Virus record (IMG/VR): IMGVR_UViG_3300021364_000005
DNA from: a virus
Lineage: Duplodnaviria; Caudoviricetes
Length of the DNA stretch: 64,000 nucleotides
Direction: 5' to 3' (one strand)
In this document: positions 1 through 64,000 of the stretch, piece by piece
Layout of the letters: the number at the start of each line of letters is the position of its first letter
Position numbering within the stretch: the first letter of the stretch is position 1
Position numbers and translations under genes: made by a program
The notes under the pieces: model-generated
Told to the model about the DNA's origin: nothing
Database searches by the model: none
What the model saw: the letters and a program-made list of their open reading frames with translations, nothing else

Positions 1-660
1 CCTATATTAGGATATTTTCTATATGTAGGACTTGGAATAAGTGTAACCTTCCATAGGTATTTGACACACAAAGCATATGAAACTTATCCTATTTTAGTTA
101 AAATTGGAACTTTGTTAGGATCACTTAGCAATACTGGTAGTAGTATTGTTTGGGTTGCAATACATATGAATCATCATCGTCATGCTGATACTGAAAAAGA
201 CCCACATAGTCCTAGACACCAAGGACTTAAAACTTTTGCATTAGAATACGATTTAGATACCAGTCGTGTTAGATGGAAAATGAAACATCTGATCGGAGAT
301 CCATTCCATATGTTTTTGCATAAGTACTACTTTGCTGTTATTGCAGCTTGGAGTTTGCTTCTGTTTTTAATTGGTGGATTTTATTTAATGGTATTTTTAC
401 ATTGGTTTCCTATGATCATTAGCGGCGTAATGAGTAATATTGTAAACTATATTGGCCATAAGCCAGACTGGTGGGGCGGTTATAGACGTTATGATACTCG
501 TGACGATAGCATAAACAATTGGTTATGGGCAATACCAAGTTGGGGCGAAACACTACATAATAATCATCATAAACGCCCATACAGTGCTACTCATGGAGAA
601 CGCTGGTGGGAAATTGACATCGGTGGTTATATTGTAAGGATGATTCGTACGGATGTTTAA
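1..660 (+). CDS. Delta-9-type fatty acid desaturase, 5'-truncated by the window edge
   Basis: Frame +1 is open from base 1 (PILGYFLYVGLGISVTFHRYLTH). Three His boxes (HRYLTH, HMNHH, HNNHH), TM segments and the WGE-LHNNHH motif. Confidence 0.9.
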   Translation, partial: PILGYFLYVGLGISVTFHRYLTHKAYETYPILVKIGTLLGSLSNTGSSIVWVAIHMNHHRHADTEKDPHSPRHQGLKTFALEYDLDTSRVRWKMKHLIGDPFHMFLHKYYFAVIAAWSLLLFLIGGFYLMVFLHWFPMIISGVMSNIVNYIGHKPDWWGGYRRYDTRDDSINNWLWAIPSWGETLHNNHHKRPYSATHGERWWEIDIGGYIVRMIRTDV

Positions 661-2227
661 AGGTGTTAATTGTATTCTGTTCACAGGCAGTAGTAGAACA
701 GATCCGTTCCGCACACAAGAAAAACTAGACAGTGCATATGCTCAAGTAATACGTCCTTTGGGTGCGTATCAAATTGCAAATTTACTTAGGCAAGAAGGAT
801 ATACTGTACAAGTTATAGACAGATATCCTTGGATTATTAGGAATTCTGATGATTTGTTTCCTATTCTTGAAAGGTATCTAGGTGAAGATACATTATGGAT
901 AGGGTATAGTAATACCTTTTTTGAGCATAGAATACAACAAAGTAAAATAAAAGATGGTTATCAAAGTCCTGAAGCAGACAGTATTGTTCTTAGCGACAGG
1001 GGAGTTCGCTATCTGAAAAGAAAAGCGTATGAAGCAAATCCTAATATAAAATTTTTAGTAGGCGGAGCAAAGACTTGGAGATGGAGCCAAGGCGACGAAA
1101 GGTTATTTGATTACTATGTTGAAGGCTATGCAGACGAAGCAGTCATACGCTTAACTAATTATTTGGCAGGCAAAGGCGAAAAGCCGCCTATGAAAAAGAA
1201 TGATGATGAACATAGTTATACAATTAACTATGATCAAAAAGGCAGCCTGTTTGATTTCAACAATAGTCATCACCATTGGCACGAAAGTGATCATTTAATG
1301 TGGGGAGAATCTCTTCCTATCGAAATTGCAAGGGGTTGTATTTTTAAATGTGCTTATTGTAGTTTTCCATTAAATGGAAAGAAGAAACTAGACTTTATAC
1401 GTGATCCGCAAAAACTCATAGATGAGCTAACAGAAAATTACGAAAAGTACGGAGTCTATCAATACATTTATAGTGACGATACACACAACGATAGTGTAGA
1501 AAAGTTAGAGTTGTTATATAACAAAGTTTATAGTAAACTACCTTTTAAAATTGAATTTAGCACTTACTTAAGATTAGACCTTTTAGCTGCTCATAGCCAT
1601 ACTATAGAATTACTTCACGCAAGCGGATTGAGAGGAACATTTTTTGGAATTGAAAGTTTCAATCATGAAGCAAATAAAACTGTGGGCAAAGGTGCAAGTG
1701 AACAAAAAATCTGGGATAACTTATACAAATGTAAAGAAGTATGGAAAGATGACGTTGTAATACATAGTGGTTTAATAGTAGGATTGCCAAATGATAGTGC
1801 AAAAACTATTACTGCTTGGCTTGAAAAAGCAGTTGCTCCTGATAGTCCTATAGACTTTAGTATGATAGCAGAATTACAAATATTTCCAAAGTGGGGTAGA
1901 GATAGTCACTGGATGAATAAGATAGAGTTAAATCCGGATTTTTACGGTTATAAATTTGATGATCCTGAAAATGACTGGAATTGGACAAATAATACAGGAC
2001 TTACAAAAATTCAAGCTATGGACATTGCACAGGTTTATAGACAAAAACAACTTCTTAATAAACCTAATATGGGATGGATGACTTATTTACGCTGTGCAAG
2101 TGTAGGGCAAACAGTTGAGCAATATAAAAATACAACAATGAAAGAACACGTAGTTATACGAGATAAAGTTTTTCGTGACTACTGTGACAAACTATTAAAT
2201 GCAGACGTTTCAATTCACAGAAAATAA
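653..2227 (+). CDS. Cobalamin-binding (class B-type) radical SAM enzyme
   Basis: N-terminal B12-domain-like PLGAYQIANLLRQEGYTVQVID; EIARGCIFKCAYCSFP (CxxxCxxC); GIES and IVGLP motifs. Confidence 0.85.
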   Translation: MFKGVNCILFTGSSRTDPFRTQEKLDSAYAQVIRPLGAYQIANLLRQEGYTVQVIDRYPWIIRNSDDLFPILERYLGEDTLWIGYSNTFFEHRIQQSKIKDGYQSPEADSIVLSDRGVRYLKRKAYEANPNIKFLVGGAKTWRWSQGDERLFDYYVEGYADEAVIRLTNYLAGKGEKPPMKKNDDEHSYTINYDQKGSLFDFNNSHHHWHESDHLMWGESLPIEIARGCIFKCAYCSFPLNGKKKLDFIRDPQKLIDELTENYEKYGVYQYIYSDDTHNDSVEKLELLYNKVYSKLPFKIEFSTYLRLDLLAAHSHTIELLHASGLRGTFFGIESFNHEANKTVGKGASEQKIWDNLYKCKEVWKDDVVIHSGLIVGLPNDSAKTITAWLEKAVAPDSPIDFSMIAELQIFPKWGRDSHWMNKIELNPDFYGYKFDDPENDWNWTNNTGLTKIQAMDIAQVYRQKQLLNKPNMGWMTYLRCASVGQTVEQYKNTTMKEHVVIRDKVFRDYCDKLLNADVSIHRK

Positions 2228-3152
2228 TTGGTCAAGTTGGCGATACAACGAAGGAGATCTGCATAGTAGAAGTCCTAGTGACGATGCAGTCTTTGAAGTT
2301 GTATACAAGCAACAGCAAGTTAAAATAGGTACACTATGGCAAGAAGCAGTAAAAGGTGCTAAAAGCACTATTGATGCTCATCCTGGAAAAAAGCCTAGTT
2401 TATTTTTTAGTGGGGGTGTTGATAGTGAAGTTATGCTTAGAGCATTTATTCATATAGGTTCTAATCCCGATGTATATATTGTTAGATATAATAATGATAT
2501 AAATTTGTACGATGTAAGTTATGCTGTGTCAATTTGTAATTCTCTTGGTGTTGACTTTAAAATTATTGATATTAATTTGTTTAAGTTTTTTGAAAATGAT
2601 GCAGAACAAATAAGCGAACTTGCACAATGTGATAGACCAAGAATGCTTCCACAGTTATCCTTTGCAGATTATGTAGATGGCCTTCCAATCTTATGTATGG
2701 CAGATATTACATGGCAGCGCAGCGATTCTGATTATACCAAAAAAGGCATTTGGAAAGCATGGGAAATAGAAAGCGACTGTGCGTGTGATAGGTATAATAT
2801 TGCTGTTGGCAGGGAAGCAATTTATCAATGGGGCAGATGGTCACCTGGTATATTACTAGCGCACACAAGATGGGAATGGTTTCATAAACTTATAAATGAC
2901 AAGTATTACGGAAAGTTAGGAAATAGCAGCACTAAGTTTGAAGGATTTAGCAGTGAATTTCCTGATATGATTCCTAGAAAGAAAAAAGTTGGCTTCGAAA
3001 AATGCGAAGATGTTATAAGTGAATTTGAAAGTTTTCTAAAAAAGAAATATAATGGATTACCATTTCGTAGGCAAAGTGAATACACATTAGACGAAATGTG
3101 GTTTAAAATTACTGGTAAGAACTACGCTGCCAATAACGTTTTGGCTCTGTAG
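2199..3152 (+). CDS. PP-loop (adenine nucleotide alpha-hydrolase) family protein, paralog 1
   Basis: LFFSGGVDSE PP-loop after a beta strand; remainder unassigned. Confidence 0.65.
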   Translation: MQTFQFTENNWSSWRYNEGDLHSRSPSDDAVFEVVYKQQQVKIGTLWQEAVKGAKSTIDAHPGKKPSLFFSGGVDSEVMLRAFIHIGSNPDVYIVRYNNDINLYDVSYAVSICNSLGVDFKIIDINLFKFFENDAEQISELAQCDRPRMLPQLSFADYVDGLPILCMADITWQRSDSDYTKKGIWKAWEIESDCACDRYNIAVGREAIYQWGRWSPGILLAHTRWEWFHKLINDKYYGKLGNSSTKFEGFSSEFPDMIPRKKKVGFEKCEDVISEFESFLKKKYNGLPFRRQSEYTLDEMWFKITGKNYAANNVLAL

Positions 3153-4011
3153 AGTTTGTTAAGAAATTTATTGTTTCTTCAATGTTTAAGAATACTTGAT
3201 TCTCTCTGTACCTGTGTTCCATACCATTAATGATATAATCTATTTTCTCACAACCTTGATATTTTGGTACATATATTAATTCATCTTTCCAATTCTTTCC
3301 GTAAAAGATTGGTTTGATAAACAAGTCCCAATAGTTAATAACACTAATAGGTTCTTCTTCTAAGTAAGACAGCCCTTTCATTTGGTAATAGTCCCATGCA
3401 TTACAAAATGCTGTTACTGTGCCGTCTTGTAAAACACTAAGCAATATATGCTCGTCTTTTTCGAAACCCACTGCTGTACGGTCGTTACACAGCGTCTTGT
3501 GTGCCCTTAAACGTGCATACTCTACACTGTTTGCTGTTTCTAGCAGGTAGTGTTTTCCATTATGTACATAAGGATCTGGACCATTAAATCCTTCTACTAG
3601 TGTTGTATTTTTTGGAAGTTTATTTAAGAAAAATGCGTGTAGTATTTGATTAGGTGGGATTTGCAGATCTTCTGATGTAGCAATTATATCATCCTTCACT
3701 TCGTATGGATCTATCTTAATTATTGTTACATCTATATTAAACTTATCTACACAAGCCTTTACGTTTTCTAGTTCATTGTCATTGTAATTAGGAAGATGTA
3801 AAAACGCACAATCTATTTGAATGCCTGCATCTTGAAAAGCTAAAAGGGTTGCTTGACTATCCAACCCTCCGCTAAAACTTAAAATTAAATTATTGTAATT
3901 ATTTTTTATAAAGTTAGCCCGCTCAGTAAACTCCTGTCTAACAGAACCTACTGGGCGGGTAACTGGGTGCAAATCTATATAGAATTTGCCATCTTCAAAA
4001 CCGTATGACAT
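3109..4011 (-). CDS. PP-loop family protein, paralog 2
   Basis: LSFSGGLDSQ PP-loop; no QueC-type C-terminal Cys cluster. Confidence 0.65.
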   Translation of the reverse strand: MSYGFEDGKFYIDLHPVTRPVGSVRQEFTERANFIKNNYNNLILSFSGGLDSQATLLAFQDAGIQIDCAFLHLPNYNDNELENVKACVDKFNIDVTIIKIDPYEVKDDIIATSEDLQIPPNQILHAFFLNKLPKNTTLVEGFNGPDPYVHNGKHYLLETANSVEYARLRAHKTLCNDRTAVGFEKDEHILLSVLQDGTVTAFCNAWDYYQMKGLSYLEEEPISVINYWDLFIKPIFYGKNWKDELIYVPKYQGCEKIDYIINGMEHRYRENQVFLNIEETINFLTNSTEPKRYWQRSSYQ

Positions 4012-4526
4012 TATGCAGTTTTGGGTTTTCTACCACGTTTCTTAGGTGCTTCCTTCTTAGGTGCTTCCTCGGCTAAGCTAGGATCCATTAGCTCTGTAAC
4101 GGTTCTCATCCAAGGGAAGATATTCCATACACGTTCGTGTGCATAATACAAGAACATATTAATAGCTGTTGAAAGTCCAGCAAAGATTGTTGCTGATCCC
4201 CAGCTTCCTGTTACTAAGAAAGGAATAATAAAATTATTAGATGTAATGACTGCACGCCATGTAATCATTTTTAAAACTGCACGAAATTCTCTTTCGTCAA
4301 ATGTCTCGTCTTTTTGCTTTCTAAGCAGCGAGAAAAAATTCCAAATTCTTTCATGTAACCAGTACAAGAAACTATTAATAATAGTAGCAATACCAGCAAT
4401 CTTAAGCCCAACTAGTAAACTACCAGTTGCTAAGAAGCCATTTACTACATGAGAGATTGTAAGTAATACTCTCCATGAAACCATCTTAGAGATAGTTCTG
4501 TATTGTCTTTCATTGAACTTTACCAT
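4011..4526 (-). CDS. Tandem DUF2061-like membrane protein
   Basis: Two copies of R(T/A)xxKxx(S/T)WR...Y(W/Y)xHERxWN; AGGAG SD upstream. Confidence 0.7.
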   Translation of the reverse strand: MVKFNERQYRTISKMVSWRVLLTISHVVNGFLATGSLLVGLKIAGIATIINSFLYWLHERIWNFFSLLRKQKDETFDEREFRAVLKMITWRAVITSNNFIIPFLVTGSWGSATIFAGLSTAINMFLYYAHERVWNIFPWMRTVTELMDPSLAEEAPKKEAPKKRGRKPKTA

Positions 4527-4554
4527 GAGATCTCCTTTTGTATAAAGTACGTAG

Positions 4555-5739
4555 TTATTTATTGATGATTAATTTTTCAGGGATTATTTCTGAATTCATA
4601 CGACCTACTTCAAATTGCTTTCCATGTATTTGTAATCCGTCTGCAAATCCGTGTTCGTAGGCTATAAAATTGCTTGCATTTTTCTTTACATAATCTAAAC
4701 CTTCTAACCATATAGCGTGTTCTTTAGTTCCTTGATAGCCATTTATCCACCAATGATCAAATTCAGAATACCAGTCTAAAGTTGCTTTATCTGCTTGCCA
4801 CCAATTGTCATTCCACGTAGAATATATTAGTGGACGTAATTCTCTTTCGTGTATATGTCTATACACGTCAGCAGTCATATTTTTATGAAACCACCATTTT
4901 TGTTTGTTTGGATTAGCCTCTAACCATCGTTTAATTACGAATGCTTGTTTTGCTACAATTGGTAATCCTTCAGGACACCAATAAAAATACTCAACTACAC
5001 TGTTGTCATACTCTTTAATATGATTAGCAACGGTAATTATGTTAGTAGCTCTGTCAGCAAATCTTACGTAAAATTTACCATTTGAATGTATAAAACATCT
5101 AGGCTTTTCAATACCTAAAACAAGTGCAATTTTTTTCTCTTTATCAAAGCGTTTTCTAACTTCATTGAAATGCAAATAATTAAAACGTGTAACATTTAAA
5201 GGGTTAAGCCCTTCTTTTTTACCTTGTATCCAACTAGCATCTTTAGCAGTTAGCCAATGTTCAAACAGGTATTCTGTCATATCAGTAACTGTAATTTTTA
5301 TTTTAGGATATTTTTTATTGATTTCTTTTAATCTTGGTATAGTTTGTAAATCGTGTTCAGCTGCCGCATTCCTTGGATCTTTATTACTAGGATCTATTAC
5401 AGTGTATTTTCTACTAGCAGATTCCATCGTATTACAAATTAATTCGTCAACGTGTAGTCCTTGACGTAAAAAGCTCATCAAAACATTATGGCTGTCAGCA
5501 CCTCCGCTGTAACTTATCATTATATAATCGTATTCTTCTCTGAGTTGTTTTGCACGTTTATCATACAGTTGATCTAACGTCTCTTTTGGTTCTATATTCC
5601 AAGGAAACATATCCATAGCCAAATTATTAAAATGCCATTTGACTTCTGCATTTTGTGTTTGTGCATAAAAACAAGCATCTAGTTTGCTTTCAAACTCAAT
5701 GCTATTAACAGAGTAATACCCTAGTTTTTTATTCATCAC
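4555..5739 (-). CDS. PP-loop family protein, paralog 3
   Basis: ISYSGGADSHN; co-linear with 8428..9630 (GYY, WHFNN, PW-IEP, GIEKPR, EYFYW, WYSE-D). Confidence 0.7.
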   Translation of the reverse strand: MMNKKLGYYSVNSIEFESKLDACFYAQTQNAEVKWHFNNLAMDMFPWNIEPKETLDQLYDKRAKQLREEYDYIMISYSGGADSHNVLMSFLRQGLHVDELICNTMESASRKYTVIDPSNKDPRNAAAEHDLQTIPRLKEINKKYPKIKITVTDMTEYLFEHWLTAKDASWIQGKKEGLNPLNVTRFNYLHFNEVRKRFDKEKKIALVLGIEKPRCFIHSNGKFYVRFADRATNIITVANHIKEYDNSVVEYFYWCPEGLPIVAKQAFVIKRWLEANPNKQKWWFHKNMTADVYRHIHERELRPLIYSTWNDNWWQADKATLDWYSEFDHWWINGYQGTKEHAIWLEGLDYVKKNASNFIAYEHGFADGLQIHGKQFEVGRMNSEIIPEKLIINK

Positions 5740-5743
5740 AAGT

Positions 5744-5749
5744 TATTTA
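5744..5749 (-). promoter_or_regulatory. T4-late-like TAAATA box, divergent from 5769-5774
   Basis: TAAATA 4 nt before the GTG of 4555..5739; no SD. Confidence 0.55.
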
Positions 5750-5768
5750 CTCAAATAAAACACGTAGA

Positions 5769-5774
5769 TAAATA
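5769..5774 (+). promoter_or_regulatory. T4-late-like TAAATA box
   Basis: ATAAATA-aaactg-ATG(5781); no SD. Confidence 0.55.
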
Positions 5775-5780
5775 AAACTG

Positions 5781-6725
5781 ATGAGTAAAGTTTTTCCTTC
5801 AAAATATCCTATACTTGCTGCACCTATGAATCAAGTATCAGAGGTTAATTTAGCTGTTGCGTGTTATAACAGCGGAATTTTTCCTAGTATAAGCACATTA
5901 TGTTTTGTAAATAATAGACAGATAGATTGGGAAGAATTAACTAGGCAACTTAATTTATACAAAAGTCAAACACAAAGTAACAATTTATTGCTAAGTGTTC
6001 CTGACAAATTATTTTTCAGCGATACATTTCAGTGTTTAAAAGATCAAAAATTATTTTCTCATTTAGAGATTATTTGCACAGATCTAAGACTTAATGATAA
6101 CATAACACTTAGTCAACATGATATTAACAATTTTAATAATTTAAACAATAAATTTCAATCTTGGAAAAATAACGGCTATAAGTTTATCTATAAAAGTTTG
6201 GCTAGATTTGTAATTTATGATATCTATAAAAATTACAAAAATGATTTATTTGATGCATTTGTTATTAAAGGTCCTGATGCAGCAGGAATGGTTATAGATA
6301 GGAAGAACGGTAATAACTTACTACAGGACTGTAATGAAGTTATTGAAAAATGTTCTGATATAAAACTTATTGCATCGGGAGGTATAGGCTCAAAAAAAGA
6401 TATAGATGATCTTTTACATATAGGAGTTGATAGTGTATCTTTAGGAACTATTTTTGCATCTAGTAAGGAAAGTATATTGTCTGAAACAACAAAAACAAAA
6501 ATGGTTAAGGCTGGCGCAAATAGTTTGAATAGATTTGCAAACTCCAATCAAAATGCATTACAGTTTAGTGTTGTCAACAATGACGACTTTAATCATACTA
6601 ATAGTTTAAAACAAGGAATATCTACTGGCAATCAAGGACATATTTTTGCAGGAAAGGGTATACAACACATAACGCAGATTCAATCTGTTAATAACATCGT
6701 TAAGGATTTAGTAAATGAAACGTAA
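5781..6725 (+). CDS. Nitronate monooxygenase/FabK-like FMN TIM-barrel oxidoreductase (divergent)
   Basis: YPILAAPMN start; ASGGIG and VSLGTIFASSKES motifs of the NMO family. Confidence 0.7.
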   Translation: MSKVFPSKYPILAAPMNQVSEVNLAVACYNSGIFPSISTLCFVNNRQIDWEELTRQLNLYKSQTQSNNLLLSVPDKLFFSDTFQCLKDQKLFSHLEIICTDLRLNDNITLSQHDINNFNNLNNKFQSWKNNGYKFIYKSLARFVIYDIYKNYKNDLFDAFVIKGPDAAGMVIDRKNGNNLLQDCNEVIEKCSDIKLIASGGIGSKKDIDDLLHIGVDSVSLGTIFASSKESILSETTKTKMVKAGANSLNRFANSNQNALQFSVVNNDDFNHTNSLKQGISTGNQGHIFAGKGIQHITQIQSVNNIVKDLVNET

Positions 6726-8085
6726 TTTTAGTTTAGATACCTTCTGTCCAGAAGTATATAGTCAAATAGAGATAGATGCAGAAGGTGACTACAAAATATG
6801 TTGCCTAGCAAATTTTGATAAAGACTTTGGTATGTGTTTAGATGAAAATGGAGAAGTAATGAATGTTGCTACCCATTCTATTGAAGAAGCTATCAACAGT
6901 GAAACGCATAAGCAGCATAGATTACAACTAGCAAAAAATGAAAGACCGTTGAGGTGCAGAAGCTGCTATGATAGCGAGGATGCAACAAAAGGGTTGGCAG
7001 AATGGGGTAAAAGTGCTAAGAGGGGTAGAAGTAAGCGTCAACGTGTATTATGGCAAACTGGTGCAAGTATACCTGAATATGTAAAGTTTGAACAAGCTGA
7101 ACAAATGACAAATGCTGACGGAAGCACTTCTGCTAAAGTTGTTAATTTAGATCTACGTTTTGGTAATCTTTGTAACCAAAAATGTATCATGTGTAGTCCC
7201 CAGCACAGTAATTTATGGTACGATGATTGGGTTACGCTAGGCTATGGTGATCCTTTATATAATAGAGATAAAGGTATCTATAAAAAAGGCGATGCAAAAA
7301 CATTTAAATTTTACAAAGATGAACACGGAAAAACAAAAATGACAGGCACTGAGCGTTGGTGGGAAACTGATACTTGGTGGGAATCATTTGATAAGATTGC
7401 TCCCGACCTGCGATACATTTATTTTACTGGAGGCGAACCTTTGGTTGTTCCTGCGATGCAAGAATGCTTAGATAGATTAATAAATGCGGGATATGCTGAA
7501 AACATACAGTTAAGATATGATACTAATTTAAGTGTAATAAACAAAAAAGTTATAGATAAATGGAAGCATTTTAAAAAAGTTTGGTTGTGTGTTAGCATAG
7601 ATGATACTGAAGAAAGATACAACCTTATAAGATTTCCTGGTAATTACGATAGAATAAAGGCAAATACTTTACAGTTAAAAGAAGCAGGAATACCTATTCA
7701 TTACATAAGCACTTGTGTAGGTATTGCAAGTCCGTATAGTGTTATACGTATTAGTCAACTTGCAAAAGAACTAGAAGTAGATACATATTTTAGATTTCTA
7801 GAAGGTCCTAACTGGTTAGATATTAGGAATTATCCTGCTAGTGCAAAACAAGAAATAATAGAAAATTTACAAAAGCATAGCGGCGATCCACTTTATGACA
7901 AGTGGGCAAAAGGTGAAATAAAACTTTTACAAAAGTATATGGATCATAGTGAAGAAAAGTACCTAAAAGAATTCATTAGAGTAATGGATATACTCGATGA
8001 GAATCGGGGAACTAATTGGAGGTCTGTGTTAACAGATGTAGTAGATTTGTTTAAAAATCATTGTCCTCATATATACAAAGATTAA
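6715..8085 (+). CDS. Radical SAM enzyme with N-terminal twitch/SPASM-like Cys domain
   Basis: DLRFGNLCNQKCIMCSP (CxxxCxxC); FTGGEP; SID; N-terminal CP...KICC...CRSC. Confidence 0.85.
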   Translation: MKRNFSLDTFCPEVYSQIEIDAEGDYKICCLANFDKDFGMCLDENGEVMNVATHSIEEAINSETHKQHRLQLAKNERPLRCRSCYDSEDATKGLAEWGKSAKRGRSKRQRVLWQTGASIPEYVKFEQAEQMTNADGSTSAKVVNLDLRFGNLCNQKCIMCSPQHSNLWYDDWVTLGYGDPLYNRDKGIYKKGDAKTFKFYKDEHGKTKMTGTERWWETDTWWESFDKIAPDLRYIYFTGGEPLVVPAMQECLDRLINAGYAENIQLRYDTNLSVINKKVIDKWKHFKKVWLCVSIDDTEERYNLIRFPGNYDRIKANTLQLKEAGIPIHYISTCVGIASPYSVIRISQLAKELEVDTYFRFLEGPNWLDIRNYPASAKQEIIENLQKHSGDPLYDKWAKGEIKLLQKYMDHSEEKYLKEFIRVMDILDENRGTNWRSVLTDVVDLFKNHCPHIYKD

Positions 8086-8390
8086 AGATTTTCTTCCATA
8101 GTCCTTGAAATACAAACAATTTCACAAGCTGTGTTGTATTCTAATTCTCTAGCCTGTTCGGCCATCCATTCTGCATCATTTGTTACATCATTCAAGTCTA
8201 CACTATCAACCCATTCGCTCACATATTGTATAACTAATTTAGAGTCATCTAAAAAAGATGCTTCTCTAAACTTAGTGCATAGTCCTGTGTCAATAGCAAT
8301 TTCTTGAATGTGATCTAAAAAAGACTGTTGTGGTGCATAAAATTCTACCTCTGTGTGAGGACGAATAAACTGTCTTGTAAATCTTTTCAT
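8082..8390 (-). CDS. Small hypothetical protein (about 102 aa)
   Basis: ATG at 8390 with GGAGA SD is preferred over the TTG at 8417. Confidence 0.6.
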   Translation of the reverse strand: MKRFTRQFIRPHTEVEFYAPQQSFLDHIQEIAIDTGLCTKFREASFLDDSKLVIQYVSEWVDSVDLNDVTNDAEWMAEQARELEYNTACEIVCISRTMEENL

Positions 8391-8417
8391 TTTTAATCTA
8401 TCTCCGTTTTGTTCCAA

Positions 8418-8423
8418 TAAATA
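8418..8423 (+). promoter_or_regulatory. T4-late-like TAAATA box
   Basis: ATAAATA-ctat-ATG(8428); no SD. Confidence 0.6.
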
Positions 8424-8427
8424 CTAT

Positions 8428-9630
8428 ATGTTAAAACACAAAGCACTTGGTTACTATGTTGTTAATGGCAAAACTTTTTCTAGTAAGATTGCTGCTTGTA
8501 TTTATGCAACGCAAAATCATGCAAGTATAAGATGGCATTTTAACAATGAAATATTTGATTATTATCCCTGGCACATAGAACCTGAAGAAAGTTTAGATGA
8601 ACTTTATTATCGTAGAGCTAGGCAACTGCGTGAGCAGTACGATTATATCTGTTTAGCATTTAGCGGAGGTGGTGATAGTAACAACATACTAGAAGCATTT
8701 TTGCGTCAAGGATTATTCATTGATGAAGTTGTAACAAACATCATGGATGATAAAAATAAACTTACTACCAATAATAGTTTACAGATTAGTAATTGGAACG
8801 AAGGTGCTGAGTATAAACTCCAAACTGTAGATAGACTTAAAGAACTACAAAGTCGATCTCCTAATACTAAAATAAGTGTTATTGATCTAAGTAAAGGATT
8901 GTTTGAAATATTTAATTCCTACGGAGATGCAGGTTGGATAGAAAAAACTAGAGAACGAATGAACCCTAGCGGATTTATGCGTCATAATTTTTTACACATG
9001 AAAGAAATACGTAAAAGATTTGATAAAGATAAAAAGATTTGTATGTTATTAGGAATCGAAAAACCTCGCACTTTTGTAAAAGATGGTATGTTTAAAATGG
9101 CTTTTAGCGATAAGGCTGTTAATATAGCTACAGTATCAGAGTTTATTGAAGACTACGACAATACAGAAGTAGAATATTTTTATTGGCATCCTGATGCTGC
9201 TGCAATAATTGCCAAGCAATGTCATGTTATAAAGCGTTGGTTAGAATTCAATCCTAGATTTTTAAAGTATTGGTTGCCTAAAGACACAGGCGAAATATGG
9301 AGTAACCATAGGAAGTATCACGAAAGGATACTTAGACCTTTGATATATAATTCAACATGGCATGAAACTTATTGGCAGGCAAATAAAAGTACTAAAGATT
9401 GGTATTCTGAAATTGACGACTGGTTTTGGAAGCAACACAGCGGAACAAAGGAACACGCTATATGGAGAGCCGGTTTAGATTATGTCAAAGAAAATGCAAA
9501 AGATTGGATGATGCCTGGTGACACCGAAGGTTTAAAAGGATTTTTGCATAGTTATGATATTGGAAAACTAAAAACTATTAATGCAGGTCAACCCACACAC
9601 CGTTCGCATATGCTTGGACTTTATTCGTAG
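8428..9630 (+). CDS. PP-loop family protein, paralog 4
   Basis: LAFSGGGDSNN; clear paralog of 4555..5739. Confidence 0.7.
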   Translation: MLKHKALGYYVVNGKTFSSKIAACIYATQNHASIRWHFNNEIFDYYPWHIEPEESLDELYYRRARQLREQYDYICLAFSGGGDSNNILEAFLRQGLFIDEVVTNIMDDKNKLTTNNSLQISNWNEGAEYKLQTVDRLKELQSRSPNTKISVIDLSKGLFEIFNSYGDAGWIEKTRERMNPSGFMRHNFLHMKEIRKRFDKDKKICMLLGIEKPRTFVKDGMFKMAFSDKAVNIATVSEFIEDYDNTEVEYFYWHPDAAAIIAKQCHVIKRWLEFNPRFLKYWLPKDTGEIWSNHRKYHERILRPLIYNSTWHETYWQANKSTKDWYSEIDDWFWKQHSGTKEHAIWRAGLDYVKENAKDWMMPGDTEGLKGFLHSYDIGKLKTINAGQPTHRSHMLGLYS

Positions 9631-11167
9631 TAGTATTGTAAATCATCATACCATTTTCGCCAGTCAGTGCATCTCTTGTAGTAGTATCCATATTTGCTAA
9701 TTTAGCATAGTTACCGAACGTTGTTCCTTGGTCTGGTTTAAATGTAGCAGCTATTGCTGTACTACCTGCTGCATCTGTTGTGTGTATTTCTACATTAGTT
9801 GGTACTACATTAGTGCTAACTGTTCCATCTACCTTAGCTACAATTTTTGCACTATCTATATAGTCAGTGCCGTCATGTCCTCTCCATTGGATTCTATGCA
9901 ATACGTCAGTGTCTTGTACTGCTGCTGGAGCGGTAGTTGTTCCTCTACTAAATGCAAGTCCTAGTCTTGGACCAACGCCAGGAAAGTTTGTTGCGCCAAT
10001 TGAATAGAAAGGCATTCCTGTTGGAGCTGATGTTATACCTGCATGAATACCAAAAGTTCTAAATGTTCCTGCACTGTCAATACTTGCTCGTGTAATTGGT
10101 GCACCTGAACTATTGTTAGTAACAAATTCAAGTAGGCCTGGTAATTGTTCGTCAGCTACTGTGCCGTCAGGGTCAACACTTGCTTTGATACTTGCGTTAG
10201 AACTTATATCATTACCGTCCCAGCCGCCAAAGATAATTTGTCCTGTTGCGTCACCTGCTTGTACAGGTGCCGGACTGTCTATAGTGCCTCTATTGAATAG
10301 TACACTTATAGTTGCTCCGCCGTTGTCATCATAGAATCTCTCAAAACGTCCAGCTGCAAAAGCATAGTTGTCTGCTTCACTTTTAACTAGTATTCTGTCT
10401 AATGTTGCTGTTCCTTTTACAGCTTCTGCTAGTAAACTACCCGCAACACCGTCTACTAGTAATGTGCTACCGTCTGAATAAACACTACCTGTTAAGTCGC
10501 CATCTACACTACCAGTTACATCTCCAGTTAAGTTACCAGTTACATTACCAGTTACAGAACCTGTATATTGAGCAGACGCTCCATCGGCACTTGGATTTAA
10601 AACTGTTACTAGACCGTCGTTAGATTTAACAGGACCTAGTAGTTCTCCAGTTACTGTTCCGTTAACATCACCTACTAAGTCACCTTGAAAGTTTGTTGAA
10701 ACAACATTTGTTGCAACAACATTACCTGTTAAATCACCAGTAACGTTACCTGTTAAGTCACCTATAAAATCGTTTGCTGTCATGGTTGACGCTGCCATTT
10801 CTAAATTGCCAGTATCTACCATTGTTGAGCTGTCGCTGCCTAAAATGTTTATTTCGTAAGAATTGCCTGCAACAACACCATCTCCTGTACCGCCTGATGG
10901 TGCCGGAACTGTTACCCATGCACTTTGTGATGCATTATATTGTAAGTACTCACCGTCGGCTACTGCTCCTGCTTCTACATCGGTAAGGTCTGTTAATACA
11001 GTAGCACCGCCACCGCCGCCACCTGTAGTATCAACTGCAACACCGCCTGCTGTTGTTCCGTCTCCTACAAATAATTTTTTGGTATCAGTTACATAAACTA
11101 ATTCACCTTCTGCTGGTGTAACTAGTAAACGTTCTGCGTCTGTTCCTCTTCTTAAGCGTAATGCCAT
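9578..11167 (-). CDS. Tail fibre-like structural protein
   Basis: N-terminal MALRLRRGT...EGELVYVTDTKKLFVGDG anchor motif typical of large myovirus fibres; GDLTG/GNVTG repeats; two RGT-x-xPxxVQxxD modules. Confidence 0.7.
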   Translation of the reverse strand: MALRLRRGTDAERLLVTPAEGELVYVTDTKKLFVGDGTTAGGVAVDTTGGGGGGATVLTDLTDVEAGAVADGEYLQYNASQSAWVTVPAPSGGTGDGVVAGNSYEINILGSDSSTMVDTGNLEMAASTMTANDFIGDLTGNVTGDLTGNVVATNVVSTNFQGDLVGDVNGTVTGELLGPVKSNDGLVTVLNPSADGASAQYTGSVTGNVTGNLTGDVTGSVDGDLTGSVYSDGSTLLVDGVAGSLLAEAVKGTATLDRILVKSEADNYAFAAGRFERFYDDNGGATISVLFNRGTIDSPAPVQAGDATGQIIFGGWDGNDISSNASIKASVDPDGTVADEQLPGLLEFVTNNSSGAPITRASIDSAGTFRTFGIHAGITSAPTGMPFYSIGATNFPGVGPRLGLAFSRGTTTAPAAVQDTDVLHRIQWRGHDGTDYIDSAKIVAKVDGTVSTNVVPTNVEIHTTDAAGSTAIAATFKPDQGTTFGNYAKLANMDTTTRDALTGENGMMIYNTTTNKVQAYANGVWVDLH

Positions 11168-11209
11168 GCTGACAACTCCTAAAATACATTCTATAATGTA
11201 TTTATGCCT

Positions 11210-11554
11210 TTATCTTCTTTTCTTCATGAATAAAGCAGTGCGTTTTTGTATATCTGCTTTAACCTTTTTAGTATCTAGTCTAAAGTCAACATTGTCGATA
11301 TTTTCTCCGTATTCATCAAAAAAATCACCAACAATGGTTTCTAAATCAGTTTTACCTTTGCGAGCTTTAGGACGTAAATCTACTTCCCAAATTTTGCCAT
11401 CTTTAAAACTGACTCGGATAGCAGCCAAGTACTCAAGGGGTACAACTTTAACGTCAATATCCTTGAGTACTTCTGGCCAATGCTGAACAACATCTTGGGG
11501 GAGTTTTCCTGTTTTTTTAGGCACTGCTCTTAGTTTTACGCTTTGTAGGAACAA
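11210..11554 (-). CDS. Hypothetical protein
   Basis: Fits the operon packing; start uncertain. Confidence 0.55.
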   Translation of the reverse strand: MFLQSVKLRAVPKKTGKLPQDVVQHWPEVLKDIDVKVVPLEYLAAIRVSFKDGKIWEVDLRPKARKGKTDLETIVGDFFDEYGENIDNVDFRLDTKKVKADIQKRTALFMKKRR

Positions 11555-12134
11555 GTTCTTCTGCTTGTTCTCTTAGCTTTTTAGCTTCCTTAAATAGGGC
11601 GTCTGCTTGCGAACGATACTGTGCGGCAAGATCTTCATCAGTTAATACACCGTCAGTACTAGGTTGTGCTTCGCTTACAGGTTGTTCTACTTTTTCTGGC
11701 TGTTCAGCTACAGATGGTTCTCCTAAATCTCTTTGTCTAGGGGCTTGCTCACTCATAGCAAGATCTTCAATTGAAATACCTTTTTGCTCAGCAATCAACC
11801 TGTTAAGTTCATCTAAACTTACACTTGTTTGTGTATTAGGTACCATTTCGATTTCACTTGTTTTCATTTTAACAAGTTTTTGGCTAGCATGAAAACGTGG
11901 CAGCATTCTACTACCATCATTTAAAAGTGCTCTATCCATTGCTTGGCCAAACTCTTGTGCAGTTTGACCTGCATTACTTTCAAGAAGATTAATCACAGCA
12001 TCATGATCTTCTGGTGAAAGATTTTCTGTTGGCAGTATTAAACAACTATTCGGATCGCCTGGAATAGTTCTAAATACTACTGCACATTTTCTCTGGTTGG
12101 ACTTAATACGTCCAACGTGATTGAGATTAGCCAT
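11517..12134 (-). CDS. Hypothetical protein with C-terminal coiled coil
   Basis: 205-aa ORF coupled to its neighbours. Confidence 0.7.
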   Translation of the reverse strand: MANLNHVGRIKSNQRKCAVVFRTIPGDPNSCLILPTENLSPEDHDAVINLLESNAGQTAQEFGQAMDRALLNDGSRMLPRFHASQKLVKMKTSEIEMVPNTQTSVSLDELNRLIAEQKGISIEDLAMSEQAPRQRDLGEPSVAEQPEKVEQPVSEAQPSTDGVLTDEDLAAQYRSQADALFKEAKKLREQAEELVPTKRKTKSSA

Positions 12135-12411
12135 TCACTGCTGCCTCAACTGCTGCGTCGGTAGTAGCTTCTGCTTGTGCTTCATTAGCTTGCTGTGATG
12201 CCGCAATGGCAGCTAAGAAGTTTTCTAGTTTGGTGTAGGTTTGTCCTACAACGGTCATTTCGTTTGGTTTAAATGCACCGCGTTGGCTTGCTACATCAAT
12301 AATAGTTTTTAATGCACTCAAGTCCTGTACTGTAAGATCTACAGGAGGAGCAGCAGCTTCTGTTGCTTGCTCGGTCTGAGGTGCTTGAGTTTCAGTTGTT
12401 TGTTCAGACAT
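12127..12411 (-). CDS. Small acidic hypothetical protein
   Basis: ATG at 12411 after AGGAGA SD; TAAATA upstream. Confidence 0.65.
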   Translation of the reverse strand: MSEQTTETQAPQTEQATEAAAPPVDLTVQDLSALKTIIDVASQRGAFKPNEMTVVGQTYTKLENFLAAIAASQQANEAQAEATTDAAVEAAVNG

Positions 12412-12450
12412 TATTTTATCTCCTTTGTGCAAATATTTATTGTGTCTAAA

Positions 12451-12747
12451 TTAGTTATACTTTAAAAGTGGACAAGCTAACATGAAATAACTAAGTTCTT
12501 TTTGATTTTCAAATCCAACTGTAAGTTTTGTTTGCATTGTTCCATCCTTTACTACGGTTCTTGGAGTAACAAAGTATCTACCTTTTAAGTTTGTATCAAT
12601 CCATCTTGTGATAGAATCTTGTAAGTTATACCTTTGTTCTAAATCAACAGTGTCAAAAAACTCCGGCAAGAAATCTACTTTCCTGTTACCGAATATATTT
12701 AATGGATTTGGTTCTTTAAGCCGCGTCATAGTGAACTGTCTGACCAA
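12451..12747 (-). CDS. Hypothetical protein
   Basis: 98-aa ORF in operon context. Confidence 0.6.
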   Translation of the reverse strand: MVRQFTMTRLKEPNPLNIFGNRKVDFLPEFFDTVDLEQRYNLQDSITRWIDTNLKGRYFVTPRTVVKDGTMQTKLTVGFENQKELSYFMLACPLLKYN

Positions 12748-14029
12748 ATGGTCCTTCTAAGTTTTTATCTCTGTTGCTGTGAATTAAAAATACTGTATCG
12801 CAGTAGTCTGGGTCACCCCATGAATCCCAAGCATACCCGTCTGTAAACATAATAAACTTTTTAGGTTGTATGTCTTGTTCTTTCATATAGTTCCAGTTGC
12901 ACATAAAATCAGTGCCGCCACCGCCATAAATTTCATAATCGGTTAACGTTTCTCCGCCGTCTGCTGTAAATGTTTGTTCGTTGTATACAGCAGTATCAAA
13001 ACACCATACAGTAATTTTGTAATCTTTGTATTCGTCCATAATGCCTTTAATTTCACTTAAGAAATCTTTAGCTTGTGCATCACCAATAGACCCGCTCATA
13101 TCAATACTAACACAAAGATCAATAGTGTCCTCAAAGTTCATACCTGGAAGTATTGCACCAGTATGCCATGCTTTGCGTGATGGGCGACTAAATGTATAAT
13201 CATTGCGTATTGTGCTTTGAATCTGTTGACGCAAAATTTCACGCCAATTCATTTTAGGCTCAGTAAGCTCTTTAATCATACGCTGTACTTCACCAGGCGT
13301 ATTGCCAGCACCTGCTGCCTGTGCAGCCTGCATTACACCTTCTTTAATTTCATCTTTAATTTTGCGAAGTTCTTCTTTAGAATACTTAGGTTTGCCTTTA
13401 GAAACAGCGTTGCCGTTGCTGTCAGTAGTTTCTTCACTACCGCCACCTTCGCCTTCGTCGTCTCCGTCTAGGTCTAGGTGCTCGTCTAACAGTTCACCTA
13501 ATTGCTTAAGGTATTCTTCACCATTCTTCTTTGCTTCTTCGTAAATGTCATCATACACATCTTCTGATGACCAGTTATCATATTTAAAGTCTTGGAAGCA
13601 ATCTACAAGTTTAGGTTTTTCACCAATACGATCACGTACAAGCAAGTTGTTTACAATATAGTCGGCAGCAATGTTATAGATAAGTGGTATTCTATCACCT
13701 CTACGTCCTAAATGATCAAATACGCAATGTAGGATTTCGTGTGCAATAACAAACTCAATTTCCTTGTTTGACATTGCATTAAAAAATTGTGTGTTGTAGT
13801 AAAGGTTACGCCCATCAACCGCCGCTGTAGGACACCAATCATCACCGCATACAATTCTAAGACGTGTAGCCATGTTACCAAAGAACGGATGTCGAAGCAA
13901 CAAACCAACTCGTGCAACGACAATTCTGTCTAAGACTTCTACACGCATTGCTTCTAATGCTTCTTGCGAAATATCCGGATCAGGTGTCCAGTGTTTCGTG
14001 CCCTCTAAGTTTCTCATTGGATATGCCAT
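12716..14029 (-). CDS. Metallopeptidase-like (HEXXH) plus VWA-domain protein (DUF2201-like), MoxR partner
   Basis: AHEILH Zn motif; MIDAS DMSGS; GGGGTDF; FTDG. Confidence 0.85.
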   Translation of the reverse strand: MAYPMRNLEGTKHWTPDPDISQEALEAMRVEVLDRIVVARVGLLLRHPFFGNMATRLRIVCGDDWCPTAAVDGRNLYYNTQFFNAMSNKEIEFVIAHEILHCVFDHLGRRGDRIPLIYNIAADYIVNNLLVRDRIGEKPKLVDCFQDFKYDNWSSEDVYDDIYEEAKKNGEEYLKQLGELLDEHLDLDGDDEGEGGGSEETTDSNGNAVSKGKPKYSKEELRKIKDEIKEGVMQAAQAAGAGNTPGEVQRMIKELTEPKMNWREILRQQIQSTIRNDYTFSRPSRKAWHTGAILPGMNFEDTIDLCVSIDMSGSIGDAQAKDFLSEIKGIMDEYKDYKITVWCFDTAVYNEQTFTADGGETLTDYEIYGGGGTDFMCNWNYMKEQDIQPKKFIMFTDGYAWDSWGDPDYCDTVFLIHSNRDKNLEGPFGQTVHYDAA

Positions 14030-14057
14030 GTTCTAACCCTTTTGCTACTATACTTAT

Positions 14058-14085
14058 ATTATATAGTCTTTCAATTAAAAGTCAA
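14058..14085 (-). promoter_or_regulatory. sigma70-type promoter for the VWA gene
   Basis: TTGACT-16-TATAAT. Confidence 0.7.
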
Positions 14086-14087
14086 GA

Positions 14088-14115
14088 GAAAATGGGTAGT
14101 TTCCTACCCATTTTC
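14088..14115 (-). terminator. Intrinsic terminator after the MoxR gene
   Basis: Perfect 12-bp stem GAAAATGGGTAG/CTACCCATTTTC, GAAA loop, followed by TCTT. Confidence 0.75.
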
Positions 14116-14119
14116 GATA

Positions 14120-15205
14120 TTAATCAGCTTGTGCGGCAGTAATATACTTGCCAAACCGATCATGGAACTCATCAAAGCATTCAACTTCATCAGGATCGAT
14201 TGGAAGTTGATATTGTGTAAGAGCAAGTTTGATACCCATTACAACAAGTTCGGTTTCAAAATTGTCCATTGCAAAGCGTAAGAAGTTGTTAACTTTATCG
14301 TCAAACTTCTTATCATTTGCATCACACGCTTCTTTTAGTTCATAGCAAAGACTCACAGTTAAGGAATACATGGCACTGATTTCTTTAGTACCGATCGTCT
14401 CTACTTTCCCGTCAAGGATGTCAGTTGGATTAGGCATACTGGCAGCAATTTTACGGTGAGCCATAAATTTAACTGCAAGTCCTTCACCGACTGCACCACT
14501 GACAAGATCTGTTGTTGTATTCTCATCATCATCGTCATCTAACAGTTCTGAAACAAACGACCAAGAACGAGGCGTTGCAAAAGAACGGCTTGGCGACTTA
14601 GGATCAAAGTCATACAAATCTTTTTTACTAAATGTCAAATAACCAACAACATCGTTGTGAATACGGTTATCAACTGCCCACTGAAACCAATCATCAAAGT
14701 TTACAGCAAGCTCTAAGTGTACAAAACGGTTAGCCAACGGAGCAGGCATACGATATGTTACACCTTTGTCAGCTTCGCGGTTACCAGCCGCAACAATAAG
14801 AACATTGTCTGGTAGTTTGTATTGACCAACCTTACGATTAAGAATTAGCTGATATGCAGCCGCTTGTACAGCAGGCGCAGCCGAATTCATTTCGTCTAAG
14901 AATAAAATAATCCATTTATGTTGTTTTGCAGTTTCTTCGTCTGGAAGTTCTGCAGGTGCAGCCCACACCATTTTATTATCGTTTGCGGCATAATAGGGGA
15001 TGCCTTTAATGTCTGTAGGTTCCCAAAGAGACAAACGAACATCAATTACAAGTGCTTCCATATCAACACCAATTTGATGAATAATGTCCGACTTACCAAT
15101 ACCTGGAGGACCCCAAAGAAACAGAGGACGCTTTTTCTTAAAAGCTCGTGTAATTGATTTTTTAGCCTGGTTAGGGCTTACAGTACGTAGTGCTACGCTT
15201 TCCAT
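14120..15205 (-). CDS. MoxR-like AAA+ ATPase
   Basis: Walker A GPPGIGKS; Walker B LFLDE; AAGN; ALANRF; TPRSW. Confidence 0.85.
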   Translation of the reverse strand: MESVALRTVSPNQAKKSITRAFKKKRPLFLWGPPGIGKSDIIHQIGVDMEALVIDVRLSLWEPTDIKGIPYYAANDNKMVWAAPAELPDEETAKQHKWIILFLDEMNSAAPAVQAAAYQLILNRKVGQYKLPDNVLIVAAGNREADKGVTYRMPAPLANRFVHLELAVNFDDWFQWAVDNRIHNDVVGYLTFSKKDLYDFDPKSPSRSFATPRSWSFVSELLDDDDDENTTTDLVSGAVGEGLAVKFMAHRKIAASMPNPTDILDGKVETIGTKEISAMYSLTVSLCYELKEACDANDKKFDDKVNNFLRFAMDNFETELVVMGIKLALTQYQLPIDPDEVECFDEFHDRFGKYITAAQAD

Positions 15206-15253
15206 TTTGTATTCCTTTTACTAGTGCCATTTGTTATTACTAACTATACATAT

Positions 15254-15282
15254 AATATAGCACCGCTTTAGTAAAAGGTCAA
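15254..15282 (-). promoter_or_regulatory. sigma70-type promoter for the MoxR gene
   Basis: TTGACC-17-TATATT. Confidence 0.7.
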
Positions 15283-15671
15283 CCTTTTTCTGCGTTTTTT
15301 TGTCGAGAAATTGCTTTTGTTAGTCCAAATTTTCTTACATCGCCACTAAAAAGACTAAGCTCTAATGCTTTCTTTTCGTTCGTTACACAAATACTTCTTG
15401 GACCTAAGTAATATGGACAGTCGATAAACTGATCTAACCATATAATTACATTTGTCGTAAACTCCATATCTTTGGGATATGGTACATCGTAAATCTTTAA
15501 GTCTAATTTTTCTACCAGAAAGTCATAGCCATCTTCTGTCAATCGAAGTCCACCGCTTTCCTTGTTTCTAGTATTTTTCCAAAGTCTGTGTAAGTAGTCT
15601 TTTACTGTAGCTTCATTTATAGAAATATCAGCTTGCTTCAGAAAAATTTTAGTATAAAGTTCTTTATTCAT
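15279..15671 (-). CDS. Hypothetical protein
   Basis: 130-aa ORF in operon. Confidence 0.65.
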   Translation of the reverse strand: MNKELYTKIFLKQADISINEATVKDYLHRLWKNTRNKESGGLRLTEDGYDFLVEKLDLKIYDVPYPKDMEFTTNVIIWLDQFIDCPYYLGPRSICVTNEKKALELSLFSGDVRKFGLTKAISRQKNAEKG

Positions 15672-15960
15672 TGTTTTCTGTCACTTTTTCGCCGTCTGTT
15701 AGTTTAACAACGCAAAACTGATCAGTATTAAATAATTCATTCAGTCTAGTAGCAAGATTAAATGCATGACCGGGATTAGAAAAACTAGTCTTCTTATACT
15801 TAGGTCCGGGGTAATTTGTTAATGCATTAGAACTTTTTAAATTAAATGGAGCATCATTATAAAATACAGCCCAAATAGAATCTGCCTCTAAAACTTGCTC
15901 CATTCTGTAAGTTTTTTTATTTATGTACTCTAAAATTACTTTGGGCTTAGGTCTGCTCAT
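15664..15960 (-). CDS. Hypothetical protein
   Basis: 98 aa; AAGGA SD and TAAATA upstream. Confidence 0.65.
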   Translation of the reverse strand: MSRPKPKVILEYINKKTYRMEQVLEADSIWAVFYNDAPFNLKSSNALTNYPGPKYKKTSFSNPGHAFNLATRLNELFNTDQFCVVKLTDGEKVTENNE

Positions 15961-15998
15961 ATACGTATCCTTTATATACGTATATATTTATCTCTTTT

Positions 15999-16241
15999 TT
16001 ACCAAGAATTCCCACCGTCAACGGAGATATTGACTACTTCGTTTTGTCCTGAATATTGCTTTTGAAGTAATTGTTCTAAGTCACCATTTAGTCTTGACAT
16101 AACTTCACCTAAAGTAAATGCTAAACCTTTTGCTTGTTGCATTGTAAGTTTAACTTCTTTGGCATTACTTGAATCTGCTGCCTTTACATTTTGAATAAAC
16201 GATGTTATAGGAAATGTATTAATTGGTTGATCTGACTGCAT
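15999..16241 (-). CDS. Hypothetical protein
   Basis: 80-aa ORF in operon. Confidence 0.6.
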   Translation of the reverse strand: MQSDQPINTFPITSFIQNVKAADSSNAKEVKLTMQQAKGLAFTLGEVMSRLNGDLEQLLQKQYSGQNEVVNISVDGGNSW

Positions 16242-16698
16242 ATGATAACTCCTCTCTCATTACACTAGATGTTTTAAAGGGTCCTTTATAATTATACTTT
16301 TGTAAAGTTACTAGTTTCGGACAGAAACTTTTAACCCAACCTTTATCAAATTGGATAATGTAATAACCAGCACAATACAGACTTTTAGATTTCTCACTTT
16401 TCGTAAATAAAGGAAGTTTGTTTTTTACATCATAAATGATATTATAAGGTGTAGTGCTTGTAGGGAAATCATATGCAATTTTATCTACTGACTCAGCATC
16501 ACTGACAGTGTTCTGTGACCATTGTATTTTTGTTCCAAGGTCTTTAGTAAGAGCATTTTTTGTAGGATAAAGTTTTGTACCTGTATCGCAAGTGTACATA
16601 TATTGTTCATCTGATACAGAAAGAGTACCGATATTACTACCGTTACTTTCTAATATCCAAAACTTGTTATCAATAATTGTTTTTGCTTTAATTGTCAT
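16219..16698 (-). CDS. Hypothetical protein
   Basis: Start moved to the ATG at 16698, which overlaps the RNase H stop (ATGA). Confidence 0.65.
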   Translation of the reverse strand: MTIKAKTIIDNKFWILESNGSNIGTLSVSDEQYMYTCDTGTKLYPTKNALTKDLGTKIQWSQNTVSDAESVDKIAYDFPTSTTPYNIIYDVKNKLPLFTKSEKSKSLYCAGYYIIQFDKGWVKSFCPKLVTLQKYNYKGPFKTSSVMREELSYAVRSTN

Positions 16699-17678
16699 AT
16701 AGGTAGCCTCGCTTGTAATGGTTCTGAAAATGTCTGTACTTGGTCTGCTACTCGTTGCATATCCCACTTAGCACAGAACTTTAATAACCGTACCCCTACG
16801 GTATTAATTTGTTTTTGTTCTACTTGATTGATAGTAGTATTAATTATCTCTCTAATATCTTCTGGTTGTGCTGTTAAGTCGCACAATGTTACATTGCGGT
16901 TGTAGTCGTCCAAAACACGGTGCTCAACGCCATTATGATCAACCCAACGCTGTAGCATAAGATTATTCCAGTTATAACCTTTCGTAGATTTATCTTCAAA
17001 TGCTTCAATTAGTCCTACCTTATTCTTTGTGCCTTTCTTACGTACACCAGGATATGCGGAGAACACATTATCACTTGTGTCGCCACGCATACACTTTTCA
17101 AATAACATCCATTCAGGATGCGGTGCAGGCTTAGGTTCTTTAGTTTTCTTATCAATAACCTCTTTGCCTTTGTCGTCAAAGTAACCTTCATGTGTAATAG
17201 TTGTGTTACTAACACCATTATATTGACGCACATTAGGTGCAATTAACTGTGCGAAGTCACCATCAGTTGAAATAATAACATGATTGTCATTAGGGTGTGT
17301 CTGCACCCATCCTGCAATAAGATCATCTGCTTCTAGCACCTTATTATGTAATACAGTGCAGTTAGTTTTTTCAGATACAAATGCTTTAAACTCGTCAAAT
17401 ACTTCAAAGAAAATTTTATCTTCTTCTGCTTCTCGTGGGCTCATAGCATCACGATGCTCTTTGCGGTTGCGTTTGTAAGGCTCATAATAGTCTTTACGCC
17501 AACTACGTCCTTCTAAGCAAAAAACAACATGATCAGCATTAAAGTCATTCCATGCTTTTCTGATACTCTGTAGAGTAACGTGTAATGCCATGCCTACTTT
17601 CGTGTCAATATCTCCACGCACTACATGACGGGCACGGAAAAACGTATTCATTGTGTCTACAAGTACATAAGTTGCCAT
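16695..17678 (-). CDS. rnh: T4-type RNase H / 5'-3' flap exonuclease
   Basis: VLVDTMN, EADDLIA, STDGDFAQL, GDTSDN acidic motifs. Confidence 0.9.
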   Translation of the reverse strand: MATYVLVDTMNTFFRARHVVRGDIDTKVGMALHVTLQSIRKAWNDFNADHVVFCLEGRSWRKDYYEPYKRNRKEHRDAMSPREAEEDKIFFEVFDEFKAFVSEKTNCTVLHNKVLEADDLIAGWVQTHPNDNHVIISTDGDFAQLIAPNVRQYNGVSNTTITHEGYFDDKGKEVIDKKTKEPKPAPHPEWMLFEKCMRGDTSDNVFSAYPGVRKKGTKNKVGLIEAFEDKSTKGYNWNNLMLQRWVDHNGVEHRVLDDYNRNVTLCDLTAQPEDIREIINTTINQVEQKQINTVGVRLLKFCAKWDMQRVADQVQTFSEPLQARLPI

Positions 17679-17728
17679 AATTATAACCTATCTATATTAA
17701 TTATATGTACTATTATTACATATATGTG

Positions 17729-18142
17729 TTAATTTGTCAAGCAAAATTCTTCCTCAATATACCGTTTTAGTTCATGATCCCCGACATTTTCAGGTAGTTC
17801 TTTTTTATAAAATAGTCTATAACTGTCTGATCCGTACTTACCAATTCCGTATAGTTCTGTTGCATCATTTCCGTCCCAGTCACCGAACTGTTCACTCATG
17901 CGATATAGTCTTTCTGCTCTTATCCTACGCATACCAAGTGGTGCAATTACTTCTTCAATCTCTTTGCGTGTTGCATAAAGCAATGCTTCATGGGTTGGCC
18001 AGCGTTTGAAAAATTTAGGAAGTACAGATTTAACTTGTTTTCTTCCAGTTTGGTTGAGACATATGACACCTACCATATGCTGCCATATGTTATCTACCTG
18101 TTGTTGTACCATTAAATCGTCACGCATGGTTTCCTCATACAT
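17729..18142 (-). CDS. MBD4-like HhH-GPD DNA glycosylase
   Basis: CLNQT...PLG...ELYGIGKYGSDSYRLF...DHEL closely follows the MBD4 glycosylase-domain motifs, including the catalytic Asp. Confidence 0.85.
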   Translation of the reverse strand: MYEETMRDDLMVQQQVDNIWQHMVGVICLNQTGRKQVKSVLPKFFKRWPTHEALLYATRKEIEEVIAPLGMRRIRAERLYRMSEQFGDWDGNDATELYGIGKYGSDSYRLFYKKELPENVGDHELKRYIEEEFCLTN

Positions 18143-18716
18143 AGCTAGTGTTGAAACTTATTACTTGTCTTTTCTCAGTGCTTGTTTCCATTTTAGTCTC
18201 ATGTTCTAACCAGCTAGGAAAGATGTAAAGCGTTAAAGGTTTTGGTTTGACATAGTGATAGTATGTATTATGTTCATTCTCGCCATCGAATAAGTCAAAC
18301 ATCCTGTAAGGTTTAAGAGGGCTATGAAACATCAGTTCGGCACTATCATCTGCGCCTTGCACATACAATGCACCACTGCATACACTTCCTTCGTGTCTAT
18401 GCGGCATCACTTTTGCACCTTTAGATGTTATGTTAGTCCAACAATTTGTAATGCCTAATTTGCGCAAGTTTAATAGTTTCTCGTATTCTGCAATACAAGT
18501 AAACAAAATATCACCTAACCAATCAAAACCTTCTGCATCAGTTAATAAATTTTGATACACAGCATAAGTGCTTACACCATCTCTTATTAAGTCGTGTGTC
18601 TCGCAAACTGATTCTAAATTTTTTAACTGTTCTATTTGGCTTTCATTTATAACTTCTTCTAAATTATATTCTAATATGCTAGTCGGAAAGACGCTATGTA
18701 AGCCAATTTGTATCAT
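18135..18716 (-). CDS. 2OG-Fe(II) oxygenase (TIGR02466-like)
   Basis: PHRH...SGALYV...IFPSWLEH...R-VISFN. Confidence 0.75.
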   Translation of the reverse strand: MIQIGLHSVFPTSILEYNLEEVINESQIEQLKNLESVCETHDLIRDGVSTYAVYQNLLTDAEGFDWLGDILFTCIAEYEKLLNLRKLGITNCWTNITSKGAKVMPHRHEGSVCSGALYVQGADDSAELMFHSPLKPYRMFDLFDGENEHNTYYHYVKPKPLTLYIFPSWLEHETKMETSTEKRQVISFNTSYV

Positions 18717-19114
18717 GAAACTTCGCTTTTGCCTTTATCAATTGGTACAACGTTAATAAACCCTGCACCTCTATCGGTGCTTTGTCCCTCTGCTTCTAAC
18801 ATATTGTAAACAATATCACGGAACCAACGATCCACAATTTCTTCTTCTGGATCACCTTCACTACCGTATCCTGCTGTCATTAGTTCTTGTATAAAATATT
18901 CATTCCAATCTAATTCAAAAAAGCCATTGCGAACATTTTCTTCGTTTACTTTAACATCAAGTACACTTACCCAAGGTTCTTTACGCTTTGTTGCATACGC
19001 TTTAGGATCTTTCTTTTTAAGAAGTTCAGCTTTTTCAGTTTCTATTTGTTTTTTTTCTGCTTCTAAACGCTCTTCTTCTTTTTTGTCTCTTACGAGTTTA
19101 TTCCACCAACCCAT
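18713..19114 (-). CDS. Hypothetical protein
   Basis: 133 aa, coupled start. Confidence 0.65.
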   Translation of the reverse strand: MGWWNKLVRDKKEEERLEAEKKQIETEKAELLKKKDPKAYATKRKEPWVSVLDVKVNEENVRNGFFELDWNEYFIQELMTAGYGSEGDPEEEIVDRWFRDIVYNMLEAEGQSTDRGAGFINVVPIDKGKSEVS

Positions 19115-19269
19115 TATAGTCCTGCCTCCCTAGCACGTTTTTCTAAATCTACGTCTGCTTCTTTACGATTAACTGCATCGTATGAAGGATAACCTTTTTC
19201 AAATACAGGAGCTTCAAATGCTTGTTCATGCTTCTTTGCTTTCTCCACAGTCTTAGGTCCCCCATGCAT
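19114..19269 (-). CDS. Small hypothetical protein (51 aa)
   Basis: Fills the gap between queE and 18713..19114; it is the 3' part of the track ORF 19114..19671. Confidence 0.4.
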   Translation of the reverse strand: MHGGPKTVEKAKKHEQAFEAPVFEKGYPSYDAVNRKEADVDLEKRAREAGL

Positions 19270-20149
19270 TTCCGAATAAGCTAATGTGGAGTCTTGGACT
19301 GAATCGCCATCCTCGCTCCATGCACGAGTTGGCCACTTCTGCCACGTTAAGATTATACTCTTCCGAACGTCCGCCAAGCGGCATAAGATATACTGGACAC
19401 TCGACGCCTGCATCACGATATTCTTGAACAGCACGACCAACTTCTTCAAAGTCGTCCATACTAGCCACGACAAATTTAAAATACTGGCTACTGTTAGTAA
19501 CACTGGCGTAATCACTAGCAACATCAGGCAAGATAGCATCACTCCAAGATTCTCCTGAAACGGAGAGTTTAGGCGAACAACTAAATGTTGTTTTGAATCT
19601 TGCATTGTCTGAAAGATATCGCTTGAAATCTTTGTGTAAAGGTTGTGTAGTGTTTGTTTCAAATGTAACATTTTTTAAGTCCCTCATTTTCGGATGTTCA
19701 AACAGCTCGACATACAGTCGTTGCCAAGCAAGTAATGGCTCACCGCCAGTAAGAATAAGATGAATGTCTTGTCCATTATCCATAGTCCATTTACCTTCTG
19801 GTAGTAAACTAATCAAATGATCAACAACTTCATCTACTTCTGCTAGTTTGTTAAAGTGTTTAAACTCTGGATAGATGCTTGCATATGTATCACAGCCTGT
19901 ATGAATGATAGGCAAGTCCTCAAACTTTTCTGTAGTCTCGTGTACACCTGCATCGAGCAATGCTTTTACTTCTGCATTGTAACGCTGACCTTCTGCGTGC
20001 TGTTCCCAACGATCTTTTTTAGTATCAACACCAAAGTTCATACAACGAAAGTTACAACCAAAGGTACGTAGGAACACACTAGGTACTCCTACGTATTTGC
20101 CTTCGCCTTGTACGCTATAGAACGCTTCACTATACCTCAGTTTCATCAA
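19253..20149 (-). CDS. queE: 7-carboxy-7-deazaguanine synthase (radical SAM)
   Basis: E-FYSVQGEG-YVG-PSVFLRT-GCNFRC...GCDT; LTGGEP; FETN; SPKL; RLH. Confidence 0.9.
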   Translation of the reverse strand: MMKLRYSEAFYSVQGEGKYVGVPSVFLRTFGCNFRCMNFGVDTKKDRWEQHAEGQRYNAEVKALLDAGVHETTEKFEDLPIIHTGCDTYASIYPEFKHFNKLAEVDEVVDHLISLLPEGKWTMDNGQDIHLILTGGEPLLAWQRLYVELFEHPKMRDLKNVTFETNTTQPLHKDFKRYLSDNARFKTTFSCSPKLSVSGESWSDAILPDVASDYASVTNSSQYFKFVVASMDDFEEVGRAVQEYRDAGVECPVYLMPLGGRSEEYNLNVAEVANSCMERGWRFSPRLHISLFGNAWGT

Positions 20150-20414
20150 CGTCCTCCATAATATTTTCTAAATCATCAAACGATGCTACATATTTTTTAT
20201 TTGATCGATCATCTAGTACTTCTACTAATCGACTAGCAGTATCACGTGCAACCAATGCACCTGTGCTTGTGTAATTACCGTATTTTGCAACAGGTAAGTC
20301 TGCCATGCTATACATACCACCTGGACGACCAAATTGATCTAGTGGAATATCTTTTACTGTAAATGTACAGTTGTAAGATTTACCTGGGGTAATATTTTCA
20401 ATTGAAATACTCAT
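20130..20414 (-). CDS. Hypothetical protein
   Basis: ATG overlaps the folE stop (TAATG). Confidence 0.6.
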   Translation of the reverse strand: MSISIENITPGKSYNCTFTVKDIPLDQFGRPGGMYSMADLPVAKYGNYTSTGALVARDTASRLVEVLDDRSNKKYVASFDDLENIMEDVDETEV

Positions 20415-21097
20415 TAGCAAGCAAACTCCTGTTGCAGTTTAATATTGTCAAAGAACTCTTTCTTTGTACCCGGATCGTCTTTAAATGCACCTTTTAGTAC
20501 AGTTGTTTGTGTTAAACTACTATGTGCCATAATGCCACGGTTCTCACAACAACCATGTGTTGCTTGAATATACACACCTAAGTGTTCTGCATTAGTTGCT
20601 AGTTGAATTTGCTTTGCAATTTCGTTTGCAAGTTCTTCTTGCAGTGTTCCACGTCTAGCACACCACTGTGCAATACGTGTATACTTACTAAGTCCAATAA
20701 GTTTCTCAGCGGCAATAATACCAATGTATGCAGTACCTACTACTGGCTGATGATGATGTGAACACATACTTTTTAGTTCTGATCGAACTACAAGCATACC
20801 TTCGTATCGTTCTTCTGAATCATTTGGAAATGCTGTTGCACCCGGCTTTGGATCGTAACGTCCTGCCATAATTTCATTAAAGTACATTTTAGCAAGGCGT
20901 CTTGCTGTACCTTCTGAATTTGGGTCATTAAGACGATCAATTACAAGTGCATCTAGCACACTTTCGAATGCTCTAGTAGCATCGTTAATTAATTCTTCTT
21001 TATCACCACGTTGTAAGACTTGTGAAATATTATCGCCAGCCCAGTAACGGATGCCAGCGTCTTCTAGTTTTTGTTTAATTTGTCTTGCTTTGCTCAA
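20414..21097 (-). CDS. folE: GTP cyclohydrolase I
   Basis: SMCSHH, IGLSK, RR-TLQE, ATHGCCENRG; TTG start with GGAG SD. Confidence 0.95.
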   Translation of the reverse strand: MSKARQIKQKLEDAGIRYWAGDNISQVLQRGDKEELINDATRAFESVLDALVIDRLNDPNSEGTARRLAKMYFNEIMAGRYDPKPGATAFPNDSEERYEGMLVVRSELKSMCSHHHQPVVGTAYIGIIAAEKLIGLSKYTRIAQWCARRGTLQEELANEIAKQIQLATNAEHLGVYIQATHGCCENRGIMAHSSLTQTTVLKGAFKDDPGTKKEFFDNIKLQQEFAC

Positions 21098-21137
21098 TTT
21101 GTTTCTCCGAGTTATAGACGAGGATGTCTATTGTTTT

Positions 21138-21166
21138 AATATACAGTATATTTAGGTTTTTGTCAA
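21138..21166 (-). promoter_or_regulatory. sigma70-type promoter for folE-queE
   Basis: TTGACA-17-TATATT. Confidence 0.75.
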
Positions 21167-21169
21167 CCA

Positions 21170-21415
21170 TTAACCGTTCAATTGTTCTTTTTCATCCAAC
21201 ATATCATCAAGAAAGTATCTTTCAACAATGTCCATTTGATCTTGATATGTTGCCATTTCTGCAAGTTCTTTTTCAATTGCGTCCATGATGTCCGGGTGTT
21301 CGCCAACACCTACAGCATTTTCTAAATATACTTCAATGTTGATTTTATGTTTTTGAATATGTGCATCTGCATGAGCCATTATAGTCTCTAGCATTTTTTG
21401 TTTCATAGTTTTCAT
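21170..21415 (-). CDS. Small hypothetical protein
   Basis: 81 aa; AAGGA SD. Confidence 0.6.
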   Translation of the reverse strand: MKTMKQKMLETIMAHADAHIQKHKINIEVYLENAVGVGEHPDIMDAIEKELAEMATYQDQMDIVERYFLDDMLDEKEQLNG

Positions 21416-21428
21416 GTTAATTTTCCTT

Positions 21429-21998
21429 TTAATAACTTCCCACGTTTTCCCATGGGTACACTAACCATACATCTTTTTCTTCTTTATTAACTTCATCGCA
21501 GTAATAGTTAACCTTGTGCGAAAAGTTACTAGACAAGTTATCCGTTAGTACGGCAAAACGGACATTATTACCGAATACATTATTCCAAACATCATCGCCT
21601 GGTAAACAACTAGATTTCCAATCCTTTATAAGCCAATTAAATGTTGCACCTGTATCGTTGATGTCATCTACAATAAGTATGTTCTTTTTCTTTTGAGGAT
21701 TATGGGTAGATGTTGGATAAAGATCATCTCTATCTCTAACTTCTTCGTAACCGTATGCATCTTCGGCCATCCAACAATTACTTTCTAAATGACTATCATC
21801 GTCACGTAAAGCTATTTTAAGTGCTTCGCAACGGATACCAGTCATATTACTTATAATAGTTGCAGGCACATTGCCTCCTCTGGTTATTCCTATGATGTAA
21901 TCCGGGCGCCAATTATCAGCATACATTTGATTAACTATGCTGACACACATATTTTCTACATCAGTCCATGAATAAATCTTCTTAGAAGGGGATGTCAT
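21429..21998 (-). CDS. Type I purine phosphoribosyltransferase (gpt/hpt-like)
   Basis: IIGITRGG and the PRPP-binding ILIVDDINDTGATF; C-terminal W-VYPWE. Confidence 0.85.
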   Translation of the reverse strand: MTSPSKKIYSWTDVENMCVSIVNQMYADNWRPDYIIGITRGGNVPATIISNMTGIRCEALKIALRDDDSHLESNCWMAEDAYGYEEVRDRDDLYPTSTHNPQKKKNILIVDDINDTGATFNWLIKDWKSSCLPGDDVWNNVFGNNVRFAVLTDNLSSNFSHKVNYYCDEVNKEEKDVWLVYPWENVGSY

Positions 21999-22398
21999 CG
22001 TCTAAACCTCGTTCTTTTAATTTGCCTTTGTAATCCTGTTCGCACATTTTATATATTGTTTTGAAATTATCATATGCTTTTTTAAGTGCAGGATATTCAT
22101 CACACATATTATCTATTTTCTCTAATTCTGGCATCACATCCTTAAACTCAGTTGCAGTAATTGTAATGTTATTTAGGTCAAAAGTTACATCACTTGAGTC
22201 AACTATGCCATCTAAACTTATTGTATACATACCGTCAACGTTTGATGTTGCTAAAGTATCAGTAGTATTAATAGTAATAGTGCTTGGACTTACTGTATCA
22301 TATGCAACACTATAAGTCATATCGTCATAAGGAGAAAAGGAACTTGCCTCTTCTAGGGTGATATAAACTTGATCATCGTCGTCTTTCTTTTTAGACAT
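21982..22398 (-). CDS. Acidic hypothetical protein
   Basis: Start moved to the ATG at 22398 (MSKKKDDD). Confidence 0.55.
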   Translation of the reverse strand: MSKKKDDDDQVYITLEEASSFSPYDDMTYSVAYDTVSPSTITINTTDTLATSNVDGMYTISLDGIVDSSDVTFDLNNITITATEFKDVMPELEKIDNMCDEYPALKKAYDNFKTIYKMCEQDYKGKLKERGLDDDIPF

Positions 22399-23437
22399 CT
22401 GATATGGTCCTATATAATGCGTTTCCACTAAAATAATCTTTGTTCAGTTTCATACGCTGCTTTTCTAAACTTACAATATAATCATCGTAATTTTCCATAT
22501 AGTCAACAATCTTAGCAGTAACATTGCCTCTATATTTTCTATATGAAGAATAATCTTCAGTCCAATCACTTGGATATTTGAATTCAGGAAGTGCCATTTC
22601 GCTATAGCTTAGTCTATCTGGAACCATTGGAATAGCATCTACAAGAGCACCTTCATACCAACTAATACCAAGTGTTTCTTGTAAGTTAGCACTAAACACA
22701 AGTTTTGCTTCACCTAGCAAATTATGGTATTCATTCTTTGTAAGTGTTTGTTCTTGACAAACTATAAACTCGTATTGTGGTAATTGTGCTTTAAGATCAT
22801 GGAATATATCTACTTGTTTTTCCGGAGCAATACGATGCGGGAAAAGAATAAGATCACGCTTTTCCATACCTTTGTAACTATCTAAACTGTTCTTTAGATA
22901 CTCCATAGGCCAGCCTACACGATGAGTTTTATCATCATCTATATCTAAACTTTCAGCAAATAGATCTATATGGAAGTCACTTGCAAAGAAGTTATCGTCA
23001 TAGCATTCATACATTGACTGCTCGGCATGACGTACCCAAGGCTTGTCGCCAATTAATCTTCCGAGGAAGTCTTGGGGATCATAACTTCCGGCGTGCCATA
23101 AGCCCCCAATACGGACATCCACGCCGAGTAATTCTGCCATGTAGCGTAGTTGTATAACAGTAGGGTTCCAAGCATCTGTGTATAAAAAGTAGTCATCGGT
23201 TTTAACTGTTCCATTACAAAACATTTCTCCAATTTGTTCTAGTTGTTTTGATTTATAAACATTAGTTCCGCCAAAATTGAGAAAAGCCCCAGGCGTAGTA
23301 GCCTGCGGCGTTTCCCCTCCGCTGATAACAACGACATCTTCATTTGTAGATCGTTCGAGCTGTTGTGGAAGGTGATCCTTCCATTGCTTAGTATAGCGTG
23401 TGTCAACTGCTTCTATATCTACAATATAAATAGTCAT
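22391..23437 (-). CDS. GT-B fold glycosyltransferase (GT4-like)
   Basis: FPHRIAPEKQ donor-binding loop; Y-NLLGEAK-VFSA-LQETLGIS-YEG-LV-AIP-VPD (E-x7-E motif). Confidence 0.85.
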   Translation of the reverse strand: MTIYIVDIEAVDTRYTKQWKDHLPQQLERSTNEDVVVISGGETPQATTPGAFLNFGGTNVYKSKQLEQIGEMFCNGTVKTDDYFLYTDAWNPTVIQLRYMAELLGVDVRIGGLWHAGSYDPQDFLGRLIGDKPWVRHAEQSMYECYDDNFFASDFHIDLFAESLDIDDDKTHRVGWPMEYLKNSLDSYKGMEKRDLILFPHRIAPEKQVDIFHDLKAQLPQYEFIVCQEQTLTKNEYHNLLGEAKLVFSANLQETLGISWYEGALVDAIPMVPDRLSYSEMALPEFKYPSDWTEDYSSYRKYRGNVTAKIVDYMENYDDYIVSLEKQRMKLNKDYFSGNALYRTISDV

Positions 23438-23649
23438 TAATTACTCCGTTGTTGAAACTTTCGTTGTGCGTGACGGTTCTTTGCACGAATCCAATTTAGG
23501 TGCTTCTGATATGCTTCCCATATAGGAGCTCCTTTTTTATACAAATCGGCTTCGTCAAACTTCTTGCCTTCAAAGCGGCAATAGTCACGAAACTTATCCA
23601 AATCGTTAAACACCTTAGTGTACGCTTCACGATTGAATTTAATAGACAT
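23437..23649 (-). CDS. Small hypothetical protein
   Basis: 70 aa; GAGG SD; coupled to the GT gene. Confidence 0.6.
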   Translation of the reverse strand: MSIKFNREAYTKVFNDLDKFRDYCRFEGKKFDEADLYKKGAPIWEAYQKHLNWIRAKNRHAQRKFQQRSN

Positions 23650-23664
23650 TTTCTCATATTCCTC

Positions 23665-24117
23665 TTATGATTGCTTAGGATAAATGTTGTGGCAGCCATT
23701 TTCTCCATCTTCGGAGACTTCGATAACAACAAAGCGGCCTGGATACTTTGTGTTAATTTCTTCATATAGGTCATCTGCAATCATCTCGCAAGACTTATAA
23801 TCAAGATTTAGTACATCATCTTTATAAAGATTTTCTAACCAGCGTTTGAACTGGATAAATTCAATTTCTCTGTCACTGTGTTTGACACTAATTGTAACTT
23901 TAAAATGGAACATATGGCGATGAGGATAACCTAAAAAGCTAACATCATACTCATCGCCTGTTGCTAGAGCAGGATCTTCTAGTGCCGCAGGATATTTATG
24001 AATTCCTTCCTTTTGAAAAGTGACCCAAATACTGCGGTTTACTTTCGATTCCATATAAATTTTCTTATCTTCTTCTCGCATCATGCGTAACATACCTTCA
24101 TAATAACGTTCTTGCAT
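23665..24117 (-). CDS. queD: QueD-like T-fold protein (6-carboxytetrahydropterin synthase or the DpdL paralog)
   Basis: Metal-binding His triad (EGIH...HRH-F), IEFIQFK, SCE-IA, V-EDGEN. Confidence 0.75.
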   Translation of the reverse strand: MQERYYEGMLRMMREEDKKIYMESKVNRSIWVTFQKEGIHKYPAALEDPALATGDEYDVSFLGYPHRHMFHFKVTISVKHSDREIEFIQFKRWLENLYKDDVLNLDYKSCEMIADDLYEEINTKYPGRFVVIEVSEDGENGCHNIYPKQS

Positions 24118-24124
24118 TGTTTAT

Positions 24125-24153
24125 AGTATACTTTCATAGTAAGATCTTGTCAA
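24125..24153 (-). promoter_or_regulatory. sigma70-type promoter for the queD-GT-PRT unit
   Basis: TTGACA-17-TATACT, nested in the 3' end of 24134..24667. Confidence 0.75.
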
Positions 24154-24667
24154 GTCCATATTTGCTCCAATCTGTAAATTTTTCTCTATCTAACAGATCG
24201 TGCAAACTATGACACCAGACACCTGGGTTGGACGCCTTAAAGTCTTTATCATCAATTTTCAACATAGTGTTGTAATTCCACTGTTTCACGTAAGGCACCG
24301 GAACGCGAAGTTGTGGGATAAAATTGTCATATTCAATTAAGCCTGATTCTAAAAATGCTTCAGCAAGTGCAATAGGAATATCTAAACTACAAAGATAACC
24401 TTCATCAAGGAACTCTGTAATCATATCTTCCCATTCACTCCATTCGTCTGCATCTTCTGGAAAATTAGTACCAGGATTAAAACTATGATTTGCACCAAAG
24501 AACAAGTGCTGACACTTTTCTTTTGTAAAGAATGTCATAATTTCTTCAGTATCTTGAATACCTTCAATAAAAAGTGTTTTCATTTTATATGCAGGAGTCT
24601 TTTCTACTTCGTAACCTGTAAAGTAGCAAACCTTTTCTACAATACCTTCTTCGTAATCTCTTTTCAT
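24134..24667 (-). CDS. Globular hypothetical protein within the dpd cluster
   Basis: 177 aa, coupled; no family recognised. Confidence 0.7.
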   Translation of the reverse strand: MKRDYEEGIVEKVCYFTGYEVEKTPAYKMKTLFIEGIQDTEEIMTFFTKEKCQHLFFGANHSFNPGTNFPEDADEWSEWEDMITEFLDEGYLCSLDIPIALAEAFLESGLIEYDNFIPQLRVPVPYVKQWNYNTMLKIDDKDFKASNPGVWCHSLHDLLDREKFTDWSKYGLDKILL

Positions 24668-24867
24668 CCTAATGCCTTTAGTTCAGTTTCGAGTCTGTGT
24701 ATTTCATCTTTGAGCCAAAGTTTTTGAGTTTTAAGCCTGTTTACTTTGTTATCATCTTCCCACTTATTATACAACTCTTTTACTTCGTCGTCAAGTGCTC
24801 TATGTTTCCGATATAATTCTTGTAAATGGGTTGCAATTTTATTGTGCTTCTCAGTAAAATTACTCAT
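24664..24867 (-). CDS. DUF465/YdcH-like small coiled-coil protein
   Basis: H-ALDD-V...LKTQKLWLKDEI pattern. Confidence 0.7.
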   Translation of the reverse strand: MSNFTEKHNKIATHLQELYRKHRALDDEVKELYNKWEDDNKVNRLKTQKLWLKDEIHRLETELKALG

Positions 24868-26318
24868 TCAAACAACTCCCCAAATTTAGTTTGTGCATTT
24901 ACAGTTTTCTTACCAGTGGCACCCCGTGTGCCAATGATGCTCATCCAGAAGCGGCTGTATTCTTCTACAAGTGCTTCTGCTTTTTGCCGGTCATCCGTTG
25001 CGAATATTTCGTCCACAACATCTCTGAAAAATAGCCTGTCAAAACGCTCTTCCACAAGCATTGCCGGAAGTATTCCGTTGTCGTATTGTCTATTTGCTTC
25101 TTGTACTGCATTAATGTGCATCCATACGTTATGCCCCATCATGATAGCATATGAAAAACTATCCCATGAGGTCTTGCCTTCTTTGCCTATTTTATTTAGA
25201 TCACCTGGACCATATATACAAATATCTTTGGCTTGAAGTTCTGCTGTAATCGGACTATCCATAAAGCTAGGATGTTTGCCTTCTCGAACGAATGCTTGCC
25301 CGAACTGAGTAGTATCTTGTGCAAGTGACTTATCATCTATACTAGGCACCATTCGATATACCCATTTAGTGCGATCTTGTGTTTCAAGTTCACAATAAAT
25401 CTGTCCATTAGCAGTTGCAAGGAATGGAGAAGCACAATCAAACGTAATAGTAAAGTTTTCATTGTGATATTTGCGTACTGCTCTTTGGATATCTGTTAAT
25501 AATGTAGCCCATTCGAGCTTTGAAGTACCTAAGAAGTGCATTACATCATGTATGCCTTTCTCAAGCAATCCGTCAAATCGCAGTGCAACCAAACGCTTGA
25601 GTGCAAGATGAACATCACACATATTTTGTCCACCCATCGACCAACCGTTGAAATGATCATTTGGATATTTCTTAGGATCACAATAATCCTTCATCTGGTT
25701 GTACCAGTCATCCGCATCGGCGTGATTTTCACCTTGGAGAACATTAAGGAACTTACAAGCACCTGTTCGATGTTTCATCCAATAATCATTGTTAATACGT
25801 GTTGCTTTTACTGCTTCTGCATATGTACTAATGCCTGTTGCTTTTGCACCTTCCGGAGAACGTGCAACCCAGGCTGGAATATCAAGTATCATTCCATAGT
25901 CCATATATGCGTCCATCCACTTCAAAACGCCATCACGTTTCTTTTGTGCCTTTGGACAATTTGGATCTTTCCAGTCACCTTCCCAAACACCCTTACCAAT
26001 TTGGAAGCCACCTGAGTCACCAAGTAGCCAAGTGTTTTGTCTATCTCTATTACGCACCATGTCTTCTTTAGGAGCAAACTTATTGACATCTAAGTCAGCG
26101 TGTCCGGCACTATACAAACTCCATTTGTAAGTAAACTGTCCTTCCTGTGCATTTAGATAATTTAAACTTTCAACTCCGTGTGTAAGGTTAGAAGGTATTC
26201 TGGACTTATCCACATATTCTTCATGACGTTGCTTACCTACATAGGTAGCATAAAAGCCACTTAGTGCGGGCAAAAAACGTGCATAATCATTTTGTGTTGC
26301 GGTTAAATCTTTATTCAT
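24864..26318 (-). CDS. dpdA: TGT-fold guanine transglycosylase acting on DNA (DpdA family)
   Basis: GDSGGFQ, MILDIP, NVLQG, MGG, HFLG and FDCASP TGT motifs; clustered with folE, queD and queE. Confidence 0.85.
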   Translation of the reverse strand: MNKDLTATQNDYARFLPALSGFYATYVGKQRHEEYVDKSRIPSNLTHGVESLNYLNAQEGQFTYKWSLYSAGHADLDVNKFAPKEDMVRNRDRQNTWLLGDSGGFQIGKGVWEGDWKDPNCPKAQKKRDGVLKWMDAYMDYGMILDIPAWVARSPEGAKATGISTYAEAVKATRINNDYWMKHRTGACKFLNVLQGENHADADDWYNQMKDYCDPKKYPNDHFNGWSMGGQNMCDVHLALKRLVALRFDGLLEKGIHDVMHFLGTSKLEWATLLTDIQRAVRKYHNENFTITFDCASPFLATANGQIYCELETQDRTKWVYRMVPSIDDKSLAQDTTQFGQAFVREGKHPSFMDSPITAELQAKDICIYGPGDLNKIGKEGKTSWDSFSYAIMMGHNVWMHINAVQEANRQYDNGILPAMLVEERFDRLFFRDVVDEIFATDDRQKAEALVEEYSRFWMSIIGTRGATGKKTVNAQTKFGELFE

Positions 26319-26515
26319 TAATCTTTCACGTTTAAATTGCTTGGGCTATATTGTTCACCATTATAGCCACTTCCAGATCCATCTACACCTGAGTTGCAAG
26401 CAAATACAACTAAGCATAGAAAGAAAGCACTCCACAGTGTAGCTCGTTTACTCCAAAGGATGAATCCATCCATTGCTTCTTCGGCTTGTTTCTGTGCTTG
26501 CTCTGCTGGTGTCAT
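26318..26515 (-). CDS. Single-TM peptide resembling aa3-type cytochrome c oxidase subunit IV
   Basis: Q-EE-MDGFILWS-R...hydrophobic helix...NS resembles the Rhodobacter/Paracoccus CtaH pattern (by eye). Confidence 0.5.
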   Translation of the reverse strand: MTPAEQAQKQAEEAMDGFILWSKRATLWSAFFLCLVVFACNSGVDGSGSGYNGEQYSPSNLNVKD

Positions 26516-27243
26516 TACTTACTCTGTGCTGGCAGGATATAGTCATACTTGGCCATACCGCTGTCTACTGAAATCATCATTGCACCTTGATCTGAGATAC
26601 TCATTGTTGCATCACCATCTAAGTTTAAAATACTTTGAACTTGTGCTACTGGCCAACTCCATGTATGTGCAAGTGTTCCTTCAATACCATGTTGGAAAAC
26701 AAACTCACCTGCGTGTGTACTTGCATCACCAAAGCTAAACACTAGATTTCCGTCTTTAGTACTAACATTAAATGTTGGTTCTTCTGAGTGTGCAGCACTC
26801 ATTAGCTTCATACGTGCAATACTTGCTACACTTGGACTAAAAGTAATCTGCCATTGTGCGCCTTTAAACTTTACAGTTTTAAGTTTTTCTTCAATAATTG
26901 CTTTGTTCATAAAGCGATAATCATTTTGAAAGTCGCCTGCTGCGTTTTCAAAGTGAATGTGTGTTGGAACAACCTCTCCATTACGTTCTGCTGTTACAAC
27001 TTCAATTTTTGCATCCTTTTGATATTCCGGATTTTTCAAATGCAAGCTAAGTTTGTCTAAATTTGGCATACCAAATGTGTCAACAAACTCTGATACAGGC
27101 GAGTGTGTTTCTGCACTTAGGATAACACTTCGATCGTCTGCCATTGAATCAATTAAAGTGCCTTCGTCGTTCTGCACTTTTACAATGCTTAGGAAGCCTA
27201 ATGCATGGGTGTGTGCAACAATGTCTTGTAAGATATCTTTCAT
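26515..27243 (-). CDS. Sliding clamp (gp45/PCNA-like)
   Basis: Size and two-domain beta pattern; ends in YDYILPAQ; own promoter; a clamp loader is in the window. Confidence 0.7.
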   Translation of the reverse strand: MKDILQDIVAHTHALGFLSIVKVQNDEGTLIDSMADDRSVILSAETHSPVSEFVDTFGMPNLDKLSLHLKNPEYQKDAKIEVVTAERNGEVVPTHIHFENAAGDFQNDYRFMNKAIIEEKLKTVKFKGAQWQITFSPSVASIARMKLMSAAHSEEPTFNVSTKDGNLVFSFGDASTHAGEFVFQHGIEGTLAHTWSWPVAQVQSILNLDGDATMSISDQGAMMISVDSGMAKYDYILPAQSK

Positions 27244-27989
27244 ACTGTTTCTCCATTCTTAAATTCTATTATATTGCCTAATTTGTTGTTTGTCAAGAGT
27301 TTTTCTACTGAGTATTTAGGTTTAAAGCCTAAACTTTTTATTTTATCCATATTGGCGCAAGTCCAACTCCGTTCATTCGGGGTATTTAGACGAATTGGCA
27401 AGTCAGGTGCAAAGTCACGGATTCTAAATGGATGGCCTGTGCCTATGTCTATTTCGCCTGTTAGTTTACTATTCATACAAAGTTCTATTGCATCACATAA
27501 ATCTTCTATATGTATAAAGTCTCTGTAATGATTAGTTACATAATCTAGTTCATTGTCTATAAGTTTTTGCAAAAACATACCTTTTCTAGGAGCATATGAG
27601 AAAACTGTATGAAATCTCATGCATAATGTATTAACATAACAAGCTGCTGCTTCTTCGACAATGTATTTGCTTGCAGCGTAAGGATTTAAATGTGGTTCGT
27701 AAATAGAACTAGAACTTGCAATTAACATACGTGTTTCTGGATAACGTTCTAATAGTCTTTTTGTGACCTCTACGTTATTACGCCAGTAGCCTGCAGGATC
27801 GTCCATACTTTCACGCACACCGCTTTTACCAGCAAGATGTATTATTAGGTCAAAGTTTTCACGTAAAGGAATATCTAATAGATCCTGACCGTCTATTAAG
27901 TCAAAGCCTACGACACTATGGTGTCGTGTGAGCCGTTTAAGCAAGTGACTTCCTATAAATCCTCTATGACCCGTTAGACATATATGCAT
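27240..27989 (-). CDS. NAD-dependent nucleotide-sugar epimerase/dehydratase (extended SDR)
   Basis: TGHRGFIGS, HLAG, SSSS, YAASK. Confidence 0.9.
   Translation of the reverse strand: MHICLTGHRGFIGSHLLKRLTRHHSVVGFDLIDGQDLLDIPLRENFDLIIHLAGKSGVRESMDDPAGYWRNNVEVTKRLLERYPETRMLIASSSSIYEPHLNPYAASKYIVEEAAACYVNTLCMRFHTVFSYAPRKGMFLQKLIDNELDYVTNHYRDFIHIEDLCDAIELCMNSKLTGEIDIGTGHPFRIRDFAPDLPIRLNTPNERSWTCANMDKIKSLGFKPKYSVEKLLTNNKLGNIIEFKNGETV
27268..27296 (-). promoter_or_regulatory. sigma70-type promoter for the clamp-dpdA unit
   Basis: TTGACA-17-TATAAT (perfect consensus), nested in the epimerase 3' end. Confidence 0.8.
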
Positions 27990-28671
27990 TTAATTTACTC
28001 CAAGTGTCTTGCCAACCATTGACACTATAATTCATACCATTTTTATTTGCTTGAGCTAATGGAAAATCATTACCATCTTCATCCATTCTATCACCAAAAA
28101 ACAAGATAGTATCGTTTTGGCTAAAATCTCGCATTATTTGGCTTTTATCTGCTCCTACAGGAAAAATATCTATTCCTGTTTCTCCGCCTACCACAGCTTC
28201 TATATCTGGAAACTTTTGTTTAAACATTTTTGCTATAGTAACTCGTTCTTCTGTTCTTTCGTCATGCTGAACATACAATTTGCGCTCACCAAGAGTTGCG
28301 TTTCTTCCTACAACACTAAAATTACACATACCAGGCCTGTCTTCTATGTGTAATCCTGTACGTAGAGGAAACTTACTTAGTGCTAATTCTTCACGCAGCC
28401 ACGCTTCTGCCTCTTCTGGTATACTCCATGTATTTGTAAAAACATTATTATTTTGCTCCCATACATCATTACCGGAACAGTTGTAAACCTTAACTGCTAA
28501 GTTGTATATTGTTGCGCCTACCTGTTCTATAGTTTTGTCTCTATCTGATCCAGTCACAAGGTACACAGCATTATGGGTTGCAAATTGTTCAAACCAAGCT
28601 GCAAATTCTTTATCCATTTTTCCACGGCTTGGGGTAAGTGTGCCGTCTACATCAAATATAAATTTAGACAT
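27964..28671 (-). CDS. Phosphomannomutase, HAD-IIB (eukaryote-type PMM-like)
   Basis: FDVDGTLTP-R; R-GM-NFS-VGR; GGETGIDIFP-G-DK; FFGDR---GND. Confidence 0.85.
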   Translation of the reverse strand: MSKFIFDVDGTLTPSRGKMDKEFAAWFEQFATHNAVYLVTGSDRDKTIEQVGATIYNLAVKVYNCSGNDVWEQNNNVFTNTWSIPEEAEAWLREELALSKFPLRTGLHIEDRPGMCNFSVVGRNATLGERKLYVQHDERTEERVTIAKMFKQKFPDIEAVVGGETGIDIFPVGADKSQIMRDFSQNDTILFFGDRMDEDGNDFPLAQANKNGMNYSVNGWQDTWSKLNAYMSNGS

Positions 28672-29083
28672 TGTTTTGCCTTTCTGCTACCCGCTTTCGC
28701 AAATCACTGGACGAGAAGCGGTGATCTCTTTTGTTAAAGTATAGCTGGATACCCCGCTTCTTGCAAATATCCTTGCCCGTAAAATCCTTTTCACGATACT
28801 CTTCTCCTAATATTCTAACATCAATTTGGTACATTGTCAAGATATCATTTAGGTCTTCTTCAGTGCCGTAAGGAATAATTTCATCTACGTACCCTACTGC
28901 TTTAAGTTGTGTATACCTTTCTACAATAGTTTGTATAGGAGAATTTTTTTCTGATCTATCTATGCTTGGATCAACCTGCAATCCACATATTAGATAGTCG
29001 CATTGTTCTTTTGCTTCACGTAACATTTGTACGTGACCTGCGTGTAATAAATCAAATGTTGAACAAGTAAATCCTACTTTCAT
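28664..29083 (-). CDS. TagD-like cytidylyltransferase
   Basis: STFDLLHAGH (HIGH), VDE-IPY, R-H-FSSS-LR. Confidence 0.9.
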   Translation of the reverse strand: MKVGFTCSTFDLLHAGHVQMLREAKEQCDYLICGLQVDPSIDRSEKNSPIQTIVERYTQLKAVGYVDEIIPYGTEEDLNDILTMYQIDVRILGEEYREKDFTGKDICKKRGIQLYFNKRDHRFSSSDLRKRVAERQNNV

Positions 29084-29796
29084 GATACAAATGCCTTTTC
29101 TTGTACAAAAGTTCCTGCTTGCTTTTTGTTACCTTCATTCCAGCCCCAGTCATTCAACATATCTTTAACATCATTATTAAAAGGCATACTACCACATATC
29201 ATAACTTTATCCTTTTCAGGTGTAGCACCAGTTAGTATTACGCCGGCACTCATTGCTGTTGTTATACGTTTATTTAGGCCCTGCCATTCTCTGTCTTGTG
29301 TAACAATGGGTGTGTAATCGATAGGAAGTTCTTGTAAGAAATCATTATATGCAAGCAATTCCGGCATACTTCGCACACTCCAAACAACATGAATATTATC
29401 AAAACTATCAAAAGTTTCCGGATCTCTTAGTAAACTGATAAATGGAGCGATTCCAGTACCAGTTGCTAACATCCATAAGTCTCCTTTTAATTCTAAATTT
29501 GCTAAAATTAAAGTACCTGTTGCTTTAGAACCTACCTCTAATTGGTCTCCAACTTTTATGTGTTGTAACTTACTTGTTAATGGGCCGTCTTGCACCTTAA
29601 TGCTATAAAACTCTAAGTAGTCATCGTATGGTCCGCTTGTAATGCTGTATGCTCTGCGTATGTCATCATCAGGAAATCCTATCATTACAAATTCTCCTGC
29701 TGTAAATCTATATGATTTAGGACGATTACATTGTATTTTAAATAACCTATCAGTGTAGTGTTCAACACTTGTCACTGTAAGAGTTTCATAGCTCAT
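29080..29796 (-). CDS. fpr: Ferredoxin(flavodoxin)-NADP+ reductase, bacterial subclass I
   Basis: RAYSI, FYSIKV-DGPLTS-LQ, ATGTGIAPF, MICGS, EKAFV C-terminus. Confidence 0.92.
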   Translation of the reverse strand: MSYETLTVTSVEHYTDRLFKIQCNRPKSYRFTAGEFVMIGFPDDDIRRAYSITSGPYDDYLEFYSIKVQDGPLTSKLQHIKVGDQLEVGSKATGTLILANLELKGDLWMLATGTGIAPFISLLRDPETFDSFDNIHVVWSVRSMPELLAYNDFLQELPIDYTPIVTQDREWQGLNKRITTAMSAGVILTGATPEKDKVMICGSMPFNNDVKDMLNDWGWNEGNKKQAGTFVQEKAFVS

Positions 29797-30041
29797 TTAT
29801 CTTCCTCTGGTAGTTTTATTACATTATTTTCATTAGCAAGCATATTTTCCTTAATGTCATATACTTGCTCGCTTTTAATCATATTAATAATTGTATTTGT
29901 CAAACTTACTTCTTGGCGTAAGTATCCAATCTTACGTTGCAATTCTTCTAGCTCTTTTAGATAAAATTCTAATTCTTGTTCCTTACGTAACTTCTGTTCA
30001 ATAAAGTCAGTAATTAGAATTAGTTTTTGTTCTTCGCTCAT
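29793..30041 (-). CDS. Coiled-coil hypothetical protein
   Basis: ATGA coupling at 30041. Confidence 0.6.
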   Translation of the reverse strand: MSEEQKLILITDFIEQKLRKEQELEFYLKELEELQRKIGYLRQEVSLTNTIINMIKSEQVYDIKENMLANENNVIKLPEEDK

Positions 30042-30316
30042 TGCACTAGCGTACTCCATTTACGAAGTTTTTCACGTTTGACGTTAGCTCTATCTTCCAA
30101 GTCAATCCATTTGCAAACATTATGTTGCACCATAAGTTCTAGCATACAATAAACGTCACCAAGTTCTTCGATTAGCTTTTGCTCTTGATCGTATTCAATT
30201 TCGTTTACAGTGTTGTATTTCCGCATAATTTTACTACAACGTTGTGTTAGTTCACCACATTCTTCCATAGTAATACACATAAGTTGTTGTAAATCATTGA
30301 TAGGGCTGTCTTCCAT
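30038..30316 (-). CDS. MazG-like NTP pyrophosphohydrolase
   Basis: EECGEL...EELGDV; start moved to the ATG at 30316 after GGAGA. Confidence 0.75.
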   Translation of the reverse strand: MEDSPINDLQQLMCITMEECGELTQRCSKIMRKYNTVNEIEYDQEQKLIEELGDVYCMLELMVQHNVCKWIDLEDRANVKREKLRKWSTLVQ

Positions 30317-30317
30317 T

Positions 30318-33011
30318 TTAATCTCCAAAGTCAAATAAACTTGTAAATGTGTTAGATTGTTTTGTGCTATCGATATCATAGTTTAGCACACCAATTAAGT
30401 TATCAATTTTATTATCAATAATAGTTGCTTCCATAGCATCGCCATCAAATGGCAATTCTTTGAACCAATCTGGCAAACGCAATTCATCTGTTGGATATGC
30501 AACACTTGTATACCCTAATGGATTCTGCTTGAGTTTGCACACAATAACTTTCATACCATCTACAATCTCTTGCGAATACTTGTCACCATTCATACGCTTC
30601 AGTGTGTTCCAGTTAATGCTTGCTCTAACGTGCCCTGGCATATTTGCCTTGCCTTGCTTTTCTTCAAGACGCTGATAGTGCCCAATTTTGTTAGCACGTT
30701 TAGGAGCACCTTTTTCCCAACCCGGTCTATTTTTAAAATCACGCCTAAAGTCAGTAATACGTTCTAGTATTTCTTTTTCGCCTTTTTCTTGTAGTACCAT
30801 CATCAGCACTTCGCTTAGAAACTCTTGCATATACACAGGTGTGTCTGATCTACGCAAGTCTAAGCCCATTGCTTTTACTTTGCCTGGCTTGCCATCTGTG
30901 TCTGAACGGAAGCCTTCAACATCATATACCAATGCTGCATAACGTTTCTTTGTAATGTACAAGCCGCTTTCAGCAACAATCTCTCTACCTGCTGCAATAA
31001 CGTCTGATCGGCTCTTTGGACAGTGAAATGCTTTTTGCATAAAGTCTTGGAATGTGCTATTTGCCTCTTCTGCGACTTGATCATATAGAGTAATTACATT
31101 GTCTTTACTCCATGGAATAGATCCGTTGTCAATTTGTTGTTTTAATACAGGATATGCACTAAAATACACAGAGTCTGTATCACCATATATTACGCTTTCA
31201 CCTACATGATCATAGGATCCTGTAATAACTTTGTTAACTTCTGCTGACATATGCTTTACAATAGTACGGCCTGATAATGTAGTACTTTGTCCAATACGTT
31301 TATCAAAAAAGCGACAGCCAGGGTTAAGAATGGCACCATAAAGACTGTTAAGGTTAATTTTCTTAACCAACTGACGTTTGTCCCAAAAAGCGATTTCTGC
31401 TTCATTTCCTGCATCCTTTGCTTTCTTAAGCATTTTCTGTAGATCTTTTCTTTCCGCATACCACCTCTTTAGAATTCCAGGAATAACACCTTCAAATTCT
31501 GTTGTAAAAATTGTGCCATTTGAACTTAGCATCCAAGGCATATTACTGTCAAATATTAGTTTGTAAATTTCTGCTCCACTTAGTACGTCTGAACGACCGT
31601 CTTCCCAGTCAATAGTTAGAGCAATGTCTTTGCGTTGGTCCATAACTGCTTCATATTCTTCTGTACTGAAGCGTCCTTCCCATGAACCTGCAAATGACTT
31701 TTTCTTAAGCGTCATATCTTCATGAACACGAGCTTCTGACATCTCAGGACGTATTTGTCCTACAATAGTTTCTGGAGCCATATTCAATGCACGAATCACA
31801 CTTGGATACAGACTGTTCAAGTCCATTGAACCAATCCATTTGTGAACACCTTTTTTAGGAAATGCAACATAAGCACCAGCGGCTGCTGTATTCTCATCAT
31901 CACGCTTTGGACGATTAGGAACTTGTAATCCTCTATCATGTGCTTCATTAATAATTGCTTGTTCTGTAACAGCAACAGCACCCATAGTTGTTTGTAGCAA
32001 AACAGTATTTGCGTGTGCCAGCTCGTTTGAAAGATCAATAAATCTTAGTTTTTTGTCCAGCTTGTCTAGTAGTGCAACGTCTTGTCTATTATATTCGATA
32101 AATGTTTCAAAGTCGTTGTTGTATAACTGATCAAGTGTTCCTTCATATACTGTTTTACGTTCACCAACTTCAAGTTCGCCAATAGCATCAAGACGATATG
32201 TGTGTCTTTCTTCATATGTGTATTTGCGATATAATTCTAAACTGTCTAAATGCACTCTGCCCACAAAGTCATAAGTTTCACTTGTTTTTCCAAACTTTTC
32301 GTATTCACGTTTTTTAGGCAGTTGTCCCCATAAGCAAAAACGTCTTGTGTCATCTGTACTTAAAACACGTTTAATTCTGTTAACAGTATACGGAACATCA
32401 TAACCTTCACTATTCCAGCCACTAAAGATATCTGCATCCTCTAGCAAATCAAGGAATGTAAGAAGCATTTGTCTCTCACCATTTCCTTCTTTGTCGTTTG
32501 GATATAAAATAACATCATCGCCCCAGCGATCTTTACACATTTTTTGTGCTTCTTCAAAAGGTAATCCCTTTGGCGGAACTGCAAGTGTAATAAGTGCATC
32601 GAGCCATTGTAAATGTACAGTGATAGCTGTAATTGGCATAAACGGATCTTCAACTGGAGCAAATCCTCGCTCTGGATCAAAGTCGGTCTCGATATCCCAA
32701 AACGCAACATTTAATTTAGGTGCGTCTTGATTAAGATAATTTTCACTTAAACATTGAAATATTGGATTAATATCGCTTTCGAATAAGTCTTTGCCTTTGT
32801 TTATTGCAATTTCTTTACGAAAGTCTTTTGTATTTTTGCAAACAATACGTGTTAGATTGTCGCCATATACACTTTTGTATTTGCCACGTTCGTCTTTATA
32901 ATAAAACGTGTATTTTGCTTGGTATTCTCTAAAATCTCTTTTACCATCTTTGCGTTCAACACATCTAATAATGTCTTGGTCGCGATCAAAGAAAGCATCT
33001 ACGTAACTCAT
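30318..33011 (-). CDS. polB: Family B DNA polymerase (gp43-like)
   Basis: ExoI WDIETD, DLNSLYPS, K-NLNSLYG, YGDTDS, KKRY; no intein visible. Confidence 0.97.
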   Translation of the reverse strand: MSYVDAFFDRDQDIIRCVERKDGKRDFREYQAKYTFYYKDERGKYKSVYGDNLTRIVCKNTKDFRKEIAINKGKDLFESDINPIFQCLSENYLNQDAPKLNVAFWDIETDFDPERGFAPVEDPFMPITAITVHLQWLDALITLAVPPKGLPFEEAQKMCKDRWGDDVILYPNDKEGNGERQMLLTFLDLLEDADIFSGWNSEGYDVPYTVNRIKRVLSTDDTRRFCLWGQLPKKREYEKFGKTSETYDFVGRVHLDSLELYRKYTYEERHTYRLDAIGELEVGERKTVYEGTLDQLYNNDFETFIEYNRQDVALLDKLDKKLRFIDLSNELAHANTVLLQTTMGAVAVTEQAIINEAHDRGLQVPNRPKRDDENTAAAGAYVAFPKKGVHKWIGSMDLNSLYPSVIRALNMAPETIVGQIRPEMSEARVHEDMTLKKKSFAGSWEGRFSTEEYEAVMDQRKDIALTIDWEDGRSDVLSGAEIYKLIFDSNMPWMLSSNGTIFTTEFEGVIPGILKRWYAERKDLQKMLKKAKDAGNEAEIAFWDKRQLVKKINLNSLYGAILNPGCRFFDKRIGQSTTLSGRTIVKHMSAEVNKVITGSYDHVGESVIYGDTDSVYFSAYPVLKQQIDNGSIPWSKDNVITLYDQVAEEANSTFQDFMQKAFHCPKSRSDVIAAGREIVAESGLYITKKRYAALVYDVEGFRSDTDGKPGKVKAMGLDLRRSDTPVYMQEFLSEVLMMVLQEKGEKEILERITDFRRDFKNRPGWEKGAPKRANKIGHYQRLEEKQGKANMPGHVRASINWNTLKRMNGDKYSQEIVDGMKVIVCKLKQNPLGYTSVAYPTDELRLPDWFKELPFDGDAMEATIIDNKIDNLIGVLNYDIDSTKQSNTFTSLFDFGD

Positions 33012-33086
33012 GTTGTCTCCTGTTGTTTTTGGCCAACTATACCTTCAACCTGTTCGTAAGTGAACGACTCTATAATGTATATATTA

Positions 33087-33431
33087 CTATATATTGATGA
33101 CGCTGTCAATCTCGGCTTGGTCTTTTTGATACTGATCTTCAAAATATTTTTCCACATTTTGTGCTTTATCATCGATCCATATATCGTAATGGGGTTTTCC
33201 AACATTTGCTGATGTGTATTTTACACCCCATTTGTGTAATTGCTCTAGTGTAAGTTCTTTATAATCTATACCAGACTCAGAACCACGAGCTGTGTAATAA
33301 TGTACTTCGTGGCCTTTTTCGTATAGATCATTAAAATGAGCAATTCTTTCTGTATATGGCTTACTCAAATTGTATGGACGTCCTACTTCTTGGTCACAAA
33401 TTGTACCATCTATATCTACATAGTAGATCAA
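33087..33431 (-). CDS. Small HAD-family phosphatase
   Basis: YVDIDGTIC, YTARG, GKP-YD-WIDDK. Confidence 0.8.
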   Translation of the reverse strand: MIYYVDIDGTICDQEVGRPYNLSKPYTERIAHFNDLYEKGHEVHYYTARGSESGIDYKELTLEQLHKWGVKYTSANVGKPHYDIWIDDKAQNVEKYFEDQYQKDQAEIDSVINI

Positions 33432-34162
33432 AGTTCGTTCTCCTTTATGTACTTGATCATTTTTTGTTTGAATCTTGCATTTAAAAATGCGTCATAGCAT
33501 TGCTTTAACGGTGTGGGCAATAGTTTATTCTGTTTTAACTCTTTAAATGTTGTGCATTGTAAAACTATATGTTTAGGATCACTCATTAAGCTATTCGCAT
33601 CAAATTTTACCATACGTATTTTTTCGTTAGTATTGAATTTAAAATAACTAATATGATCACCTTCTTTCAAGTTTAGGCTATTCATACCTTTTTTAAATTT
33701 AAATGCAGGACGAACAGGTCTAATCCATTTTGATATATTATATGTACCGCTTATCCCCATACAATTTTCAGTAAAATTATTTTCTGCATAATATGGATGA
33801 AGCTGTGTCATAGTAATATCAGCTTCTGTGAAAAATATGTATGCTGGGTCTGCCATCTGATGAACTCTCTCCGCATTAGGAGGAGTTAGAAATCTGATAA
33901 AATATTCTTGATCAAGATTTGATAATGTCTTTGCTGAATTGTTTTCGTAATCTATTTCTATGTCTATATCCAGAGGAGATTTAATTACAAATGTATTTTT
34001 TAACTCATCAGAAATAGCTGGACATCTAGATGTAAATTCACCAAAAAATTCTTGGTGGTTAATTTCTTTAATTAACGGAGTCGGAACACTATACCTTAAT
34101 TCACTTAGACTATCAAAGTCATCGAAATAACTAATTATTGGACTCCAATATACTGTAATCAT
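33428..34162 (-). CDS. Hypothetical protein
   Basis: 244-aa ORF, coupled. Confidence 0.65.
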   Translation of the reverse strand: MITVYWSPIISYFDDFDSLSELRYSVPTPLIKEINHQEFFGEFTSRCPAISDELKNTFVIKSPLDIDIEIDYENNSAKTLSNLDQEYFIRFLTPPNAERVHQMADPAYIFFTEADITMTQLHPYYAENNFTENCMGISGTYNISKWIRPVRPAFKFKKGMNSLNLKEGDHISYFKFNTNEKIRMVKFDANSLMSDPKHIVLQCTTFKELKQNKLLPTPLKQCYDAFLNARFKQKMIKYIKENEL

Positions 34163-34163
34163 T

Positions 34164-34445
34164 TTACCACCAATTCATTGCTACACCAAAGCCGAACACG
34201 TTTACAATTACAAACCATCCTGTAAGCATCATAGGCCAAGCAAGTTTTCTCCTGATATATCCCATTAATCCTGTTACACTTCCTATAAAAAAGAAAGGAT
34301 AAACAATACGCATATCAGGTTGATCTGCTGTAAATGCTAGTGTAGCACTTGCGCCTACAGTAAAAATGAAACTTAACACTTCATATGTAAATGCAATCTT
34401 ATCTGTTTGGTAACTGTGTAACCAAAACTCTTTTATTTTATTCAT
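34164..34445 (-). CDS. Small 3-TM membrane protein
   Basis: Three hydrophobic segments. Confidence 0.65.
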   Translation of the reverse strand: MNKIKEFWLHSYQTDKIAFTYEVLSFIFTVGASATLAFTADQPDMRIVYPFFFIGSVTGLMGYIRRKLAWPMMLTGWFVIVNVFGFGVAMNWW

Positions 34446-34702
34446 TTATCATAGCCTAGTGTTGCGACAAGGGTTTCTAGATCTTCGTGTGCATCAGCGT
34501 GTGCGTCCCAGTCACGATTCTTTGCTATTTTAATTGCTTTGGTAATAAGGCTTGGTTTAATATCTAGCTCTTCTGCAACAGCTTTTACAGTTTCTTTTAA
34601 ACCTGCATTAAGATCTTCTACTTCCTGCAATACTGTAACACCTTCACGTACTAGACGTTCAAGTTTTGCTTTTTCTTCAGCACCATAGGTACGGTCACTC
34701 AT
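34442..34702 (-). CDS. DsbA/GapR-like dsDNA-binding protein
   Basis: EVEDL---LKE-VK-VAEELDIKP-LI-KAIK pattern of T4 DsbA; ATG at 34702 after GGAGA. Confidence 0.7.
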   Translation of the reverse strand: MSDRTYGAEEKAKLERLVREGVTVLQEVEDLNAGLKETVKAVAEELDIKPSLITKAIKIAKNRDWDAHADAHEDLETLVATLGYDK

Positions 34703-34730
34703 TAGATTCTCCAATTAGTTAATATATTTT

Positions 34731-34759
34731 ATTATACAACAAAGTTATGTATATGTCAA
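34731..34759 (-). promoter_or_regulatory. sigma70-type promoter for the DsbA-polB operon
   Basis: TTGACA-17-TATAAT (perfect consensus). Confidence 0.8.
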
Positions 34760-35530
34760 TCTATTTTGAATAAGATTGTATGTTTTTTCTGCAAATGCTT
34801 TTTGAGACAAAGGACCAAAATGTTCGTTATCAGTTGCTCTATCTATGTCGGGAATATATCTATCGTTTTTATCGTCATGATATAAAGTATCATATTCGTC
34901 ACATAAAGATACTAAATCAGATTCTTTTTCGTGCCAACCCCAGTAATTAAAAATATTAGGAATATTCTTTGATTTTATTAGACTAAAAACGCTTCTTAAA
35001 TTTTGTAGTGCTGTAATATACTGAGTGTCATTCATACCTGCAAAATATAATTTTCGCCATTTTGTAAGCACAGAAGGATCTGTATCTCTGTCAAAATCTC
35101 CAGTTGGATATATTATTCCTATACTGTCATCATTTCTAAAATATTCCACTCTATCGGGAGTTGAACAATACCACACCACCATATCTACTTTATATAAGTC
35201 TAAAGCCCATACTGCATTTGTACAACAAACACCTACTGAGGCGCCTGGTGTACCTACATTTATTAGTTTGTAACCTAATTTGTTAGCAAGTTGTTCTGCC
35301 CACGTTTCTTTTGTTTGTAATCCTGTTCCAAAAGTATGGCTGCATCCTACTGTAAGCAAGGTTTTATTACCTGAAGTATCATGCTTACGTAAGCCAAACT
35401 CATTTGTTTGATAAATTCCAGATTTATAGTTTGGTGTTAGATGACTTCTTGGAAATTGTCTAATACTATCTTTAGTTTGCCAAATATGTGGAGTCTCAAG
35501 ACCACGAGTATCGTTTGCTCTTTTGTTCAT
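34745..35530 (-). CDS. SGNH/GDSL-like hydrolase or acyltransferase
   Basis: VGCSHTFG block I, N-G-PG-S block II, D--HFG block V. Confidence 0.7.
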   Translation of the reverse strand: MNKRANDTRGLETPHIWQTKDSIRQFPRSHLTPNYKSGIYQTNEFGLRKHDTSGNKTLLTVGCSHTFGTGLQTKETWAEQLANKLGYKLINVGTPGASVGVCCTNAVWALDLYKVDMVVWYCSTPDRVEYFRNDDSIGIIYPTGDFDRDTDPSVLTKWRKLYFAGMNDTQYITALQNLRSVFSLIKSKNIPNIFNYWGWHEKESDLVSLCDEYDTLYHDDKNDRYIPDIDRATDNEHFGPLSQKAFAEKTYNLIQNRLTYT

Positions 35531-35535
35531 AAAGA

Positions 35536-35541
35536 TATTTA
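35536..35541 (-). promoter_or_regulatory. T4-late-like TAAATA box
   Basis: ATAAATA-tcttt-ATG(35530). Confidence 0.6.
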
Positions 35542-35554
35542 TTAGTAATATTTT

Positions 35555-35755
35555 TTAATCTATTTTATTTTGGCGTTCCCAGGCCTCTTCAAACTGTTCT
35601 GCATAGTCATATAAAGGAGCACCATTGGCACCGTCATACCAAAGGCGTTTGAAATATCCTTCTGCACTTGCTATTACTGTTTCAGGGGATGCATTGAGAT
35701 GACCTTTAACCATATAGAATAATCTGTATTCTTCTTTAAGGTCGTTCCTTAACAT
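35555..35755 (-). CDS. Small hypothetical protein
   Basis: 66 aa; TAAATA (35760-35765) 4 nt before the ATG. Confidence 0.6.
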   Translation of the reverse strand: MLRNDLKEEYRLFYMVKGHLNASPETVIASAEGYFKRLWYDGANGAPLYDYAEQFEEAWERQNKID

Positions 35756-35792
35756 ACTGTATTTACATTGTTACAGTATTATAACGCTAACA

Positions 35793-35945
35793 TTAGGCTT
35801 TTTTAGCCATATTTGTAGCAGTGCCGTATTTTACAGCTTCCCAGTCTTTACCATAACGTTTTTTGAATTCTTTGTCAGGGAGATCGTCTGCGTAATCGTC
35901 ACGCTTCTTAATTTCTTTTTTTGTAAGTTTACGTTCGCTTGTTAC
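35793..35945 (-). other. Unannotated 50-codon coding segment in the -1 frame of 35942..36862
   Basis: VTSERKLTKKEIKKRDDYADDLPDKEFKKRYGKDWEAVKYGTATNMAKKA-stop. It has no start or SD of its own and is reached via A-AAA-AAG at the upstream stop. Confidence 0.7.
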
Positions 35946-36862
35946 TTTTTTTTTGATTCTGCGAGTTTTGCATGAAGTGCCTTTTTATATGGATCGTTTG
36001 TTTCTTTTGTAACGATCTTAGGCTTTGCATTTGTTTCAGGCATAGCTGCTTCAGAAGCTTCTTCATAATCCATATGATGATATACGCTTCCTATATCATT
36101 AGCTGCTTTTGTAATTTTACTTTGAACCCATCCGTCGAGTCCTTCTGCTTCTGAAACACCTTTAAGCAAGTCGTGTAGCTTTATTGCGTATTTTGCAATT
36201 TTATATAGTTCTGCACGAGCCATTTGAACTTCATGATCTTGTTCAGCACGATGAGCGAGATCGCCTAAACCTTCATTAGTTTTTTTCTTACCTAAAATTT
36301 GGTCTTTAATTTTACCCTTTTCTTCTTCGCTTGCACCATCACGTCCTGCTTTTTGTAATTTTTCAAAGCCTTTTTTACCGTATTTTTTTATTCCGGTATA
36401 ACGCTGTAAACCGCTTTCTGTAGTATCTGTATCGCTCATATCACTTTCTCGCTTTATTGGTTTGTATGCTCTGCCATCTTTAAGGGCATCAATGTACATT
36501 TTAAATGCACTATTATTATTTATCTGTCCACCTTGCCAACCGCCTGGCATTTTCTTAACCCAACTTTGTCCTGCCCATTGCCACATAATACCTTTAGGAT
36601 CTTTAAACCCTGTGCCTGGAGGAATTTCTTTGACACTTTTTGGAATAGGTATATTAGGATCAACTTTTACAGGAGTTACAGGAATAGGTTTCCATTCTGC
36701 CTTTTTTGGTTGCGGTTTGTCGTCACCATATGTGTCAGGATCTAAAGCCTTATCAACAGCTCTGTTTAAAGCATCAGGGCTTTTTTTACCTGCTTGAAAT
36801 CCTTTAGCGAAACCTTTGGCTACACTTTTGAAAGGATTTTCATTTAGTTCTGACTTTCTCAT
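35942..36862 (-). CDS. Probable internal head protein (modular, Lys-rich)
   Basis: MRKSELNE N-terminus; TAAATA (36867-36872) 4 nt before the ATG. Confidence 0.65.
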   Translation of the reverse strand: MRKSELNENPFKSVAKGFAKGFQAGKKSPDALNRAVDKALDPDTYGDDKPQPKKAEWKPIPVTPVKVDPNIPIPKSVKEIPPGTGFKDPKGIMWQWAGQSWVKKMPGGWQGGQINNNSAFKMYIDALKDGRAYKPIKRESDMSDTDTTESGLQRYTGIKKYGKKGFEKLQKAGRDGASEEEKGKIKDQILGKKKTNEGLGDLAHRAEQDHEVQMARAELYKIAKYAIKLHDLLKGVSEAEGLDGWVQSKITKAANDIGSVYHHMDYEEASEAAMPETNAKPKIVTKETNDPYKKALHAKLAESKKK

Positions 36863-36869
36863 ACAGTAT

Positions 36870-37103
36870 TTATGCCTTCTTCTTTTTCTTTTTAGGATTC
36901 CGTGACTTCATATTTCCAATTGGCATTGCTACACTTGCAACACCGCCTGCTGCTGTTGTTTCCGAAACTGTAGGATCATTACAGTTGCAGTGCTTACAAG
37001 TTGGAGGACATTTGCAATCTTCGGCCTTTGTGTCTGCTCCGCAACATTTATCTGAGCAATATTTGTCCTTTTTTTCTTCAGCTAATAGTTCATTGATTTT
37101 CAT
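36870..37103 (-). CDS. Small Cys-rich probable head protein
   Basis: MKINELLAE, then YCSDKCC...CKCPPTCKHCNC; GGAGG SD; TAATG coupling. Confidence 0.65.
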   Translation of the reverse strand: MKINELLAEEKKDKYCSDKCCGADTKAEDCKCPPTCKHCNCNDPTVSETTAAGGVASVAMPIGNMKSRNPKKKKKKA

Positions 37104-37360
37104 TAAAAATCCTCCATGTTCCATCCAGTTTCTGGATCTAATCTTCGTAATTGTTTTTTATACTTTTTATATGTTTTCCAATATTCTTCACGTTCATTTG
37201 CTCTTGCCCGTCGAGCTTCGTGTTCTTTTAATTTGGCAACATAGTGTGCCCATTCAATATCATCTATACTGTTATCTTCGTGTTCTCTCCACGTTTTGCT
37301 ATACCCGTCTGGATATAGTTCTACTACTTTTTCTTCCCGCCCTTCATATTTGCGCACCAA
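37103..37360 (-). CDS. Hypothetical protein
   Basis: 85 aa in operon. Confidence 0.55.
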   Translation of the reverse strand: MVRKYEGREEKVVELYPDGYSKTWREHEDNSIDDIEWAHYVAKLKEHEARRARANEREEYWKTYKKYKKQLRRLDPETGWNMEDF

Positions 37361-38589
37361 TGATACATCCTCGCTTTCTCACCTGAGCTATTCTTAGCTC
37401 TCTTTCGTAAATCTGTAACACTACCGTTGCAACTAGCACCTGAACGTTTTACACGCCCTGGTCTGCTTTTGCCTTTTTTCTTACCGTCAGCAAAGTTTTC
37501 GCCTACTGCTTGTTTAATTGCTTTTGCTGTGCGTTCGAATTTATGGTCTTTGTACTTAAATCCTATACCGCCTGCAGATTCCCATGCATTTATGTTTACG
37601 CCGTAGTCGTCAATTAATATATTAGGAGTACCATTTTCGTTTTTTGCATATTGTGGTTTATTATGAGTTATGTATATATTTTTTGGAGGGAAGAAACTAA
37701 GATGCTTTTTGATCCATTGTTTCTTGTGTGGCTCTGATCTAGGGTCATCTGCTAATGGACTAGAACAAATATTATAACTGCCTTTAACTTGCTTTATTAA
37801 CATAAGCAATTCTTTAGCTTGAGGCAACATAGGCAGTTTCAACCAAAAATCATCTACAGTTTTAATTTTCTTTAAAGCAGCTTGTGGATCTTTAATATCT
37901 CTAAAATTTTTCTTACCTGCAACTTTTGCCCATTCTCCAAAAAAGTCTGCAAGCACTCCGTCCATATCGACGTAAATCTCTGTGCTTGGATCTAATTCGC
38001 CTAATGCTTCGGATAAGTCATAGGCAGCAAGCTCTTGCATTATTGCGCTCATTCTTTTTTGAGGACGTTGTGGAACTTCGTGTCCACCTTCCATTAGTGC
38101 TAGTTCATATGCGGAGTAATTTTCATGATATGCTTTATCAGTTGCTGTTTTTGCTTTTTCAGCATCAGGGTGTTTTGGATTAATAGTAACTACTTCGCCA
38201 TTAATTAGTTCTGCAACATTTGCACTTTTGCCAATTGTGTCTAATAGCTGATGTAAATCATCATTAGGATCATAGTTACCACTTTCATATCCTAACTTTC
38301 CTCTTACTTCTGTACGCCTACCTGTATCAGTATTAGTAATGTTAAGGACAAGCATTTCTTTATCTCTTTCAAGTTGTAATTTATACCCTTCTGCAAGTCC
38401 TAGATTAAAAAGAACATTTGTTGATTTGCCTTTTACTTTGCTACTCAGCGTAGGAGGCTTTCCGTCTTTATCTACTTTGTTTCCAAACTTAGCTGCTTCG
38501 ATAGAAGTTTGATTAACACCAACATCGTGTGTTGTATTAACACCTTTTACTATTCTTCCAACTGCTTCATCTAAATGTTCAATTTTCAT
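37324..38589 (-). CDS. Multidomain probable head protein carrying a 5'(3')-deoxyribonucleotidase (NT5C-like HAD) domain
   Basis: Start MKIEHLDE at 38589 (ATGA coupling); YVDMDGVLADF...K--W...LIDDY--N--AWE-AGG-G. Confidence 0.75.
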   Translation of the reverse strand: MKIEHLDEAVGRIVKGVNTTHDVGVNQTSIEAAKFGNKVDKDGKPPTLSSKVKGKSTNVLFNLGLAEGYKLQLERDKEMLVLNITNTDTGRRTEVRGKLGYESGNYDPNDDLHQLLDTIGKSANVAELINGEVVTINPKHPDAEKAKTATDKAYHENYSAYELALMEGGHEVPQRPQKRMSAIMQELAAYDLSEALGELDPSTEIYVDMDGVLADFFGEWAKVAGKKNFRDIKDPQAALKKIKTVDDFWLKLPMLPQAKELLMLIKQVKGSYNICSSPLADDPRSEPHKKQWIKKHLSFFPPKNIYITHNKPQYAKNENGTPNILIDDYGVNINAWESAGGIGFKYKDHKFERTAKAIKQAVGENFADGKKKGKSRPGRVKRSGASCNGSVTDLRKRAKNSSGEKARMYHWCANMKGGKKK

Positions 38590-38804
38590 TTTTTCTTGCG
38601 TCCCCTGAATTGAGGAACTCCTGTCATATATGGTTTTGAAAACCATAATTTGAACCAGTCTTTATCTCCTGGTTTTAAATTTAATCTTTTTTCTTTCTTT
38701 TTTAATTCAGCAGCTGTCTCGGAAGGGTTTTCGTCAATGTGATATTCTGAGTATCCTTTGAATTCATTTATACCTGCTAGTCTTTTTAAAGTATCTAAAT
38801 CCAT
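38586..38804 (-). CDS. Small probable head protein
   Basis: MDLDTLKRLAGINE; basic C-terminus. Confidence 0.6.
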   Translation of the reverse strand: MDLDTLKRLAGINEFKGYSEYHIDENPSETAAELKKKEKRLNLKPGDKDWFKLWFSKPYMTGVPQFRGRKKK

Positions 38805-39874
38805 TAGTCTGCATTCCTGATTTGATATTTTATTCCTAAGTTATCAAACAGTTTACTAGCTTGTGCAATATTTGTCAATGCCTGTTTTACTTGTGGTAGA
38901 TATTCTTCATTATCTTCTACTTTACGCATAAACTTCTTTGCCTGATCTGGCATAATCCAAATAAGTTTGCCACTCCATGCAGCACCTTTGCGGTAAAAAC
39001 TTAAGAAGTGTTCTTTGTTATCCTGTCTATTAGCAATCCAGTCTAATACCTTAAGTTTGTTTGGATCCTGTTCTTTAATACTAGGTGCTGTGCTTTTGGA
39101 TTTAAAAACATCAAGTTCGTCTGTTCTACCTTTATGCTTTTGGTATCCTTGTTTAGCAAGTCTTTTTTTGTCTTTGTGCGCACCCATTGCACCGCTCTTA
39201 CGCAAATCTTGCATAGTTTGTGCATTTGGATCTCTTGGCTTGATTAGCTTGGGTTTAGATGCTTCGGTCTGTTCGCTTAGTGCTTGATTTAATAATTGCA
39301 CTGCTGTTTCGGCACCCTTACCATACATTTGTTGTGCAGCCTTTAACTTATCTTCATCTGACATTTCAGGCCAAGTAGCTCTTAGTTCGCTTGCACTTTT
39401 TATCTGCATACCTGAAAAATTGAAGTTAATTGTTGGACCATATGCCATGTATCCTGCTACTTCACTAGGTTCTAAATCTTTATTCTTATAACTTCTTAGG
39501 TATCCTGGTTCGCCATTCTTTTTTATTTGATCAGGTAAAGGTTGGGATGTTTTATCTTTTTCGCTACGGATAAACACTAGTGCTTTAGAATCATCTAATA
39601 TATCTAAATAACTCTTAGCATTAAACGGTGATTTTACTTGTATAAATCTTTGTTCTGGAACGCCTGCCATTGCAGCAAGTTTTTTCTTTACATCGAAAGG
39701 AAATGGTCTTGAACTAGTATCGTTTGTAGCAGCTACGTATACATTAGCTTTTCCAAACTCTTTAACTGCCCAGTCATACAAACTTTTATGTCCAGGATGG
39801 AACGGATGAAACCCGCCAGGCATAATTGCTACAACGCCATTTGCTGATTGTTCAAACAGTTCCCTTAGTAGCAT
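38804..39874 (-). CDS. Probable head protein with a HIGH-type nucleotidyltransferase domain
   Basis: MLLRELFE; GGFHPFHPGH; SASELR. Confidence 0.7.
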   Translation of the reverse strand: MLLRELFEQSANGVVAIMPGGFHPFHPGHKSLYDWAVKEFGKANVYVAATNDTSSRPFPFDVKKKLAAMAGVPEQRFIQVKSPFNAKSYLDILDDSKALVFIRSEKDKTSQPLPDQIKKNGEPGYLRSYKNKDLEPSEVAGYMAYGPTINFNFSGMQIKSASELRATWPEMSDEDKLKAAQQMYGKGAETAVQLLNQALSEQTEASKPKLIKPRDPNAQTMQDLRKSGAMGAHKDKKRLAKQGYQKHKGRTDELDVFKSKSTAPSIKEQDPNKLKVLDWIANRQDNKEHFLSFYRKGAAWSGKLIWIMPDQAKKFMRKVEDNEEYLPQVKQALTNIAQASKLFDNLGIKYQIRNAD

Positions 39875-40200
39875 TAGTAATCACCTTTTCTCAGTGCTTC
39901 TATTTCATCCTCGTATATACGATTGATTATATCATCATAATCTTCAGTTGTCAACAAGTCTTCAGGTAATTTATTAATTTTGTAACATTCTACATAACCT
40001 TTAGTAGCAAGTTCTACCATAGGTCCTATTAAATCTTTAGCATTGTTTTGACTTTTTAACTCGTCCTGCATTTTACACATTGTTGGATAATAAACCTTGC
40101 GGTAAAACATTGGATCGTTTTTCATATACTGTTGAACATCATCTACAACATCAAAAGGCATTTGATCCTGATGTGATGTAAATTCTAGTATCTTTACCAT
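39874..40200 (-). CDS. Hypothetical protein
   Basis: 108 aa, coupled. Confidence 0.6.
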   Translation of the reverse strand: MVKILEFTSHQDQMPFDVVDDVQQYMKNDPMFYRKVYYPTMCKMQDELKSQNNAKDLIGPMVELATKGYVECYKINKLPEDLLTTEDYDDIINRIYEDEIEALRKGDY

Positions 40201-40760
40201 TTTCTACAACTCCAGTATCTTGCTTTTGTTCTTGGACCTGGATTATCACAGTTGTGTCTAGCACGGAATGAACGTCTACGAGCAGGATTAGATTTCTTAA
40301 TCTTCATGTTAGGATCACCAAAGTTTACTTTCTTAACATTCTTAGTCTTTGGATCTCTAACATAAACTTTAAACTTTTTGACATCGCCCTGCATTGGTTT
40401 ACCAAGTTTTACTTTACGGCCTTGATATTCTGCTTCGTCCATTTCTTCATCTTCGTTGTACCACATTACGCCGTACTCTTCGAAGAAGTCATTACCGTCA
40501 TATGTTTCTTCATCAAGCATTTCTTCATTAGTAGAAATTTCAATATCAAAATCATCATATCCTGACTCAGTCATAAACGCAACTAATCTATCAGCATATT
40601 CATCTGCTTCAGATTCTGTTAATTCTCTTGCTAAAGGAATATGAATTACAGTTGCACCTTGTTCTGATTCTAAAAGTTCCATGCCTGGAAAGATACTTTC
40701 ATTTATCATTCCATTTATTTCATCTTGTTTTTCCATTACAACTCTTACAAAATGTTCCAT
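40194..40760 (-). CDS. Probable head protein: acidic N-domain plus basic C-domain
   Basis: C-terminal EAEYQGRKVKLGKP...RARH-C...ARYWSC-KW motif, recalled from T4-like aquatic phages. Confidence 0.65.
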   Translation of the reverse strand: MEHFVRVVMEKQDEINGMINESIFPGMELLESEQGATVIHIPLARELTESEADEYADRLVAFMTESGYDDFDIEISTNEEMLDEETYDGNDFFEEYGVMWYNEDEEMDEAEYQGRKVKLGKPMQGDVKKFKVYVRDPKTKNVKKVNFGDPNMKIKKSNPARRRSFRARHNCDNPGPRTKARYWSCRKW

Positions 40761-40787
40761 AATTGTTTCCTTTTTAGTATTTATCTA

Positions 40788-41531
40788 CTATACTGTTCCT
40801 AAGTATTCTACAGTGATGGTCCATGCGTCTATGTCACCTGTTACAGATCCGCTATTTCGACGGTTTCTATCTTCACTTGTTAGTCTGTCACCTCGTGTAA
40901 CTCTAAATCTAGTTTCTTTATGTTCCCACGCTGCATTCCAATCGGTTGCATCACTTGATGTGTCTTTGATAGTAAACTCTACTTGTGTAATCGTACCTGG
41001 AAAGGCTTCTGTTTGTCCGAGGTTGCCAAAGTCTGTAAAGTCTATTGAATTACTAGGTGCAAACTGTCCTTCCATTGCAAAGTATACATGATTACTGCTA
41101 GTAGTTGTTGCTCCTGCTGTTGGTTGACTTTCAGTAGAACGCCAGCGGGTGTCTGCTGTAATTGTAGGATAAGTAAAGCTACCTACAGTAATATCTATAT
41201 CGTACACCATTATCCAGGCACTAGGCTGTATATATGGATCAACTATTTTACCAGGCATATAAGTTCCGTTAGGAAAAGCAAAAGAAAGTCCTGAATATTC
41301 TGCTGAAGAACTTGGGTTATCCCATTTGTCCCACGCCCAGTTACCCGAAAATTCATTTGCATAAAATTCAGTTTTACTATGATAAAGTAATCCCGGTGTG
41401 CTACTACCACTGTTAACACCTAATGAAATCGGTCCACCTAAGCCTGTAGTTGTAATAGAAAGTGCATCTTCTAGGTTTACAGCAGGTCTACGTCCGGCCC
41501 TAAAACTATGCGTAAAACTACCAAAAGCCAT
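40788..41531 (-). CDS. Hypothetical fibre-associated protein
   Basis: Coupled to the fibre gene; beta-rich. Confidence 0.6.
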   Translation of the reverse strand: MAFGSFTHSFRAGRRPAVNLEDALSITTTGLGGPISLGVNSGSSTPGLLYHSKTEFYANEFSGNWAWDKWDNPSSSAEYSGLSFAFPNGTYMPGKIVDPYIQPSAWIMVYDIDITVGSFTYPTITADTRWRSTESQPTAGATTTSSNHVYFAMEGQFAPSNSIDFTDFGNLGQTEAFPGTITQVEFTIKDTSSDATDWNAAWEHKETRFRVTRGDRLTSEDRNRRNSGSVTGDIDAWTITVEYLGTV

Positions 41532-42817
41532 TATGAAAAGTCCACTAGTTGTCCGAGTATATGATAAGTTGCACCAATTACGATAATACTAAAACTTACA
41601 ACGTCAACACCATTTGCTGTACCTGTTGGCGGAGTTCCGCCTTGCCATCTTATAGTCTGTGGGGCTCCCATGATTTGTACTGCTGAAGGAATAAAAGGCT
41701 GTGACTCTTGTATGATTGCTAGTGTTACGTTTCTTGCACTATCTAGTGGTACATTTATATTAATAAAGTTTGCTGTCCAATCTGCTGCTGGTTGAATGTT
41801 CCACCAAACATTTGTTGCATTACAGTCATATGTTACAACACCTGTCGGATTGTTAACCTGTACTAATTGTTCTAATATGCCGTGATTAAGTATATGTAAG
41901 TCTGCGCCTCCAACAGTCATACCAGCTTGGAAATCAATAAGGTCTGTAGTGGTTGCACCCCTAGTTGTTACATCTTGTAAAGTGTCAGCAGATTGTGCTA
42001 CCCAGGAATAATCTCCATTACCTGAAAGAGCACTAGCGTCCCAACTTAGAACATATCCGTCTGTTGGTGCTGTGCTACCTGACCATAGATGATTATTAAT
42101 TACAGGATTAAATGCACTTCCGCCAGCGATAGTTGCACTACCAAAATGAATTGTTGTACCTTGTAAATCATATGTTCCGCCAGGTTGAGCATTTATGCCT
42201 CCTGTACCAATATCTATAGTGGTTACAGCTATTTTGCCAGTTACACTTACACCATAAGTTTCGTCTTGAATATTATTTAAACTTGAACCTGATGATTGTG
42301 CAACCCATGCATAATCTGAGCCGTCCCAACTTAATACTTCGTTACTAGTTGCAGTGCTTGTGTTTAAATGAGCATCAATGTCTGCATTCAAGTTGCCTAC
42401 TGGCTGATATTGTGATAGATCTGGGGGAGCATAAGTAAAAACTCCAGTTGTATTATCATAAGAAATACCGCCATCGCCTGAAGCAGGATCTTCAGCACCT
42501 ACACTTAAATCACCTAAGGCAATGCCTGCTGCTGGTATTGTTGGCTTGTTTGTTAAACTATCATAGTCTCCGTCAAATGTACTAAATGAACTTAAATCGG
42601 GCGGAGTATATGTAAATACACCTGTAGTGTTATTGTACGAAAGAGCTGCTGTGCCTGCAGGATTTGTAGATATACTTAGATCTGTAAGTGCAATACCGCC
42701 GCCGCTTGATATATACAATTCATCAAAGTTGTCATTGATTTTGTCAAACGCTGAACGAAGGCTTTCACCGTCCCCTGCTAGTTCTGCTGATCCAATGTTA
42801 ATTGTTTGCTTTGCCAT
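41531..42817 (-). CDS. Tail fibre / baseplate-attached protein (gp9/gp10-like N-terminus)
   Basis: MAKQTINIG...GDGESLRSAFDKINDNFDELY anchor motif. Confidence 0.75.
   Translation of the reverse strand: MAKQTINIGSAELAGDGESLRSAFDKINDNFDELYISSGGGIALTDLSISTNPAGTAALSYNNTTGVFTYTPPDLSSFSTFDGDYDSLTNKPTIPAAGIALGDLSVGAEDPASGDGGISYDNTTGVFTYAPPDLSQYQPVGNLNADIDAHLNTSTATSNEVLSWDGSDYAWVAQSSGSSLNNIQDETYGVSVTGKIAVTTIDIGTGGINAQPGGTYDLQGTTIHFGSATIAGGSAFNPVINNHLWSGSTAPTDGYVLSWDASALSGNGDYSWVAQSADTLQDVTTRGATTTDLIDFQAGMTVGGADLHILNHGILEQLVQVNNPTGVVTYDCNATNVWWNIQPAADWTANFININVPLDSARNVTLAIIQESQPFIPSAVQIMGAPQTIRWQGGTPPTGTANGVDVVSFSIIVIGATYHILGQLVDFS
42413..42697 (-). repeat. Internal duplicated module in the fibre gene
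   Basis: GIALxDLS...SYxNTTGVFTYxPPDLS occurs twice. Confidence 0.8.
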
Positions 42818-42826
42818 TTGCCCACC

Positions 42827-43234
42827 TTAATGATTTAACTTGATATAATTTACTGTACCTGTAGTCCAATTAGATACATAAGCTCTAATCCATACATAAT
42901 TGCCGGTAAAGTTGTATGTTTTAGTATTTGTAGTTGCATCAGTGTATTCTATAAAAGTTATGTTTTCTTCTGAAATAAGTCCTGTGGTATCTACAGATAA
43001 TCCACCAGTACCTAGCTCTACAGTAAACCAGTCATCTGCTGTAGGGTTAACAGCTAGTGTTGCTTGAATCTCAATCTTGCCTACAAATCCGTTAAGATTT
43101 GCTTGCATGGTGTGTAGACCGTCTGAGCGGCCGTAATACCCATCCCCGCGATATTGGTCACCAGTTACTGTCGTAACAGTGCTATCATCTGGATGTGTGT
43201 TCTGTGTTAAAATATCTATACTATTACTCGGCAT
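42827..43234 (-). CDS. Hypothetical (probably structural) protein
   Basis: Start moved to the ATG at 43234; TAAATA (43240-43245) 5 nt upstream. Confidence 0.65.
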   Translation of the reverse strand: MPSNSIDILTQNTHPDDSTVTTVTGDQYRGDGYYGRSDGLHTMQANLNGFVGKIEIQATLAVNPTADDWFTVELGTGGLSVDTTGLISEENITFIEYTDATTNTKTYNFTGNYVWIRAYVSNWTTGTVNYIKLNH

Positions 43235-43238
43235 ACTA

Positions 43239-43910
43239 CTATTTATCAATAGTAGGGTCAACAACTACTTCTTCAATTTTACGGATATTGTTACCTATGA
43301 AAATATTTAATAAAGATAGTACTTTTGGACTTTTTACATAAAAATAGTAACCATGACAAAACCCTGATGTTTTAATATATTCATATGCACGAGTACCTAT
43401 TTTAATTTTATCCCTATTTGCATCAATCCATGCTGCAAAATCTGTACTTACTCTGTTTTTTAAAGTAACTCTATACTTAAAATCAGTAGGTCTTTTTAAT
43501 ATAGCTACTCTTGGGATTTCGTTTATTAGGTCTTTTAAATTATCACTTGGGCTGTAGTATTTGCATTCTTTATAAAGTTTGTCAGATATGCCAAATAAAA
43601 ACTTAGGACTATTGGCATATAAACTAATAGATCCCATTTCTATTCTAATCATGTAATCTGTTTTAGTTTGGCTTAGTTTTTGTAAAAGGTATTTTGCATC
43701 CAAAAAGTCTTCCATACTTACTGGAATTTCTATATATGCTTTTCGCAGTATAAGTTCAGTTCCCTTATCATATTCGTGTTGAATACTTTCTAGCATAGAT
43801 CTAGCATAGGCAAAATTTTTATCTCTAAAAATATGCGCTATGCTATTAAAAAATTCTAGTTTATACCAATATTTCTCATAATATTTTTTAGGTGAATTAA
43901 ACTTCTTCAA
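43239..43910 (-). CDS. Hypothetical protein
   Basis: 223 aa. Confidence 0.6.
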   Translation of the reverse strand: MKKFNSPKKYYEKYWYKLEFFNSIAHIFRDKNFAYARSMLESIQHEYDKGTELILRKAYIEIPVSMEDFLDAKYLLQKLSQTKTDYMIRIEMGSISLYANSPKFLFGISDKLYKECKYYSPSDNLKDLINEIPRVAILKRPTDFKYRVTLKNRVSTDFAAWIDANRDKIKIGTRAYEYIKTSGFCHGYYFYVKSPKVLSLLNIFIGNNIRKIEEVVVDPTIDK

Positions 43911-46149
43911 CTAAAATCTCTCCGGTTCTTAAAGATATAGTATTTTCATCTGCATCATGCACAATTTCTACTACACCCCCATCTTTAAGATTTCCAAAAA
44001 GTAATTCTCTTGATAGAGGACGTTTAATTTCCTTGTCAATAACACGTTGTAAAGGTCTTGCTCCCATTTTAGGATCAAAGCCTTTTTCTACAAGGTAGTC
44101 TAATGCATCATCGGAAATGGTAATTTTAACATTTTTATCTTTGACCATTGTTTTTAATTCTAACAAGAACTTGCCAACAATTTTCATCATTGTTTCTTTA
44201 CCAAGTTTTGCAAATGTAATTGTAGCATCTAATCTGTTACGGAACTCAGGAGCAAAAAAGTTCTTAAGTTCTTTATCATCATACTCGTTATCATTATCAT
44301 TGCCAAACCCGATAGTATTCTTTTCAGCTTCCTTAGCACCTAAATTAGTTGTTAATATAAGAACACTATTTCTAGCATCTGCTTCCTTGCCATTTGAGCT
44401 TGTTACTTTTCCGTTGTCCATAATCTGCAAAAGGATCTGAGACACGTCTGGGTGAGCTTTTTCAATTTCGTCTAGCAATAACACACAGTTAGGATTTTCT
44501 TGTAGTTTTTCAATTAATAATCCACTAGTTTCTTCATGCCCAACATAGCCTGGAGGCGAACCAATAAGTTTTGCGACAGAGTGTTTTTCTTGATATTCAC
44601 TCATATCAAATCTTACAAGCTCTACTCCTAAATGTGAAGCAAGTTGTTTTGCAGTTTCTGTTTTACCAGTACCTGTTGGCCCCATAAACACAAATGAACC
44701 AATCGGGCTTGTTGGTGCTTTTAGCCCTGCTTGGGCAACAAGGATTTTGTCAACAATATTTTCGATAGCTTCATCTTGTCCATAAACAACAGACTTCATA
44801 TTCTTTTCTAAATTAGCAAGATTTTCTGTTTCTTTTTCAGCAACCTGTTCAGGTGGCAATTTAACATACTTTGCAAGCTCAAATTGAATGTTCTTTTCGC
44901 TTACAATTTTGTCACCTTCAAACTCGATCAAATTAAATCTAGAACAAGCAGCATCAATTAGATCAATTGCTTTGTCAGGAAGTTTTTTGTCTGGCTGATA
45001 TTTTACACTAAGTTTAATACTAGCATCAATAGCTTCTTCGGTAATTGTTGCATTATGATATTCTTCGTAGTATTGTTTGATGCCGTTTAGAATATCTTTA
45101 GTTACGGATTCACTAGGCTCTTCAACTGTAACTCTTTGGAATCTACGCATTAATGCTCTATCTGATTCAAAGTATTTTCTGTATTCTTCCCAAGTTGTTG
45201 ATGCAACAACTTTAAGATTGCCTTTAGTGAGAGCTGGCTTCAGCATATTTGCTAAATCGTTTGAGCTATTACCTCCGCCAGCACCTGCACCGTTCATCAT
45301 GTGAGCTTCATCTACAAACATGATGGCTTTGTCTTTCTTTGTAAGTGCATGAAGCACTAATTTAAACCGCTCCTCAAAATCACCTCGGTACTTGGAGCCT
45401 GCAAGCATTGCGCCGATGTCTAAATTATATACTTCATATTCTGCTAAGAAAGGCGGAACATTGCCATTTACAATATTCCATGATAAGCCTTCTGCAATAG
45501 CAGTTTTACCAACTCCAGGGTCACCTACAAGTAAGACGTTATTCTTATTTCTGCGTCCTAGAGCAAGTGCAATACTGTCTAGTTCTTCAGAACGTCCGAT
45601 TACTGGATCAATTTTTCCTTTTTTAACTTGAGCATTTAGATCAGTAGTAAATGCACGTAGAGCCTTTTGTGCTTGGCTATTAGTTTCTGAATCTTCTGCT
45701 TCTTCTGCAACTTCATTACTTACATATTCGTTAAATGCTTCTTTATCAACTCCGCCTTTATTTAAGTAGTAGCAAGCAGGTGTTTTCTTTTCTGCAAGTA
45801 TACTACTCATAACATCCTGAAGCTGAATAGTATTACGACCGTTGAATAAAACTTGTGTAAACGCACGATTTAAGATACGTTCTACAGTTTGTGTTTTTTT
45901 AGGTTTGAATTTCTTTGGCTCACCATCTTCGATAATTTTAATTTCTTCTGCATTCTTAAGATGATGTTCTAAACTAGATTTGATAAAATCTACTTCTGCA
46001 CCGAACCCTATTAAAAGTTGTGCAAAATTCTTTTCGCAAAGCATACTGAACAATAGATGTTCTACTGTTACATATTCGTGTCTCAATTTTTGTGCGTCTT
46101 TAATTGCTTTATCAAATACTGCTTGTAGTTCGTTACTTGGCTCTACCAA
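43897..46149 (-). CDS. clpA: ClpA-type Hsp100 AAA+ chaperone / protease ATPase subunit
   Basis: Clp N-domain (HEYVTVEHLL), D1 GDPGVGKT, D2 GPTGTGKT, IGF ClpP-docking loop, GARPL; no ClpB/C middle domain. Confidence 0.92.
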   Translation of the reverse strand: MVEPSNELQAVFDKAIKDAQKLRHEYVTVEHLLFSMLCEKNFAQLLIGFGAEVDFIKSSLEHHLKNAEEIKIIEDGEPKKFKPKKTQTVERILNRAFTQVLFNGRNTIQLQDVMSSILAEKKTPACYYLNKGGVDKEAFNEYVSNEVAEEAEDSETNSQAQKALRAFTTDLNAQVKKGKIDPVIGRSEELDSIALALGRRNKNNVLLVGDPGVGKTAIAEGLSWNIVNGNVPPFLAEYEVYNLDIGAMLAGSKYRGDFEERFKLVLHALTKKDKAIMFVDEAHMMNGAGAGGGNSSNDLANMLKPALTKGNLKVVASTTWEEYRKYFESDRALMRRFQRVTVEEPSESVTKDILNGIKQYYEEYHNATITEEAIDASIKLSVKYQPDKKLPDKAIDLIDAACSRFNLIEFEGDKIVSEKNIQFELAKYVKLPPEQVAEKETENLANLEKNMKSVVYGQDEAIENIVDKILVAQAGLKAPTSPIGSFVFMGPTGTGKTETAKQLASHLGVELVRFDMSEYQEKHSVAKLIGSPPGYVGHEETSGLLIEKLQENPNCVLLLDEIEKAHPDVSQILLQIMDNGKVTSSNGKEADARNSVLILTTNLGAKEAEKNTIGFGNDNDNEYDDKELKNFFAPEFRNRLDATITFAKLGKETMMKIVGKFLLELKTMVKDKNVKITISDDALDYLVEKGFDPKMGARPLQRVIDKEIKRPLSRELLFGNLKDGGVVEIVHDADENTISLRTGEILVEEV

Positions 46150-46179
46150 AATAAATGCTCCTGTTTTATTATTGTATTT

Positions 46180-46208
46180 ACTTTAACATAAAATTGTTGT
46201 AATGTCAA
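46180..46208 (-). promoter_or_regulatory. sigma70-type promoter for clpA overlapping a TAAATA box
   Basis: TTGACA-17-TAAAGT; TAAATA at 46175-46180. Confidence 0.6.
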
Positions 46209-47014
46209 TTGGACTGGTAACCAAAAATGTTTTCTAATTGTAGTAATTGCATTTCGGTTAACTTTGGCATCACAGTGTCTATTTTAATATACGCATTTCC
46301 ACGTTGTCTATTGTTAAGTGGTAACCCGTGTCCTGTTATACTTAATGTGGTTCCAGGTTTTGTGCCTCTTGGAATATTAACTTTTATATCACTGCCTTCT
46401 AACGATTTTACAAATATGTGTGTGCCTTTTAATAAACTAATTAATGGAATTGTTTCTTTAGCTTTTAAATGGGGACCATCAATGTTCCAATAATGATGTC
46501 TTATGTAATTTACTAGGACATTTAAATTGCCTCTAGGAAAATCAGATACTGCGTTATCTCCTAATCCTCTAAACTGAACAGTTTGACCGTTTTGGATGTA
46601 AGGGGGAATAGTAACCTCAGCCTCTTCTATACCTCTTGTTGTTTTATATCTTAGTCTTAAATTTTTTCCACTGAATACTTCTTCTAGACTAAGTTTTACT
46701 GGTATAGAAATATCCTTGTTTCTTGGTCCGTGTCTTTGTTGAAATCCTCCTCCGAACATATTGGAAAATATATCATTAAAATTTCCAAAATTATCACTAA
46801 AGGCATTTGAATTGAACTGTGCTTGTGGATTATCATACGCTGCTTTTTTTTGTGGATCTTTTAAAACATCGTATGCTTCGTTTATTTGTTTAAATTTGGT
46901 ATCGTCACCACCTGTACGATCAGGATGATGCTCCATAGCAAGTTTTCTATATGCTTGTTTTATTTCTTTGTCAGAGGCTGTTCTATTTACGCCAAGTACA
47001 CTATAATGGTCCAT
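46205..47014 (-). CDS. dnaJ: DnaJ-class J-domain co-chaperone (type II, CbpA-like)
   Basis: J domain with HPD, G/F region and C-terminal domain; no Zn finger. Confidence 0.92.
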   Translation of the reverse strand: MDHYSVLGVNRTASDKEIKQAYRKLAMEHHPDRTGGDDTKFKQINEAYDVLKDPQKKAAYDNPQAQFNSNAFSDNFGNFNDIFSNMFGGGFQQRHGPRNKDISIPVKLSLEEVFSGKNLRLRYKTTRGIEEAEVTIPPYIQNGQTVQFRGLGDNAVSDFPRGNLNVLVNYIRHHYWNIDGPHLKAKETIPLISLLKGTHIFVKSLEGSDIKVNIPRGTKPGTTLSITGHGLPLNNRQRGNAYIKIDTVMPKLTEMQLLQLENIFGYQSN

Positions 47015-47034
47015 ACTGTACTTAGCGTGTTATA

Positions 47035-47400
47035 TTAGCCTTTCTTGCTAGTTCCGGCGTATAGTCCGAACCAAGCAGCACCTGCACCGACTACTACACT
47101 TATTAGTCCTGATTGCTCCATAGTCGGGTCTGGTAAGTCCATATACCAAATAACACATTTGTAAAGTAATATTATGTAAACAGTAATAAAAATACGAGGG
47201 AAAATTCTCCAAGCATCTACTGCTTTAGCTAAATGTATTATTTTTGCATAAGGATTAGGTCCTAGGTCTTTAACACTTGTATCTACTTCTAAATCTAGCT
47301 TCACTTTTTTAGTAGCACCTTCTGAACTTGCTGGAACTACTACTTCTGCGTCATGCTTTTCTGCTGGAACATCTAAGTCTTCAAGTTTTCTTCTTGGCAT
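47035..47400 (-). CDS. 2-TM membrane protein, holin candidate
   Basis: Two TM helices with a charged N-terminus, inside the lysis cassette. Confidence 0.45.
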   Translation of the reverse strand: MPRRKLEDLDVPAEKHDAEVVVPASSEGATKKVKLDLEVDTSVKDLGPNPYAKIIHLAKAVDAWRIFPRIFITVYIILLYKCVIWYMDLPDPTMEQSGLISVVVGAGAAWFGLYAGTSKKG

Positions 47401-47677
47401 TTTTGCCCTCCAATTTCTCTAAACGTTTTTCTATTTCATCTATTTTTGATGTTATTTTAGGATACTTTACACGCCAAGCATTTGGATCGTTTTGTAGCCA
47501 GGTCCATCCCCAACGTATTGCTAGATATTCTAATGTTGCATCAAATTTACTTACTGCCCATGTTGCCATTCTTGTGTCTTTAAACCAAAACAAAAATGCC
47601 GCACCAAACAGTGAACCTGCAAGTGCTGTGTAAATCCACAGTCTATCGCTTGCCATACGTTCAATCATTTCCCACAT
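47381..47677 (-). CDS. 1-TM membrane protein (lysis cassette)
   Basis: TM helix plus coiled tail; GGAGG SD. Confidence 0.55.
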   Translation of the reverse strand: MWEMIERMASDRLWIYTALAGSLFGAAFLFWFKDTRMATWAVSKFDATLEYLAIRWGWTWLQNDPNAWRVKYPKITSKIDEIEKRLEKLEGKNAKKKT

Positions 47678-47700
47678 AGTACCCTCCTACTATGTTGTAT

Positions 47701-48177
47701 TTATTCTATATGACGCCTAATACTTATCGCACGACCGGGATAATATAAACTGTATTTTACTTGGTTATTTTGATTGCCACCTAGTATTATCCATTCGCCC
47801 GAAGGTGGGTACGTGCCTACATAAAACCCTACGTGCCCTTTCCATCCTTCATTTCCTCTTGGAAATACTACTATGTCTCCGTACTGTATTTTTGTATAAT
47901 GTACTTCTTCGCCCCAATCTAAAAAACTTCTCGCCATTAAAGGATATTCCGATACACTTTCACTACCAGGAATTCCTGCATTATTCAACATTGCATTAAC
48001 AAATGCTGCACACCATTCAGTACGCACTGGATCTACACCTACAAGTTGTTTTATTTCTTGTCTGTCTTTTGTTTCAGTCAATCCTATAAAACCTTTTGCT
48101 CTATCAAGAGGCGAGGCATTTATTGTCTGACAAGCAGATAGTGCCACAAGGATGGCCGGAAGAAATTTCCTAAGCAT
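47701..48177 (-). CDS. NlpC/P60-CHAP-like peptidoglycan hydrolase (TIGR02594-like), probable lipoprotein
   Basis: Lipobox LSAC; WCAAFV catalytic Cys; GHVGF; GGNQ. Confidence 0.8.
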   Translation of the reverse strand: MLRKFLPAILVALSACQTINASPLDRAKGFIGLTETKDRQEIKQLVGVDPVRTEWCAAFVNAMLNNAGIPGSESVSEYPLMARSFLDWGEEVHYTKIQYGDIVVFPRGNEGWKGHVGFYVGTYPPSGEWIILGGNQNNQVKYSLYYPGRAISIRRHIE

Positions 48178-48185
48178 ACAGATAT

Positions 48186-48638
48186 TTATTTAAATGGGTT
48201 TAGCTTATCTAATGTAGATTCTGCAGGTCTGCTATTTTCTGCTTCAACTTCTACTTGTGCATTTTCAATTTGTTGATTGGCATCTTCTAATGCTTTTTCG
48301 GATTGTTCGTAGTAGTTTTGATAGGCAGCAATTATTTCTTTTTGCTGTTGTAATAACACCATTATATCACTCATGTTTAACGATAGTTTTTCATAACCGT
48401 CATCTGTCAATGCAATTAAAGCAGGGTCTTTTTTGTCCTTAATTAATTTGGCAAAAACTTCTTCAGCATTTTCTTTGTTAATTACAATCCATTCTACGTC
48501 CTTTAGACGTAGTTGTTCTACAGGAGGTAAAACTAGTGCTGGCTTATCAATTGGCTTGGCACTTATTTCTATTTGTCTCGGAGTTGATGTGCATCCTACT
48601 AATAATAGTGTCGCAACTAAAATTGTTATGAGTTTCAT
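48186..48638 (-). CDS. Outer-membrane spanin (Rz1-like lipoprotein)
   Basis: MKLITILVATLLLVGC lipobox; Pro-rich; ATG overlaps the i-spanin stop. Confidence 0.75.
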   Translation of the reverse strand: MKLITILVATLLLVGCTSTPRQIEISAKPIDKPALVLPPVEQLRLKDVEWIVINKENAEEVFAKLIKDKKDPALIALTDDGYEKLSLNMSDIMVLLQQQKEIIAAYQNYYEQSEKALEDANQQIENAQVEVEAENSRPAESTLDKLNPFK

Positions 48639-49132
48639 AAATTCTTCCTTTTCCAAGCATCGCTTTGAATGTTAGGATCAAAGTTAGGATTTGCTGTTCT
48701 CCAACATTCAGGATTAATTTCACTTGGCTTTGTTGCTGACTTTTCTTTATCTGTCAGTTCCGCCCCACTCATTATTTCTAAACAACGCTGCACATTTGAA
48801 GTTGCACCGTTTAATACTTTTTCAGTAAGCCCTGGTTTAGCAACTGCCGCGGCTCCTATATCATGTCGCGACAGTCTATCTTCTAAAGCTCTATTACGAT
48901 CACTTATTGCTTTCCATTCAGTTTGTAATCTTGCATTTTCTATTTGCATACTTTGAAATGCAGCCTGTTGTGCTACAAGAGCTTGTTCATTGGTTTGTAC
49001 GGCTGTCTCTAACTTAGCATTATTTTCCTGCAGAATTGCAATACGCTCTTGTGTGTCATTATAATACCACGCACCAGCAGCTGCCATGCCTGCCATTAAA
49101 AAGAAAAATACGATTGCTAATTTGGCACCCAT
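48635..49132 (-). CDS. Inner-membrane spanin (Rz-like)
   Basis: N-terminal TM followed by a long coiled coil, directly after the endolysin. Confidence 0.75.
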   Translation of the reverse strand: MGAKLAIVFFFLMAGMAAAGAWYYNDTQERIAILQENNAKLETAVQTNEQALVAQQAAFQSMQIENARLQTEWKAISDRNRALEDRLSRHDIGAAAVAKPGLTEKVLNGATSNVQRCLEIMSGAELTDKEKSATKPSEINPECWRTANPNFDPNIQSDAWKRKNL

Positions 49133-49137
49133 ACCAC

Positions 49138-49995
49138 CTACCCTAGTAATTTTCCCAATGTCTTGGGTCCTACTATGCCGTCAGCAACAAGTCCATTTGC
49201 ACTTTGCCATTCTTTTACAATGCGCTCTGTGCCTGGACCAAAGATACCGTCTGCTGGAGAAATATCAAGTTTTTCTTGTACCTCTGCAACTAATGGCCCT
49301 CTGCTGCCTTTACGTATAGTTTGATTTAAGTTAAGTTCTTGCTCTTCAGGTTCTTCGTAATCGCCGCCTAATACATCCATTGCATGAAGATAGTGTTTCT
49401 TACGATCGTCTAAACCAATAGTGCCACCGTTAATACGCTTTGTTGCACCTACAACATCCATATCATCACAGTACCTATTAATGCCATTTGTGTCCCAGAA
49501 CCAACACGCTGAGTCGAGCGCACCTTTTTTGGTACGTACATAGTCTACTGCTTCTTCAGGTGACATATCTACTTCTTTGCCGAACTTTGTGTAGTTGTAA
49601 CGTCCGGTAAGCTGAAGAATACCTCCGCCTCTAAACATCCAGCCGTCACCGGAATCGGTGTCACCGTTGTCCATTCTATTTGCGTAAATAACGTTTGCAA
49701 TTTTTTCAGGCTGTCTGTGATACTCATTTGCATCCCTTCCTGCTCTTTTAAAGTATTTAGGGAATATAGTGTTAAGAGCTTTTGCACTATAGTTTAAGTT
49801 TTCACTTAATACTCTAAAGCCACCGCTTTCATGTCCACATTGTGCAACAAACATTGCTACACGTTCGATTGTATCTACTTCCCATAGAGGAAGGATTTCG
49901 CACATTGCTTCATACCAATCCTCCCAATCATCTCTATGGATTAACTCCTCTGCCATCCACGGCTCGAAGTCAAACTTAAAATGTTCTTTTGCCAT
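49138..49995 (-). CDS. GH19 endolysin with a C-terminal PG-binding domain
   Basis: AQCGHESGG, ENLNYS, RG-G-LQLTG--NY, T--INGG; C-terminal DGIFGP-T...DGIVGP-T. Confidence 0.9.
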   Translation of the reverse strand: MAKEHFKFDFEPWMAEELIHRDDWEDWYEAMCEILPLWEVDTIERVAMFVAQCGHESGGFRVLSENLNYSAKALNTIFPKYFKRAGRDANEYHRQPEKIANVIYANRMDNGDTDSGDGWMFRGGGILQLTGRYNYTKFGKEVDMSPEEAVDYVRTKKGALDSACWFWDTNGINRYCDDMDVVGATKRINGGTIGLDDRKKHYLHAMDVLGGDYEEPEEQELNLNQTIRKGSRGPLVAEVQEKLDISPADGIFGPGTERIVKEWQSANGLVADGIVGPKTLGKLLG

Positions 49996-49996
49996 A

Positions 49997-50701
49997 CTAT
50001 GTCCTTTTGACTACAAGGGCTTTGCCCTGATTTTCGAAGACTAATTCGTCTCCATACTTACTTATATTGTAGTCGCCGATATACTTAGTTAAAAAGAGTA
50101 TTTCAGGATAAGCATCTATGTTAAATGCTTCTGTCATAAATAATTTATTACTATTCACAAATTTAATAAATTCAAAAACTAGAGGCTCAGCATATGCTTT
50201 TTTTACAACTATTTTGTTTGCTTTCATATGTACTGACTCTAACATACTTTGATCAAAAAACTTAGTGTAATTATTAACTTTTGATTCTTGTATTGCTTTT
50301 TCATAAGTGTCGTTATCTAATGGAATAACGCCTAAATTTTCTAATGTTGCTTCTTCGCTTTTAAAGCTCTTATAATATCTAAATCTTAATTTTTCTAGTC
50401 CAGCAAGGTCTTGGATACCATATACCATTTCTGCAATTTGTTCTGGAACATCTCTATTTCTTTCTATTTCAATAAAGACTTTGTATGTGCCGTCCGATTG
50501 TTCGCCTGTGCTTACATCTGCGTCTAACACAAAAGGATAGCCTTTTTCACAAAAGTTCATTAGATCTTTAGCTGCTTCTCTTTCATGAACACTAAAACTT
50601 ACAGTAACAATATCCTTATCTTCTCCCATTTTAGAAGAAAAACTGTCCACTTCAAAAACATCATCTACAAGGTGTATCAAGTCATCTTTTTGTAGACCCA
50701 T
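49997..50701 (-). CDS. Hypothetical protein
   Basis: 234 aa, coupled. Confidence 0.65.
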   Translation of the reverse strand: MGLQKDDLIHLVDDVFEVDSFSSKMGEDKDIVTVSFSVHEREAAKDLMNFCEKGYPFVLDADVSTGEQSDGTYKVFIEIERNRDVPEQIAEMVYGIQDLAGLEKLRFRYYKSFKSEEATLENLGVIPLDNDTYEKAIQESKVNNYTKFFDQSMLESVHMKANKIVVKKAYAEPLVFEFIKFVNSNKLFMTEAFNIDAYPEILFLTKYIGDYNISKYGDELVFENQGKALVVKRT

Positions 50702-51216
50702 TACACTGCTCCTTCAGGTGCTGGCGTATCTGTTGCTGCATCTGCATTAGCTTGAACATCTGCTTCTTGTGGAGCAGAATCTGCTGGCTTAGGATTTATT
50801 TGATTATACCCGCCATAAACTTCACCAATTAATGATGTAGGCATTTTAATTTCAACTACCCAAATTGGCTTACGGTCAAGTTTACCTTTTTTTGTACCTG
50901 GACGAATATCTTCTTCTTTGCGTATTTTACGAGGTACTAGAATATTATCTTTCCCCATACGTACTTTACAGTCATAATCTAACAGACGCTTTGCTCCCAT
51001 TGGATCTGGCATTTTTTCTCTTGGCCACATAAACTGGCAAGTAACCCAATGCCGATCAATGTCTGGTCCCATAGCTAATTCACCCTCTGACCAGTTCTCA
51101 TATACATACAAATCTAGTTCGTCAATGACTCTTTCAAAGTCCTTCAAAACATTAAACGATGTATCTGATTCATATATTGATTCTATATTTTTTACAATAT
51201 CTAAAACGTCTTTCAT
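50701..51216 (-). CDS. Hypothetical protein
   Basis: Start moved to the ATG at 51216 (AGGA SD; TAAATA at about 51240). Confidence 0.65.
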   Translation of the reverse strand: MKDVLDIVKNIESIYESDTSFNVLKDFERVIDELDLYVYENWSEGELAMGPDIDRHWVTCQFMWPREKMPDPMGAKRLLDYDCKVRMGKDNILVPRKIRKEEDIRPGTKKGKLDRKPIWVVEIKMPTSLIGEVYGGYNQINPKPADSAPQEADVQANADAATDTPAPEGAV

Positions 51217-51272
51217 ATCATAAATCCTATCTACTATGTTATTTATCCAATCCATCGATGCTAAATACATTT

Positions 51273-51305
51273 GTAGGGCAACAGCCCGAACGGGCAAAGC
51301 TCTAC
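51273..51305 (+). promoter_or_regulatory. Structured 5' leader of phoH
   Basis: GTAGGGC/GCTCTAC outer stem with an inner GCCC-GAAC-GGGC hairpin, downstream of TAAATA (51262-51267). Confidence 0.5.
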
Positions 51306-51330
51306 TTCCTATTCCAATAAGGAGGACTTA

Positions 51331-52047
51331 ATGGGAGCTAAAAGAAAGGCCGCAAGGCAGCACAATAAATATGACAATGTTGTCAATATTAACACTTTCC
51401 AAAAAAAACAAACCGTAACAATACTTCCACGTAACAGAAATCAAGAACAATATGTACTAAAACTGCTCGATACTGACAAAGATATAGTCTTTGGAATCGG
51501 ACCAGCTGGTACAGGTAAAACTTTGTTAGCAGTGCAAGTAGCTGTAAAACTTTTCAAACAAGGCACAATCGATAAGATTATTGTCACTAGACCAGCAGTG
51601 TCCGTTGATGAAGATCTAGGGTTTCTACCAGGAACACTAGAACAAAAAATGGCACCATGGACTAGACCTATTTTTGATGTGTTAAGAGAATATTTTAACG
51701 CTAGAGAAATAGAAGGCATGATAGAAGAGGGCATTATCGAAATTGCTCCTCTTGCTTATATGAGAGGCCGTACATTCAAGCATAGCTTTATTTTAGCAGA
51801 CGAAATGCAGAATGCTACACCTAATCAAATGAAAATGTTATTGACCAGACTTGGCGAGGGATCAATGATGGCAGTAACGGGTGACTTAGCACAGGCAGAT
51901 AGGCTAAAGGATAATGGTTTAATAGACTTTACAAAACTATTAGAAACATCTAGCACGACTCACTTGGACATAGTCCATTTCGGACAAGGAGATATAGAAA
52001 GACATGACGCAGTAAAAGAAGTCCTCCAAGTTTACGGAGACGAATAA
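51331..52047 (+). CDS. phoH: PhoH-like ATPase
   Basis: GPAGTGKT, RPAV, GFLPG, MRGRTF, DEMQN, GD--Q. Confidence 0.95.
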   Translation: MGAKRKAARQHNKYDNVVNINTFQKKQTVTILPRNRNQEQYVLKLLDTDKDIVFGIGPAGTGKTLLAVQVAVKLFKQGTIDKIIVTRPAVSVDEDLGFLPGTLEQKMAPWTRPIFDVLREYFNAREIEGMIEEGIIEIAPLAYMRGRTFKHSFILADEMQNATPNQMKMLLTRLGEGSMMAVTGDLAQADRLKDNGLIDFTKLLETSSTTHLDIVHFGQGDIERHDAVKEVLQVYGDE

Positions 52048-52050
52048 TGG

Positions 52051-52069
52051 AAGGGGCGTTAAGCCCCTT
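52051..52069. terminator. Probable bidirectional terminator at the convergent junction
   Basis: AAGGGGC-gttaa-GCCCCTT hairpin between phoH and the minus-strand operon. Confidence 0.65.
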
Positions 52070-52283
52070 TCAGTTTCTTAACTAGCCATTCATTCTTTGT
52101 ATATTTAAAAGTCCAAGAATTGCTTTTTAAAGGATGAGACATTTCGTTGTCGTAATACTTATTGACAGCGATGTACTTTTCTAACCAGACACGTTTTCCA
52201 CTACTCATACGCACAGGCAACAAGGCAAAGTGTTCACTAACATCCTGTTGAGGCTTTCCCATAATAGCACTTATATGCTTCAA
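52059..52283 (-). CDS. Small hypothetical protein
   Basis: Coupled to the thyX end; start uncertain. Confidence 0.5.
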   Translation of the reverse strand: MKHISAIMGKPQQDVSEHFALLPVRMSSGKRVWLEKYIAVNKYYDNEMSHPLKSNSWTFKYTKNEWLVKKLKGA

Positions 52284-52948
52284 ATTTTTTCCACCAACGG
52301 AAACACTTCAGCAATAACTTTTGCACATTTATGCGCAATTTCCATATGTTCTTTTTGTGTACCATTAGCACCGCGGAGTTCAATATAGTGTACCCAACTT
52401 CGCAGAGTGCCGTTCATATACAGTCTTGTTTTTGTGCAGCCTTCTGGTAGAACAGCCCTTGCTTGTTCTTTTGCAATCCCATTTTCAATAGCCCATTTGT
52501 ATGCTGTGCCTGCGGCATACATAACATTTTGTTGCATCTCTTCCCATCTATCCTGTAGAGTTGTATCTTCAGTTTCGATTGAATTTTGCCTATTCTTTTC
52601 ATCCTGTAGTCTTGCTTCACGAATGACAAACATATCTCCCATTTCTGAGGGATTAGCGTAACGTTGACTAAACTCTTGGAATGCAAATGAACGGTGACGC
52701 ACAATTTGGTGTGCAATATCACGTGTGGTTTCAATTTCCATACACACGTTAACCATTTCTAATGGGCTCCAGTGTGCGTGTTTAATCAAATACTTTACAA
52801 GTTTCTCACTTGTTTCACTATTCATTTGATTTGACGGATTTGATACTCTAGCACAAAACGCAACAAGATCTAATAAATCTTTGTTTTCCATGCCTTCTTT
52901 AACAAACTCTTCGGTTGGTGTTGTGTAACTTACAAGTCTAACGTTCAA
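52280..52948 (-). CDS. thyX: FAD-dependent thymidylate synthase
   Basis: RHR-x7-S-x-R (RHRSFAFQEFSQR); H-SPLE; AR-VLP; AQKEH-like motif. Confidence 0.95.
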   Translation of the reverse strand: MNVRLVSYTTPTEEFVKEGMENKDLLDLVAFCARVSNPSNQMNSETSEKLVKYLIKHAHWSPLEMVNVCMEIETTRDIAHQIVRHRSFAFQEFSQRYANPSEMGDMFVIREARLQDEKNRQNSIETEDTTLQDRWEEMQQNVMYAAGTAYKWAIENGIAKEQARAVLPEGCTKTRLYMNGTLRSWVHYIELRGANGTQKEHMEIAHKCAKVIAEVFPLVEKI

Positions 52949-52957
52949 TGTTTTCTC

Positions 52958-53491
52958 CTAATACATCATGTCGGCAGCAACAATAAATCTATCCTTGTCG
53001 CTTTTTAATTCACCTGGACGGTGCCATTCTTTACTATTATATATTATCCATTGTCCTTCTTTAGGAGGCAATTGGAGTCTTTCAGGTGCTTCGGGTCCAT
53101 TAGGAGCAAACTCTGTACCGCACTCTTTTTTATTGACCGGTACTTTGACATAGTATACTCCGCTTAAACTTTCTACTGCTTTGTTATGGTGATGGTGATG
53201 CCAAAGTGCATCACGTGGTTCGGGGTATTTTAAGCTAGTCATAAAACTCCAACTTTGTACACCTTTAATTTGTACCTCTCTACCTAAAAAGGCAAAGCAA
53301 CTCCAAACAAAACTCATTTTTAATTTTGACCAATGTGTCCCTGGCTGCCCAAATATTTGATCATTTGTTTGATACTTTGGGCTATTGTGCCAGAAGCGTC
53401 CTGCTTTGATAAGTTCACGGACATCATCTGCCATTGCATTACGCTCATTGCGTGTTATCAAGGCATTAAAATCATACCACTTGTAATCCAT
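52958..53491 (-). CDS. Putative 2OG-Fe(II) oxygenase
   Basis: WHHH...LSGVYY...WHRP...R-IVA. Confidence 0.6.
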   Translation of the reverse strand: MDYKWYDFNALITRNERNAMADDVRELIKAGRFWHNSPKYQTNDQIFGQPGTHWSKLKMSFVWSCFAFLGREVQIKGVQSWSFMTSLKYPEPRDALWHHHHHNKAVESLSGVYYVKVPVNKKECGTEFAPNGPEAPERLQLPPKEGQWIIYNSKEWHRPGELKSDKDRFIVAADMMY

Positions 53492-53832
53492 TAGTCACCT
53501 TTTCCAGGTGCTTCAGAAAAATATTTCATTTTACCTTCTACGCCGTGCCATTCTACAGCATCTTTAGGAACATCCTCATGCCGCACTTTTGTAATGACAG
53601 GCCAAAGCTCTGAATACTTTTGATTAAACTCTACCCAATCTTTTCCGTTTTCGTGTGTGTCTGGAAAAATAGCATCTGCAGGACATTCCGGCTCACATAC
53701 ACCACAGTCAATACATTCTGCAGGATTAATTACAAGCATATTTTCACCTTCGTAAAAGCAGTCTACAGGGCAAACCTCTACACAGTCCATATGCTTACAA
53801 TTAATACACGAATCATTTACTATATAAGTCAC
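53491..53832 (-). CDS. fdxA: 7Fe ferredoxin (FdxA type)
   Basis: [21 protein letters not shown]...[12 protein letters not shown]...YFSEAPG-GD. Confidence 0.95.
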
Positions 53833-54746
53833 TATAACCTCGCTAGTCTAATTAGCGTTGCCGCTAAGTTAATTTCAGGATCAACTACTAGGGTGTGATC
53901 CACTAACCCTTGTTTAATGATTAGAACTGCTTGATCTTGCTTTTCTGAATCTCCAAACAATTCTAAATTATCATACAACCAGCGATATACTTCTTCCATT
54001 TCTTCTGGACGGATAGTGCCACAAAGCAATTTACGTGCTTGCTCAATTTTACCGGCTTTAAATAATTCTACCATATCCAGTTTCCAGTCGCTCTCGCCTG
54101 TATCACCTTCATTAGGTTTGTTTAGTACACCATCAACTGAGTTCATCTGTACAGTGTTAATACATTTACGCAAGTCAGGATATGTTGCTTTTACATAGGT
54201 ATCGAGCGTATCCAAATCTGGATTAACACCTTCGGTAATAAGGATTTCAGCAACTCTAGCTGTAAATTCAGTTTGGTCAATTTTAGCAATGTGGAAACCT
54301 TGACACCTACTATGCAAAGCGGGTATAATACGATTTGGATAATTACAAGTAAGAATGAAACGAGCAGTAGTATGATACTCTTCCATAACACCGCGCAATG
54401 CCGCTTGAGCGTTTGGAGATAAGTAGTCAGCTTCATCTAATAATACAACCTTAAAGTCCCCGAATGGGATCATCTGTACAAAGTTTACAATTTTATCACG
54501 AACATCGTCTACTGAGTTTGTTCGAGATGCGTTAATTTCTAGTACGTCTAAGTCATTTACATCAAGTTCGTTAAAAAGTAATTTAGCAAGAGTAGTTTTA
54601 CCAATCCCGGCATTGCCACTAAACAGCAAATGCGGAATGGTTTTATCTTTTATCCAAGTTTGTACTTGCTTACGTTGTGCTTCATCTCTAAATACATAGC
54701 CGTCCACTGTCTTTGGACGATACTTCTCTACCCATAGTTCTTTCAT
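53832..54746 (-). CDS. Clamp loader ATPase subunit (gp44/RFC-like)
   Basis: WVEKYRP, G-AGIGKTT, EINAS, DEAD, SRC. Confidence 0.92.
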
Positions 54747-54901
54747 TTACGGTTTTCCTGACCTATTCCTGCAACAATTAAAAATACATATAATATTGGC
54801 CATGCCCATCCTGTGAGATAACCAGTGATGTGTAGTGTCATAAGTGCAATACCGGTTAGTCCTGTAGTACCTATGCCACTAGATTGTCTGTCTATTTTCA
54901 T
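54743..54901 (-). CDS. 52-aa membrane peptide missed by the ORF track
   Basis: [52 protein letters not shown]; AAGGAG SD; stop overlaps the clamp-loader ATG. Confidence 0.7.
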   Translation of the reverse strand: MKIDRQSSGIGTTGLTGIALMTLHITGYLTGWAWPILYVFLIVAGIGQENRK

Positions 54902-54926
54902 AAGAAAACTCCTTACTATTCTTTAC

Positions 54927-54955
54927 ATTATAGCGTAAAAACAGTAAGGAGTCAA
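54927..54955 (-). promoter_or_regulatory. sigma70-type promoter
   Basis: TTGACT-17-TATAAT. Confidence 0.75.
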
Positions 54956-54963
54956 GTGTTTTT

Positions 54964-55638
54964 TTATTCTCTATTGCCAATTAAATGTAATAACATTTGG
55001 AATAGATTAATAAAGTTTAGATATAAGCTAATTGCAAATTGGATGCCGTAACGTGGGTCATTGCCATGGGCAAGATAAATCCGTTTAGCCATTTGAATAT
55101 CATATGCAGTCAATCCTGTAAAAATTATCACACCGATAACGCTTACAGCAAATGCAACAGCACTGCTGGCAAGGAACAAATTAACTACCATTGCAATAAT
55201 GATACCAATCAATCCTATCATTAGGAAAGTACCCATACTTGTTAGGTCTTTGTTAGTTGTATAGCCATACAAACTTGCTCCAGCAAAAGTTGCAGCAGTT
55301 ATGAAAAATACTTTTGCTATACTTACATCAGTATAAACTGCAAAAATAGGTGCAAGACTTACACCCATTACAACTGTAAATGCGTAGTAAAAATTTGTTA
55401 ATGTTCCTACACTCCAATTTTGTCCTGCAAAACTGTAAAATAAAATCATACCTAAAGGAGCAAATGCAAATAGCCACATAACAGGACCTAATGCATAGAT
55501 TAGTCCAGTAGCAAAAGTTAGATATGCTGTTAGTCCACTTACTGCAAGTCCTGCTGAAGTATGATTAAACATATTAAGCATAAAGTTACGCAATCCTTCG
55601 TCATAAACTTTTTGCTGTCGTAATGCTTCTATACTCAT
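54964..55638 (-). CDS. Bax inhibitor-1/YccA family 7-TM protein
   Basis: DEGLR-FM---FNH, FAGASLYGYTT-KDLT-MG-FL, TAYDIQ, A-SLYLNFINLF. Confidence 0.9.
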   Translation of the reverse strand: MSIEALRQQKVYDEGLRNFMLNMFNHTSAGLAVSGLTAYLTFATGLIYALGPVMWLFAFAPLGMILFYSFAGQNWSVGTLTNFYYAFTVVMGVSLAPIFAVYTDVSIAKVFFITAATFAGASLYGYTTNKDLTSMGTFLMIGLIGIIIAMVVNLFLASSAVAFAVSVIGVIIFTGLTAYDIQMAKRIYLAHGNDPRYGIQFAISLYLNFINLFQMLLHLIGNRE

Positions 55639-55639
55639 A

Positions 55640-55999
55640 TTAGTCTCCTATAAATTGTGCAAGTTCTGGAGCCTTCCATCCTTGTGGCTTCAGCACCTTG
55701 CCATCTTCACGTTTACGAACTTTGCCTGTGTCGGGATCAATCTTTGCAAAGTTTGTATCCATTACTTCTTTCCACGCACCTTCGCCGTCAAAGCCGCCTG
55801 CACGAATAGCACCCATAGTAACAACAAGAATATCAATAAGTGCATCAAGTTGTTCCACAGTATCATTTGCTTCAACTGCTTCTTGTAGTTCTTCGTATTC
55901 TTCTTTGATCAAACTGAGGTACATTTTGTAGTTTGCTTCACTAGGTTCTTGATCACACGCAGAACCAAACGTGTCAATATCTTTAAATGGATTTGTCAT
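55640..55999 (-). CDS. All-alpha NTP pyrophosphatase (MazG/DR2231-like)
   Basis: LIKEEYEEL...EQLDALID; V---NFAK; R-DGKVLKP-GW--P. Confidence 0.8.
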   Translation of the reverse strand: MTNPFKDIDTFGSACDQEPSEANYKMYLSLIKEEYEELQEAVEANDTVEQLDALIDILVVTMGAIRAGGFDGEGAWKEVMDTNFAKIDPDTGKVRKREDGKVLKPQGWKAPELAQFIGD

Positions 56000-56403
56000 T
56001 AAGCACCTGCTCCGAACGCTTCTGGTCTAATTTCTGCTGGACCGTCTGAATATTCAGCTCCAATTTGAACTTCGTCAGGTTTTTCTTCGCTAAATGCTAA
56101 GATGTTTTCTTGGTCAACCATACGAATTTCAAATTCGCCTTTTTCGTTTTCGATTTTTACACCACGAGTCCATCGACCGTGTTCGATCAAAATCCAGTGT
56201 CCAACTTCATACGGATCCTTATTTTCAGGACCTTTTGCATAAACTTGACCCCAGCGTGGATAGATACCCCTTGTGGTGCCATCATCGTCTCTTAAAATTA
56301 AACCACTTTTTGTTTTTTGTTCACCAAAGTGCATATTAGAAACAATGACACGTTTTCCAATAGCACGTACATCGCTGTTTATTGTGTTTAAGTTAATACT
56401 CAT
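55999..56403 (-). CDS. groES: GroES-like co-chaperonin
   Basis: RAIG-RVIV...KTKSGLIL mobile loop...G-V-A-GP...VG...IL-. Confidence 0.75.
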   Translation of the reverse strand: MSINLNTINSDVRAIGKRVIVSNMHFGEQKTKSGLILRDDDGTTRGIYPRWGQVYAKGPENKDPYEVGHWILIEHGRWTRGVKIENEKGEFEIRMVDQENILAFSEEKPDEVQIGAEYSDGPAEIRPEAFGAGA

Positions 56404-56816
56404 ACATCACCTTTTTTTACAAAGTCTCCATTTTCATCTTCTACCCATTCGTCGTCATCAAATTCTGCTAATTCAGCAGCAGTAGGTAAATTTTCTGTTT
56501 CTTCTACTTTCTTTTGTGCTCTACTTGAACGAGTTGTTTTTGTAGCAGGCTTTTCTTCTTCTGCTACAGGTGCAGATGCTTTAGAAGGTGTACGAGCTTC
56601 GTCAGCAACAGGTGCTGGGTTATCTTCATAGTAGTCTCGAATAATTTCTGCTCTACCTCTAATAATTTTGCCACCTGGACCTAGTTCGTCACCTCGAGCA
56701 TTTACTTTTGCATTGCCAACGGCTGGTGTTAATTCGTTTCGTTGACGCAACATATCCATATCAACAACTTTACCTTTGGCTGTTCTATGGACTGCTTGTT
56801 TGTTTTTCATAGCCAT
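56400..56816 (-). CDS. Hypothetical protein
   Basis: 138 aa; AGGAG SD; TAAGTA upstream. Confidence 0.65.
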   Translation of the reverse strand: MAMKNKQAVHRTAKGKVVDMDMLRQRNELTPAVGNAKVNARGDELGPGGKIIRGRAEIIRDYYEDNPAPVADEARTPSKASAPVAEEEKPATKTTRSSRAQKKVEETENLPTAAELAEFDDDEWVEDENGDFVKKGDV

Positions 56817-56838
56817 AACAGTCTCCTTATATCATTAC

Positions 56839-57360
56839 TTATCTTAAGAACTCACGCCAATCCAGGTCAAACTGGATTGAGTTTATTCTATGTACACCAA
56901 TCAAATACAGCACATAGCTTGCTACACTTGATCCACGTCCTACACCCCATACAATGTTGTTCTCACGCATAAAGTCTACAAGATATATCATATAGCGTAG
57001 CAAGTTGTTCATGTCACGTTTTTTAAACTCTACAAGTTCATTGCTTACTCTTGCTATTTCTTTATCAGTTTTGCATTTATTAAGAACCCAACTTTGTACA
57101 TCAATGGCTTTATATTCATCAGGCATAAACCATTCACTTTGACATACACCGTCAAAAGTCTTTTGATCTACATCTAATGGGATATACTTTTGCAATGGAC
57201 TCATACCTTGTTCTTCCATTGCATTGTTAAATTTATCTACATCATCACTAGGATCACATAGTACCACATGAACTTTATCCGCATGACCACTATAGATCAT
57301 ATCGATTAAATCACGGTTAGAGAATCTGGGTAAACCTAAATCATCTGTTTTCATTAGCAT
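56839..57360 (-). CDS. Stand-alone DnaE (Pol III alpha) fragment
   Basis: ELV-F...F-RENNIVWGVGRGSSVASYVLYLIGVH-I-S--FDL-W-EFL matches the DnaE GRGS segment; it stops before PDxDxD. Confidence 0.75.
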   Translation of the reverse strand: MLMKTDDLGLPRFSNRDLIDMIYSGHADKVHVVLCDPSDDVDKFNNAMEEQGMSPLQKYIPLDVDQKTFDGVCQSEWFMPDEYKAIDVQSWVLNKCKTDKEIARVSNELVEFKKRDMNNLLRYMIYLVDFMRENNIVWGVGRGSSVASYVLYLIGVHRINSIQFDLDWREFLR

Positions 57361-57366
57361 ATGTGT

Positions 57367-57395
57367 ATTTTACGATACATTTATTAAATTGTCAA
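57367..57395 (-). promoter_or_regulatory. sigma70-type promoter, probably giving a leaderless mRNA
   Basis: TTGACA-17-TAAAAT-6-ATG(57360). Confidence 0.65.
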
Positions 57396-57603
57396 GAGAA
57401 TCATCGCCAGCTGTTGCATTTTTCTGTGCTTCTTTGGCTAACCTTACTTGTAGTTCAACCTTATAAATGTCTAAAAATGTTGCAATTTGTGCTTGCACAT
57501 CTGGATTATTAGAAATCCAATACTTTTTTGATAGTTCTTGGATTTTATTTTCTAGTTCTGGTATTGTATATTCTGATAAGTCTTTTTGAAAAGGGCTAAA
57601 CAT
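57370..57603 (-). CDS. Small hypothetical protein
   Basis: 77 aa, coupled. Confidence 0.6.
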   Translation of the reverse strand: MFSPFQKDLSEYTIPELENKIQELSKKYWISNNPDVQAQIATFLDIYKVELQVRLAKEAQKNATAGDDSLDNLINVS

Positions 57604-58196
57604 TATGTGTTAAAACGTCCTATTACTCTTCCGTAAATATTTAAATTATCCCAACTTGTGAATTCTACCATTATATGAGGATTTGTGCTATCATCATTTA
57701 GTTCAAATGTAGTCCAAAGGGAATTTCCGTCATTTAATAATGTTTTTCCTGCTCCTACATCCCAAGACAGTACAGGATTAGCACCGCTGCCTGCCATTCT
57801 TACAATAACAACCATTTTGCTAAATTTTGTATCAGAACTAGAACCTAGTAGATTTCTAATTTGCACTGTTGTGTTTACTTCAAATGTAAGATTATAGTAA
57901 GATGCTTCTTCATAGTCTAGTACTTTTGTTGTTGCTGTATTTGCAACTGCACCAACCTGTGCTTCGTGAGATATTTGTACAAGATTTGCATTTAGTATAT
58001 TGTTACCTTGAAAATTATTTGCAGCATTTGTTTTTGCTGTATTATCTTGTAAGTCTGCAATGTAGCCCGCAGCACCTGTCAAACTGTCCTTAATGGCAGT
58101 AAAATTTTCTCTAAATCCTTGTGTGTCGTTATCTTGTCCTGCGACAGGATAATCTGTGTCAACACTGCCAGGTGTTATATTACTTGTATCACTCAC
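57603..58196 (-). CDS. Probable baseplate/fibre structural protein
   Basis: YPVAGQDNDTQGFRENF--IK motif recalled from large myoviruses. Confidence 0.6.
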   Translation of the reverse strand: MSDTSNITPGSVDTDYPVAGQDNDTQGFRENFTAIKDSLTGAAGYIADLQDNTAKTNAANNFQGNNILNANLVQISHEAQVGAVANTATTKVLDYEEASYYNLTFEVNTTVQIRNLLGSSSDTKFSKMVVIVRMAGSGANPVLSWDVGAGKTLLNDGNSLWTTFELNDDSTNPHIMVEFTSWDNLNIYGRVIGRFNT

Positions 58197-58222
58197 TTTG
58201 CATACTCCTTACAACTATTTAT

Positions 58223-60739
58223 CTATACATTTGATATATTACTAGTAAACAGAATGAACTGTTCGTCTCTAGTATTGGTTGTGCTATCTATTAAATATCT
58301 ATCTACTTCTAAATTTATGTCTTTGAAATCAAACTTGCTATTCTTTATGGCTGCAATGATGTTTTTTGCTTCGCCAACTTTACAGTATGCAAGCACCAGC
58401 GCAGGAGTGTATCCAAGATACGCAATTCTTCCCGGTTGTGATGTTCTCATCCAAAGAGGTAGGAAATTATTATCAGTATCTCCTATTTCTCTAATATTCT
58501 TTCTCATATTAGTAATATTACTGATATAAAAATCTCTACGGTTTGTATCGCTTACTTTAACAAAATTAGCATCTGCCTTAACTGTTGTACCATTTGGTCT
58601 AAATCTAAACGGTGCTTTATCTTCGTCTACAATATTTACTACACTGTCACCATTACGACCTTCTACTGTAAGTGTCTGTCCAGTTACTGGATCATTTACC
58701 ACAGTTCCTGATCTTTGTAAAACTTCCATTCCGCCATTTTCTACATCTATAGTCCTTGTCAACCCTTGTCTATTAGTTATTTTTAAAATTGGATCACCGC
58801 GTCCTATACCGCTGCTATCATCTACAGGTGCATATTCTATACTATCAGCTGTTATTTTATTTTGAACAAATGTTGAAAAACTGCGTCTAGTTTCATAAGA
58901 TGTATTATCGTCTGGATCGACTATTTCTACATATACAGCTTCATATATATCATCATCAGTTCCCGGCATTCTACCTATAGCACTTTTGACATCACCAAAG
59001 TAGTAACTTTTCCTTTTGTGATTTGTTCCTGCTGCTGATACATATTTGTCTATTTCTTTTGTTTCTATGCCTGCATATAACAACACTTTTACATCACGCT
59101 GTACACCAAAGTTTGGATCATTAGATCTGTAAATTTTTGTGTTGTCAAATATATCGCCATTGTTAATGAAAGTTTCGAATAACTCTCTTTGAGATTGCTT
59201 CAACATAGGTTTTAAATATAGGTTTGAATAAAGTTTATCATTCGGATCATCTACCATTAAAGTAAATGTTCTAGTAATTGCACTGTAGTTTAGTTTATCT
59301 CTAGCCTCAACAGTAAATGTATACTTTTTATCGAATGTAGTTGTGTTTTTATCAAAACTTGTTGCGTTGCTATCAAAAATAATCAATCCAGGAATGTTAG
59401 CTGTACTAAATTGATTAACTTTACCTATTATTTCGCCTCTAGGATCTAATGTTAATCCTGGAGGCAAACTTCCGCTCTTCAGCGTAAAAAATACTGTATT
59501 ACCAGGCAACGTTGTATTTGCTATTATCTTTTTATGGCTTATAGCATTTGCATCTATTTTTCCTAAATCAGGATCACTGCCCCAAGTAATAACACTTTCG
59601 ATTTCACCTAATATTTTAATTGTAAATGTTTTATCTTTAAACGTAGGATTTTCAGGTGTTCCTTGTCTAATTGCTCTAAGTGTAAATTTGTACTCTTTAG
59701 TTACAGCCGGTTGATAAGGAACACGACCTGCTACTTCGCCATCTACACTATCAAGTTGTAATCCTGGAGGCAACAAACTATGTGAACCATCTGGATTAGT
59801 AGGAAGCAATTCATACCCTATATTTCCTGCTACGTATTGCGGATCAATAGTTTCAAAGAACAAAGTCAAATAATTATTTGCTCTCCTGAAACCTAAATCA
59901 GCAGGAGTAAGCCATATAGGTGTTCTTACATATGTGTTGTCTGCACTAAACAAACCTGTAGCAACTTGCATAATAGTGTTGTCTGCTCTTAGGAAATCGT
60001 CACCAACAAGATAGATTTGGAATTTGCGTTTTACTAAACTATCACCGTCGCTTACACTTACTTCAAATTCATAATACCTATTTAATTTTCTTGGTACTCT
60101 TGTAGGAATACTAAAGTCGTAAAATTCTACATCGTAATAGAAGCTGCTGTATCCATTATGGCTTAATACACTGAAGTCGTATGGGTAAGGTCCAAATGGT
60201 TGCGAATCATAGCCTCCATCTCCAGCATCTTTATCTAAAGCTAATAAAGGTTCAACTACACCAACTAGTTGTCCTTCTGGTAATAATCTTATTCCCGGAG
60301 GTAACACTCCGTCGCCGTCTTCAATCCAAAAAGTTAGTCTTTCCCCTGTAGGAATATCAGGATCAATTACTTGTAAATGAAAATCTACTGGTTGGCTATC
60401 TAAAATAAAATATTGTTTTGCAAGTCCTATAGGAAGCAACCCTTCTTGTGTCACCCACACAGGATCATCTGATCCATTTATTGTAATTGTGTAAGATCTA
60501 TCTTCAAAGTCTGTCACGCCTTCAACAGCTCGCAAACAAAATGTAAAATCTGTAGTTCTTGCAACTTCATAAGGTGTTCCGACTATTCTAAATCCGTCTA
60601 TACGTAATCCTGGAGGCATTTGTCCGCTTATTTTAGATACAGCTGTCACGTCATTGGTTACCGGCAAAGGTATACTTAATGTATTCCTTTCTTCAAATGT
60701 GCCTAGTTTAGTACCTGTAGGTTGCGTCCAATAGTGCAT
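58223..60739 (-). CDS. Baseplate wedge-like protein with putative Ig repeats
   Basis: Four G-LPPGL-L...G-I-G Ig-like repeats followed by F-F-V-A-D strands. Confidence 0.7.
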   Translation of the reverse strand: MHYWTQPTGTKLGTFEERNTLSIPLPVTNDVTAVSKISGQMPPGLRIDGFRIVGTPYEVARTTDFTFCLRAVEGVTDFEDRSYTITINGSDDPVWVTQEGLLPIGLAKQYFILDSQPVDFHLQVIDPDIPTGERLTFWIEDGDGVLPPGIRLLPEGQLVGVVEPLLALDKDAGDGGYDSQPFGPYPYDFSVLSHNGYSSFYYDVEFYDFSIPTRVPRKLNRYYEFEVSVSDGDSLVKRKFQIYLVGDDFLRADNTIMQVATGLFSADNTYVRTPIWLTPADLGFRRANNYLTLFFETIDPQYVAGNIGYELLPTNPDGSHSLLPPGLQLDSVDGEVAGRVPYQPAVTKEYKFTLRAIRQGTPENPTFKDKTFTIKILGEIESVITWGSDPDLGKIDANAISHKKIIANTTLPGNTVFFTLKSGSLPPGLTLDPRGEIIGKVNQFSTANIPGLIIFDSNATSFDKNTTTFDKKYTFTVEARDKLNYSAITRTFTLMVDDPNDKLYSNLYLKPMLKQSQRELFETFINNGDIFDNTKIYRSNDPNFGVQRDVKVLLYAGIETKEIDKYVSAAGTNHKRKSYYFGDVKSAIGRMPGTDDDIYEAVYVEIVDPDDNTSYETRRSFSTFVQNKITADSIEYAPVDDSSGIGRGDPILKITNRQGLTRTIDVENGGMEVLQRSGTVVNDPVTGQTLTVEGRNGDSVVNIVDEDKAPFRFRPNGTTVKADANFVKVSDTNRRDFYISNITNMRKNIREIGDTDNNFLPLWMRTSQPGRIAYLGYTPALVLAYCKVGEAKNIIAAIKNSKFDFKDINLEVDRYLIDSTTNTRDEQFILFTSNISNV

Positions 60740-60747
60740 TATAGCTC

Positions 60748-61488
60748 CTAAATGATTGTGCCAGCATCAAATGTTCTGTAGTCAGGATATGTAAAACTTC
60801 CAAAGTCAATATCAGATCCAGATACGATCCAATCAAACATATTTGTTACTGTTTCTGTTATTCCGCCAAAGTCCATAACACCTTCTTGTTGGAATGCAGC
60901 TGACGTTCTAATATCTATACCAAAAACCAATCCGTTAATTGGACCGTTAAATTCAGTTGCTGTAACTGTACCGCCATTTATAATATCATTGAAGTTTGCG
61001 TTTAGATTTCCACCAAGTGTAGGCGTGTTATCTGCTTTAAGTTTAGGATTTATTCTAAATTTAATTTCACCATCTTCATAACTAGTATAAACTTGATCAC
61101 TTTGTGCTGGGTCTATTTCAACTGGATAAGGCACACCTTTCATATGTATAATGTTCGAAGCTAAACTATCTTCTACTAGGTGTGTACCGCTATTAGTCAC
61201 AAAACGCATTTCTCCGCCTACAGCATCAAACTCTATCTCGTCACTTATAGTTTCTTCTAAAGTAATTCTTCCGCTTGCACTTGCTTTAAGTTTCTTAAAT
61301 TGTAAATCGTATCCAACACGTTCTTTAAATATGCTTGATCCTGTGCCAAGATTACTAGCAGTTGTTTGCTCGTCATTTCTTAAGTCAAGCATTTCAAAAT
61401 TTGCATTCACTTTTGCAAACGCTTCTCTGAGATCATCTCCTGTTCCGTCATTTGCAAAGTCGCCTATGTTTATTAATTGTACTGCCAT
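60748..61488 (-). CDS. Baseplate/fibre protein (gp9/gp10-like N-terminus)
   Basis: INIG--ANDGTGDDLREAFAKVNANF. Confidence 0.75.
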   Translation of the reverse strand: MAVQLINIGDFANDGTGDDLREAFAKVNANFEMLDLRNDEQTTASNLGTGSSIFKERVGYDLQFKKLKASASGRITLEETISDEIEFDAVGGEMRFVTNSGTHLVEDSLASNIIHMKGVPYPVEIDPAQSDQVYTSYEDGEIKFRINPKLKADNTPTLGGNLNANFNDIINGGTVTATEFNGPINGLVFGIDIRTSAAFQQEGVMDFGGITETVTNMFDWIVSGSDIDFGSFTYPDYRTFDAGTII

Positions 61489-61497
61489 TGTTTTTCC

Positions 61498-63315
61498 TTA
61501 TGCTATTTCTTTAATATAAAGTGTGTCACCGCATATTCCATATTGAACTCTAGCACTTTCATTTGAATATGAACTCATGTCAACTTTTAATTTATATTCA
61601 ACTGTACTTCCTGAACTTGCACCGTGTGTGTCAACATATAGAAAATGCTGTGAACCATAGAATGTGTTAGCTACAGGAAACAAAAAGATTTTAACAGTGG
61701 TAGGATTTAACCCATCTACTGTTCTTTCTAGTGCAATTAGCATTTCTGTTGTAGCGTCTGTAAGATTTGCAATACTTGCATCTAATTCTACTTTTATTTT
61801 TGAAAATCCTGGAGTTACTGTAACACTTGCGGCTACATCCGCAGTATCTGCTTCGTTACGAATATAAGAACCATGTGTAACTGCTCCGCCCGGATTGTAC
61901 GTTGTTGATGTAGCAAAGGTGTCATATGCTTCATTACCAGTGCCTGAAATTACACTGTATGGGATAGTTCCGTTAACACCATCTACTAATAGTGTTGAAT
62001 TGTCAGCAAATACACTACCTTTTACTTCACCGTCTAAAGTTCCTGTAACATTACCAGTAACGTTACCTGTTACGTCACCTGTTAACGGTCCAACAAATCC
62101 TGCAGACGTTACTGATGATACTTGAGAGCTTGATATCTGGAACGATATTGTATTTCCAGCATCTAAGTTAATATTTGTTGTGCTTTCTATAGTAGGAGTA
62201 CCTGTGCCATTTGATGCAAAAACGTCAGCTGTAATAGTACCACCTGGTGCATCTACATCTCCTGTCAAACTTAATGACCCTTGTATATCAAAGTTACCTG
62301 TGTGTACTGTTGGACCTACACCCACACTTGGTGCTATAGCATCAACAATAATGCCTCCGCTAAATGTTACTTCATCTGCTGTAATTGCGCCGGCATTAGT
62401 TACCTGCTGTAATGGAGGAGTAACACTAGATCCTTCTTGATCTATAAAAGCAAAATTCCCTGCTCCGTCTGTAGAAAGAACTTGGTTAGCTGTTCCATCT
62501 GAAATATTAAGGTCTAAAAGCGTTGTAGGCACAGAGCCCTTATTTGCTAGTTCTATCCAGTTTCCGCCATGAGCAAAAAACATTGCTTCGTCTGAATGAC
62601 TATGAGCTATGGCACCGTGATATGTTGTAGCATTAGGAAATGCTGCCTGGTCTGCATAAAAGAAAGGAATCACTGCTGTAGTTGTTGTAACTGCGCCTCT
62701 ACTTATTACTGAATCTAAAGTATCTGTTTCTGTATAACTTGTAATATATCCTGCAACACTATGATCTCCCCAGCTATACGCTGTGTCCCAGTTTGTACTG
62801 TCTTGAATATTTGCTTTAGGAATATTGCTGTTAGTACCGTCCACCAAGAGTGTCGAATCATCACCAAACACACTACCTTGCAAGTCTCCTGTAGGATTTA
62901 CTGAAACGCCTCCTGTAACGTCAGCAAGTGTAATAAAATTAGTATCGTTTGTAAATTGGCTTAGTGCAGTTGGTTGACCTGATAAATCTGCATATGCTCC
63001 ACTAAACCCATCTGTAATGCCATAGCCTGCAAGAGTGGTTGGGGTTCCTGTTATGGTAGTCCAAGAAACGCTTGCTGGACCGCCAGTAAGTAGGCTTTGT
63101 GTATCTGTAAGTTGACTTATATCTGTTGGTATAGTAGGACGGTTACTTAAATCGTTATAATCAGCAGTAATATTGTTACCGTTTACTGTTAATGTTGAGA
63201 TAACAGCAATATTGTCTACGTTAACTATATCATTGCCAGTCAAATCAAGGTTATCACCGTTTGGTATTTCTTGTATTTGATTGTTGTTTAGTACTAAAGG
63301 AAATCTATTTGACAT
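61498..63315 (-). CDS. Tail fibre-like protein
   Basis: YNDL-N-PTIP, W--I-G-PTTLAGYGITD, G-L-GSVF-DDSTLLVDG and GDVTGNVTG repeats. Confidence 0.75.
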   Translation of the reverse strand: MSNRFPLVLNNNQIQEIPNGDNLDLTGNDIVNVDNIAVISTLTVNGNNITADYNDLSNRPTIPTDISQLTDTQSLLTGGPASVSWTTITGTPTTLAGYGITDGFSGAYADLSGQPTALSQFTNDTNFITLADVTGGVSVNPTGDLQGSVFGDDSTLLVDGTNSNIPKANIQDSTNWDTAYSWGDHSVAGYITSYTETDTLDSVISRGAVTTTTAVIPFFYADQAAFPNATTYHGAIAHSHSDEAMFFAHGGNWIELANKGSVPTTLLDLNISDGTANQVLSTDGAGNFAFIDQEGSSVTPPLQQVTNAGAITADEVTFSGGIIVDAIAPSVGVGPTVHTGNFDIQGSLSLTGDVDAPGGTITADVFASNGTGTPTIESTTNINLDAGNTISFQISSSQVSSVTSAGFVGPLTGDVTGNVTGNVTGTLDGEVKGSVFADNSTLLVDGVNGTIPYSVISGTGNEAYDTFATSTTYNPGGAVTHGSYIRNEADTADVAASVTVTPGFSKIKVELDASIANLTDATTEMLIALERTVDGLNPTTVKIFLFPVANTFYGSQHFLYVDTHGASSGSTVEYKLKVDMSSYSNESARVQYGICGDTLYIKEIA

Positions 63316-63338
63316 TTTTTATCCCAACTTTTATATAT

Positions 63339-64000
63339 TTATTTTCTTAACTTGATTGCTGTATTTCTAACAATCATGCCGTTCTTTGCTGTGCCGTCCT
63401 GCGCTGCATTAAATTTATTATATAACATCTTATTAGGCGCTCCCATTAAACTTGTAGTGTACGAGCTGTAATCAGTATCACTGTTAGTTGTATGTAAAAC
63501 ACTCTGACTATCATCTAGCATCATTTGTTTCAGTTGCGCTGGTGTTGCGTTTTTGTTTATTTGTAGATATAACGCCCCAACCCCGCAAACTTGTGGAGCA
63601 GCCATTGATGTTCCGCTTATGTTTGTTTGTTTGTAACTACTATCTTCGTTATATGTGGATCCGCCAATAGCATTTGTTTGACTACTAGCACTCATTATAT
63701 TTGATCCAGGTGCCCATATATTAACTCCTGGTCCTCTATTTGTAAAGGTACTTGTTTTATCTGCTCCAGACTGGTCATTACTATCTATGCTTCCTACTAT
63801 AAATGCTTCATCATCATACGGTGAACTACCTCTATGATAGTAATAAGTGTTTCCGTCATTAGATACAGTATTATCGTAATCATCTCCTGTTGGCACATCT
63901 ATTTTTGTGTAGGCATTGCCACTAGCAATTACAACATGAATACCATCATCTATCATTTCTTGTATTTCTGCATCTACAGTTGATACCCTTGCATTTAAAG
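63339..64000 (-). CDS. Subtilisin-like (S8) serine protease, 5'-truncated by the window edge
   Basis: VVIASGN oxyanion Asn; APG--I-SA; ISGTSMAAPQV-G catalytic Ser; frame open to the window end. Confidence 0.9.
   Translation of the reverse strand, partial: LNARVSTVDAEIQEMIDDGIHVVIASGNAYTKIDVPTGDDYDNTVSNDGNTYYYHRGSSPYDDEAFIVGSIDSNDQSGADKTSTFTNRGPGVNIWAPGSNIMSASSQTNAIGGSTYNEDSSYKQTNISGTSMAAPQVCGVGALYLQINKNATPAQLKQMMLDDSQSVLHTTNSDTDYSSYTTSLMGAPNKMLYNKFNAAQDGTAKNGMIVRNTAIKLRK

Follow-up and report, generated by a model that had tools for sequence, protein, structure and literature searches.

Four PP-loop enzymes of three families in a marine jumbo phage, with predicted structural similarity to AsnB-type synthetases

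Predicted folds and their relation to AsnB-type enzymes

AsnB and human ASNS carry an N-terminal Ntn glutaminase domain with Cys2 and a C-terminal synthetase domain; AsnB, a protein of about 550 residues, adenylates a carboxylate and then forms an amide. The β-lactam and carbapenam synthetases and the hydroxyamidotransferase TsnB9 are AsnB descendants recruited to secondary-metabolite amide chemistry. They keep the full two-domain architecture, the glutaminase domain of the lactam synthetases being inactive. Lasso-peptide cyclases (C proteins), also derived from AsnB, catalyze ATP-dependent isopeptide formation, and their N-terminal domain is often degenerate. The PP-loop enzyme QueC has Zn-binding cysteines.

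The window, meaning the whole 64-kb stretch of DNA analyzed, comes from a marine jumbo phage that encodes four PP-loop enzymes representing three families (A1, A2, and A3). As a sequence-only reading had reported, four SGGxDS proteins are encoded on both strands within positions 2199–9630, and all are ORFs with the motif. A six-frame scan of the window found four SGGxDS copies, each inside one of these ORFs, against 0.02 expected from the composition.

We compared AF2 models of the A2 protein (P0001; pLDDT 92.8) and of one A1 copy (A1b, P0004; pLDDT 86) with known structures, a check that the sequence-only reading had proposed. Both models ranked AsnB, ASNS, β-lactam synthetase, TsnB9, and CarA highest, with Z scores of 9.6–14.6 over 244–288 residues. 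The AsnB/ASNS synthetase domain (PDB 1ct9, 9b6c) was the top match (Z 13.1–14.6 in the leading pairs, 263–288 residues). For A2, AsnB scored 14.6, ASNS 14.5, and β-lactam synthetase 13.4; the corresponding values for A1b were 13.1, 12.3, and 10.8. The β-lactam and carbapenam synthetases (1jgt, 1q15) and TsnB9 (7ylz) came next (Z 9.6–13.4) and were top Foldseek matches, whereas the remaining PP-loop enzymes scored 8.8 or less, with QueC at 6.4–7.0. Foldseek and AFDB comparisons agreed with the AsnB-type ranking. Like AsnB and ASNS, the phage enzymes have an SGGxDS PP-loop and, toward the C terminus, a helical subdomain, and by analogy AsnB chemistry might be expected of them too. The predicted AsnB relationship of A1 and A2 rests on modeled structures at about 10% identity.

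Several features set the phage enzymes apart. They are almost wholly viral, measure 300–400 amino acids, and retain only a 45–60-residue remnant in place of the Ntn glutaminase domain, without Cys2. CarB/CarC-type or hydroxamate-pathway partners are absent beside them. The closest predicted-structure relatives of A2 are standalone "asparagine synthetase domain-containing" proteins of similar size (315–329 amino acids) in AlphaFold DB clusters (TM 0.63–0.66, E 7e-16 to 7e-8). These are uncharacterized and only 15–19% identical to A2, and some of them may come from phage contigs that were binned into MAGs. The absence of a QueC zinc-cysteine motif and of a glutaminase domain, noted in the sequence-only reading, held for all four proteins as judged by cysteine columns, protein lengths, and the lack of a cysteine at position 2. 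Only one alignment column, located in the A1 N-terminal mini-domain, has cysteine in ≥90% of sequences. Since a glutaminase domain, the QueC motif, and conserved cysteines are all missing, amide formation appears likelier than sulfur transfer.

Three families and their distribution

A1 comprises two window copies, A1a (P0003, 394 amino acids; 4555–5739, minus strand; SGGADS) and A1b (400 amino acids; 8428–9630, plus strand; SGGGDS), whose supposed co-linear paralogy is borne out by 49% identity over 385 residues (E 9e-134). They fall in different old clades of an A1 tree with several clades; that of A1a is large and usually flanked by NMO, A3, or DUF2061 genes. A2 (317 amino acids; 2199–3152, plus strand; SGGVDS) and A3 (P0002, 300 amino acids; 3109–4011, minus strand; SGGLDS) are similar only in the PP-loop region by pairwise BLAST. 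In profile–profile comparisons (hhalign), A3 aligned with A1 at 97% probability (E 2e-11) and with A2 at 96.7% (E 3.5e-10, 249 columns), while A1 and A2 reached only 64%. Judged from these profiles, A3 is the family bridging A1 and A2, all three being distant homologs.

The ATP loop is strongly conserved. SGGVDSE is invariant in 30 A2 homologs; S47, G49, and D51 are invariant in the A3 motif SGGLDSQ, with S52 nearly so; and S79, G81, and D83 (P0004 numbering) are invariant in the A1 motif SGGGDS, with G80 and S84 nearly so. Pfam PF00733 matches none of the four proteins, Pfam has no model for any of the three families, and no protein reaches an NCBIfam equivalog cutoff.

None of the families had a match among 50,697 GenBank phages. 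Their relatives number in the hundreds in aquatic phage contigs, with a viral share of 93–100% (Atlas). The A3 profile is matched by 654 clusters at 50% identity, and no A3 relative was found in 185,579 species genomes. The families are thus almost exclusively viral. Whole jumbo-phage records carry 3–7 A2/A3-type copies. The sequence-only reading had proposed an uncharacterized phage pathway with diversified specificity; the uncharacterized, phage-borne PP-loop enzymes with an invariant ATP loop and the diversification of the family, visible in the A1 clades and the copy numbers, stand, but the single pathway is borne out only in part.

Organization of the island in the window and in related phages

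The window opens within a DesA-type membrane fatty-acid desaturase gene (3′ part, 1–660, plus strand; PF00487, E 9e-17; NF049918, E 2e-26). This desaturase is the later copy of a tandem pair; the earlier copy and, ahead of it, a GNAT gene are found upstream on the source contig (L083). A B12-type (class B-like) radical SAM gene (653–2227, plus strand; PF04055, E 6e-14) shares 8 nt (653–660) with the end of the desaturase gene and 29 nt (2199–2227) with the beginning of A2. Its B12-binding match (PF02310, 22.9 bits) is under the cutoff, and its matches to the PhpK, ladderane-lipid, and HpnJ-type B12 radical SAM families are weak (E 1e-13 to 1e-18). A3 closes the minus-strand run A1a–DUF2061–A3, in which the gene for the two-repeat DUF2061 membrane protein (4011–4526; PF09834, E 1.4e-29) overlaps the A3 start by 1 nt (4011). 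On the plus strand, an NMO/FabK-like FMN oxidoreductase gene (5781–6725; PF03060, E 2e-19; FabK TIGR03151, E 9e-10) overlaps by 11 nt (6715–6725) the gene for an N-terminal-twitch radical SAM enzyme (6715–8085; NF033640, 292.8 bits, cutoff 170). The two radical SAM enzymes and the flavin oxidoreductase are those that the sequence-only reading had named. Three further twitch copies lie upstream on the source contig, for an island total of four N-twitch/SPASM-type radical SAMs and one Asp/Asn β-hydroxylase, the latter also upstream. A small ORF of about 102–111 amino acids (8082–8417, minus strand), kept only in close relatives, had no match in Pfam, NCBIfam, or PHROG. The 3′ end of A1b overlaps by 53 nt a convergent fiber-like gene with an Mtd_N domain (9578–11167, minus strand; PF18454, E 1.3e-11; PHROG tail-fiber matches), which bounds the island.

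Several genes have their own TAAATA-type box, as claimed earlier. ATAAATA lies 29 nt upstream of the DUF2061 start at 4526 (4556–4562, minus strand), 6 nt upstream of the NMO-like start (5768–5774, plus strand), and 4 nt upstream of the A1b start (8417–8423, plus strand); a GTAAATA variant precedes the A1a start at 5739. Across the window, 12 of 22 ATAAATA copies fall ≤40 nt upstream of a same-strand start, against about 0.6 expected. Because fiber genes also carry the box, the island is probably expressed late, a timing suggested by sequence. The 4–6-nt spacing to two of the start codons is odd for a promoter. Two 100%-identical fragments of A1b occur in DNase-treated metatranscriptome assemblies.

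Gene context was examined in 48 dereplicated loci gathered through A1 with 10-kb flanks, a sampling that biases the linkage counts. The islands are hypervariable AMG regions, in which neighbors need not cooperate. A3 had an A1 gene no more than two genes away in 29 of 31 cases, and A2 accompanied A1 in only 4 of 21. The neighbors of A2 were instead desaturases (12/21), fatty-acid hydroxylases (6/21), B12 radical SAMs (5/21), GNATs, and sometimes an acyl carrier protein (ACP; PF00550, E 9e-9). In three locus groups the ACP gene stood next to either A2 or the B12 radical SAM gene; it is absent from the present phage's island. For 18 of 69 A1 genes, an NMO-like gene was at most two genes away, and DUF2061 adjoined A1 in 12 of the 48 loci. 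Because A3 accompanies A1 whereas A2 mostly stands apart with these lipid-type partners, the four paralogs appear to belong to at least two modules rather than to one pathway.

Candidate substrates

One alternative holds that the island tailors a peptide or protein, yielding a RiPP-like product or a modified virion or fiber protein. The AsnB-like enzymes would join isopeptide or macrolactam bonds, or would amidate the carboxylates of Asp, Glu, or a C terminus; lasso cyclases, Dph6, and nitrile-forming AsnB homologs would be the models, with twitch radical SAMs and hydroxylases acting on the same polypeptide. Lasso-cyclase-type chemistry lies in the fold class of the top structural matches, and the four N-twitch/SPASM-type radical SAMs, the Asp/Asn β-hydroxylase, the fiber-like gene at the island's end, and the box common to fiber genes are in keeping with it. 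However, gene content sets the island apart from lasso systems: neither a leader peptidase nor a conserved small precursor gene was found, the small ORF's cluster (f63) being present in only five locus groups, and no island protein matched a lasso B-protein or RRE family. The steady A2 partners are membrane desaturases and hydroxylases, and cellular twitch radical SAM homologs lack A1–A3 neighbors. A fiber-like gene lies ≤4 genes from A1 in just 6 of 48 loci, which speaks against the fiber tailoring raised by the sequence-only reading. We judge peptide tailoring unlikely.

The same reading had suggested nucleobase modification, such as amide ligation on 7-carboxy-7-deazaguanine, here by non-canonical QueC-like enzymes. 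A2 and A3 do match QueC weakly (18–19 bits; phrog_1550, E 4e-6 and 2e-5), and FolE, QueE-like, and phosphoribosyltransferase genes lie at 19–22 kb of the window, about 10 kb from the PP-loop genes. These scores are below the gathering threshold and confined to the P-loop region, the zinc-cysteine motif is missing, and AsnB-type folds rank well above QueC. Deazaguanine genes show no conserved linkage either: the pairing of FolE and QueE with A1 is confined to close syntenic relatives, QueC was matched in one of four carrier records, and no TGT/DpdA homolog was matched in nine phage records that carry A1, of which two are estimated to be 100% complete. This is the least probable of the readings. 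Scarcely more probable is that the enzymes modify tRNA or another RNA in the manner of TilS, TtcA, or MnmA, or carry out a housekeeping amidation (NAD, GMP, Asn) that boosts host metabolism. A profile including A3 matched QueC, NadE, TtuA, and MnmA in the PDB (E 8e-5 to 2e-4), yet these matches are limited to the common nucleotide-binding core. Catalytic cysteines and Fe-S ligands are lacking, Pfam detected no RNA-binding domains, and several copies per genome are hard to reconcile with a single housekeeping step. The A1/A3 unit could also amide-link an imported di- or tricarboxylate into a siderophore-like or storage compound, with secreted TctC/DctP binding proteins and DUF2061 as partners, a possibility we hold to be quite improbable. 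For 23 of 69 A1 genes, a TctC-like protein with a signal peptide is encoded no more than two genes away, DctP is also found, iron enzymes abound in the islands, and DUF2061 itself recurs beside A1. In Caulobacter and Shewanella, iron limitation induces the bacterial homologs of DUF2061 (PMC3751524, PMC12442407). This support is gene context, though; the amide synthetases known from siderophore pathways have other folds, TctC is often encoded on the opposite strand and may be an independent uptake AMG, and the present island has no TctC-like gene.

The account we favor is that all four proteins are active PP-loop enzymes that form adenylates and would have arisen from the synthetase domain of AsnB- or β-lactam-synthetase-type class-II amidotransferases by loss of the glutaminase domain. 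ATP would activate a substrate carboxylate as an acyl-AMP, with release of PPi, and the amide would form when an amine or free ammonia attacks the acyl-AMP. A2 is the final gene of the overlapping run GNAT–desaturase–desaturase–B12-type radical SAM–A2, an operon whose most likely role is to tailor an acyl or lipid-like chain; in relatives, ACP, a fatty-acid hydroxylase, and a Rieske oxygenase are added. The twitch/SPASM-type radical SAMs and upstream Asp/Asn hydroxylase would suit peptide substrates equally, and ACP is confined to the few locus groups mentioned. A3 and the A1 copies form a second conserved unit with DUF2061 and the NMO-like flavoenzyme, which is itself coupled to the twitch radical SAM; relatives also have secreted carboxylate-binding proteins of the TctC-like type in this unit. 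Its probable role is amidation or ligation of a different small carboxylate or of an envelope component. Among the readings considered, the small-molecule or acyl one is the best fit to gene context. Taken whole, the account of AsnB-type adenylating amide enzymes in two modules, A2 acting on acyl or lipid-like substrates and A1/A3 on another carboxylate, is tentative, and we give it a little less than an even chance.

Four PP-loop proteins and their families

The sequence-only reading had reported four SGGxDS proteins, starting at 2199, 3109, 4555, and 8428. All are present, in ORFs 2199-3152(+) (P0001, family A2), 3109-4011(-) (P0002, family A3), 4555-5739(-) (P0003, the A1a copy of family A1), and 8428-9630(+) (P0004, the A1b copy), and a six-frame scan of the 64 kb yielded no others. 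With 0.02 copies expected, the occurrence of four is real and far from chance. Database searches recovered three separate, well-populated families (274, 222, and 60 clusters at 90% identity for A1, A2, and A3, respectively), all three uninformatively named and without a precomputed Pfam domain. Within each family, every P-loop residue is either invariant or shared by at least 90% of sequences.

The description of these proteins as four paralogs holds at the superfamily level, given that profile–profile comparison links A3 to both A1 (97%, E = 2e-11, 162 columns) and A2 (96.7%, E = 3.5e-10, 249 columns) and so bridges a marginal A1–A2 link (64%). The alignment of A2 with A3 includes a common C-terminal K-x-x-G-x-E motif. 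Close paralogy, however, is confined to the A1 pair: P0003 and P0004 share 49% identity over their full length, whereas BLAST matches of P0001 and P0002 to the others are restricted to the surroundings of the P-loop. In a tree of 69 A1 proteins, the two copies in the window occupy different well-supported clades, and the two A1 copies of a freshwater relative are split between clades in the same way; the duplication is thus an old one after which neither copy was lost. A further PP-loop family of ~416 amino acids (cluster f16, 12 loci; e.g., L015:5526-6776), with weak LarE/DndC-like matches, recurs in related phage islands and is absent from the window.

No match was retrieved from 50,697 GenBank phage records by tblastn of P0001, P0002, and P0004 or by megablast of positions 1-12000, and a contig profile scan of 185,579 species-representative genomes returned no A3 relatives. 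In the Atlas, the corresponding clusters are 93-100% viral. With the A3 profile, 654 clusters at 50% identity were recovered, the distant ones again being unannotated PP-loop proteins. Whole jumbo-phage records, including two estimated to be complete (354 kb and 524 kb), carry three to seven A2/A3-type copies scattered over the genome.

The phage itself derives from a seawater metagenome, and near-identical DNA was found again in ~10 marine, estuary, and marsh studies. The longest recorded contig encoding these proteins spans 303,728 bp. T4-type replication and structural genes in the window include those for DNA polymerase, clamp loader, baseplate, fibers, and endolysin. The polymerase shares no more than 49% identity with that of any of the 50,697 GenBank phage records, with Sinorhizobium phage Phosso and Agrobacterium phage Atu_ph07 as the best matches. 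Separately, sugar-nucleotide genes at 27240-28671(-) and 38804-39874(-) (NAD-dependent epimerase/dehydratase, phosphomannomutase, and a cytidylyltransferase-like gene) hint at synthesis or alteration of a glycan by the phage.

Predicted fold and chemistry

The cellular PP-loop/AsnB-type amide synthetases are well characterized. Exhaustive structural comparison was used to rank matches to AlphaFold2 models of P0004 (A1; pLDDT 86, pTM 0.87) and P0001 (A2; pLDDT 92.8, pTM 0.90). Dozens of solved PP-loop enzymes match the two models (Z 6-14.6), and the top five, which align over 244-288 residues, are E. coli AsnB (Z 13.1 for P0004 and 14.6 for P0001), human ASNS (12.3 and 14.5), beta-lactam synthetase (10.8 and 13.4), TsnB9 (9.9 and 10.2), and carbapenam synthetase (9.6 and 10.8). 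For both models, NadE, LarE, NcsA, TilS, GuaA, and QueC rank lower (Z 6-8.8). The alignments to AsnB (1ct9), over 288 residues for A1 and 263 for A2, exceed those to other PP-loop families by 4-6 Z units. As modeled, A1 and A2 are predicted to adopt the Rossmann-like alpha/beta nucleotide-binding fold of the PP-loop superfamily and to comprise an AsnB synthetase domain with a C-terminal helical subdomain. Foldseek searches of the PDB, Swiss-Prot models, AFDB clusters, and the ESM Atlas were concordant with this ranking and also retrieved standalone "asparagine synthetase domain" proteins of 315-329 amino acids (TM 0.63-0.66). The Foldseek comparison proposed by the sequence-only reading therefore favors AsnB-type enzymes for A1 and A2, the two families covered by predicted structures, whereas A3 is tied to the superfamily by hhalign and profile matches. 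No PDB sequence was significantly matched by the A1, A2, or A3 profile singly; a widened superfamily profile (A5) matched solved QueC, NadE, TtuA, and MnmA (E = 8e-5 to 2e-4).

The absence of an obvious glutaminase domain, remarked on from the sequence, is borne out. Whereas AsnB and other class-II glutamine amidotransferases possess an N-terminal Ntn glutaminase with Cys2, the phage proteins have neither: they are 300-400 amino acids in length, their P-loops already begin between residues 47 and 79, Cys is absent from position 2 in each, and a Pfam scan of all four for GATase domains gave no match. Likewise, none of the four matches PF00733 at E 0.01 or better, weak matches to this family being limited to certain Atlas clusters and remote members of the superfamily. 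A QueC-like Zn-Cys tail is also lacking, as had been proposed, with no conserved Cys cluster in any family: A2 and A3 have no Cys column conserved at 90% or above, and A1 has a single isolated one in its N-terminal mini-domain. This pattern excludes both the QueC zinc site and the Cys/Fe-S chemistry of thiolating PP-loop enzymes (TtuA/NcsA/TtcA, MnmA, ThiI, and LarE), which depend on conserved catalytic or Fe-S-ligating cysteines. RNA-directed or housekeeping roles for the four proteins are, in our estimate, very improbable. We also considered and rejected a QueC identity, since matches to PF06508 (18.2 and 19.3 bits against a cut-off of 22) and TIGR00364 (16 bits against 150) are below threshold, the Zn-Cys cluster is missing, and there is no conserved linkage to FolE, QueD, QueE, or DpdA. 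Judging from the fold class, the most economical mechanism would have A1-A3 adenylate a carboxylate that is then attacked by ammonia or an amine.

Gene neighborhoods and candidate substrates

Start/stop overlaps join a desaturase fragment (1-660), a B12-type radical SAM enzyme (653-2227), and A2; a DUF2061 membrane protein (4011-4526(-)) and A3; and an NMO/FabK-like flavoenzyme (5781-6725) and an N-terminal-twitch radical SAM enzyme (6715-8085; NF033640, 293 bits). A small ORF without family assignment (8082-8417) and an Mtd_N fiber-like gene (9578-11167) complete this part of the island. Upstream, the island of this phage extends to three additional twitch radical SAMs, together with an Asp/Asn hydroxylase, a GNAT, and the first desaturase. 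Four NF033640 enzymes are thus encoded within ~20 kb, one in the window (6715-8085) and three on the upstream-reaching source contig (L083:1431-2600, 3886-5016, and 6867-7892).

To place these genes in context, 82 loci were fetched and dereplicated to 48 groups. Within four genes of A1, we found A2 or A3 in 33 groups, TctC-like proteins in 21, NMO in 19, DUF2061 in 13, fatty acid hydroxylases in 11, twitch radical SAMs in 9, desaturases in 7, and fiber-like genes in 6. A3 accompanies A1 closely, with 29 of 31 A3 genes having A1 no more than two genes away. A2 keeps different company: its neighbors are desaturases (12 of 21), fatty acid hydroxylases (6), B12-type radical SAMs (5), and GNAT-like families (clusters f42/f43) or an acyl carrier protein (ACP), with A1 nearby in only 4 of 21. 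Because the counts separate A2 from A3, the island is best read as at least two modules co-resident in a hypervariable AMG region, namely an operon for acyl tailoring with A2 as its last gene and a unit of A3 and A1. The ACP (PF00550, E = 9e-9, DSL motif) adjoins A2 at L036:3164-3388(-) and L077:7701-7937(-), and an ACP with the same motif adjoins a B12-type radical SAM at L065:2346-2573(-). A Rieske oxygenase and a GDSL-like hydrolase are likewise found among the islands of these three locus groups.

In related phage islands (L002:11148-12062 and 12144-13055; L016:6831-7763; and many related loci), the TctC-like proteins beside A1 are secreted proteins with signal peptides, and a DctP-type binding protein is also present. 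These solute-binding proteins are candidate carboxylate-uptake AMGs. The ~300-amino-acid neighbors of A1 in L002 were tested as equivalents of A2/A3 and proved to be unrelated TctC-like secreted proteins.

A small molecule, one branch of the product idea in the sequence-only reading, or an acyl chain appears to fit this context best, and we consider action on an acyl chain or small carboxylate a serious possibility that falls somewhat short of probable. The peptide branch of that idea fared less well. Tailoring of a peptide or protein is unlikely, yet it retains weight because SPASM/twitch radical SAMs and an Asp/Asn hydroxylase are present in the island. Lasso peptide cyclase systems comprise a leader peptidase, an RRE, and a precursor gene, whereas none of the three was found in the phage island: Pfam and NCBIfam scans of island proteins found neither the leader peptidase (B protein) nor RRE families, and no widely conserved small ORF that might encode a precursor emerged across the locus groups. 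Cellular homologs of the twitch radical SAM, drawn from 185,579 species genomes (L085-L163), belong overwhelmingly to MAGs of Bdellovibrionota, which are predatory bacteria, often with several per genome, and none has A1-A3 neighbors; the radical SAM context is therefore uninformative on PP-loop function. One contig in that set (L099, 32.9 kb), binned to a Crocinitomicaceae (Flavobacteriales) MAG, encodes three twitch radical SAMs along with close homologs of the desaturase and B12-type radical SAM in the window (E = 6e-47 and 2e-74, respectively); it either represents phage sequence placed in the wrong bin or offers a clue to the host. Tailoring of virion fibers is disfavored, as a fiber-like gene lies within four genes of A1 in 6 of 48 groups and the link is limited to near relatives of this phage.

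Chemistry linked to carboxylates and iron is a distinctly unlikely reading of the A1 context. In Caulobacter and Shewanella, bacterial homologs of DUF2061 are listed with the iron-limitation/Fur-regulated genes (PMC3751524, PMC12442407), and the phage copy at 4011-4526(-) has a lysine-rich C-terminal tail. Deazaguanine or DNA modification, which the sequence-only reading had raised as amide ligation onto CDG, is very improbable. FolE and a QueE-like gene lie at 19-21 kb, and their association with A1 is confined to close relatives that share the synteny. Nine carrier records gave no TGT/DpdA match, although seven of them are incomplete and the Pfam TGT model may miss a divergent DpdA; QueC matches occurred in one of four carrier records checked. 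In this region of the window, an HhH-GPD glycosylase-like gene (17729-18142(-)), a QueE-like radical SAM (19253-20149(-), PHROG only), GTP cyclohydrolase I (20414-21097(-)), and a phosphoribosyltransferase (21429-21998(-)) are clustered in what looks like a partial 7-deazapurine-type set. ORF 22391-23437 had no Pfam match, and none of the ORFs scanned reached the QueC cut-off.

Expression and biological significance

The canonical T4 late box, TATAAATA, was rejected as the island signal, as it is depleted in the window (1 copy against 9 expected) and ATAAATA is enriched instead. Window-wide, 12 of 22 ATAAATA copies lie within 40 nt upstream of same-strand starts, against ~0.6 expected. The motif precedes fiber-like genes, NMO, A1b, and DUF2061; examples across the window, all on the minus strand, are found at 11199-11205, 40778-40784, 47698-47704, 58216-58222, and 63336-63342. 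From motif position, late expression of the genes so preceded is plausible, although, with the motif 4-6 nt from the NMO and A1b starts, either these transcripts would be nearly leaderless or the motif would serve another function. Two contigs from DNase-treated marsh metatranscriptome assemblies, 100% identical to A1b (8428-9630) at 8562-8835 and 9441-9614, are weak evidence that this gene is transcribed, with DNA carry-over possible, and are too few to indicate timing.

A1, A2, and A3 are new, almost exclusively viral variants of AsnB-type PP-loop amide synthetases that have expanded in aquatic jumbo phages. The three families lack any Pfam, NCBIfam, or PHROG model and are absent from cultured-phage records; uncultured jumbo/T4-like phages of marine and freshwater origin carry them abundantly and in multiple copies. 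Membrane desaturases and hydroxylases, B12-type and twitch radical SAMs, and an FMN reductase are their regular partners, sometimes joined by an ACP or by secreted carboxylate-binding proteins. Together, these features suggest a phage-encoded lipid or carboxylate-metabolite chemistry that current AMG catalogs miss entirely. The proteins are small and soluble and, for A1 and A2, confidently modeled, so that the idea is directly testable. More speculatively, aquatic phages might use the superfamily late in infection to attach amide linkages to lipids of the host envelope or to other carboxylate metabolites, with A2 acting on ACP- or lipid-bound acyl chains alongside desaturases and the B12-type radical SAM, and A1/A3 on another carboxylate, one tied to TctC/DUF2061. 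If true, this scheme would amount to envelope or metabolite remodeling directed by phages, of a new class with no cellular counterpart.

What the first reader, a model, noticed from the sequence alone, without database searches (positions are those of the whole stretch)
19253..26318. 7-deazaguanine DNA-modification cluster with no QueC in the window
Seen: queE, folE, a QueD-like T-fold gene and a TGT-fold dpdA within 7 kb, interleaved with replication genes. No queC, queF or gat-queC is present in 64 kb. Known: FolE-QueD-QueE make CDG, QueC is needed for preQ0/ADG, and phage DpdA exchanges G in DNA as an anti-restriction strategy. Inference: the product is predicted to be a QueC-independent base (dCDG, decarboxylated dDG, or a further derivative), unless queC lies elsewhere or the host supplies preQ0.
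Basis: partly seen in the sequence, partly recalled or inferred. Interest (0 to 1): 0.7.

Follow-up and report, generated by a model that had tools for sequence, protein, structure and literature searches.

The report
QueC-less 7-deazaguanine DNA module, jumbo phage
An uncultured marine giant phage carries a gene set that most likely replaces guanine in its DNA with 7-deazaguanine, using an unclassified branch of the base-swapping enzyme plus a sugar-transferase and a purine-salvage enzyme whose roles nobody has explained.

Summary
On the minus strand lie QueE (19253-20149), FolE (20414-21097), a QueD paralog (23665-24117) and a TGT-fold enzyme (24864-26318). They sit between a FEN exonuclease, a sliding clamp and a family B DNA polymerase.

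The "QueD-like" gene is DpdL, the predicted 7-carboxy-7-deazaguanine (CDG) decarboxylase, with its published LxxxHRHxF signature. True QueD is not in the window. In relatives it lies 49-56 kb away.

No QueC or QueF was found in the window, in related contigs up to 256 kb, or in five complete cultured DpdL phage genomes. The most likely product is therefore 2'-deoxy-7-deazaguanine (dDG), which is already known from Cellulophaga phage phiST.

Three things are not described in the papers I searched:
- The transglycosylase belongs to a large clade (974 clusters at 50% identity). Pfam TGT/DpdA models and BLAST with DpdA2/DpdA3 miss it. It is shared with Pseudomonas phage PA5oct.
- A GT4-like glycosyltransferase accompanies DpdL in five or more phage lineages.
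- A purine phosphoribosyltransferase recurs in the module, and sugar-nucleotide genes flank it here.

These suggest a further derivative or a salvage or nucleotide route. The chemistry is untested. Other first-reader notes of this scan flagged the same stretch.

The parts
19253..20149 (-). QueE-like radical SAM enzyme (CDG synthase). The cluster motif is Cx3C, followed by a 49-residue insert before the third Cys.
   Evidence: phrog_2076 E 1.9e-50; NCBIfam QueE models, partial; alignment with phage QueEs.
20414..21097 (-). FolE, GTP cyclohydrolase I.
   Evidence: PF01227 E 1.5e-38; NF006824 E 3.7e-40.
21429..21998 (-). Purine phosphoribosyltransferase (gpt/hpt-like).
   Evidence: PF00156 E 4e-9; xanthine PRT model E 2e-9. 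Found in 53 of 80 related loci. Also in the modules of PA5oct (gp163) and L096.
22391..23437 (-). GT4-like (GT-B fold) glycosyltransferase with an EX7E motif (E254...E262) and invariant R202 and K207.
   Evidence: AF2 pLDDT 85.5; GT4 structures at Z 19-23; alignment A5. 45% identical to PA5oct gp167 and 40% to ACP17 gp124. Next to or near DpdL in five cultured lineages.
23665..24117 (-). DpdL, a QueD paralog and the predicted CDG decarboxylase.
   Evidence: Motif LGYPHRHMF fits LxxxHRHxF (signature from PMC10516641). Homology to ACP17 and phiST DpdL. Alignment against QueDs.
24134..24667 (-). Conserved 177-aa protein of unknown function.
   Evidence: No family or PDB match. Present in 76 of 80 related loci. 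30% identical to ACP17 gp122. Next to the DpdA-like gene in L097 and L098.
24664..24867 (-). DUF465 small coiled-coil protein, a variable member of the cluster.
   Evidence: PF04325 E 1.8e-11.
24864..26318 (-). DpdA-like TGT-fold transglycosylase of an unclassified clade. Invariant D101, S102, G104, D146, H261, G264 and D294.
26515..27243 (-). Sliding clamp. It lies directly upstream of the DpdA-like gene throughout the clade.
   Evidence: phrog_12062; 31% identical to the annotated Phosso clamp; found in 78 of 80 loci.
27240..27989 (-). SDR sugar epimerase/dehydratase.
   Evidence: PF01370 E 6.9e-24. PA5oct gp164 is an SDR fragment inside its own module.
27964..28671 (-). HAD-type phosphomannomutase.
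   Evidence: PF03332 E 2.6e-25.
28664..29083 (-). Cytidylyltransferase-like nucleotidyltransferase.
   Evidence: PF01467 E 6.7e-15.
29080..29796 (-). Ferredoxin-NADP-reductase-like flavoprotein.
   Evidence: PF00175 and PF00970.
17729..18142 (-). Small HhH-GPD DNA-glycosylase-like protein. It moves about within the cluster in relatives.
   Evidence: PF00730 E 1.1e-8; positions in L014, L044 and L061.
16695..17678 (-). 5'-3' exonuclease (FEN/RNase H), the downstream border of the cluster.
   Evidence: PF02739 E 2.1e-19; 51% identical to the PA5oct exonuclease.
30318..33011 (-). Family B DNA polymerase, the upstream border of the cluster.
   Evidence: PF00136 and PF03104. By size this is the only ORF in that batch that can hold them.

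Best explanation
This is a QueC-less, DpdL-type 7-deazaguanine DNA-modification module of an uncultured marine T4-like jumbo phage of roughly 300-350 kb.

Proposed pathway:
1. GTP is converted by FolE, by QueD (encoded about 50 kb away, outside the window) and by QueE into 7-carboxy-7-deazaguanine (CDG).
2. DpdL removes the carboxyl group to give 7-deazaguanine (DG).
3. The 484-aa TGT-fold enzyme exchanges guanine in phage DNA for DG, giving dDG. This blocks restriction at sites that contain G.
4. The PRTase most likely recycles the released guanine to GMP, which feeds back into FolE.

The GT4-like transferase and the neighbouring sugar-nucleotide genes are conserved companions. Their substrate is unknown.

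What is shown here: gene identities, the TGT fold, the conserved catalytic residues, the absence of QueC, and conservation of the module. What is inferred: every chemical step, DNA as the target, and the roles of PRTase and GT.
For: Gene identities.

DpdL:
- It carries the published signature, with Leu in place of the catalytic Cys of QueD (PMC10516641, section 16).
- It is homologous to the DpdL of ACP17 and phiST.
- phiST has FolE, QueD, QueE, DpdL and a DpdA but no QueC. Its DNA has dG fully replaced by dDG (PMC10516641, section 15).

The transglycosylase:
- TGT fold with equivalents of TGT Asp102, Asp156 and Asp280 invariant in 51 homologs. The residue roles come from my own knowledge of Z. 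mobilis TGT.
- It always sits beside the sliding clamp and DNA polymerase.
- A sister clade 45% identical pairs it with a canonical QueC. That is expected of a deazaguanine insertase whose substrate varies.

Absence of QueC:
- No QueC or QueF in the window or in relatives.
- None in five complete DpdL phage genomes.
- QueD is present wherever the contigs reach far enough.

PA5oct: it has the syntenic module. Its DNA resists restriction enzymes in a pattern that suggests modified G (PMC12191111).
Against: - No chemistry was measured for this phage or for any phage with this DpdA clade.
- DpdL decarboxylase activity is only predicted. Co-expression of dpdL and dpdA in E. coli gave no dDG (PMC10516641).
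- My own profile test of DpdL against QueD was inconclusive (hhalign 19%).
- The GT4-like enzyme is absent from phiST, so the end product here may not be plain dDG.
- PRTases in three lineages, plus P-loop kinases in L096, phiST and Phosso, also fit a nucleotide-level route.
- QueD and the rest of this particular genome were not available to me.
Confidence: 0.6

Rival explanations
1. The end product is a glycosylated or otherwise sugar-linked 7-deazaguanine. The GT4-like enzyme uses an NDP-sugar. Here that sugar would be made by the adjacent phosphomannomutase, nucleotidyltransferase, SDR and reductase. The acceptor would be the deazaguanine as free base, nucleotide or DNA residue.
For: - The GT has an intact EX7E donor-site motif and a GT4 fold.
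- It lies next to or near DpdL in PA5oct-likes, ACP17, Phosso, X1/BUDD, BCSR5, the marine group and L096.
- 17 of the 22 phage records with a GT match also have DpdL.
- Sugar-nucleotide genes adjoin the module. PA5oct has an SDR fragment inside its module.
- From my own knowledge, N2-glycosylated 7-deazaguanine natural products such as huimycin and dapiramicin exist.
Against: - dDG has no obvious acceptor group at C7.
- phiST makes dDG without this GT.
- No paper I could find reports such a base.
- The fold does not identify the acceptor. T4 alpha-GT (Z 17.1) and a pteridine GT (Z 19.0) score no better than ordinary GT4 enzymes.
- ACP17, X1 and Phosso lack the SDR.
Confidence: 0.2
2. The route is pre-replicative. 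The PRTase converts DG or CDG to the ribonucleotide. Kinases and ribonucleotide reductase then yield 7-deaza-dGTP, which the phage polymerase incorporates. The TGT-fold enzyme only patches remaining G or has another role.
For: - The PRTase lies inside the module in three divergent lineages and elsewhere in the phiST genome.
- P-loop kinase genes lie in or beside the modules of L096, phiST and Phosso.
- phiST has a MazG-like gene in its cluster.
- Replacement of dG is complete in phiST (PMC10516641).
- From my own knowledge, a CDG-specific PRTase (TubE) is known in tubercidin biosynthesis.
Against: - A TGT-fold enzyme with an intact catalytic triad is conserved everywhere.
- ACP17, X1 and Phosso lack a PRTase.
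- No kinase homolog occurs in the window or in the 80 related loci.
- The published view is post-replicative insertion (PMC10516641).
Confidence: 0.1
3. The product is dCDG, or QueC or preQ0 comes from elsewhere in the genome or from the host. DpdL would then have another role.
For: - dCDG exists in Sulfolobus virus STSV-2 (PMC10516641).
- The DpdL activity is unproven.
- The window covers only about a fifth of the genome.
Against: - QueC is absent from about 275 kb of related contigs and from five complete DpdL phage genomes.
- DpdL co-occurs strictly with QueC-less pathways (PMC10516641).
- CDG was not detected in phiST DNA (PMC10516641).
Confidence: 0.06
4. The TGT-fold enzyme modifies tRNA, or FolE, the T-fold protein, the SDR and the GT make a pterin glycoside unrelated to DNA.
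For: - The fold is as close to tRNA TGTs as to DpdA.
- A tetrahydrobiopterin glucosyltransferase is among the GT4 structural matches (5zer, Z 19.0).
Against: - The gene is embedded between clamp, polymerase and exonuclease genes.
- PA5oct DNA resists restriction enzymes at G-containing sites (PMC12191111).
- DpdL lacks the catalytic Cys that PTPS/QueD chemistry needs.
- QueE is conserved throughout the module.
- The window has no tRNA genes.
Confidence: 0.04

Closest known systems
Cellulophaga phage phiST dDG system (FolE, QueD, QueE, DpdL, DpdA3; Cui et al. 2023, PMC10516641)
   Same: - A CDG pathway without QueC.
- DpdL with the LxxxHRHxF signature.
- A TGT-fold enzyme next to the replication genes.
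- A PRTase encoded in the genome.
   Different: - The transglycosylase is not DpdA3: hhalign 58%, Foldseek E 7.8e-3. It is 484 aa against 259 aa.
- phiST has no GT4-like gene, orf177 or sugar-nucleotide genes.
- phiST has a MazG-like gene and a P-loop kinase inside its cluster.
Pseudomonas jumbo phage PA5oct, gp162-gp168 (Wroclawvirus)
   Same: Syntenic module: polymerase, clamp, TGT-like gp168 (36.5% identical), GT gp167 (45%), DpdL gp166 (61%), SDR fragment gp164, PRTase gp163, QueE gp162, exonuclease. There is no QueC, and QueD lies about 54 kb away.
   Different: - No FolE homolog lies in the 17-kb stretch of the PA5oct module that I read; I did not search the whole PA5oct genome for FolE.
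- Its DpdL reads HFH instead of HRH.
- It has no phosphomannomutase or nucleotidyltransferase block.
- PA5oct DNA is known to resist G-site restriction enzymes, but the base is unidentified. gp168, gp167 and gp166 are annotated as hypothetical (PMC12191111).
Acidovorax phage ACP17 and Xanthomonas phage X1 (DpdA2-type enzyme with DpdL)
   Same: FolE, QueD, QueE, DpdL, the GT4-like gene and, in ACP17, the orf177 homolog lie in one block by the DNA polymerase. There is no QueC.
   Different: Their transglycosylase is the nt-1/DpdA2 type. It is related to the window's enzyme only at profile level: hhalign 96.7%, E 4.7e-10, BLAST not significant. They have no PRTase or SDR.
Bacterial and phage DpdA1/bDpdA preQ0 insertases (for example PDB 7ui4)
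   Same: TGT-fold TIM barrel with the DSGG and FDxxxP-type catalytic motifs (Z 16.5).
   Different: No sequence-level match: Pfam, NCBIfam and PDB profile searches were empty. Those systems need QueC and insert preQ0.

Membership tests
Phage 7-deazaguanine DNA-modification systems (Hutinet 2019; Cui 2023) | A TGT-fold transglycosylase (DpdA family) with the catalytic aspartates. | tested here: met
   AF2 model with pLDDT 92.6. TGT-superfamily structures at Z 15-19.7 against 11.8 or less for other TIM barrels. D101, D146 and D294 invariant in 51 homologs.
Phage 7-deazaguanine DNA-modification systems (Hutinet 2019; Cui 2023) | The CDG pathway genes FolE, QueD and QueE. | tested here: inconclusive
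   FolE and QueE are in the window. QueD is not. It lies 49-56 kb from dpdA in the two related contigs that reach that far. The rest of this genome was not available.
Phage 7-deazaguanine DNA-modification systems (Hutinet 2019; Cui 2023) | A 7-deazaguanine derivative present in virion DNA. | not testable with these tools
   This needs LC-MS/MS. The only indirect evidence is the restriction resistance of the relative PA5oct (PMC12191111).
DpdL (predicted CDG decarboxylase) | The signature LxxxHRHxF replacing the CxxxHGH of QueD. | tested here: met
   LGYPHRHMF at 23908-23934. Alignment with phage QueDs that carry CxxxHGY.
DpdL (predicted CDG decarboxylase) | Homology to phiST CGPG_00067 and ACP17 DpdL. 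| tested here: met
   57% identical to ACP17 gp125 (E 4e-44). 31% identical to phiST gp040 (E 1.4e-13).
DpdL (predicted CDG decarboxylase) | T-fold, as a QueD paralog. | tested here: inconclusive
   A DpdL-only profile found no PDB QueD. hhalign against a four-sequence QueD alignment gave 19%. The link rests on the published HHpred result (PMC10516641).
DpdL (predicted CDG decarboxylase) | Occurs with FolE, QueD, QueE and a DpdA, but without QueC. | tested here: met
DpdA3 | Detectable sequence or profile similarity to phiST and Campylobacter-phage DpdA3. | tested here: not met
   BLASTP not significant. hhalign 58% over 82 columns. Foldseek E 7.8e-3, TM 0.29/0.48.
DpdA2 (Vibrio phage nt-1 type) | Sequence similarity to nt-1 or ACP17 DpdA2. 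| tested here: inconclusive
   BLASTP E 0.078. tblastn of the window protein finds no DpdA2 phage. hhalign against ACP17 gp123 gives 96.7%. Foldseek against nt-1 gives E 1.3e-10, TM 0.47. It is the nearest named subfamily, but a separate clade.
Pfam TGT (PF01702) and any Pfam DpdA model | A score over the family cut-off. | tested here: not met
   No Pfam family at E up to 0.01. PF01702 finds nothing in five related contigs. Whether the Pfam copy used holds the DpdA model PF23859 (named) was not checked.
QueC (PF06508/TIGR00364) | A full-length match plus the C-terminal Cys (zinc) cluster. | tested here: not met
   Two of the four PP-loop paralogs, at 2199-3152 and 3109-4011, score 18-19 bits (cut-off 22) on the first third of the model only. 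These two have no Cys cluster.
GT4 retaining glycosyltransferases (GT-B) | GT-B fold and an EX7E donor-site motif. | tested here: met
   Z 19-23 to SPS, BshA, PglA, PimB' and PimA over the whole chain. E254-x7-E262, R202 and K207 are invariant.

The most novel reading that the evidence does not exclude
The co-conserved GT4-like transferase attaches a sugar to the 7-deazaguanine. Virion DNA of this very abundant marine jumbo-phage group, and of PA5oct and ACP17, would then carry a glycosylated 7-deazaguanine. No such base class has been reported in DNA. It would be inserted or completed by a fifth, unnamed DpdA subfamily.
Probability: 0.2. Interest if true: 0.85.

Novelty: new variant of a known kind. 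Interest (0 to 1): 0.6.

Why it matters
**Ecological reach.** The 484-aa enzyme family has over 7,700 relatives at 90% clustering and 974 clusters at 50%. Most come from marine metagenomes. G-replaced DNA may therefore be common among large ocean phages. That bears on restriction and CRISPR evasion, on sequencing bias, and on guanine and GTP budgets during infection.

**Annotation.** Current annotation pipelines do not recognise the enzyme. It also supplies a transglycosylase candidate for PA5oct: the paper I read names only QueE and a PTPS there (PMC12191111), and the record lists gp168 as hypothetical.

**Open chemistry.** The recurring GT4-like and PRTase genes may be the "other unknown enzymes" that Cui et al. 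suspected when dpdL plus dpdA failed to make dDG in E. coli. PA5oct and ACP17 are cultured, so the question can be tested directly.

Tried and rejected
**Access to the genome**
- No whole genome is held for the window.
- An exact 38-mer was not found in viral contigs.
- The supplements of PMC10516641 are not held.

**Searches that found nothing useful**
- phmmer or profile searches against PDB sequences gave nothing for the DpdA-like enzyme, the 348-aa GT-like protein, orf148, orf177 or a DpdL-only profile.
- The GT profile gave only weak GT4 hits, E 0.09-0.6.
- hhalign of DpdL against QueD gave 19%.
- orf177 is not the Phosso 'glycosylase'.

**Ideas considered and rejected**
- The PP-loop paralogs at 2.2-9.6 kb as a hidden QueC. 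Rejected: the two that match the QueC model do so only on the generic PP-loop part, below cut-off, and have no Cys cluster. All four lie in the radical-SAM island.
- The 2OG-Fe(II) oxygenase at 18135-18716 as a core member. Rejected: it occurs in 3 of 80 related loci.
- P-loop kinases like those of L096, phiST and Phosso. None occurs in the window or in the related loci.

**Literature**
- Searches found no report of a glycosylated deazaguanine in DNA, nor of this DpdA clade.

Full report
**What is in the window.** All genes from 9.6 to 64 kb but one run on the minus strand and are tightly packed. Between a FEN-type 5'-3' exonuclease (16695-17678) and a family B DNA polymerase (30318-33011) the order is as follows:
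- a small HhH-GPD glycosylase-like protein
- a 2OG-Fe(II) oxygenase
- a 133-aa protein
- QueE (19253-20149)
- orf96
- FolE (20414-21097)
- orf81
- a purine phosphoribosyltransferase, PRTase (21429-21998)
- orf148
- a 348-aa protein (22391-23437)
- orf70
- a 150-aa protein (23665-24117)
- orf177
- a DUF465 protein
- a 484-aa protein (24864-26318)
- orf65
- a sliding clamp (26515-27243)
- an SDR epimerase/dehydratase
- a phosphomannomutase
- a cytidylyltransferase-like enzyme
- an FNR-like reductase

The assignments rest.

**The T-fold gene is DpdL, not QueD.** The 150-aa protein reads LGYPHRHMF. Cui et al. (PMC10516641, section 16) define DpdL, the proposed CDG decarboxylase, by a change of the QueD motif CxxxHGH to LxxxHRHxF.
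- The protein is 57% identical to ACP17 gp125. It is 31% identical to phiST gp040, the DpdL gene of the phiST record.
- Aligned with phage QueDs, which read CxxxHGY, it has Leu where they have the Cys. It shares His66, Glu111 and Glu136 with them.
- My own profile tests of the QueD relationship were inconclusive. The T-fold assignment therefore rests on the published HHpred result.
- No true QueD is in the window, by motif scan or by tblastn with four QueDs.
- In related contigs a PTPS/QueD gene lies 49-56 kb upstream of dpdA, in both contigs that reach that far. In this window that position falls beyond base 64000.

**The 484-aa protein is a TGT-fold enzyme of an unclassified clade.**
- Pfam, NCBIfam, PHROGs and PDB sequence searches find nothing. 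It does contain LLGDSGGFQ.
- A search of 1.84 billion cluster representatives gave 974 clusters at E up to 1e-3. The 90% database gave more than 7,700 proteins, on contigs up to 257 kb.
- In 51 diverse homologs S70, D101, S102, G104, D146, P148, N192, H261, G264 and D294 are invariant. By my knowledge of Z. mobilis TGT, D101, D146 and D294 correspond to Asp102, Asp156 and the nucleophile Asp280.
- The AF2 model (pLDDT 92.6) matches TGT structures in Foldseek (top 50 all TGT, E about 5e-7).
- VIA-align gives archaeosine TGT at Z 19.7, QTRT2 at 18.0, bacterial TGT at 17.6, the DNA preQ0 insertase DpdA at 16.5 and Cap10 at 15.0. Generic TIM barrels follow at 11.8 or less.
- Among viral models it is closest to its own clade (TM 0.68-0.78). 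Next come nt-1 DpdA2 (E 1.3e-10), then actinophage DpdA1-type enzymes (about 1e-5), and last phiST DpdA3 (7.8e-3).
- hhalign gives 96.7% to ACP17 gp123, which is itself the nt-1/DpdA2 type (PMC6884629). It gives 58% to phiST DpdA3.
- I therefore treat it as a separate DpdA-like subfamily, nearest to DpdA2.

**Context across relatives.**
- Cultured phages that carry the enzyme are the PA5oct-like jumbo phages (36.5% identical), Vibrio phage 2.275.O and Sinorhizobium phage Phosso. All three annotate it as hypothetical.
- PA5oct has the same order: polymerase, clamp, gp168, GT gp167, DpdL gp166, SDR fragment gp164, PRTase gp163, QueE gp162, exonuclease.
- Eighty IMG/VR loci with 80-97% identical enzymes keep the clamp (78 loci), orf177 (76), DpdL (69), GT (68) and PRTase (53). 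The lower counts reflect contig ends.
- More distant members, 35-45% identical, show several contexts:
  - clamp, DpdL, DpdA-like, GT, FolE, PRTase, QueE, P-loop kinase (L096)
  - DpdA-like, orf177, DpdL (L097, L098)
  - a lone gene in a small integrase-bearing phage (L093)
  - clamp, DpdA-like, a 285-aa protein, canonical QueC with SGGFDS and CxxCxxC (L091)

- The same enzyme clade serving QueC-type, DpdL-type and singleton contexts is the pattern already known for DpdA1 and DpdA2.

**Absence of QueC and QueF.**
- Pfam scans of the called ORFs of the window gave no QueC, QueF or PTPS family. Five ORFs of 41-111 aa were not scanned. In one search only the 25 strongest of 49 families were shown, but a canonical QueC would score far better than the weakest one listed.
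- Four PP-loop paralogs lie at 2199-9630. Two of them match only the N-terminal PP-loop part of QueC, at 18-19 bits against a cut-off of 22. They hit LarE, NadE and TtuA models about as weakly and lack the QueC Cys cluster. All four lie in a radical-SAM island that earlier notes of this scan describe separately.
- Five related contigs of 94-256 kb together span about 275 kb around dpdA. They hold no QueC over cut-off, no QueF and no Pfam TGT.
- The complete genomes of PA5oct, ACP17, Phosso, X1 and phiST all lack QueC and all have QueD.
- CheckV rates the 256-kb contig as 72% complete, so the genome is roughly 300-350 kb.

**Most likely mechanism.**
- By analogy with phiST, the module should make DG through FolE, QueD, QueE and DpdL. 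The TGT-fold enzyme should then put it into DNA. In phiST, LC-MS/MS showed dG fully replaced by dDG and no CDG (PMC10516641, section 15).
[quoted passage not shown] The authors read this as a modified G, and they noted QueE and a PTPS but no transglycosylase (PMC12191111).
- The PRTase is gpt/hpt-like. Salvage of the guanine released at each exchange back to GMP and GTP would close a stoichiometric cycle. This is an inference.

**What does not fit the plain dDG story.**
- The 348-aa protein is a GT4-like GT-B glycosyltransferase:
  - AF2 pLDDT 85.5
  - Z 19-23 to SPS, BshA, PglA, PimB' and PimA
  - EX7E motif E254...E262
  - invariant R202 and K207

- Of the 22 phage records that match this GT, 17 also have DpdL (PA5oct-likes, ACP17, Phosso, X1/BUDD, BCSR5). 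In the four I inspected (PA5oct, ACP17, Phosso, X1) the GT lies next to or one gene from DpdL. The GT is absent from phiST.
- In this window it has a sugar-nucleotide gene set nearby.
- dDG offers no obvious acceptor group, so either the final base differs or the GT acts on an intermediate.
- PRTases recur, P-loop kinases lie in three modules, and phiST has a MazG-like gene. All of this also allows a nucleotide-level, pre-replicative route.
- Cui et al. could not obtain dDG from dpdL plus dpdA alone and suspected missing enzymes. GT, orf177 and the PRTase are the candidates.

**Verdict.**
It can be refined to a DpdL-type module whose default product is dDG.
- This is a new variant of a known kind: an unnamed, very abundant DpdA-like clade with conserved accessory enzymes of unknown role.
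- No chemistry was measured. The cultured relatives PA5oct and ACP17 make the decisive experiments straightforward.
- Other first-reader notes of this scan flagged the same stretch and the same accessory genes. I reached these points from the tool results, and those notes are not independent support.

Noticed in passing
window 2199-9630: Four PP-loop (SGGxDS) paralogs lie at 2199-3152 (+), 3109-4011 (-), 4555-5739 (-) and 8428-9630 (+). Among them are a B12-binding radical SAM (653-2227), an N-terminal-twitch radical SAM (6715-8085), a fatty-acid desaturase and an NMO-like enzyme. This is a separate biosynthetic island and not part of the deazaguanine module.
   Followed up: partly
window 19857-20057 (QueE): The QueE iron-sulfur motif is Cx3C, followed by a 49-residue insert before the third Cys (GCDT). 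Inserts of other lengths occur in the QueEs of PA5oct, X1, L049 and phiST. ACP17 and Phosso keep the canonical Cx3Cx2C.
   Followed up: partly
window 17729-18142: A 137-aa HhH-GPD DNA-glycosylase-like protein changes position within the cluster in relatives. It lies between the PRTase and FolE in L014 and next to the SDR in L044 and L061. Its role in a genome with replaced G is unknown.
   Followed up: partly
L091:10001-13142: A sister phage lineage pairs a 45%-identical DpdA-like enzyme with a canonical QueC and an unassigned 285-aa protein. A Cas12f/TnpB-like gene lies nearby. In this contig the family B polymerase is split and an intein-splicing gene lies between the two parts.
   Followed up: no
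L096:7337-7777; L003:7311-7808; L089:13913-14428: Unrelated P-loop kinase-like genes lie at the edge of the deazaguanine modules of three lineages: L096, phiST and Phosso (annotated as thymidylate kinase). This hints at nucleotide-level steps. No counterpart occurs in the window.
   Followed up: partly
window 40194-63956: This stretch holds ThyX, PhoH, a ClpB-like AAA+ protein, DnaJ, a Bax1-I membrane protein, a subtilase, a ferredoxin, a MazG-like PRA-PH pyrophosphohydrolase and a DNA polymerase III alpha-like fragment. I did not map the hits to individual ORFs.
   Followed up: no

Follow-up and report, generated by a model that had tools for sequence, protein, structure and literature searches.

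Complete replacement of guanine by a 7-deazaguanine has been reported in three phages, Cellulophaga phage phiST (dDG), Flavobacterium phage immuto_2-6A (fdPreQ1) and Campylobacter phage CP220 (dADG) (PMC10516641), and how some phages come to replace every guanine in this way is an unsolved problem. In the DpdL/DpdA3 system of phiST, DpdL is a QueD paralogue with LxxxHRHxF replacing CxxxHGH, and it has been proposed to be a CDG decarboxylase (PMC10516641). Cui et al. found that E. coli made no dDG when given just dpdL and dpdA3 and suspected missing enzymes, and they also cite ADG nucleoside in infected cells (PMC10516641). The word "phosphoribosyl" is absent from both Hutinet et al. 2019 and Cui et al. 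2023 (PMC10516641), and literature searches on DpdA or deazaguanine together with phosphoribosyltransferase (PRT) found no paper on a phage PRT. A PRT acting on a deazapurine has been described in Streptomyces, where the tubercidin cluster encodes FolE, QueD and QueE without QueC together with TubE, a purine-PRT homologue of 194 aa that uses CDG and PRPP in vitro, not guanine, and that was aligned by its authors with the Sulfolobus enzyme 4Z1O (PMC6112128).

The window analysed in this study is the whole 64,000-nucleotide stretch of DNA from an uncultured marine or aquatic jumbo phage, whose relatives reach 339 kb and whose PolB shares 49% identity with its counterpart in Sinorhizobium phage Phosso and 42-46% with those in Rak2/121Q-like phages. 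Its deazaguanine cluster resembles the phiST system in having FolE, QueE, a DpdL homologue and a homologous PRT, and in having no QueC. However, the phiST PRT (CGPG_00045) lies 18 kb off its cluster, three genes from RNR, and is absent from the paper on this system (PMC10516641), whereas the window PRT lies inside the cluster. The two also differ in that the 484-aa candidate exchange enzyme of the window is not demonstrably DpdA3, unlike the enzyme of phiST, and in that the window clade adds a 348-aa protein. Of the low-rmsd matches to the window PRT in a viral library, CGPG_00045 was structurally the closest (TM 0.85, rmsd 2.8).

Three further groups of PRTs can be compared with that of the window. 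TubE and ToyH, from the tubercidin and toyocamycin clusters, are likewise small purine-PRT homologues accompanied by FolE, QueD and QueE and, in the case of TubE, without QueC, and the link in sequence between TubE and the window PRT is their common relation to 4Z1O. The TubE cluster makes a free nucleoside antibiotic and has no nucleic-acid insertion enzyme, whereas the window cluster has a TGT-like protein. The PRT-FolE fusions of the Queuovirinae type, such as that of Vibrio phage 033B, also tie a homologous PRT domain to FolE in a deazaguanine operon, but there the PRT is cut to about 110 residues, joined to FolE and found in operons with QueC, whereas the window PRT is a separate protein of 189 aa with a large insertion. 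Finally, the archaeal and XGPRT-type PRTs (1VDM; S. solfataricus HGXPRT, 4Z1O/5BQO; E. coli XGPRT, 1A95) share with the window PRT the type I PRT fold, the RGG loop, the acidic pair with "DTG.T" and the C-terminal "W..(F/Y)PWE". They are 20-23% identical to the window PRT, which differs from them in its insertion of about 40 residues and in having Asn in place of the O6-Lys and which, unlike them, is embedded in a DNA-modification cluster.

The phosphoribosyltransferase

The open reading frame at 21429-21998 (minus strand, ATG start, 189 aa) encodes a type I PRT of the purine type with intact catalytic motifs. It scored 36.4 bits against PF00156 (cut-off 26.3) and has the features by which type I PRTs are recognized, namely a hydrophobic strand, two acidic residues and xxTGxT. 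The pyrophosphate loop, TRGG, is conserved as R40-G41-G42, the PRPP motif ILIVDDINDTGAT (residues 107-119) contains VDDINDTGAT, and the C-terminus bears WLVYPWE. The position of the flexible loop is taken up by an insertion, conserved and about 40 residues long, ESNxWMAEDA(Y/F)GY... The AF2 model of the protein (pLDDT 95.2) has the Rossmann-like PRT core fold with the pyrophosphate loop, and Foldseek gave 369 matches in the PDB at E ≤ 0.001, the best 50 of which were all purine PRTs.

By both sequence and structure, the window PRT is closest to the archaeal and XGPRT-type 6-oxopurine PRTs. The best structural matches were 1vdm, 4z1o (Sulfolobus HGXPRT), XGPRTs and yeast HGPRT, and the nearest solved proteins by sequence were P. 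horikoshii 1vdm, Sulfolobus GpT-2 HGXPRT (4z1o), Sulfolobus GpT-1, yeast HGPRT and XGPRTs. A family profile built from 96 members matched 1vdm with E 4.6e-24, followed by 4z1o as second-best with E 3.8e-21. The scores against the NCBIfam equivalogs were below the cut-offs, with 37.2 vs 138 bits for Gpt (NF006613) and 19.3 vs 150 for Hpt (TIGR01203), and in view of the Gpt score we regard the window PRT as a divergent relative and no ordinary Gpt.

Two positions of the purine pocket deserve attention. D115 is the Asp of the "DTG" motif, which in HGPRT and XGPRT contacts purine N7 (Asp137 of the human HGPRT, Asp92 of the E. coli XGPRT), and it is present in every one of the 120 close homologues and in each phage lineage that was aligned. 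The position of the O6-binding Lys, K115 in E. coli XGPRT and K165 in human HGPRT, is occupied by Asn154 in the window PRT, according to the profile alignment to "AMKPW" of 1vdm. At this position the other phage PRTs have Lys (phiST, immuto, StAshley), Arg (CP220) or Thr/Arg (PA5oct). The change from Lys to Asn is common to cellular members of the subfamily, and therefore it does not discriminate between a guanine and a deazapurine as substrate.

The gene cluster

On the coding strand the PRT gene is located 5' of FolE and 3' of the genes for the 348-aa protein and the DpdL-like protein, and the synteny around it is repeated in 80 IMG/VR loci. The sequence-only reading had placed a gpt/hpt-like PRT just upstream of folE; such a gene is indeed there, with one 81-aa ORF in between. 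This ORF (21170-21415, minus strand; phrog_1811, function unassigned) begins 13 nt past the PRT stop and is followed by FolE, all in the same direction, and in 61 of the 80 related loci it likewise comes after the PRT. Upstream of the PRT lies a 148-aa ORF without a family match (21982-22428, minus strand), present in 44 of the 80 loci, and the 17-nt overlap of its stop with the PRT start suggests that the two genes are translationally coupled.

FolE (20414-21097, minus strand; PF01227, 132.5 bits) is GTP cyclohydrolase I, the enzyme of the first step of 7-deazaguanine synthesis, and a QueE-like radical SAM protein (7-carboxy-7-deazaguanine synthase) is encoded at 19253-20149 on the minus strand (phrog_2076, 1.9e-50). 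The 348-aa conserved protein (22391-23437, minus strand) has homologues in the DpdL clusters of Phosso, PA5oct, ACP17 and BUCT-ZZ01, and the homologue in Phosso carries the annotation glycosyltransferase; searches of the PDB with this protein and with the 148-aa neighbour gave no match. The DpdL-like T-fold protein (23665-24117, minus strand), a QueD paralogue and proposed CDG decarboxylase, is 71% identical to its counterpart in Phosso, 57% to that in ACP17 and 31% to phiST CGPG_00067, and it contains HRHMF, which fits the DpdL motif LxxxHRHxF. QueD is encoded away from the cluster in a 268-kb relative. A convincing QueC was found in none of five relatives, and therefore we assign the system to the QueC-less DpdL type.

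The 484-aa protein encoded at 24864-26318 (minus strand) is a candidate DNA transglycosylase resembling DpdA. It contains, in order, D101-SGGFQ, L194-QGE and F293-DCxSP...A303-NG, which we take to be the signature motifs of TGT, both catalytic Asp residues included. The DSGGFQ, LQGE and F-D-C-x-x-P...A-x-N-G residues are invariant in its family, and the protein is conserved in 77 of the 80 DpdL-anchored loci. In hhalign, these motifs lined up with those of a DpdA3 set in a weak alignment (E 0.02, probability 2%), the alignment with the DpdA of 033B was also weak, and an Atlas feature search with the protein led to a TGT-like cluster. Searches of Pfam and of the PDB, a profile search included, gave no match, and the AF2 model was poor (pLDDT 43). 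The Pfam TGT model PF01702 found no match in the relatives or in those cultured phages that have the PRT, and its silence is uninformative because the accepted DpdA3 of phiST escapes it as well; phage genomes searched with two single sequences, phiST DpdA3 and the 484-aa protein, gave no match. At the level of motifs, the 484-aa protein is a probable transglycosylase of the DpdA type.

The two all-alpha NTP pyrophosphatases pointed out in the sequence-only reading exist. The first, a MazG-like NTP pyrophosphohydrolase of 113 aa (30038-30379, minus strand), is a borderline match to PF03819 (22.4 bits, cut-off 22) and lies directly after PolB (30318-33011), whose 3' end it overlaps. The second, of 119 aa, belongs to the PRA-PH/MazG superfamily (55640-55999, minus strand; PF01503, 38.5 bits). 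The further proposal that the PRT is paired with them is not supported, and we rejected both as conserved partners of the PRT because neither is conserved in the clade: the MazG-like gene was found in 0 of 80 related flanks and in one of five long relatives, there at another location, and the PRA-PH gene in none of the five. A different MazG is located elsewhere in three of seven relatives.

Recurrence in phages and in cells

Searched by tblastn against 50,697 cultured-phage records, the window PRT gave weak matches that fell in two groups, that of Cellulophaga phage phiST and that of Campylobacter phages CP220/CP21, as well as in BUCT-ZZ01, a phage of Synechococcus, and in two phages of Brevundimonas. 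When the phiST PRT served as query, no more than 34 of the same records matched, belonging to the phiST group (5 records), the Flavobacterium immuto_2-6A group (4), Campylobacter Firehammervirus (15), Brevundimonas (2), BUCT-ZZ01 (1) and Vibrio Queuovirinae (5, all PRT-FolE fusions), with two unannotated records. Deazaguanine genes were present in at least 27 of these 34 records, to which the five fusions are to be added. PA5oct, which came in addition to the 34, has the PRT as an unannotated 144-aa ORF with PF00156, in the order DpdL-x-x-PRT-QueE.

The PRTs of these phages are mutually homologous, and none of those compared from cultured phages lacks any part of the catalytic set. In at least seven lineages of phages they lie within or next to the deazaguanine genes, and the gene orders are shuffled: QueE-PRT-x-QueD-FolE...DpdL in BUCT-ZZ01, QueD-x-QueE-x-x-PRT-FolE-x-PRA-PH-x-DpdA-x-DpdN-kinase-QueF in immuto_2-6A, QueC-QueD-QueE-x-x-PolA-x-RNR-RNR-dNMP kinase-FolE-PRT in Brevundimonas phage StAshley and PRT-x-radical SAM in CP220, and a metagenomic homologue (38% identical) has FolE-x-x-x-PRT-x-QueE-like. 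The PRT and FolE are adjacent or one to two small ORFs apart in immuto_2-6A, StAshley, the window and BUCT-ZZ01. All three phage groups in which guanine is completely replaced carry a homologous PRT.

A direct tie between the two proteins is found in Vibrio phage 033B, whose "FolE" of 300 aa begins with a mini-PRT of about 110 residues containing PRGG, VDDIIDSGAT and WVVFPWE. This N-terminal domain aligned with the phage PRT alignment in hhalign with a probability of 98% (E 1.6e-13), and it occurs in at least 241 proteins, all of which carry PF01227. The fusion gene of 033B stands in a queE-queC-queD-(PRT-folE)-dpdA operon with an ordinary DpdA, as part of Queuovirinae. These fusions and the recurrent neighbourhoods strongly support the premise of the sequence-only reading that the PRT belongs functionally to the deazaguanine system. 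The link recurs in many unrelated phages and is no local accident.

The PRT is an accessory of these clusters, missing from about 30% of the clade relatives. Our DpdL-anchored survey used the 51 IMG/VR loci whose sequence extends downstream for 6 kb or more, and FolE was present in 49 and the PRT in 35 of them. PF00156 had no match anywhere in the genomes of Phosso, ACP17, RHph_I1_18 and Bakedbeans, all of which have DpdL clusters. The idea that a PRT-FolE fusion replaces the PRT in the clade loci without one was rejected, as none of them has a fused FolE.

A search of 5.8 billion proteins returned 7,324 homologues of the window PRT, and the family is very abundant in marine viromes. The best 120 of the 7,324, from which the statistics on the closest homologues were taken, are 68-83% identical to the window PRT and have every catalytic motif (RGG, DD pair, "DTG" Asp) intact. 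The number of homologues and the motifs kept in the best 120 together show that the gene is no chance ORF. The RGG or PRPP motif is degenerate in about 45% of the distant cluster representatives of the family, so the wider family holds probable non-enzymes, with the window protein not among them.

When one genome of each prokaryote species was scanned, a few MAG contigs of phage-like character with the whole cluster were found, and the further matches, about 30% identical, were genes that stand singly on the chromosomes of Sphingomonadales and marine Bacteroidetes. No deazaguanine genes were found next to these chromosomal homologues, which share the hallmarks of the subfamily, including Asn at the O6-Lys position, and score 41-45 bits on the Gpt model. 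In four Sphingomonadales genomes, the models for Gpt, Hpt and HGPRT matched only the gene of the PRT subfamily, which is therefore probably the housekeeping 6-oxopurine PRT of these bacteria.

Possible function in base exchange

As the best of the readings, though at no better than about even odds, we propose that the window PRT is an active 6-oxopurine (guanine-type) PRT that helps the 7-deazaguanine DNA modification of the phage, and we infer that guanine is its substrate and that its reaction is coupled to base exchange. In the proposed process, the TGT-like enzyme would put a 7-deazaguanine base in the place of guanine in the phage DNA and release free guanine, which the PRT would join with PRPP to give GMP. 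Host kinases would convert GMP to GTP, from which FolE, QueD, QueE and DpdL would make the next deazaguanine base, and the guanine loop would be closed, with one PRPP spent for each base exchanged. Because exchange would free as much guanine as deazaguanine is inserted, and each deazaguanine costs one GTP, the PRT would at once clear a product that could otherwise be re-inserted, thus pulling the exchange to completion, and refill the precursor. The PRT travels with these systems and is a candidate for the missing helper suspected by Cui et al. (PMC10516641). If this reading is true, a guanine sink and recycling loop explains how base exchange runs to completion.

The sequence-only reading had left the choice between recycling of the excised guanine and ribosylation of a deazaguanine base. 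Both parts have something in their favour, the second through the precedent of TubE, and the first is the one favoured here. The PRT is fused or adjacent to FolE, the entry enzyme that consumes GTP. The same PRT family serves DG, ADG and formyl-preQ1 systems, and guanine is the base that these systems have in common. The Asp that would contact N7 is retained, and the cellular relatives resemble housekeeping PRTs. The patchy presence of the PRT is as expected of a booster that the host Gpt or Hpt could replace. One relative has its PRT in the company of salvage genes, namely those for a PnrA-like nucleoside-binding protein, a thymidine kinase and an APRT-like PRT.

Some observations count against recycling. 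They include Asn154 in place of the O6-Lys, the low Gpt score of the protein, the fact that TubE takes CDG and not guanine, and the ADG nucleoside that Cui et al. cite from infected cells (PMC10516641). Furthermore, a fusion of the PRT to FolE cannot serve substrate channelling, since the conversion of GMP to GTP takes two kinase steps.

Other evidence of this kind is at the same time evidence for a tentative alternative, in which the PRT would act like TubE and ToyH on a deazapurine. It would join PRPP with CDG or DG to give a 7-deaza-GMP analogue, kinases and RNR would convert this to the dNTP, and PolB would incorporate it. Complete replacement of a base is elsewhere a hallmark of dNTP-pool routes, and a pre-replicative route of this kind would explain complete replacement of guanine. 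The PRT family is present in phiST, immuto_2-6A and the CP220 group, all with 100% replacement by experiment. In phiST, immuto and StAshley, the clusters hold (d)NMP kinases and pyrophosphatases of the MazG/PRA-PH type, and these, together with RNR and polymerase, are interleaved with the pathway genes. The failure to reconstitute dDG from dpdL and dpdA3 in E. coli (PMC10516641) points the same way, as do the replacement of the O6-Lys by Asn in the window, by Arg in CP220 and by Thr/Arg in PA5oct, and, by analogy, the use of CDG and PRPP by TubE in vitro, its QueC-less cluster and its link to 4Z1O. To our knowledge, CDG activity is known for no phage PRT.

A deazapurine substrate fits poorly with several other findings. 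Each of these phages still has a TGT-like enzyme, yet it would be redundant under a nucleotide route. The PRT is missing in about 30% of the clade and in several cultured DpdL phages, where a host PRT would be an unlikely substitute. A single family would have to take a substrate that changes from lineage to lineage (DG, CDG, ADG, preQ1), and it keeps the N7-contacting Asp everywhere, yet a 7-deaza base has no N7. The partner in the fusions is FolE, the entry enzyme, and not the last base-forming enzyme, and the fused form occurs in Queuovirinae with an ordinary DpdA. The MazG-like genes of the window are not conserved. The bolder form of this proposal, that the PRT is the phage counterpart of TubE and that phiST, CP220, immuto and the marine clade would all build a 7-deaza-dGTP pool from which their own polymerases insert, we consider similarly tentative; if a deazapurine PRT is nevertheless true, it reveals a pre-replicative route.

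Generic purine salvage is an improbable explanation. The PRT would then form GMP or IMP from degraded host nucleic acid, and it would have no specific tie to DNA modification, its proximity to FolE reflecting a region where accessory genes tend to collect. The gene content between the 348-aa gene and FolE/QueE does vary among relatives and can include 2OG oxygenases, an HIT protein, a thymidine kinase, an APRT-like PRT or UDP-glucose dehydrogenase, and the PRT itself is dispensable in part of the clade. However, nearly all of the few cultured-phage records that match the phiST PRT have deazaguanine genes or the fusion, and the occurrence of the PRT with these genes in so many lineages of differing gene order, together with the widespread fusion to FolE, is far beyond chance.

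A non-catalytic PRT fold with a regulatory role, which for example would sense guanine nucleotides or (p)ppGpp and tune FolE or the exchange enzyme, is highly improbable, since the degenerate motifs of many distant family members, the presence of 5vog, a PRT-like protein with bound ppGpp, among the PDB relatives and the unsuitability of the FolE fusion for channelling are set against a full catalytic set that is kept in the window protein, in its best 120 homologues and in those of the cultured phages.

The phosphoribosyltransferase in relatives, cultured phages and MAG contigs

In the Pseudomonas phage PA5oct, the gene EST35_0321 (L089:10178-10612), labelled 'hypothetical protein', was recognized as a phosphoribosyltransferase (PRT) by PF00156 with 43.9 bits, and it lies between DpdL and QueE. 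As a cultured jumbo phage, PA5oct offers a tractable model for knockout of the PRT gene. PRT, FolE and DpdL were also found together on four MAG contigs (L199, L200, L201 and L203), the last three of which carry QueE as well; PRT identity was 46-63% on these contigs, except for L203 at 36%. L200 is a 335-kb contig (PBPT01000016.1) of a 'Candidatus Neomarinimicrobiota' MAG, and L199 and L201 are contigs of a Crocinitomicaceae MAG. All four appear to derive from jumbo phages and to have been assigned to bacterial genomes during binning.

In the relative IMGVR_UViG_3300006916_000041 (L012:6721-16081), the PRT was observed in a salvage-flavoured block that also holds three 2OG oxygenases, a nucleoside-binding protein of the PnrA/Bmp type, thymidine kinase, UDP-glucose dehydrogenase, a QueE-like protein, SAM synthetase and a second, APRT-like PRT (VIVDDLVATGGS).

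Association with FolE and nucleotide-pool genes

The folE-annotated gene of Vibrio phage 033B (L117:5821-6723; OP331229.1 13053-13955) encodes a mini-PRT of ~110 residues, with the motifs PRGG, VDDIIDSGAT and WVVFPWE, fused to GTP cyclohydrolase I. This N-terminal domain is common to at least 241 proteins, most of which PF00156 fails to detect. In two phages with 100% G replacement, FolE is adjoined by a putative NTP pyrophosphatase of the MazG/PRA-PH type, namely gp208 in immuto_2-6A (L118:10419-10943; PRA-PH, 40.8 bits) and CGPG_00068 in phiST (L093:888-1475; MazG, 27 bits).

In Brevundimonas phage StAshley (L096/L116; ON529865.1 4468-15775), the deazaguanine pathway and nucleotide-pool enzymes are interleaved in one 11-kb block, comprising QueC, QueD, QueE, a 266-aa protein with weak similarity to DpdA3, DNA polymerase, both RNR subunits, dNMP kinase, FolE and PRT.

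Divergent family members and Sphingomonadales PRTs

The RGG loop, acidic pair or DTG motif is gone in ~45% of the distant representatives (<50% identity) of the family of P0001, the window PRT, whose representatives include P0129, P0135, P0148, P0156, P0158, P0162, P0169, P0171, P0249 and others. The members with such losses retain the family-specific ESNxWMAEDAFGY insertion, Trp residues and FPWE, and they may be pseudo-enzymes or serve a changed function.

In four Sphingomonadales genomes (L248, L222, L235 and L224), the Gpt, Hpt and HGPRT models gave no above-cut-off matches, and their one candidate for a 6-oxopurine PRT belongs to the subfamily, is uncharacterised and has Asn at the position of the O6-binding Lys.

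Window genes flanking the cluster

Immediately downstream of the deazaguanine cluster lies a gene for a 137-aa HhH-GPD-type DNA glycosylase (17729-18142, minus strand; Pfam PF00730 on the identical gene of relative L001), which may have a role in handling G or abasic sites of modified DNA. Between PolB and the cluster, a sugar-nucleotide run (27240-29796, minus strand) encodes an NAD-dependent epimerase/dehydratase, a PMM-type phosphomannomutase, a cytidylyltransferase-like protein and an FAD/NAD oxidoreductase; its position is occupied in relatives by another gene set, UDP-glucose dehydrogenase among them.
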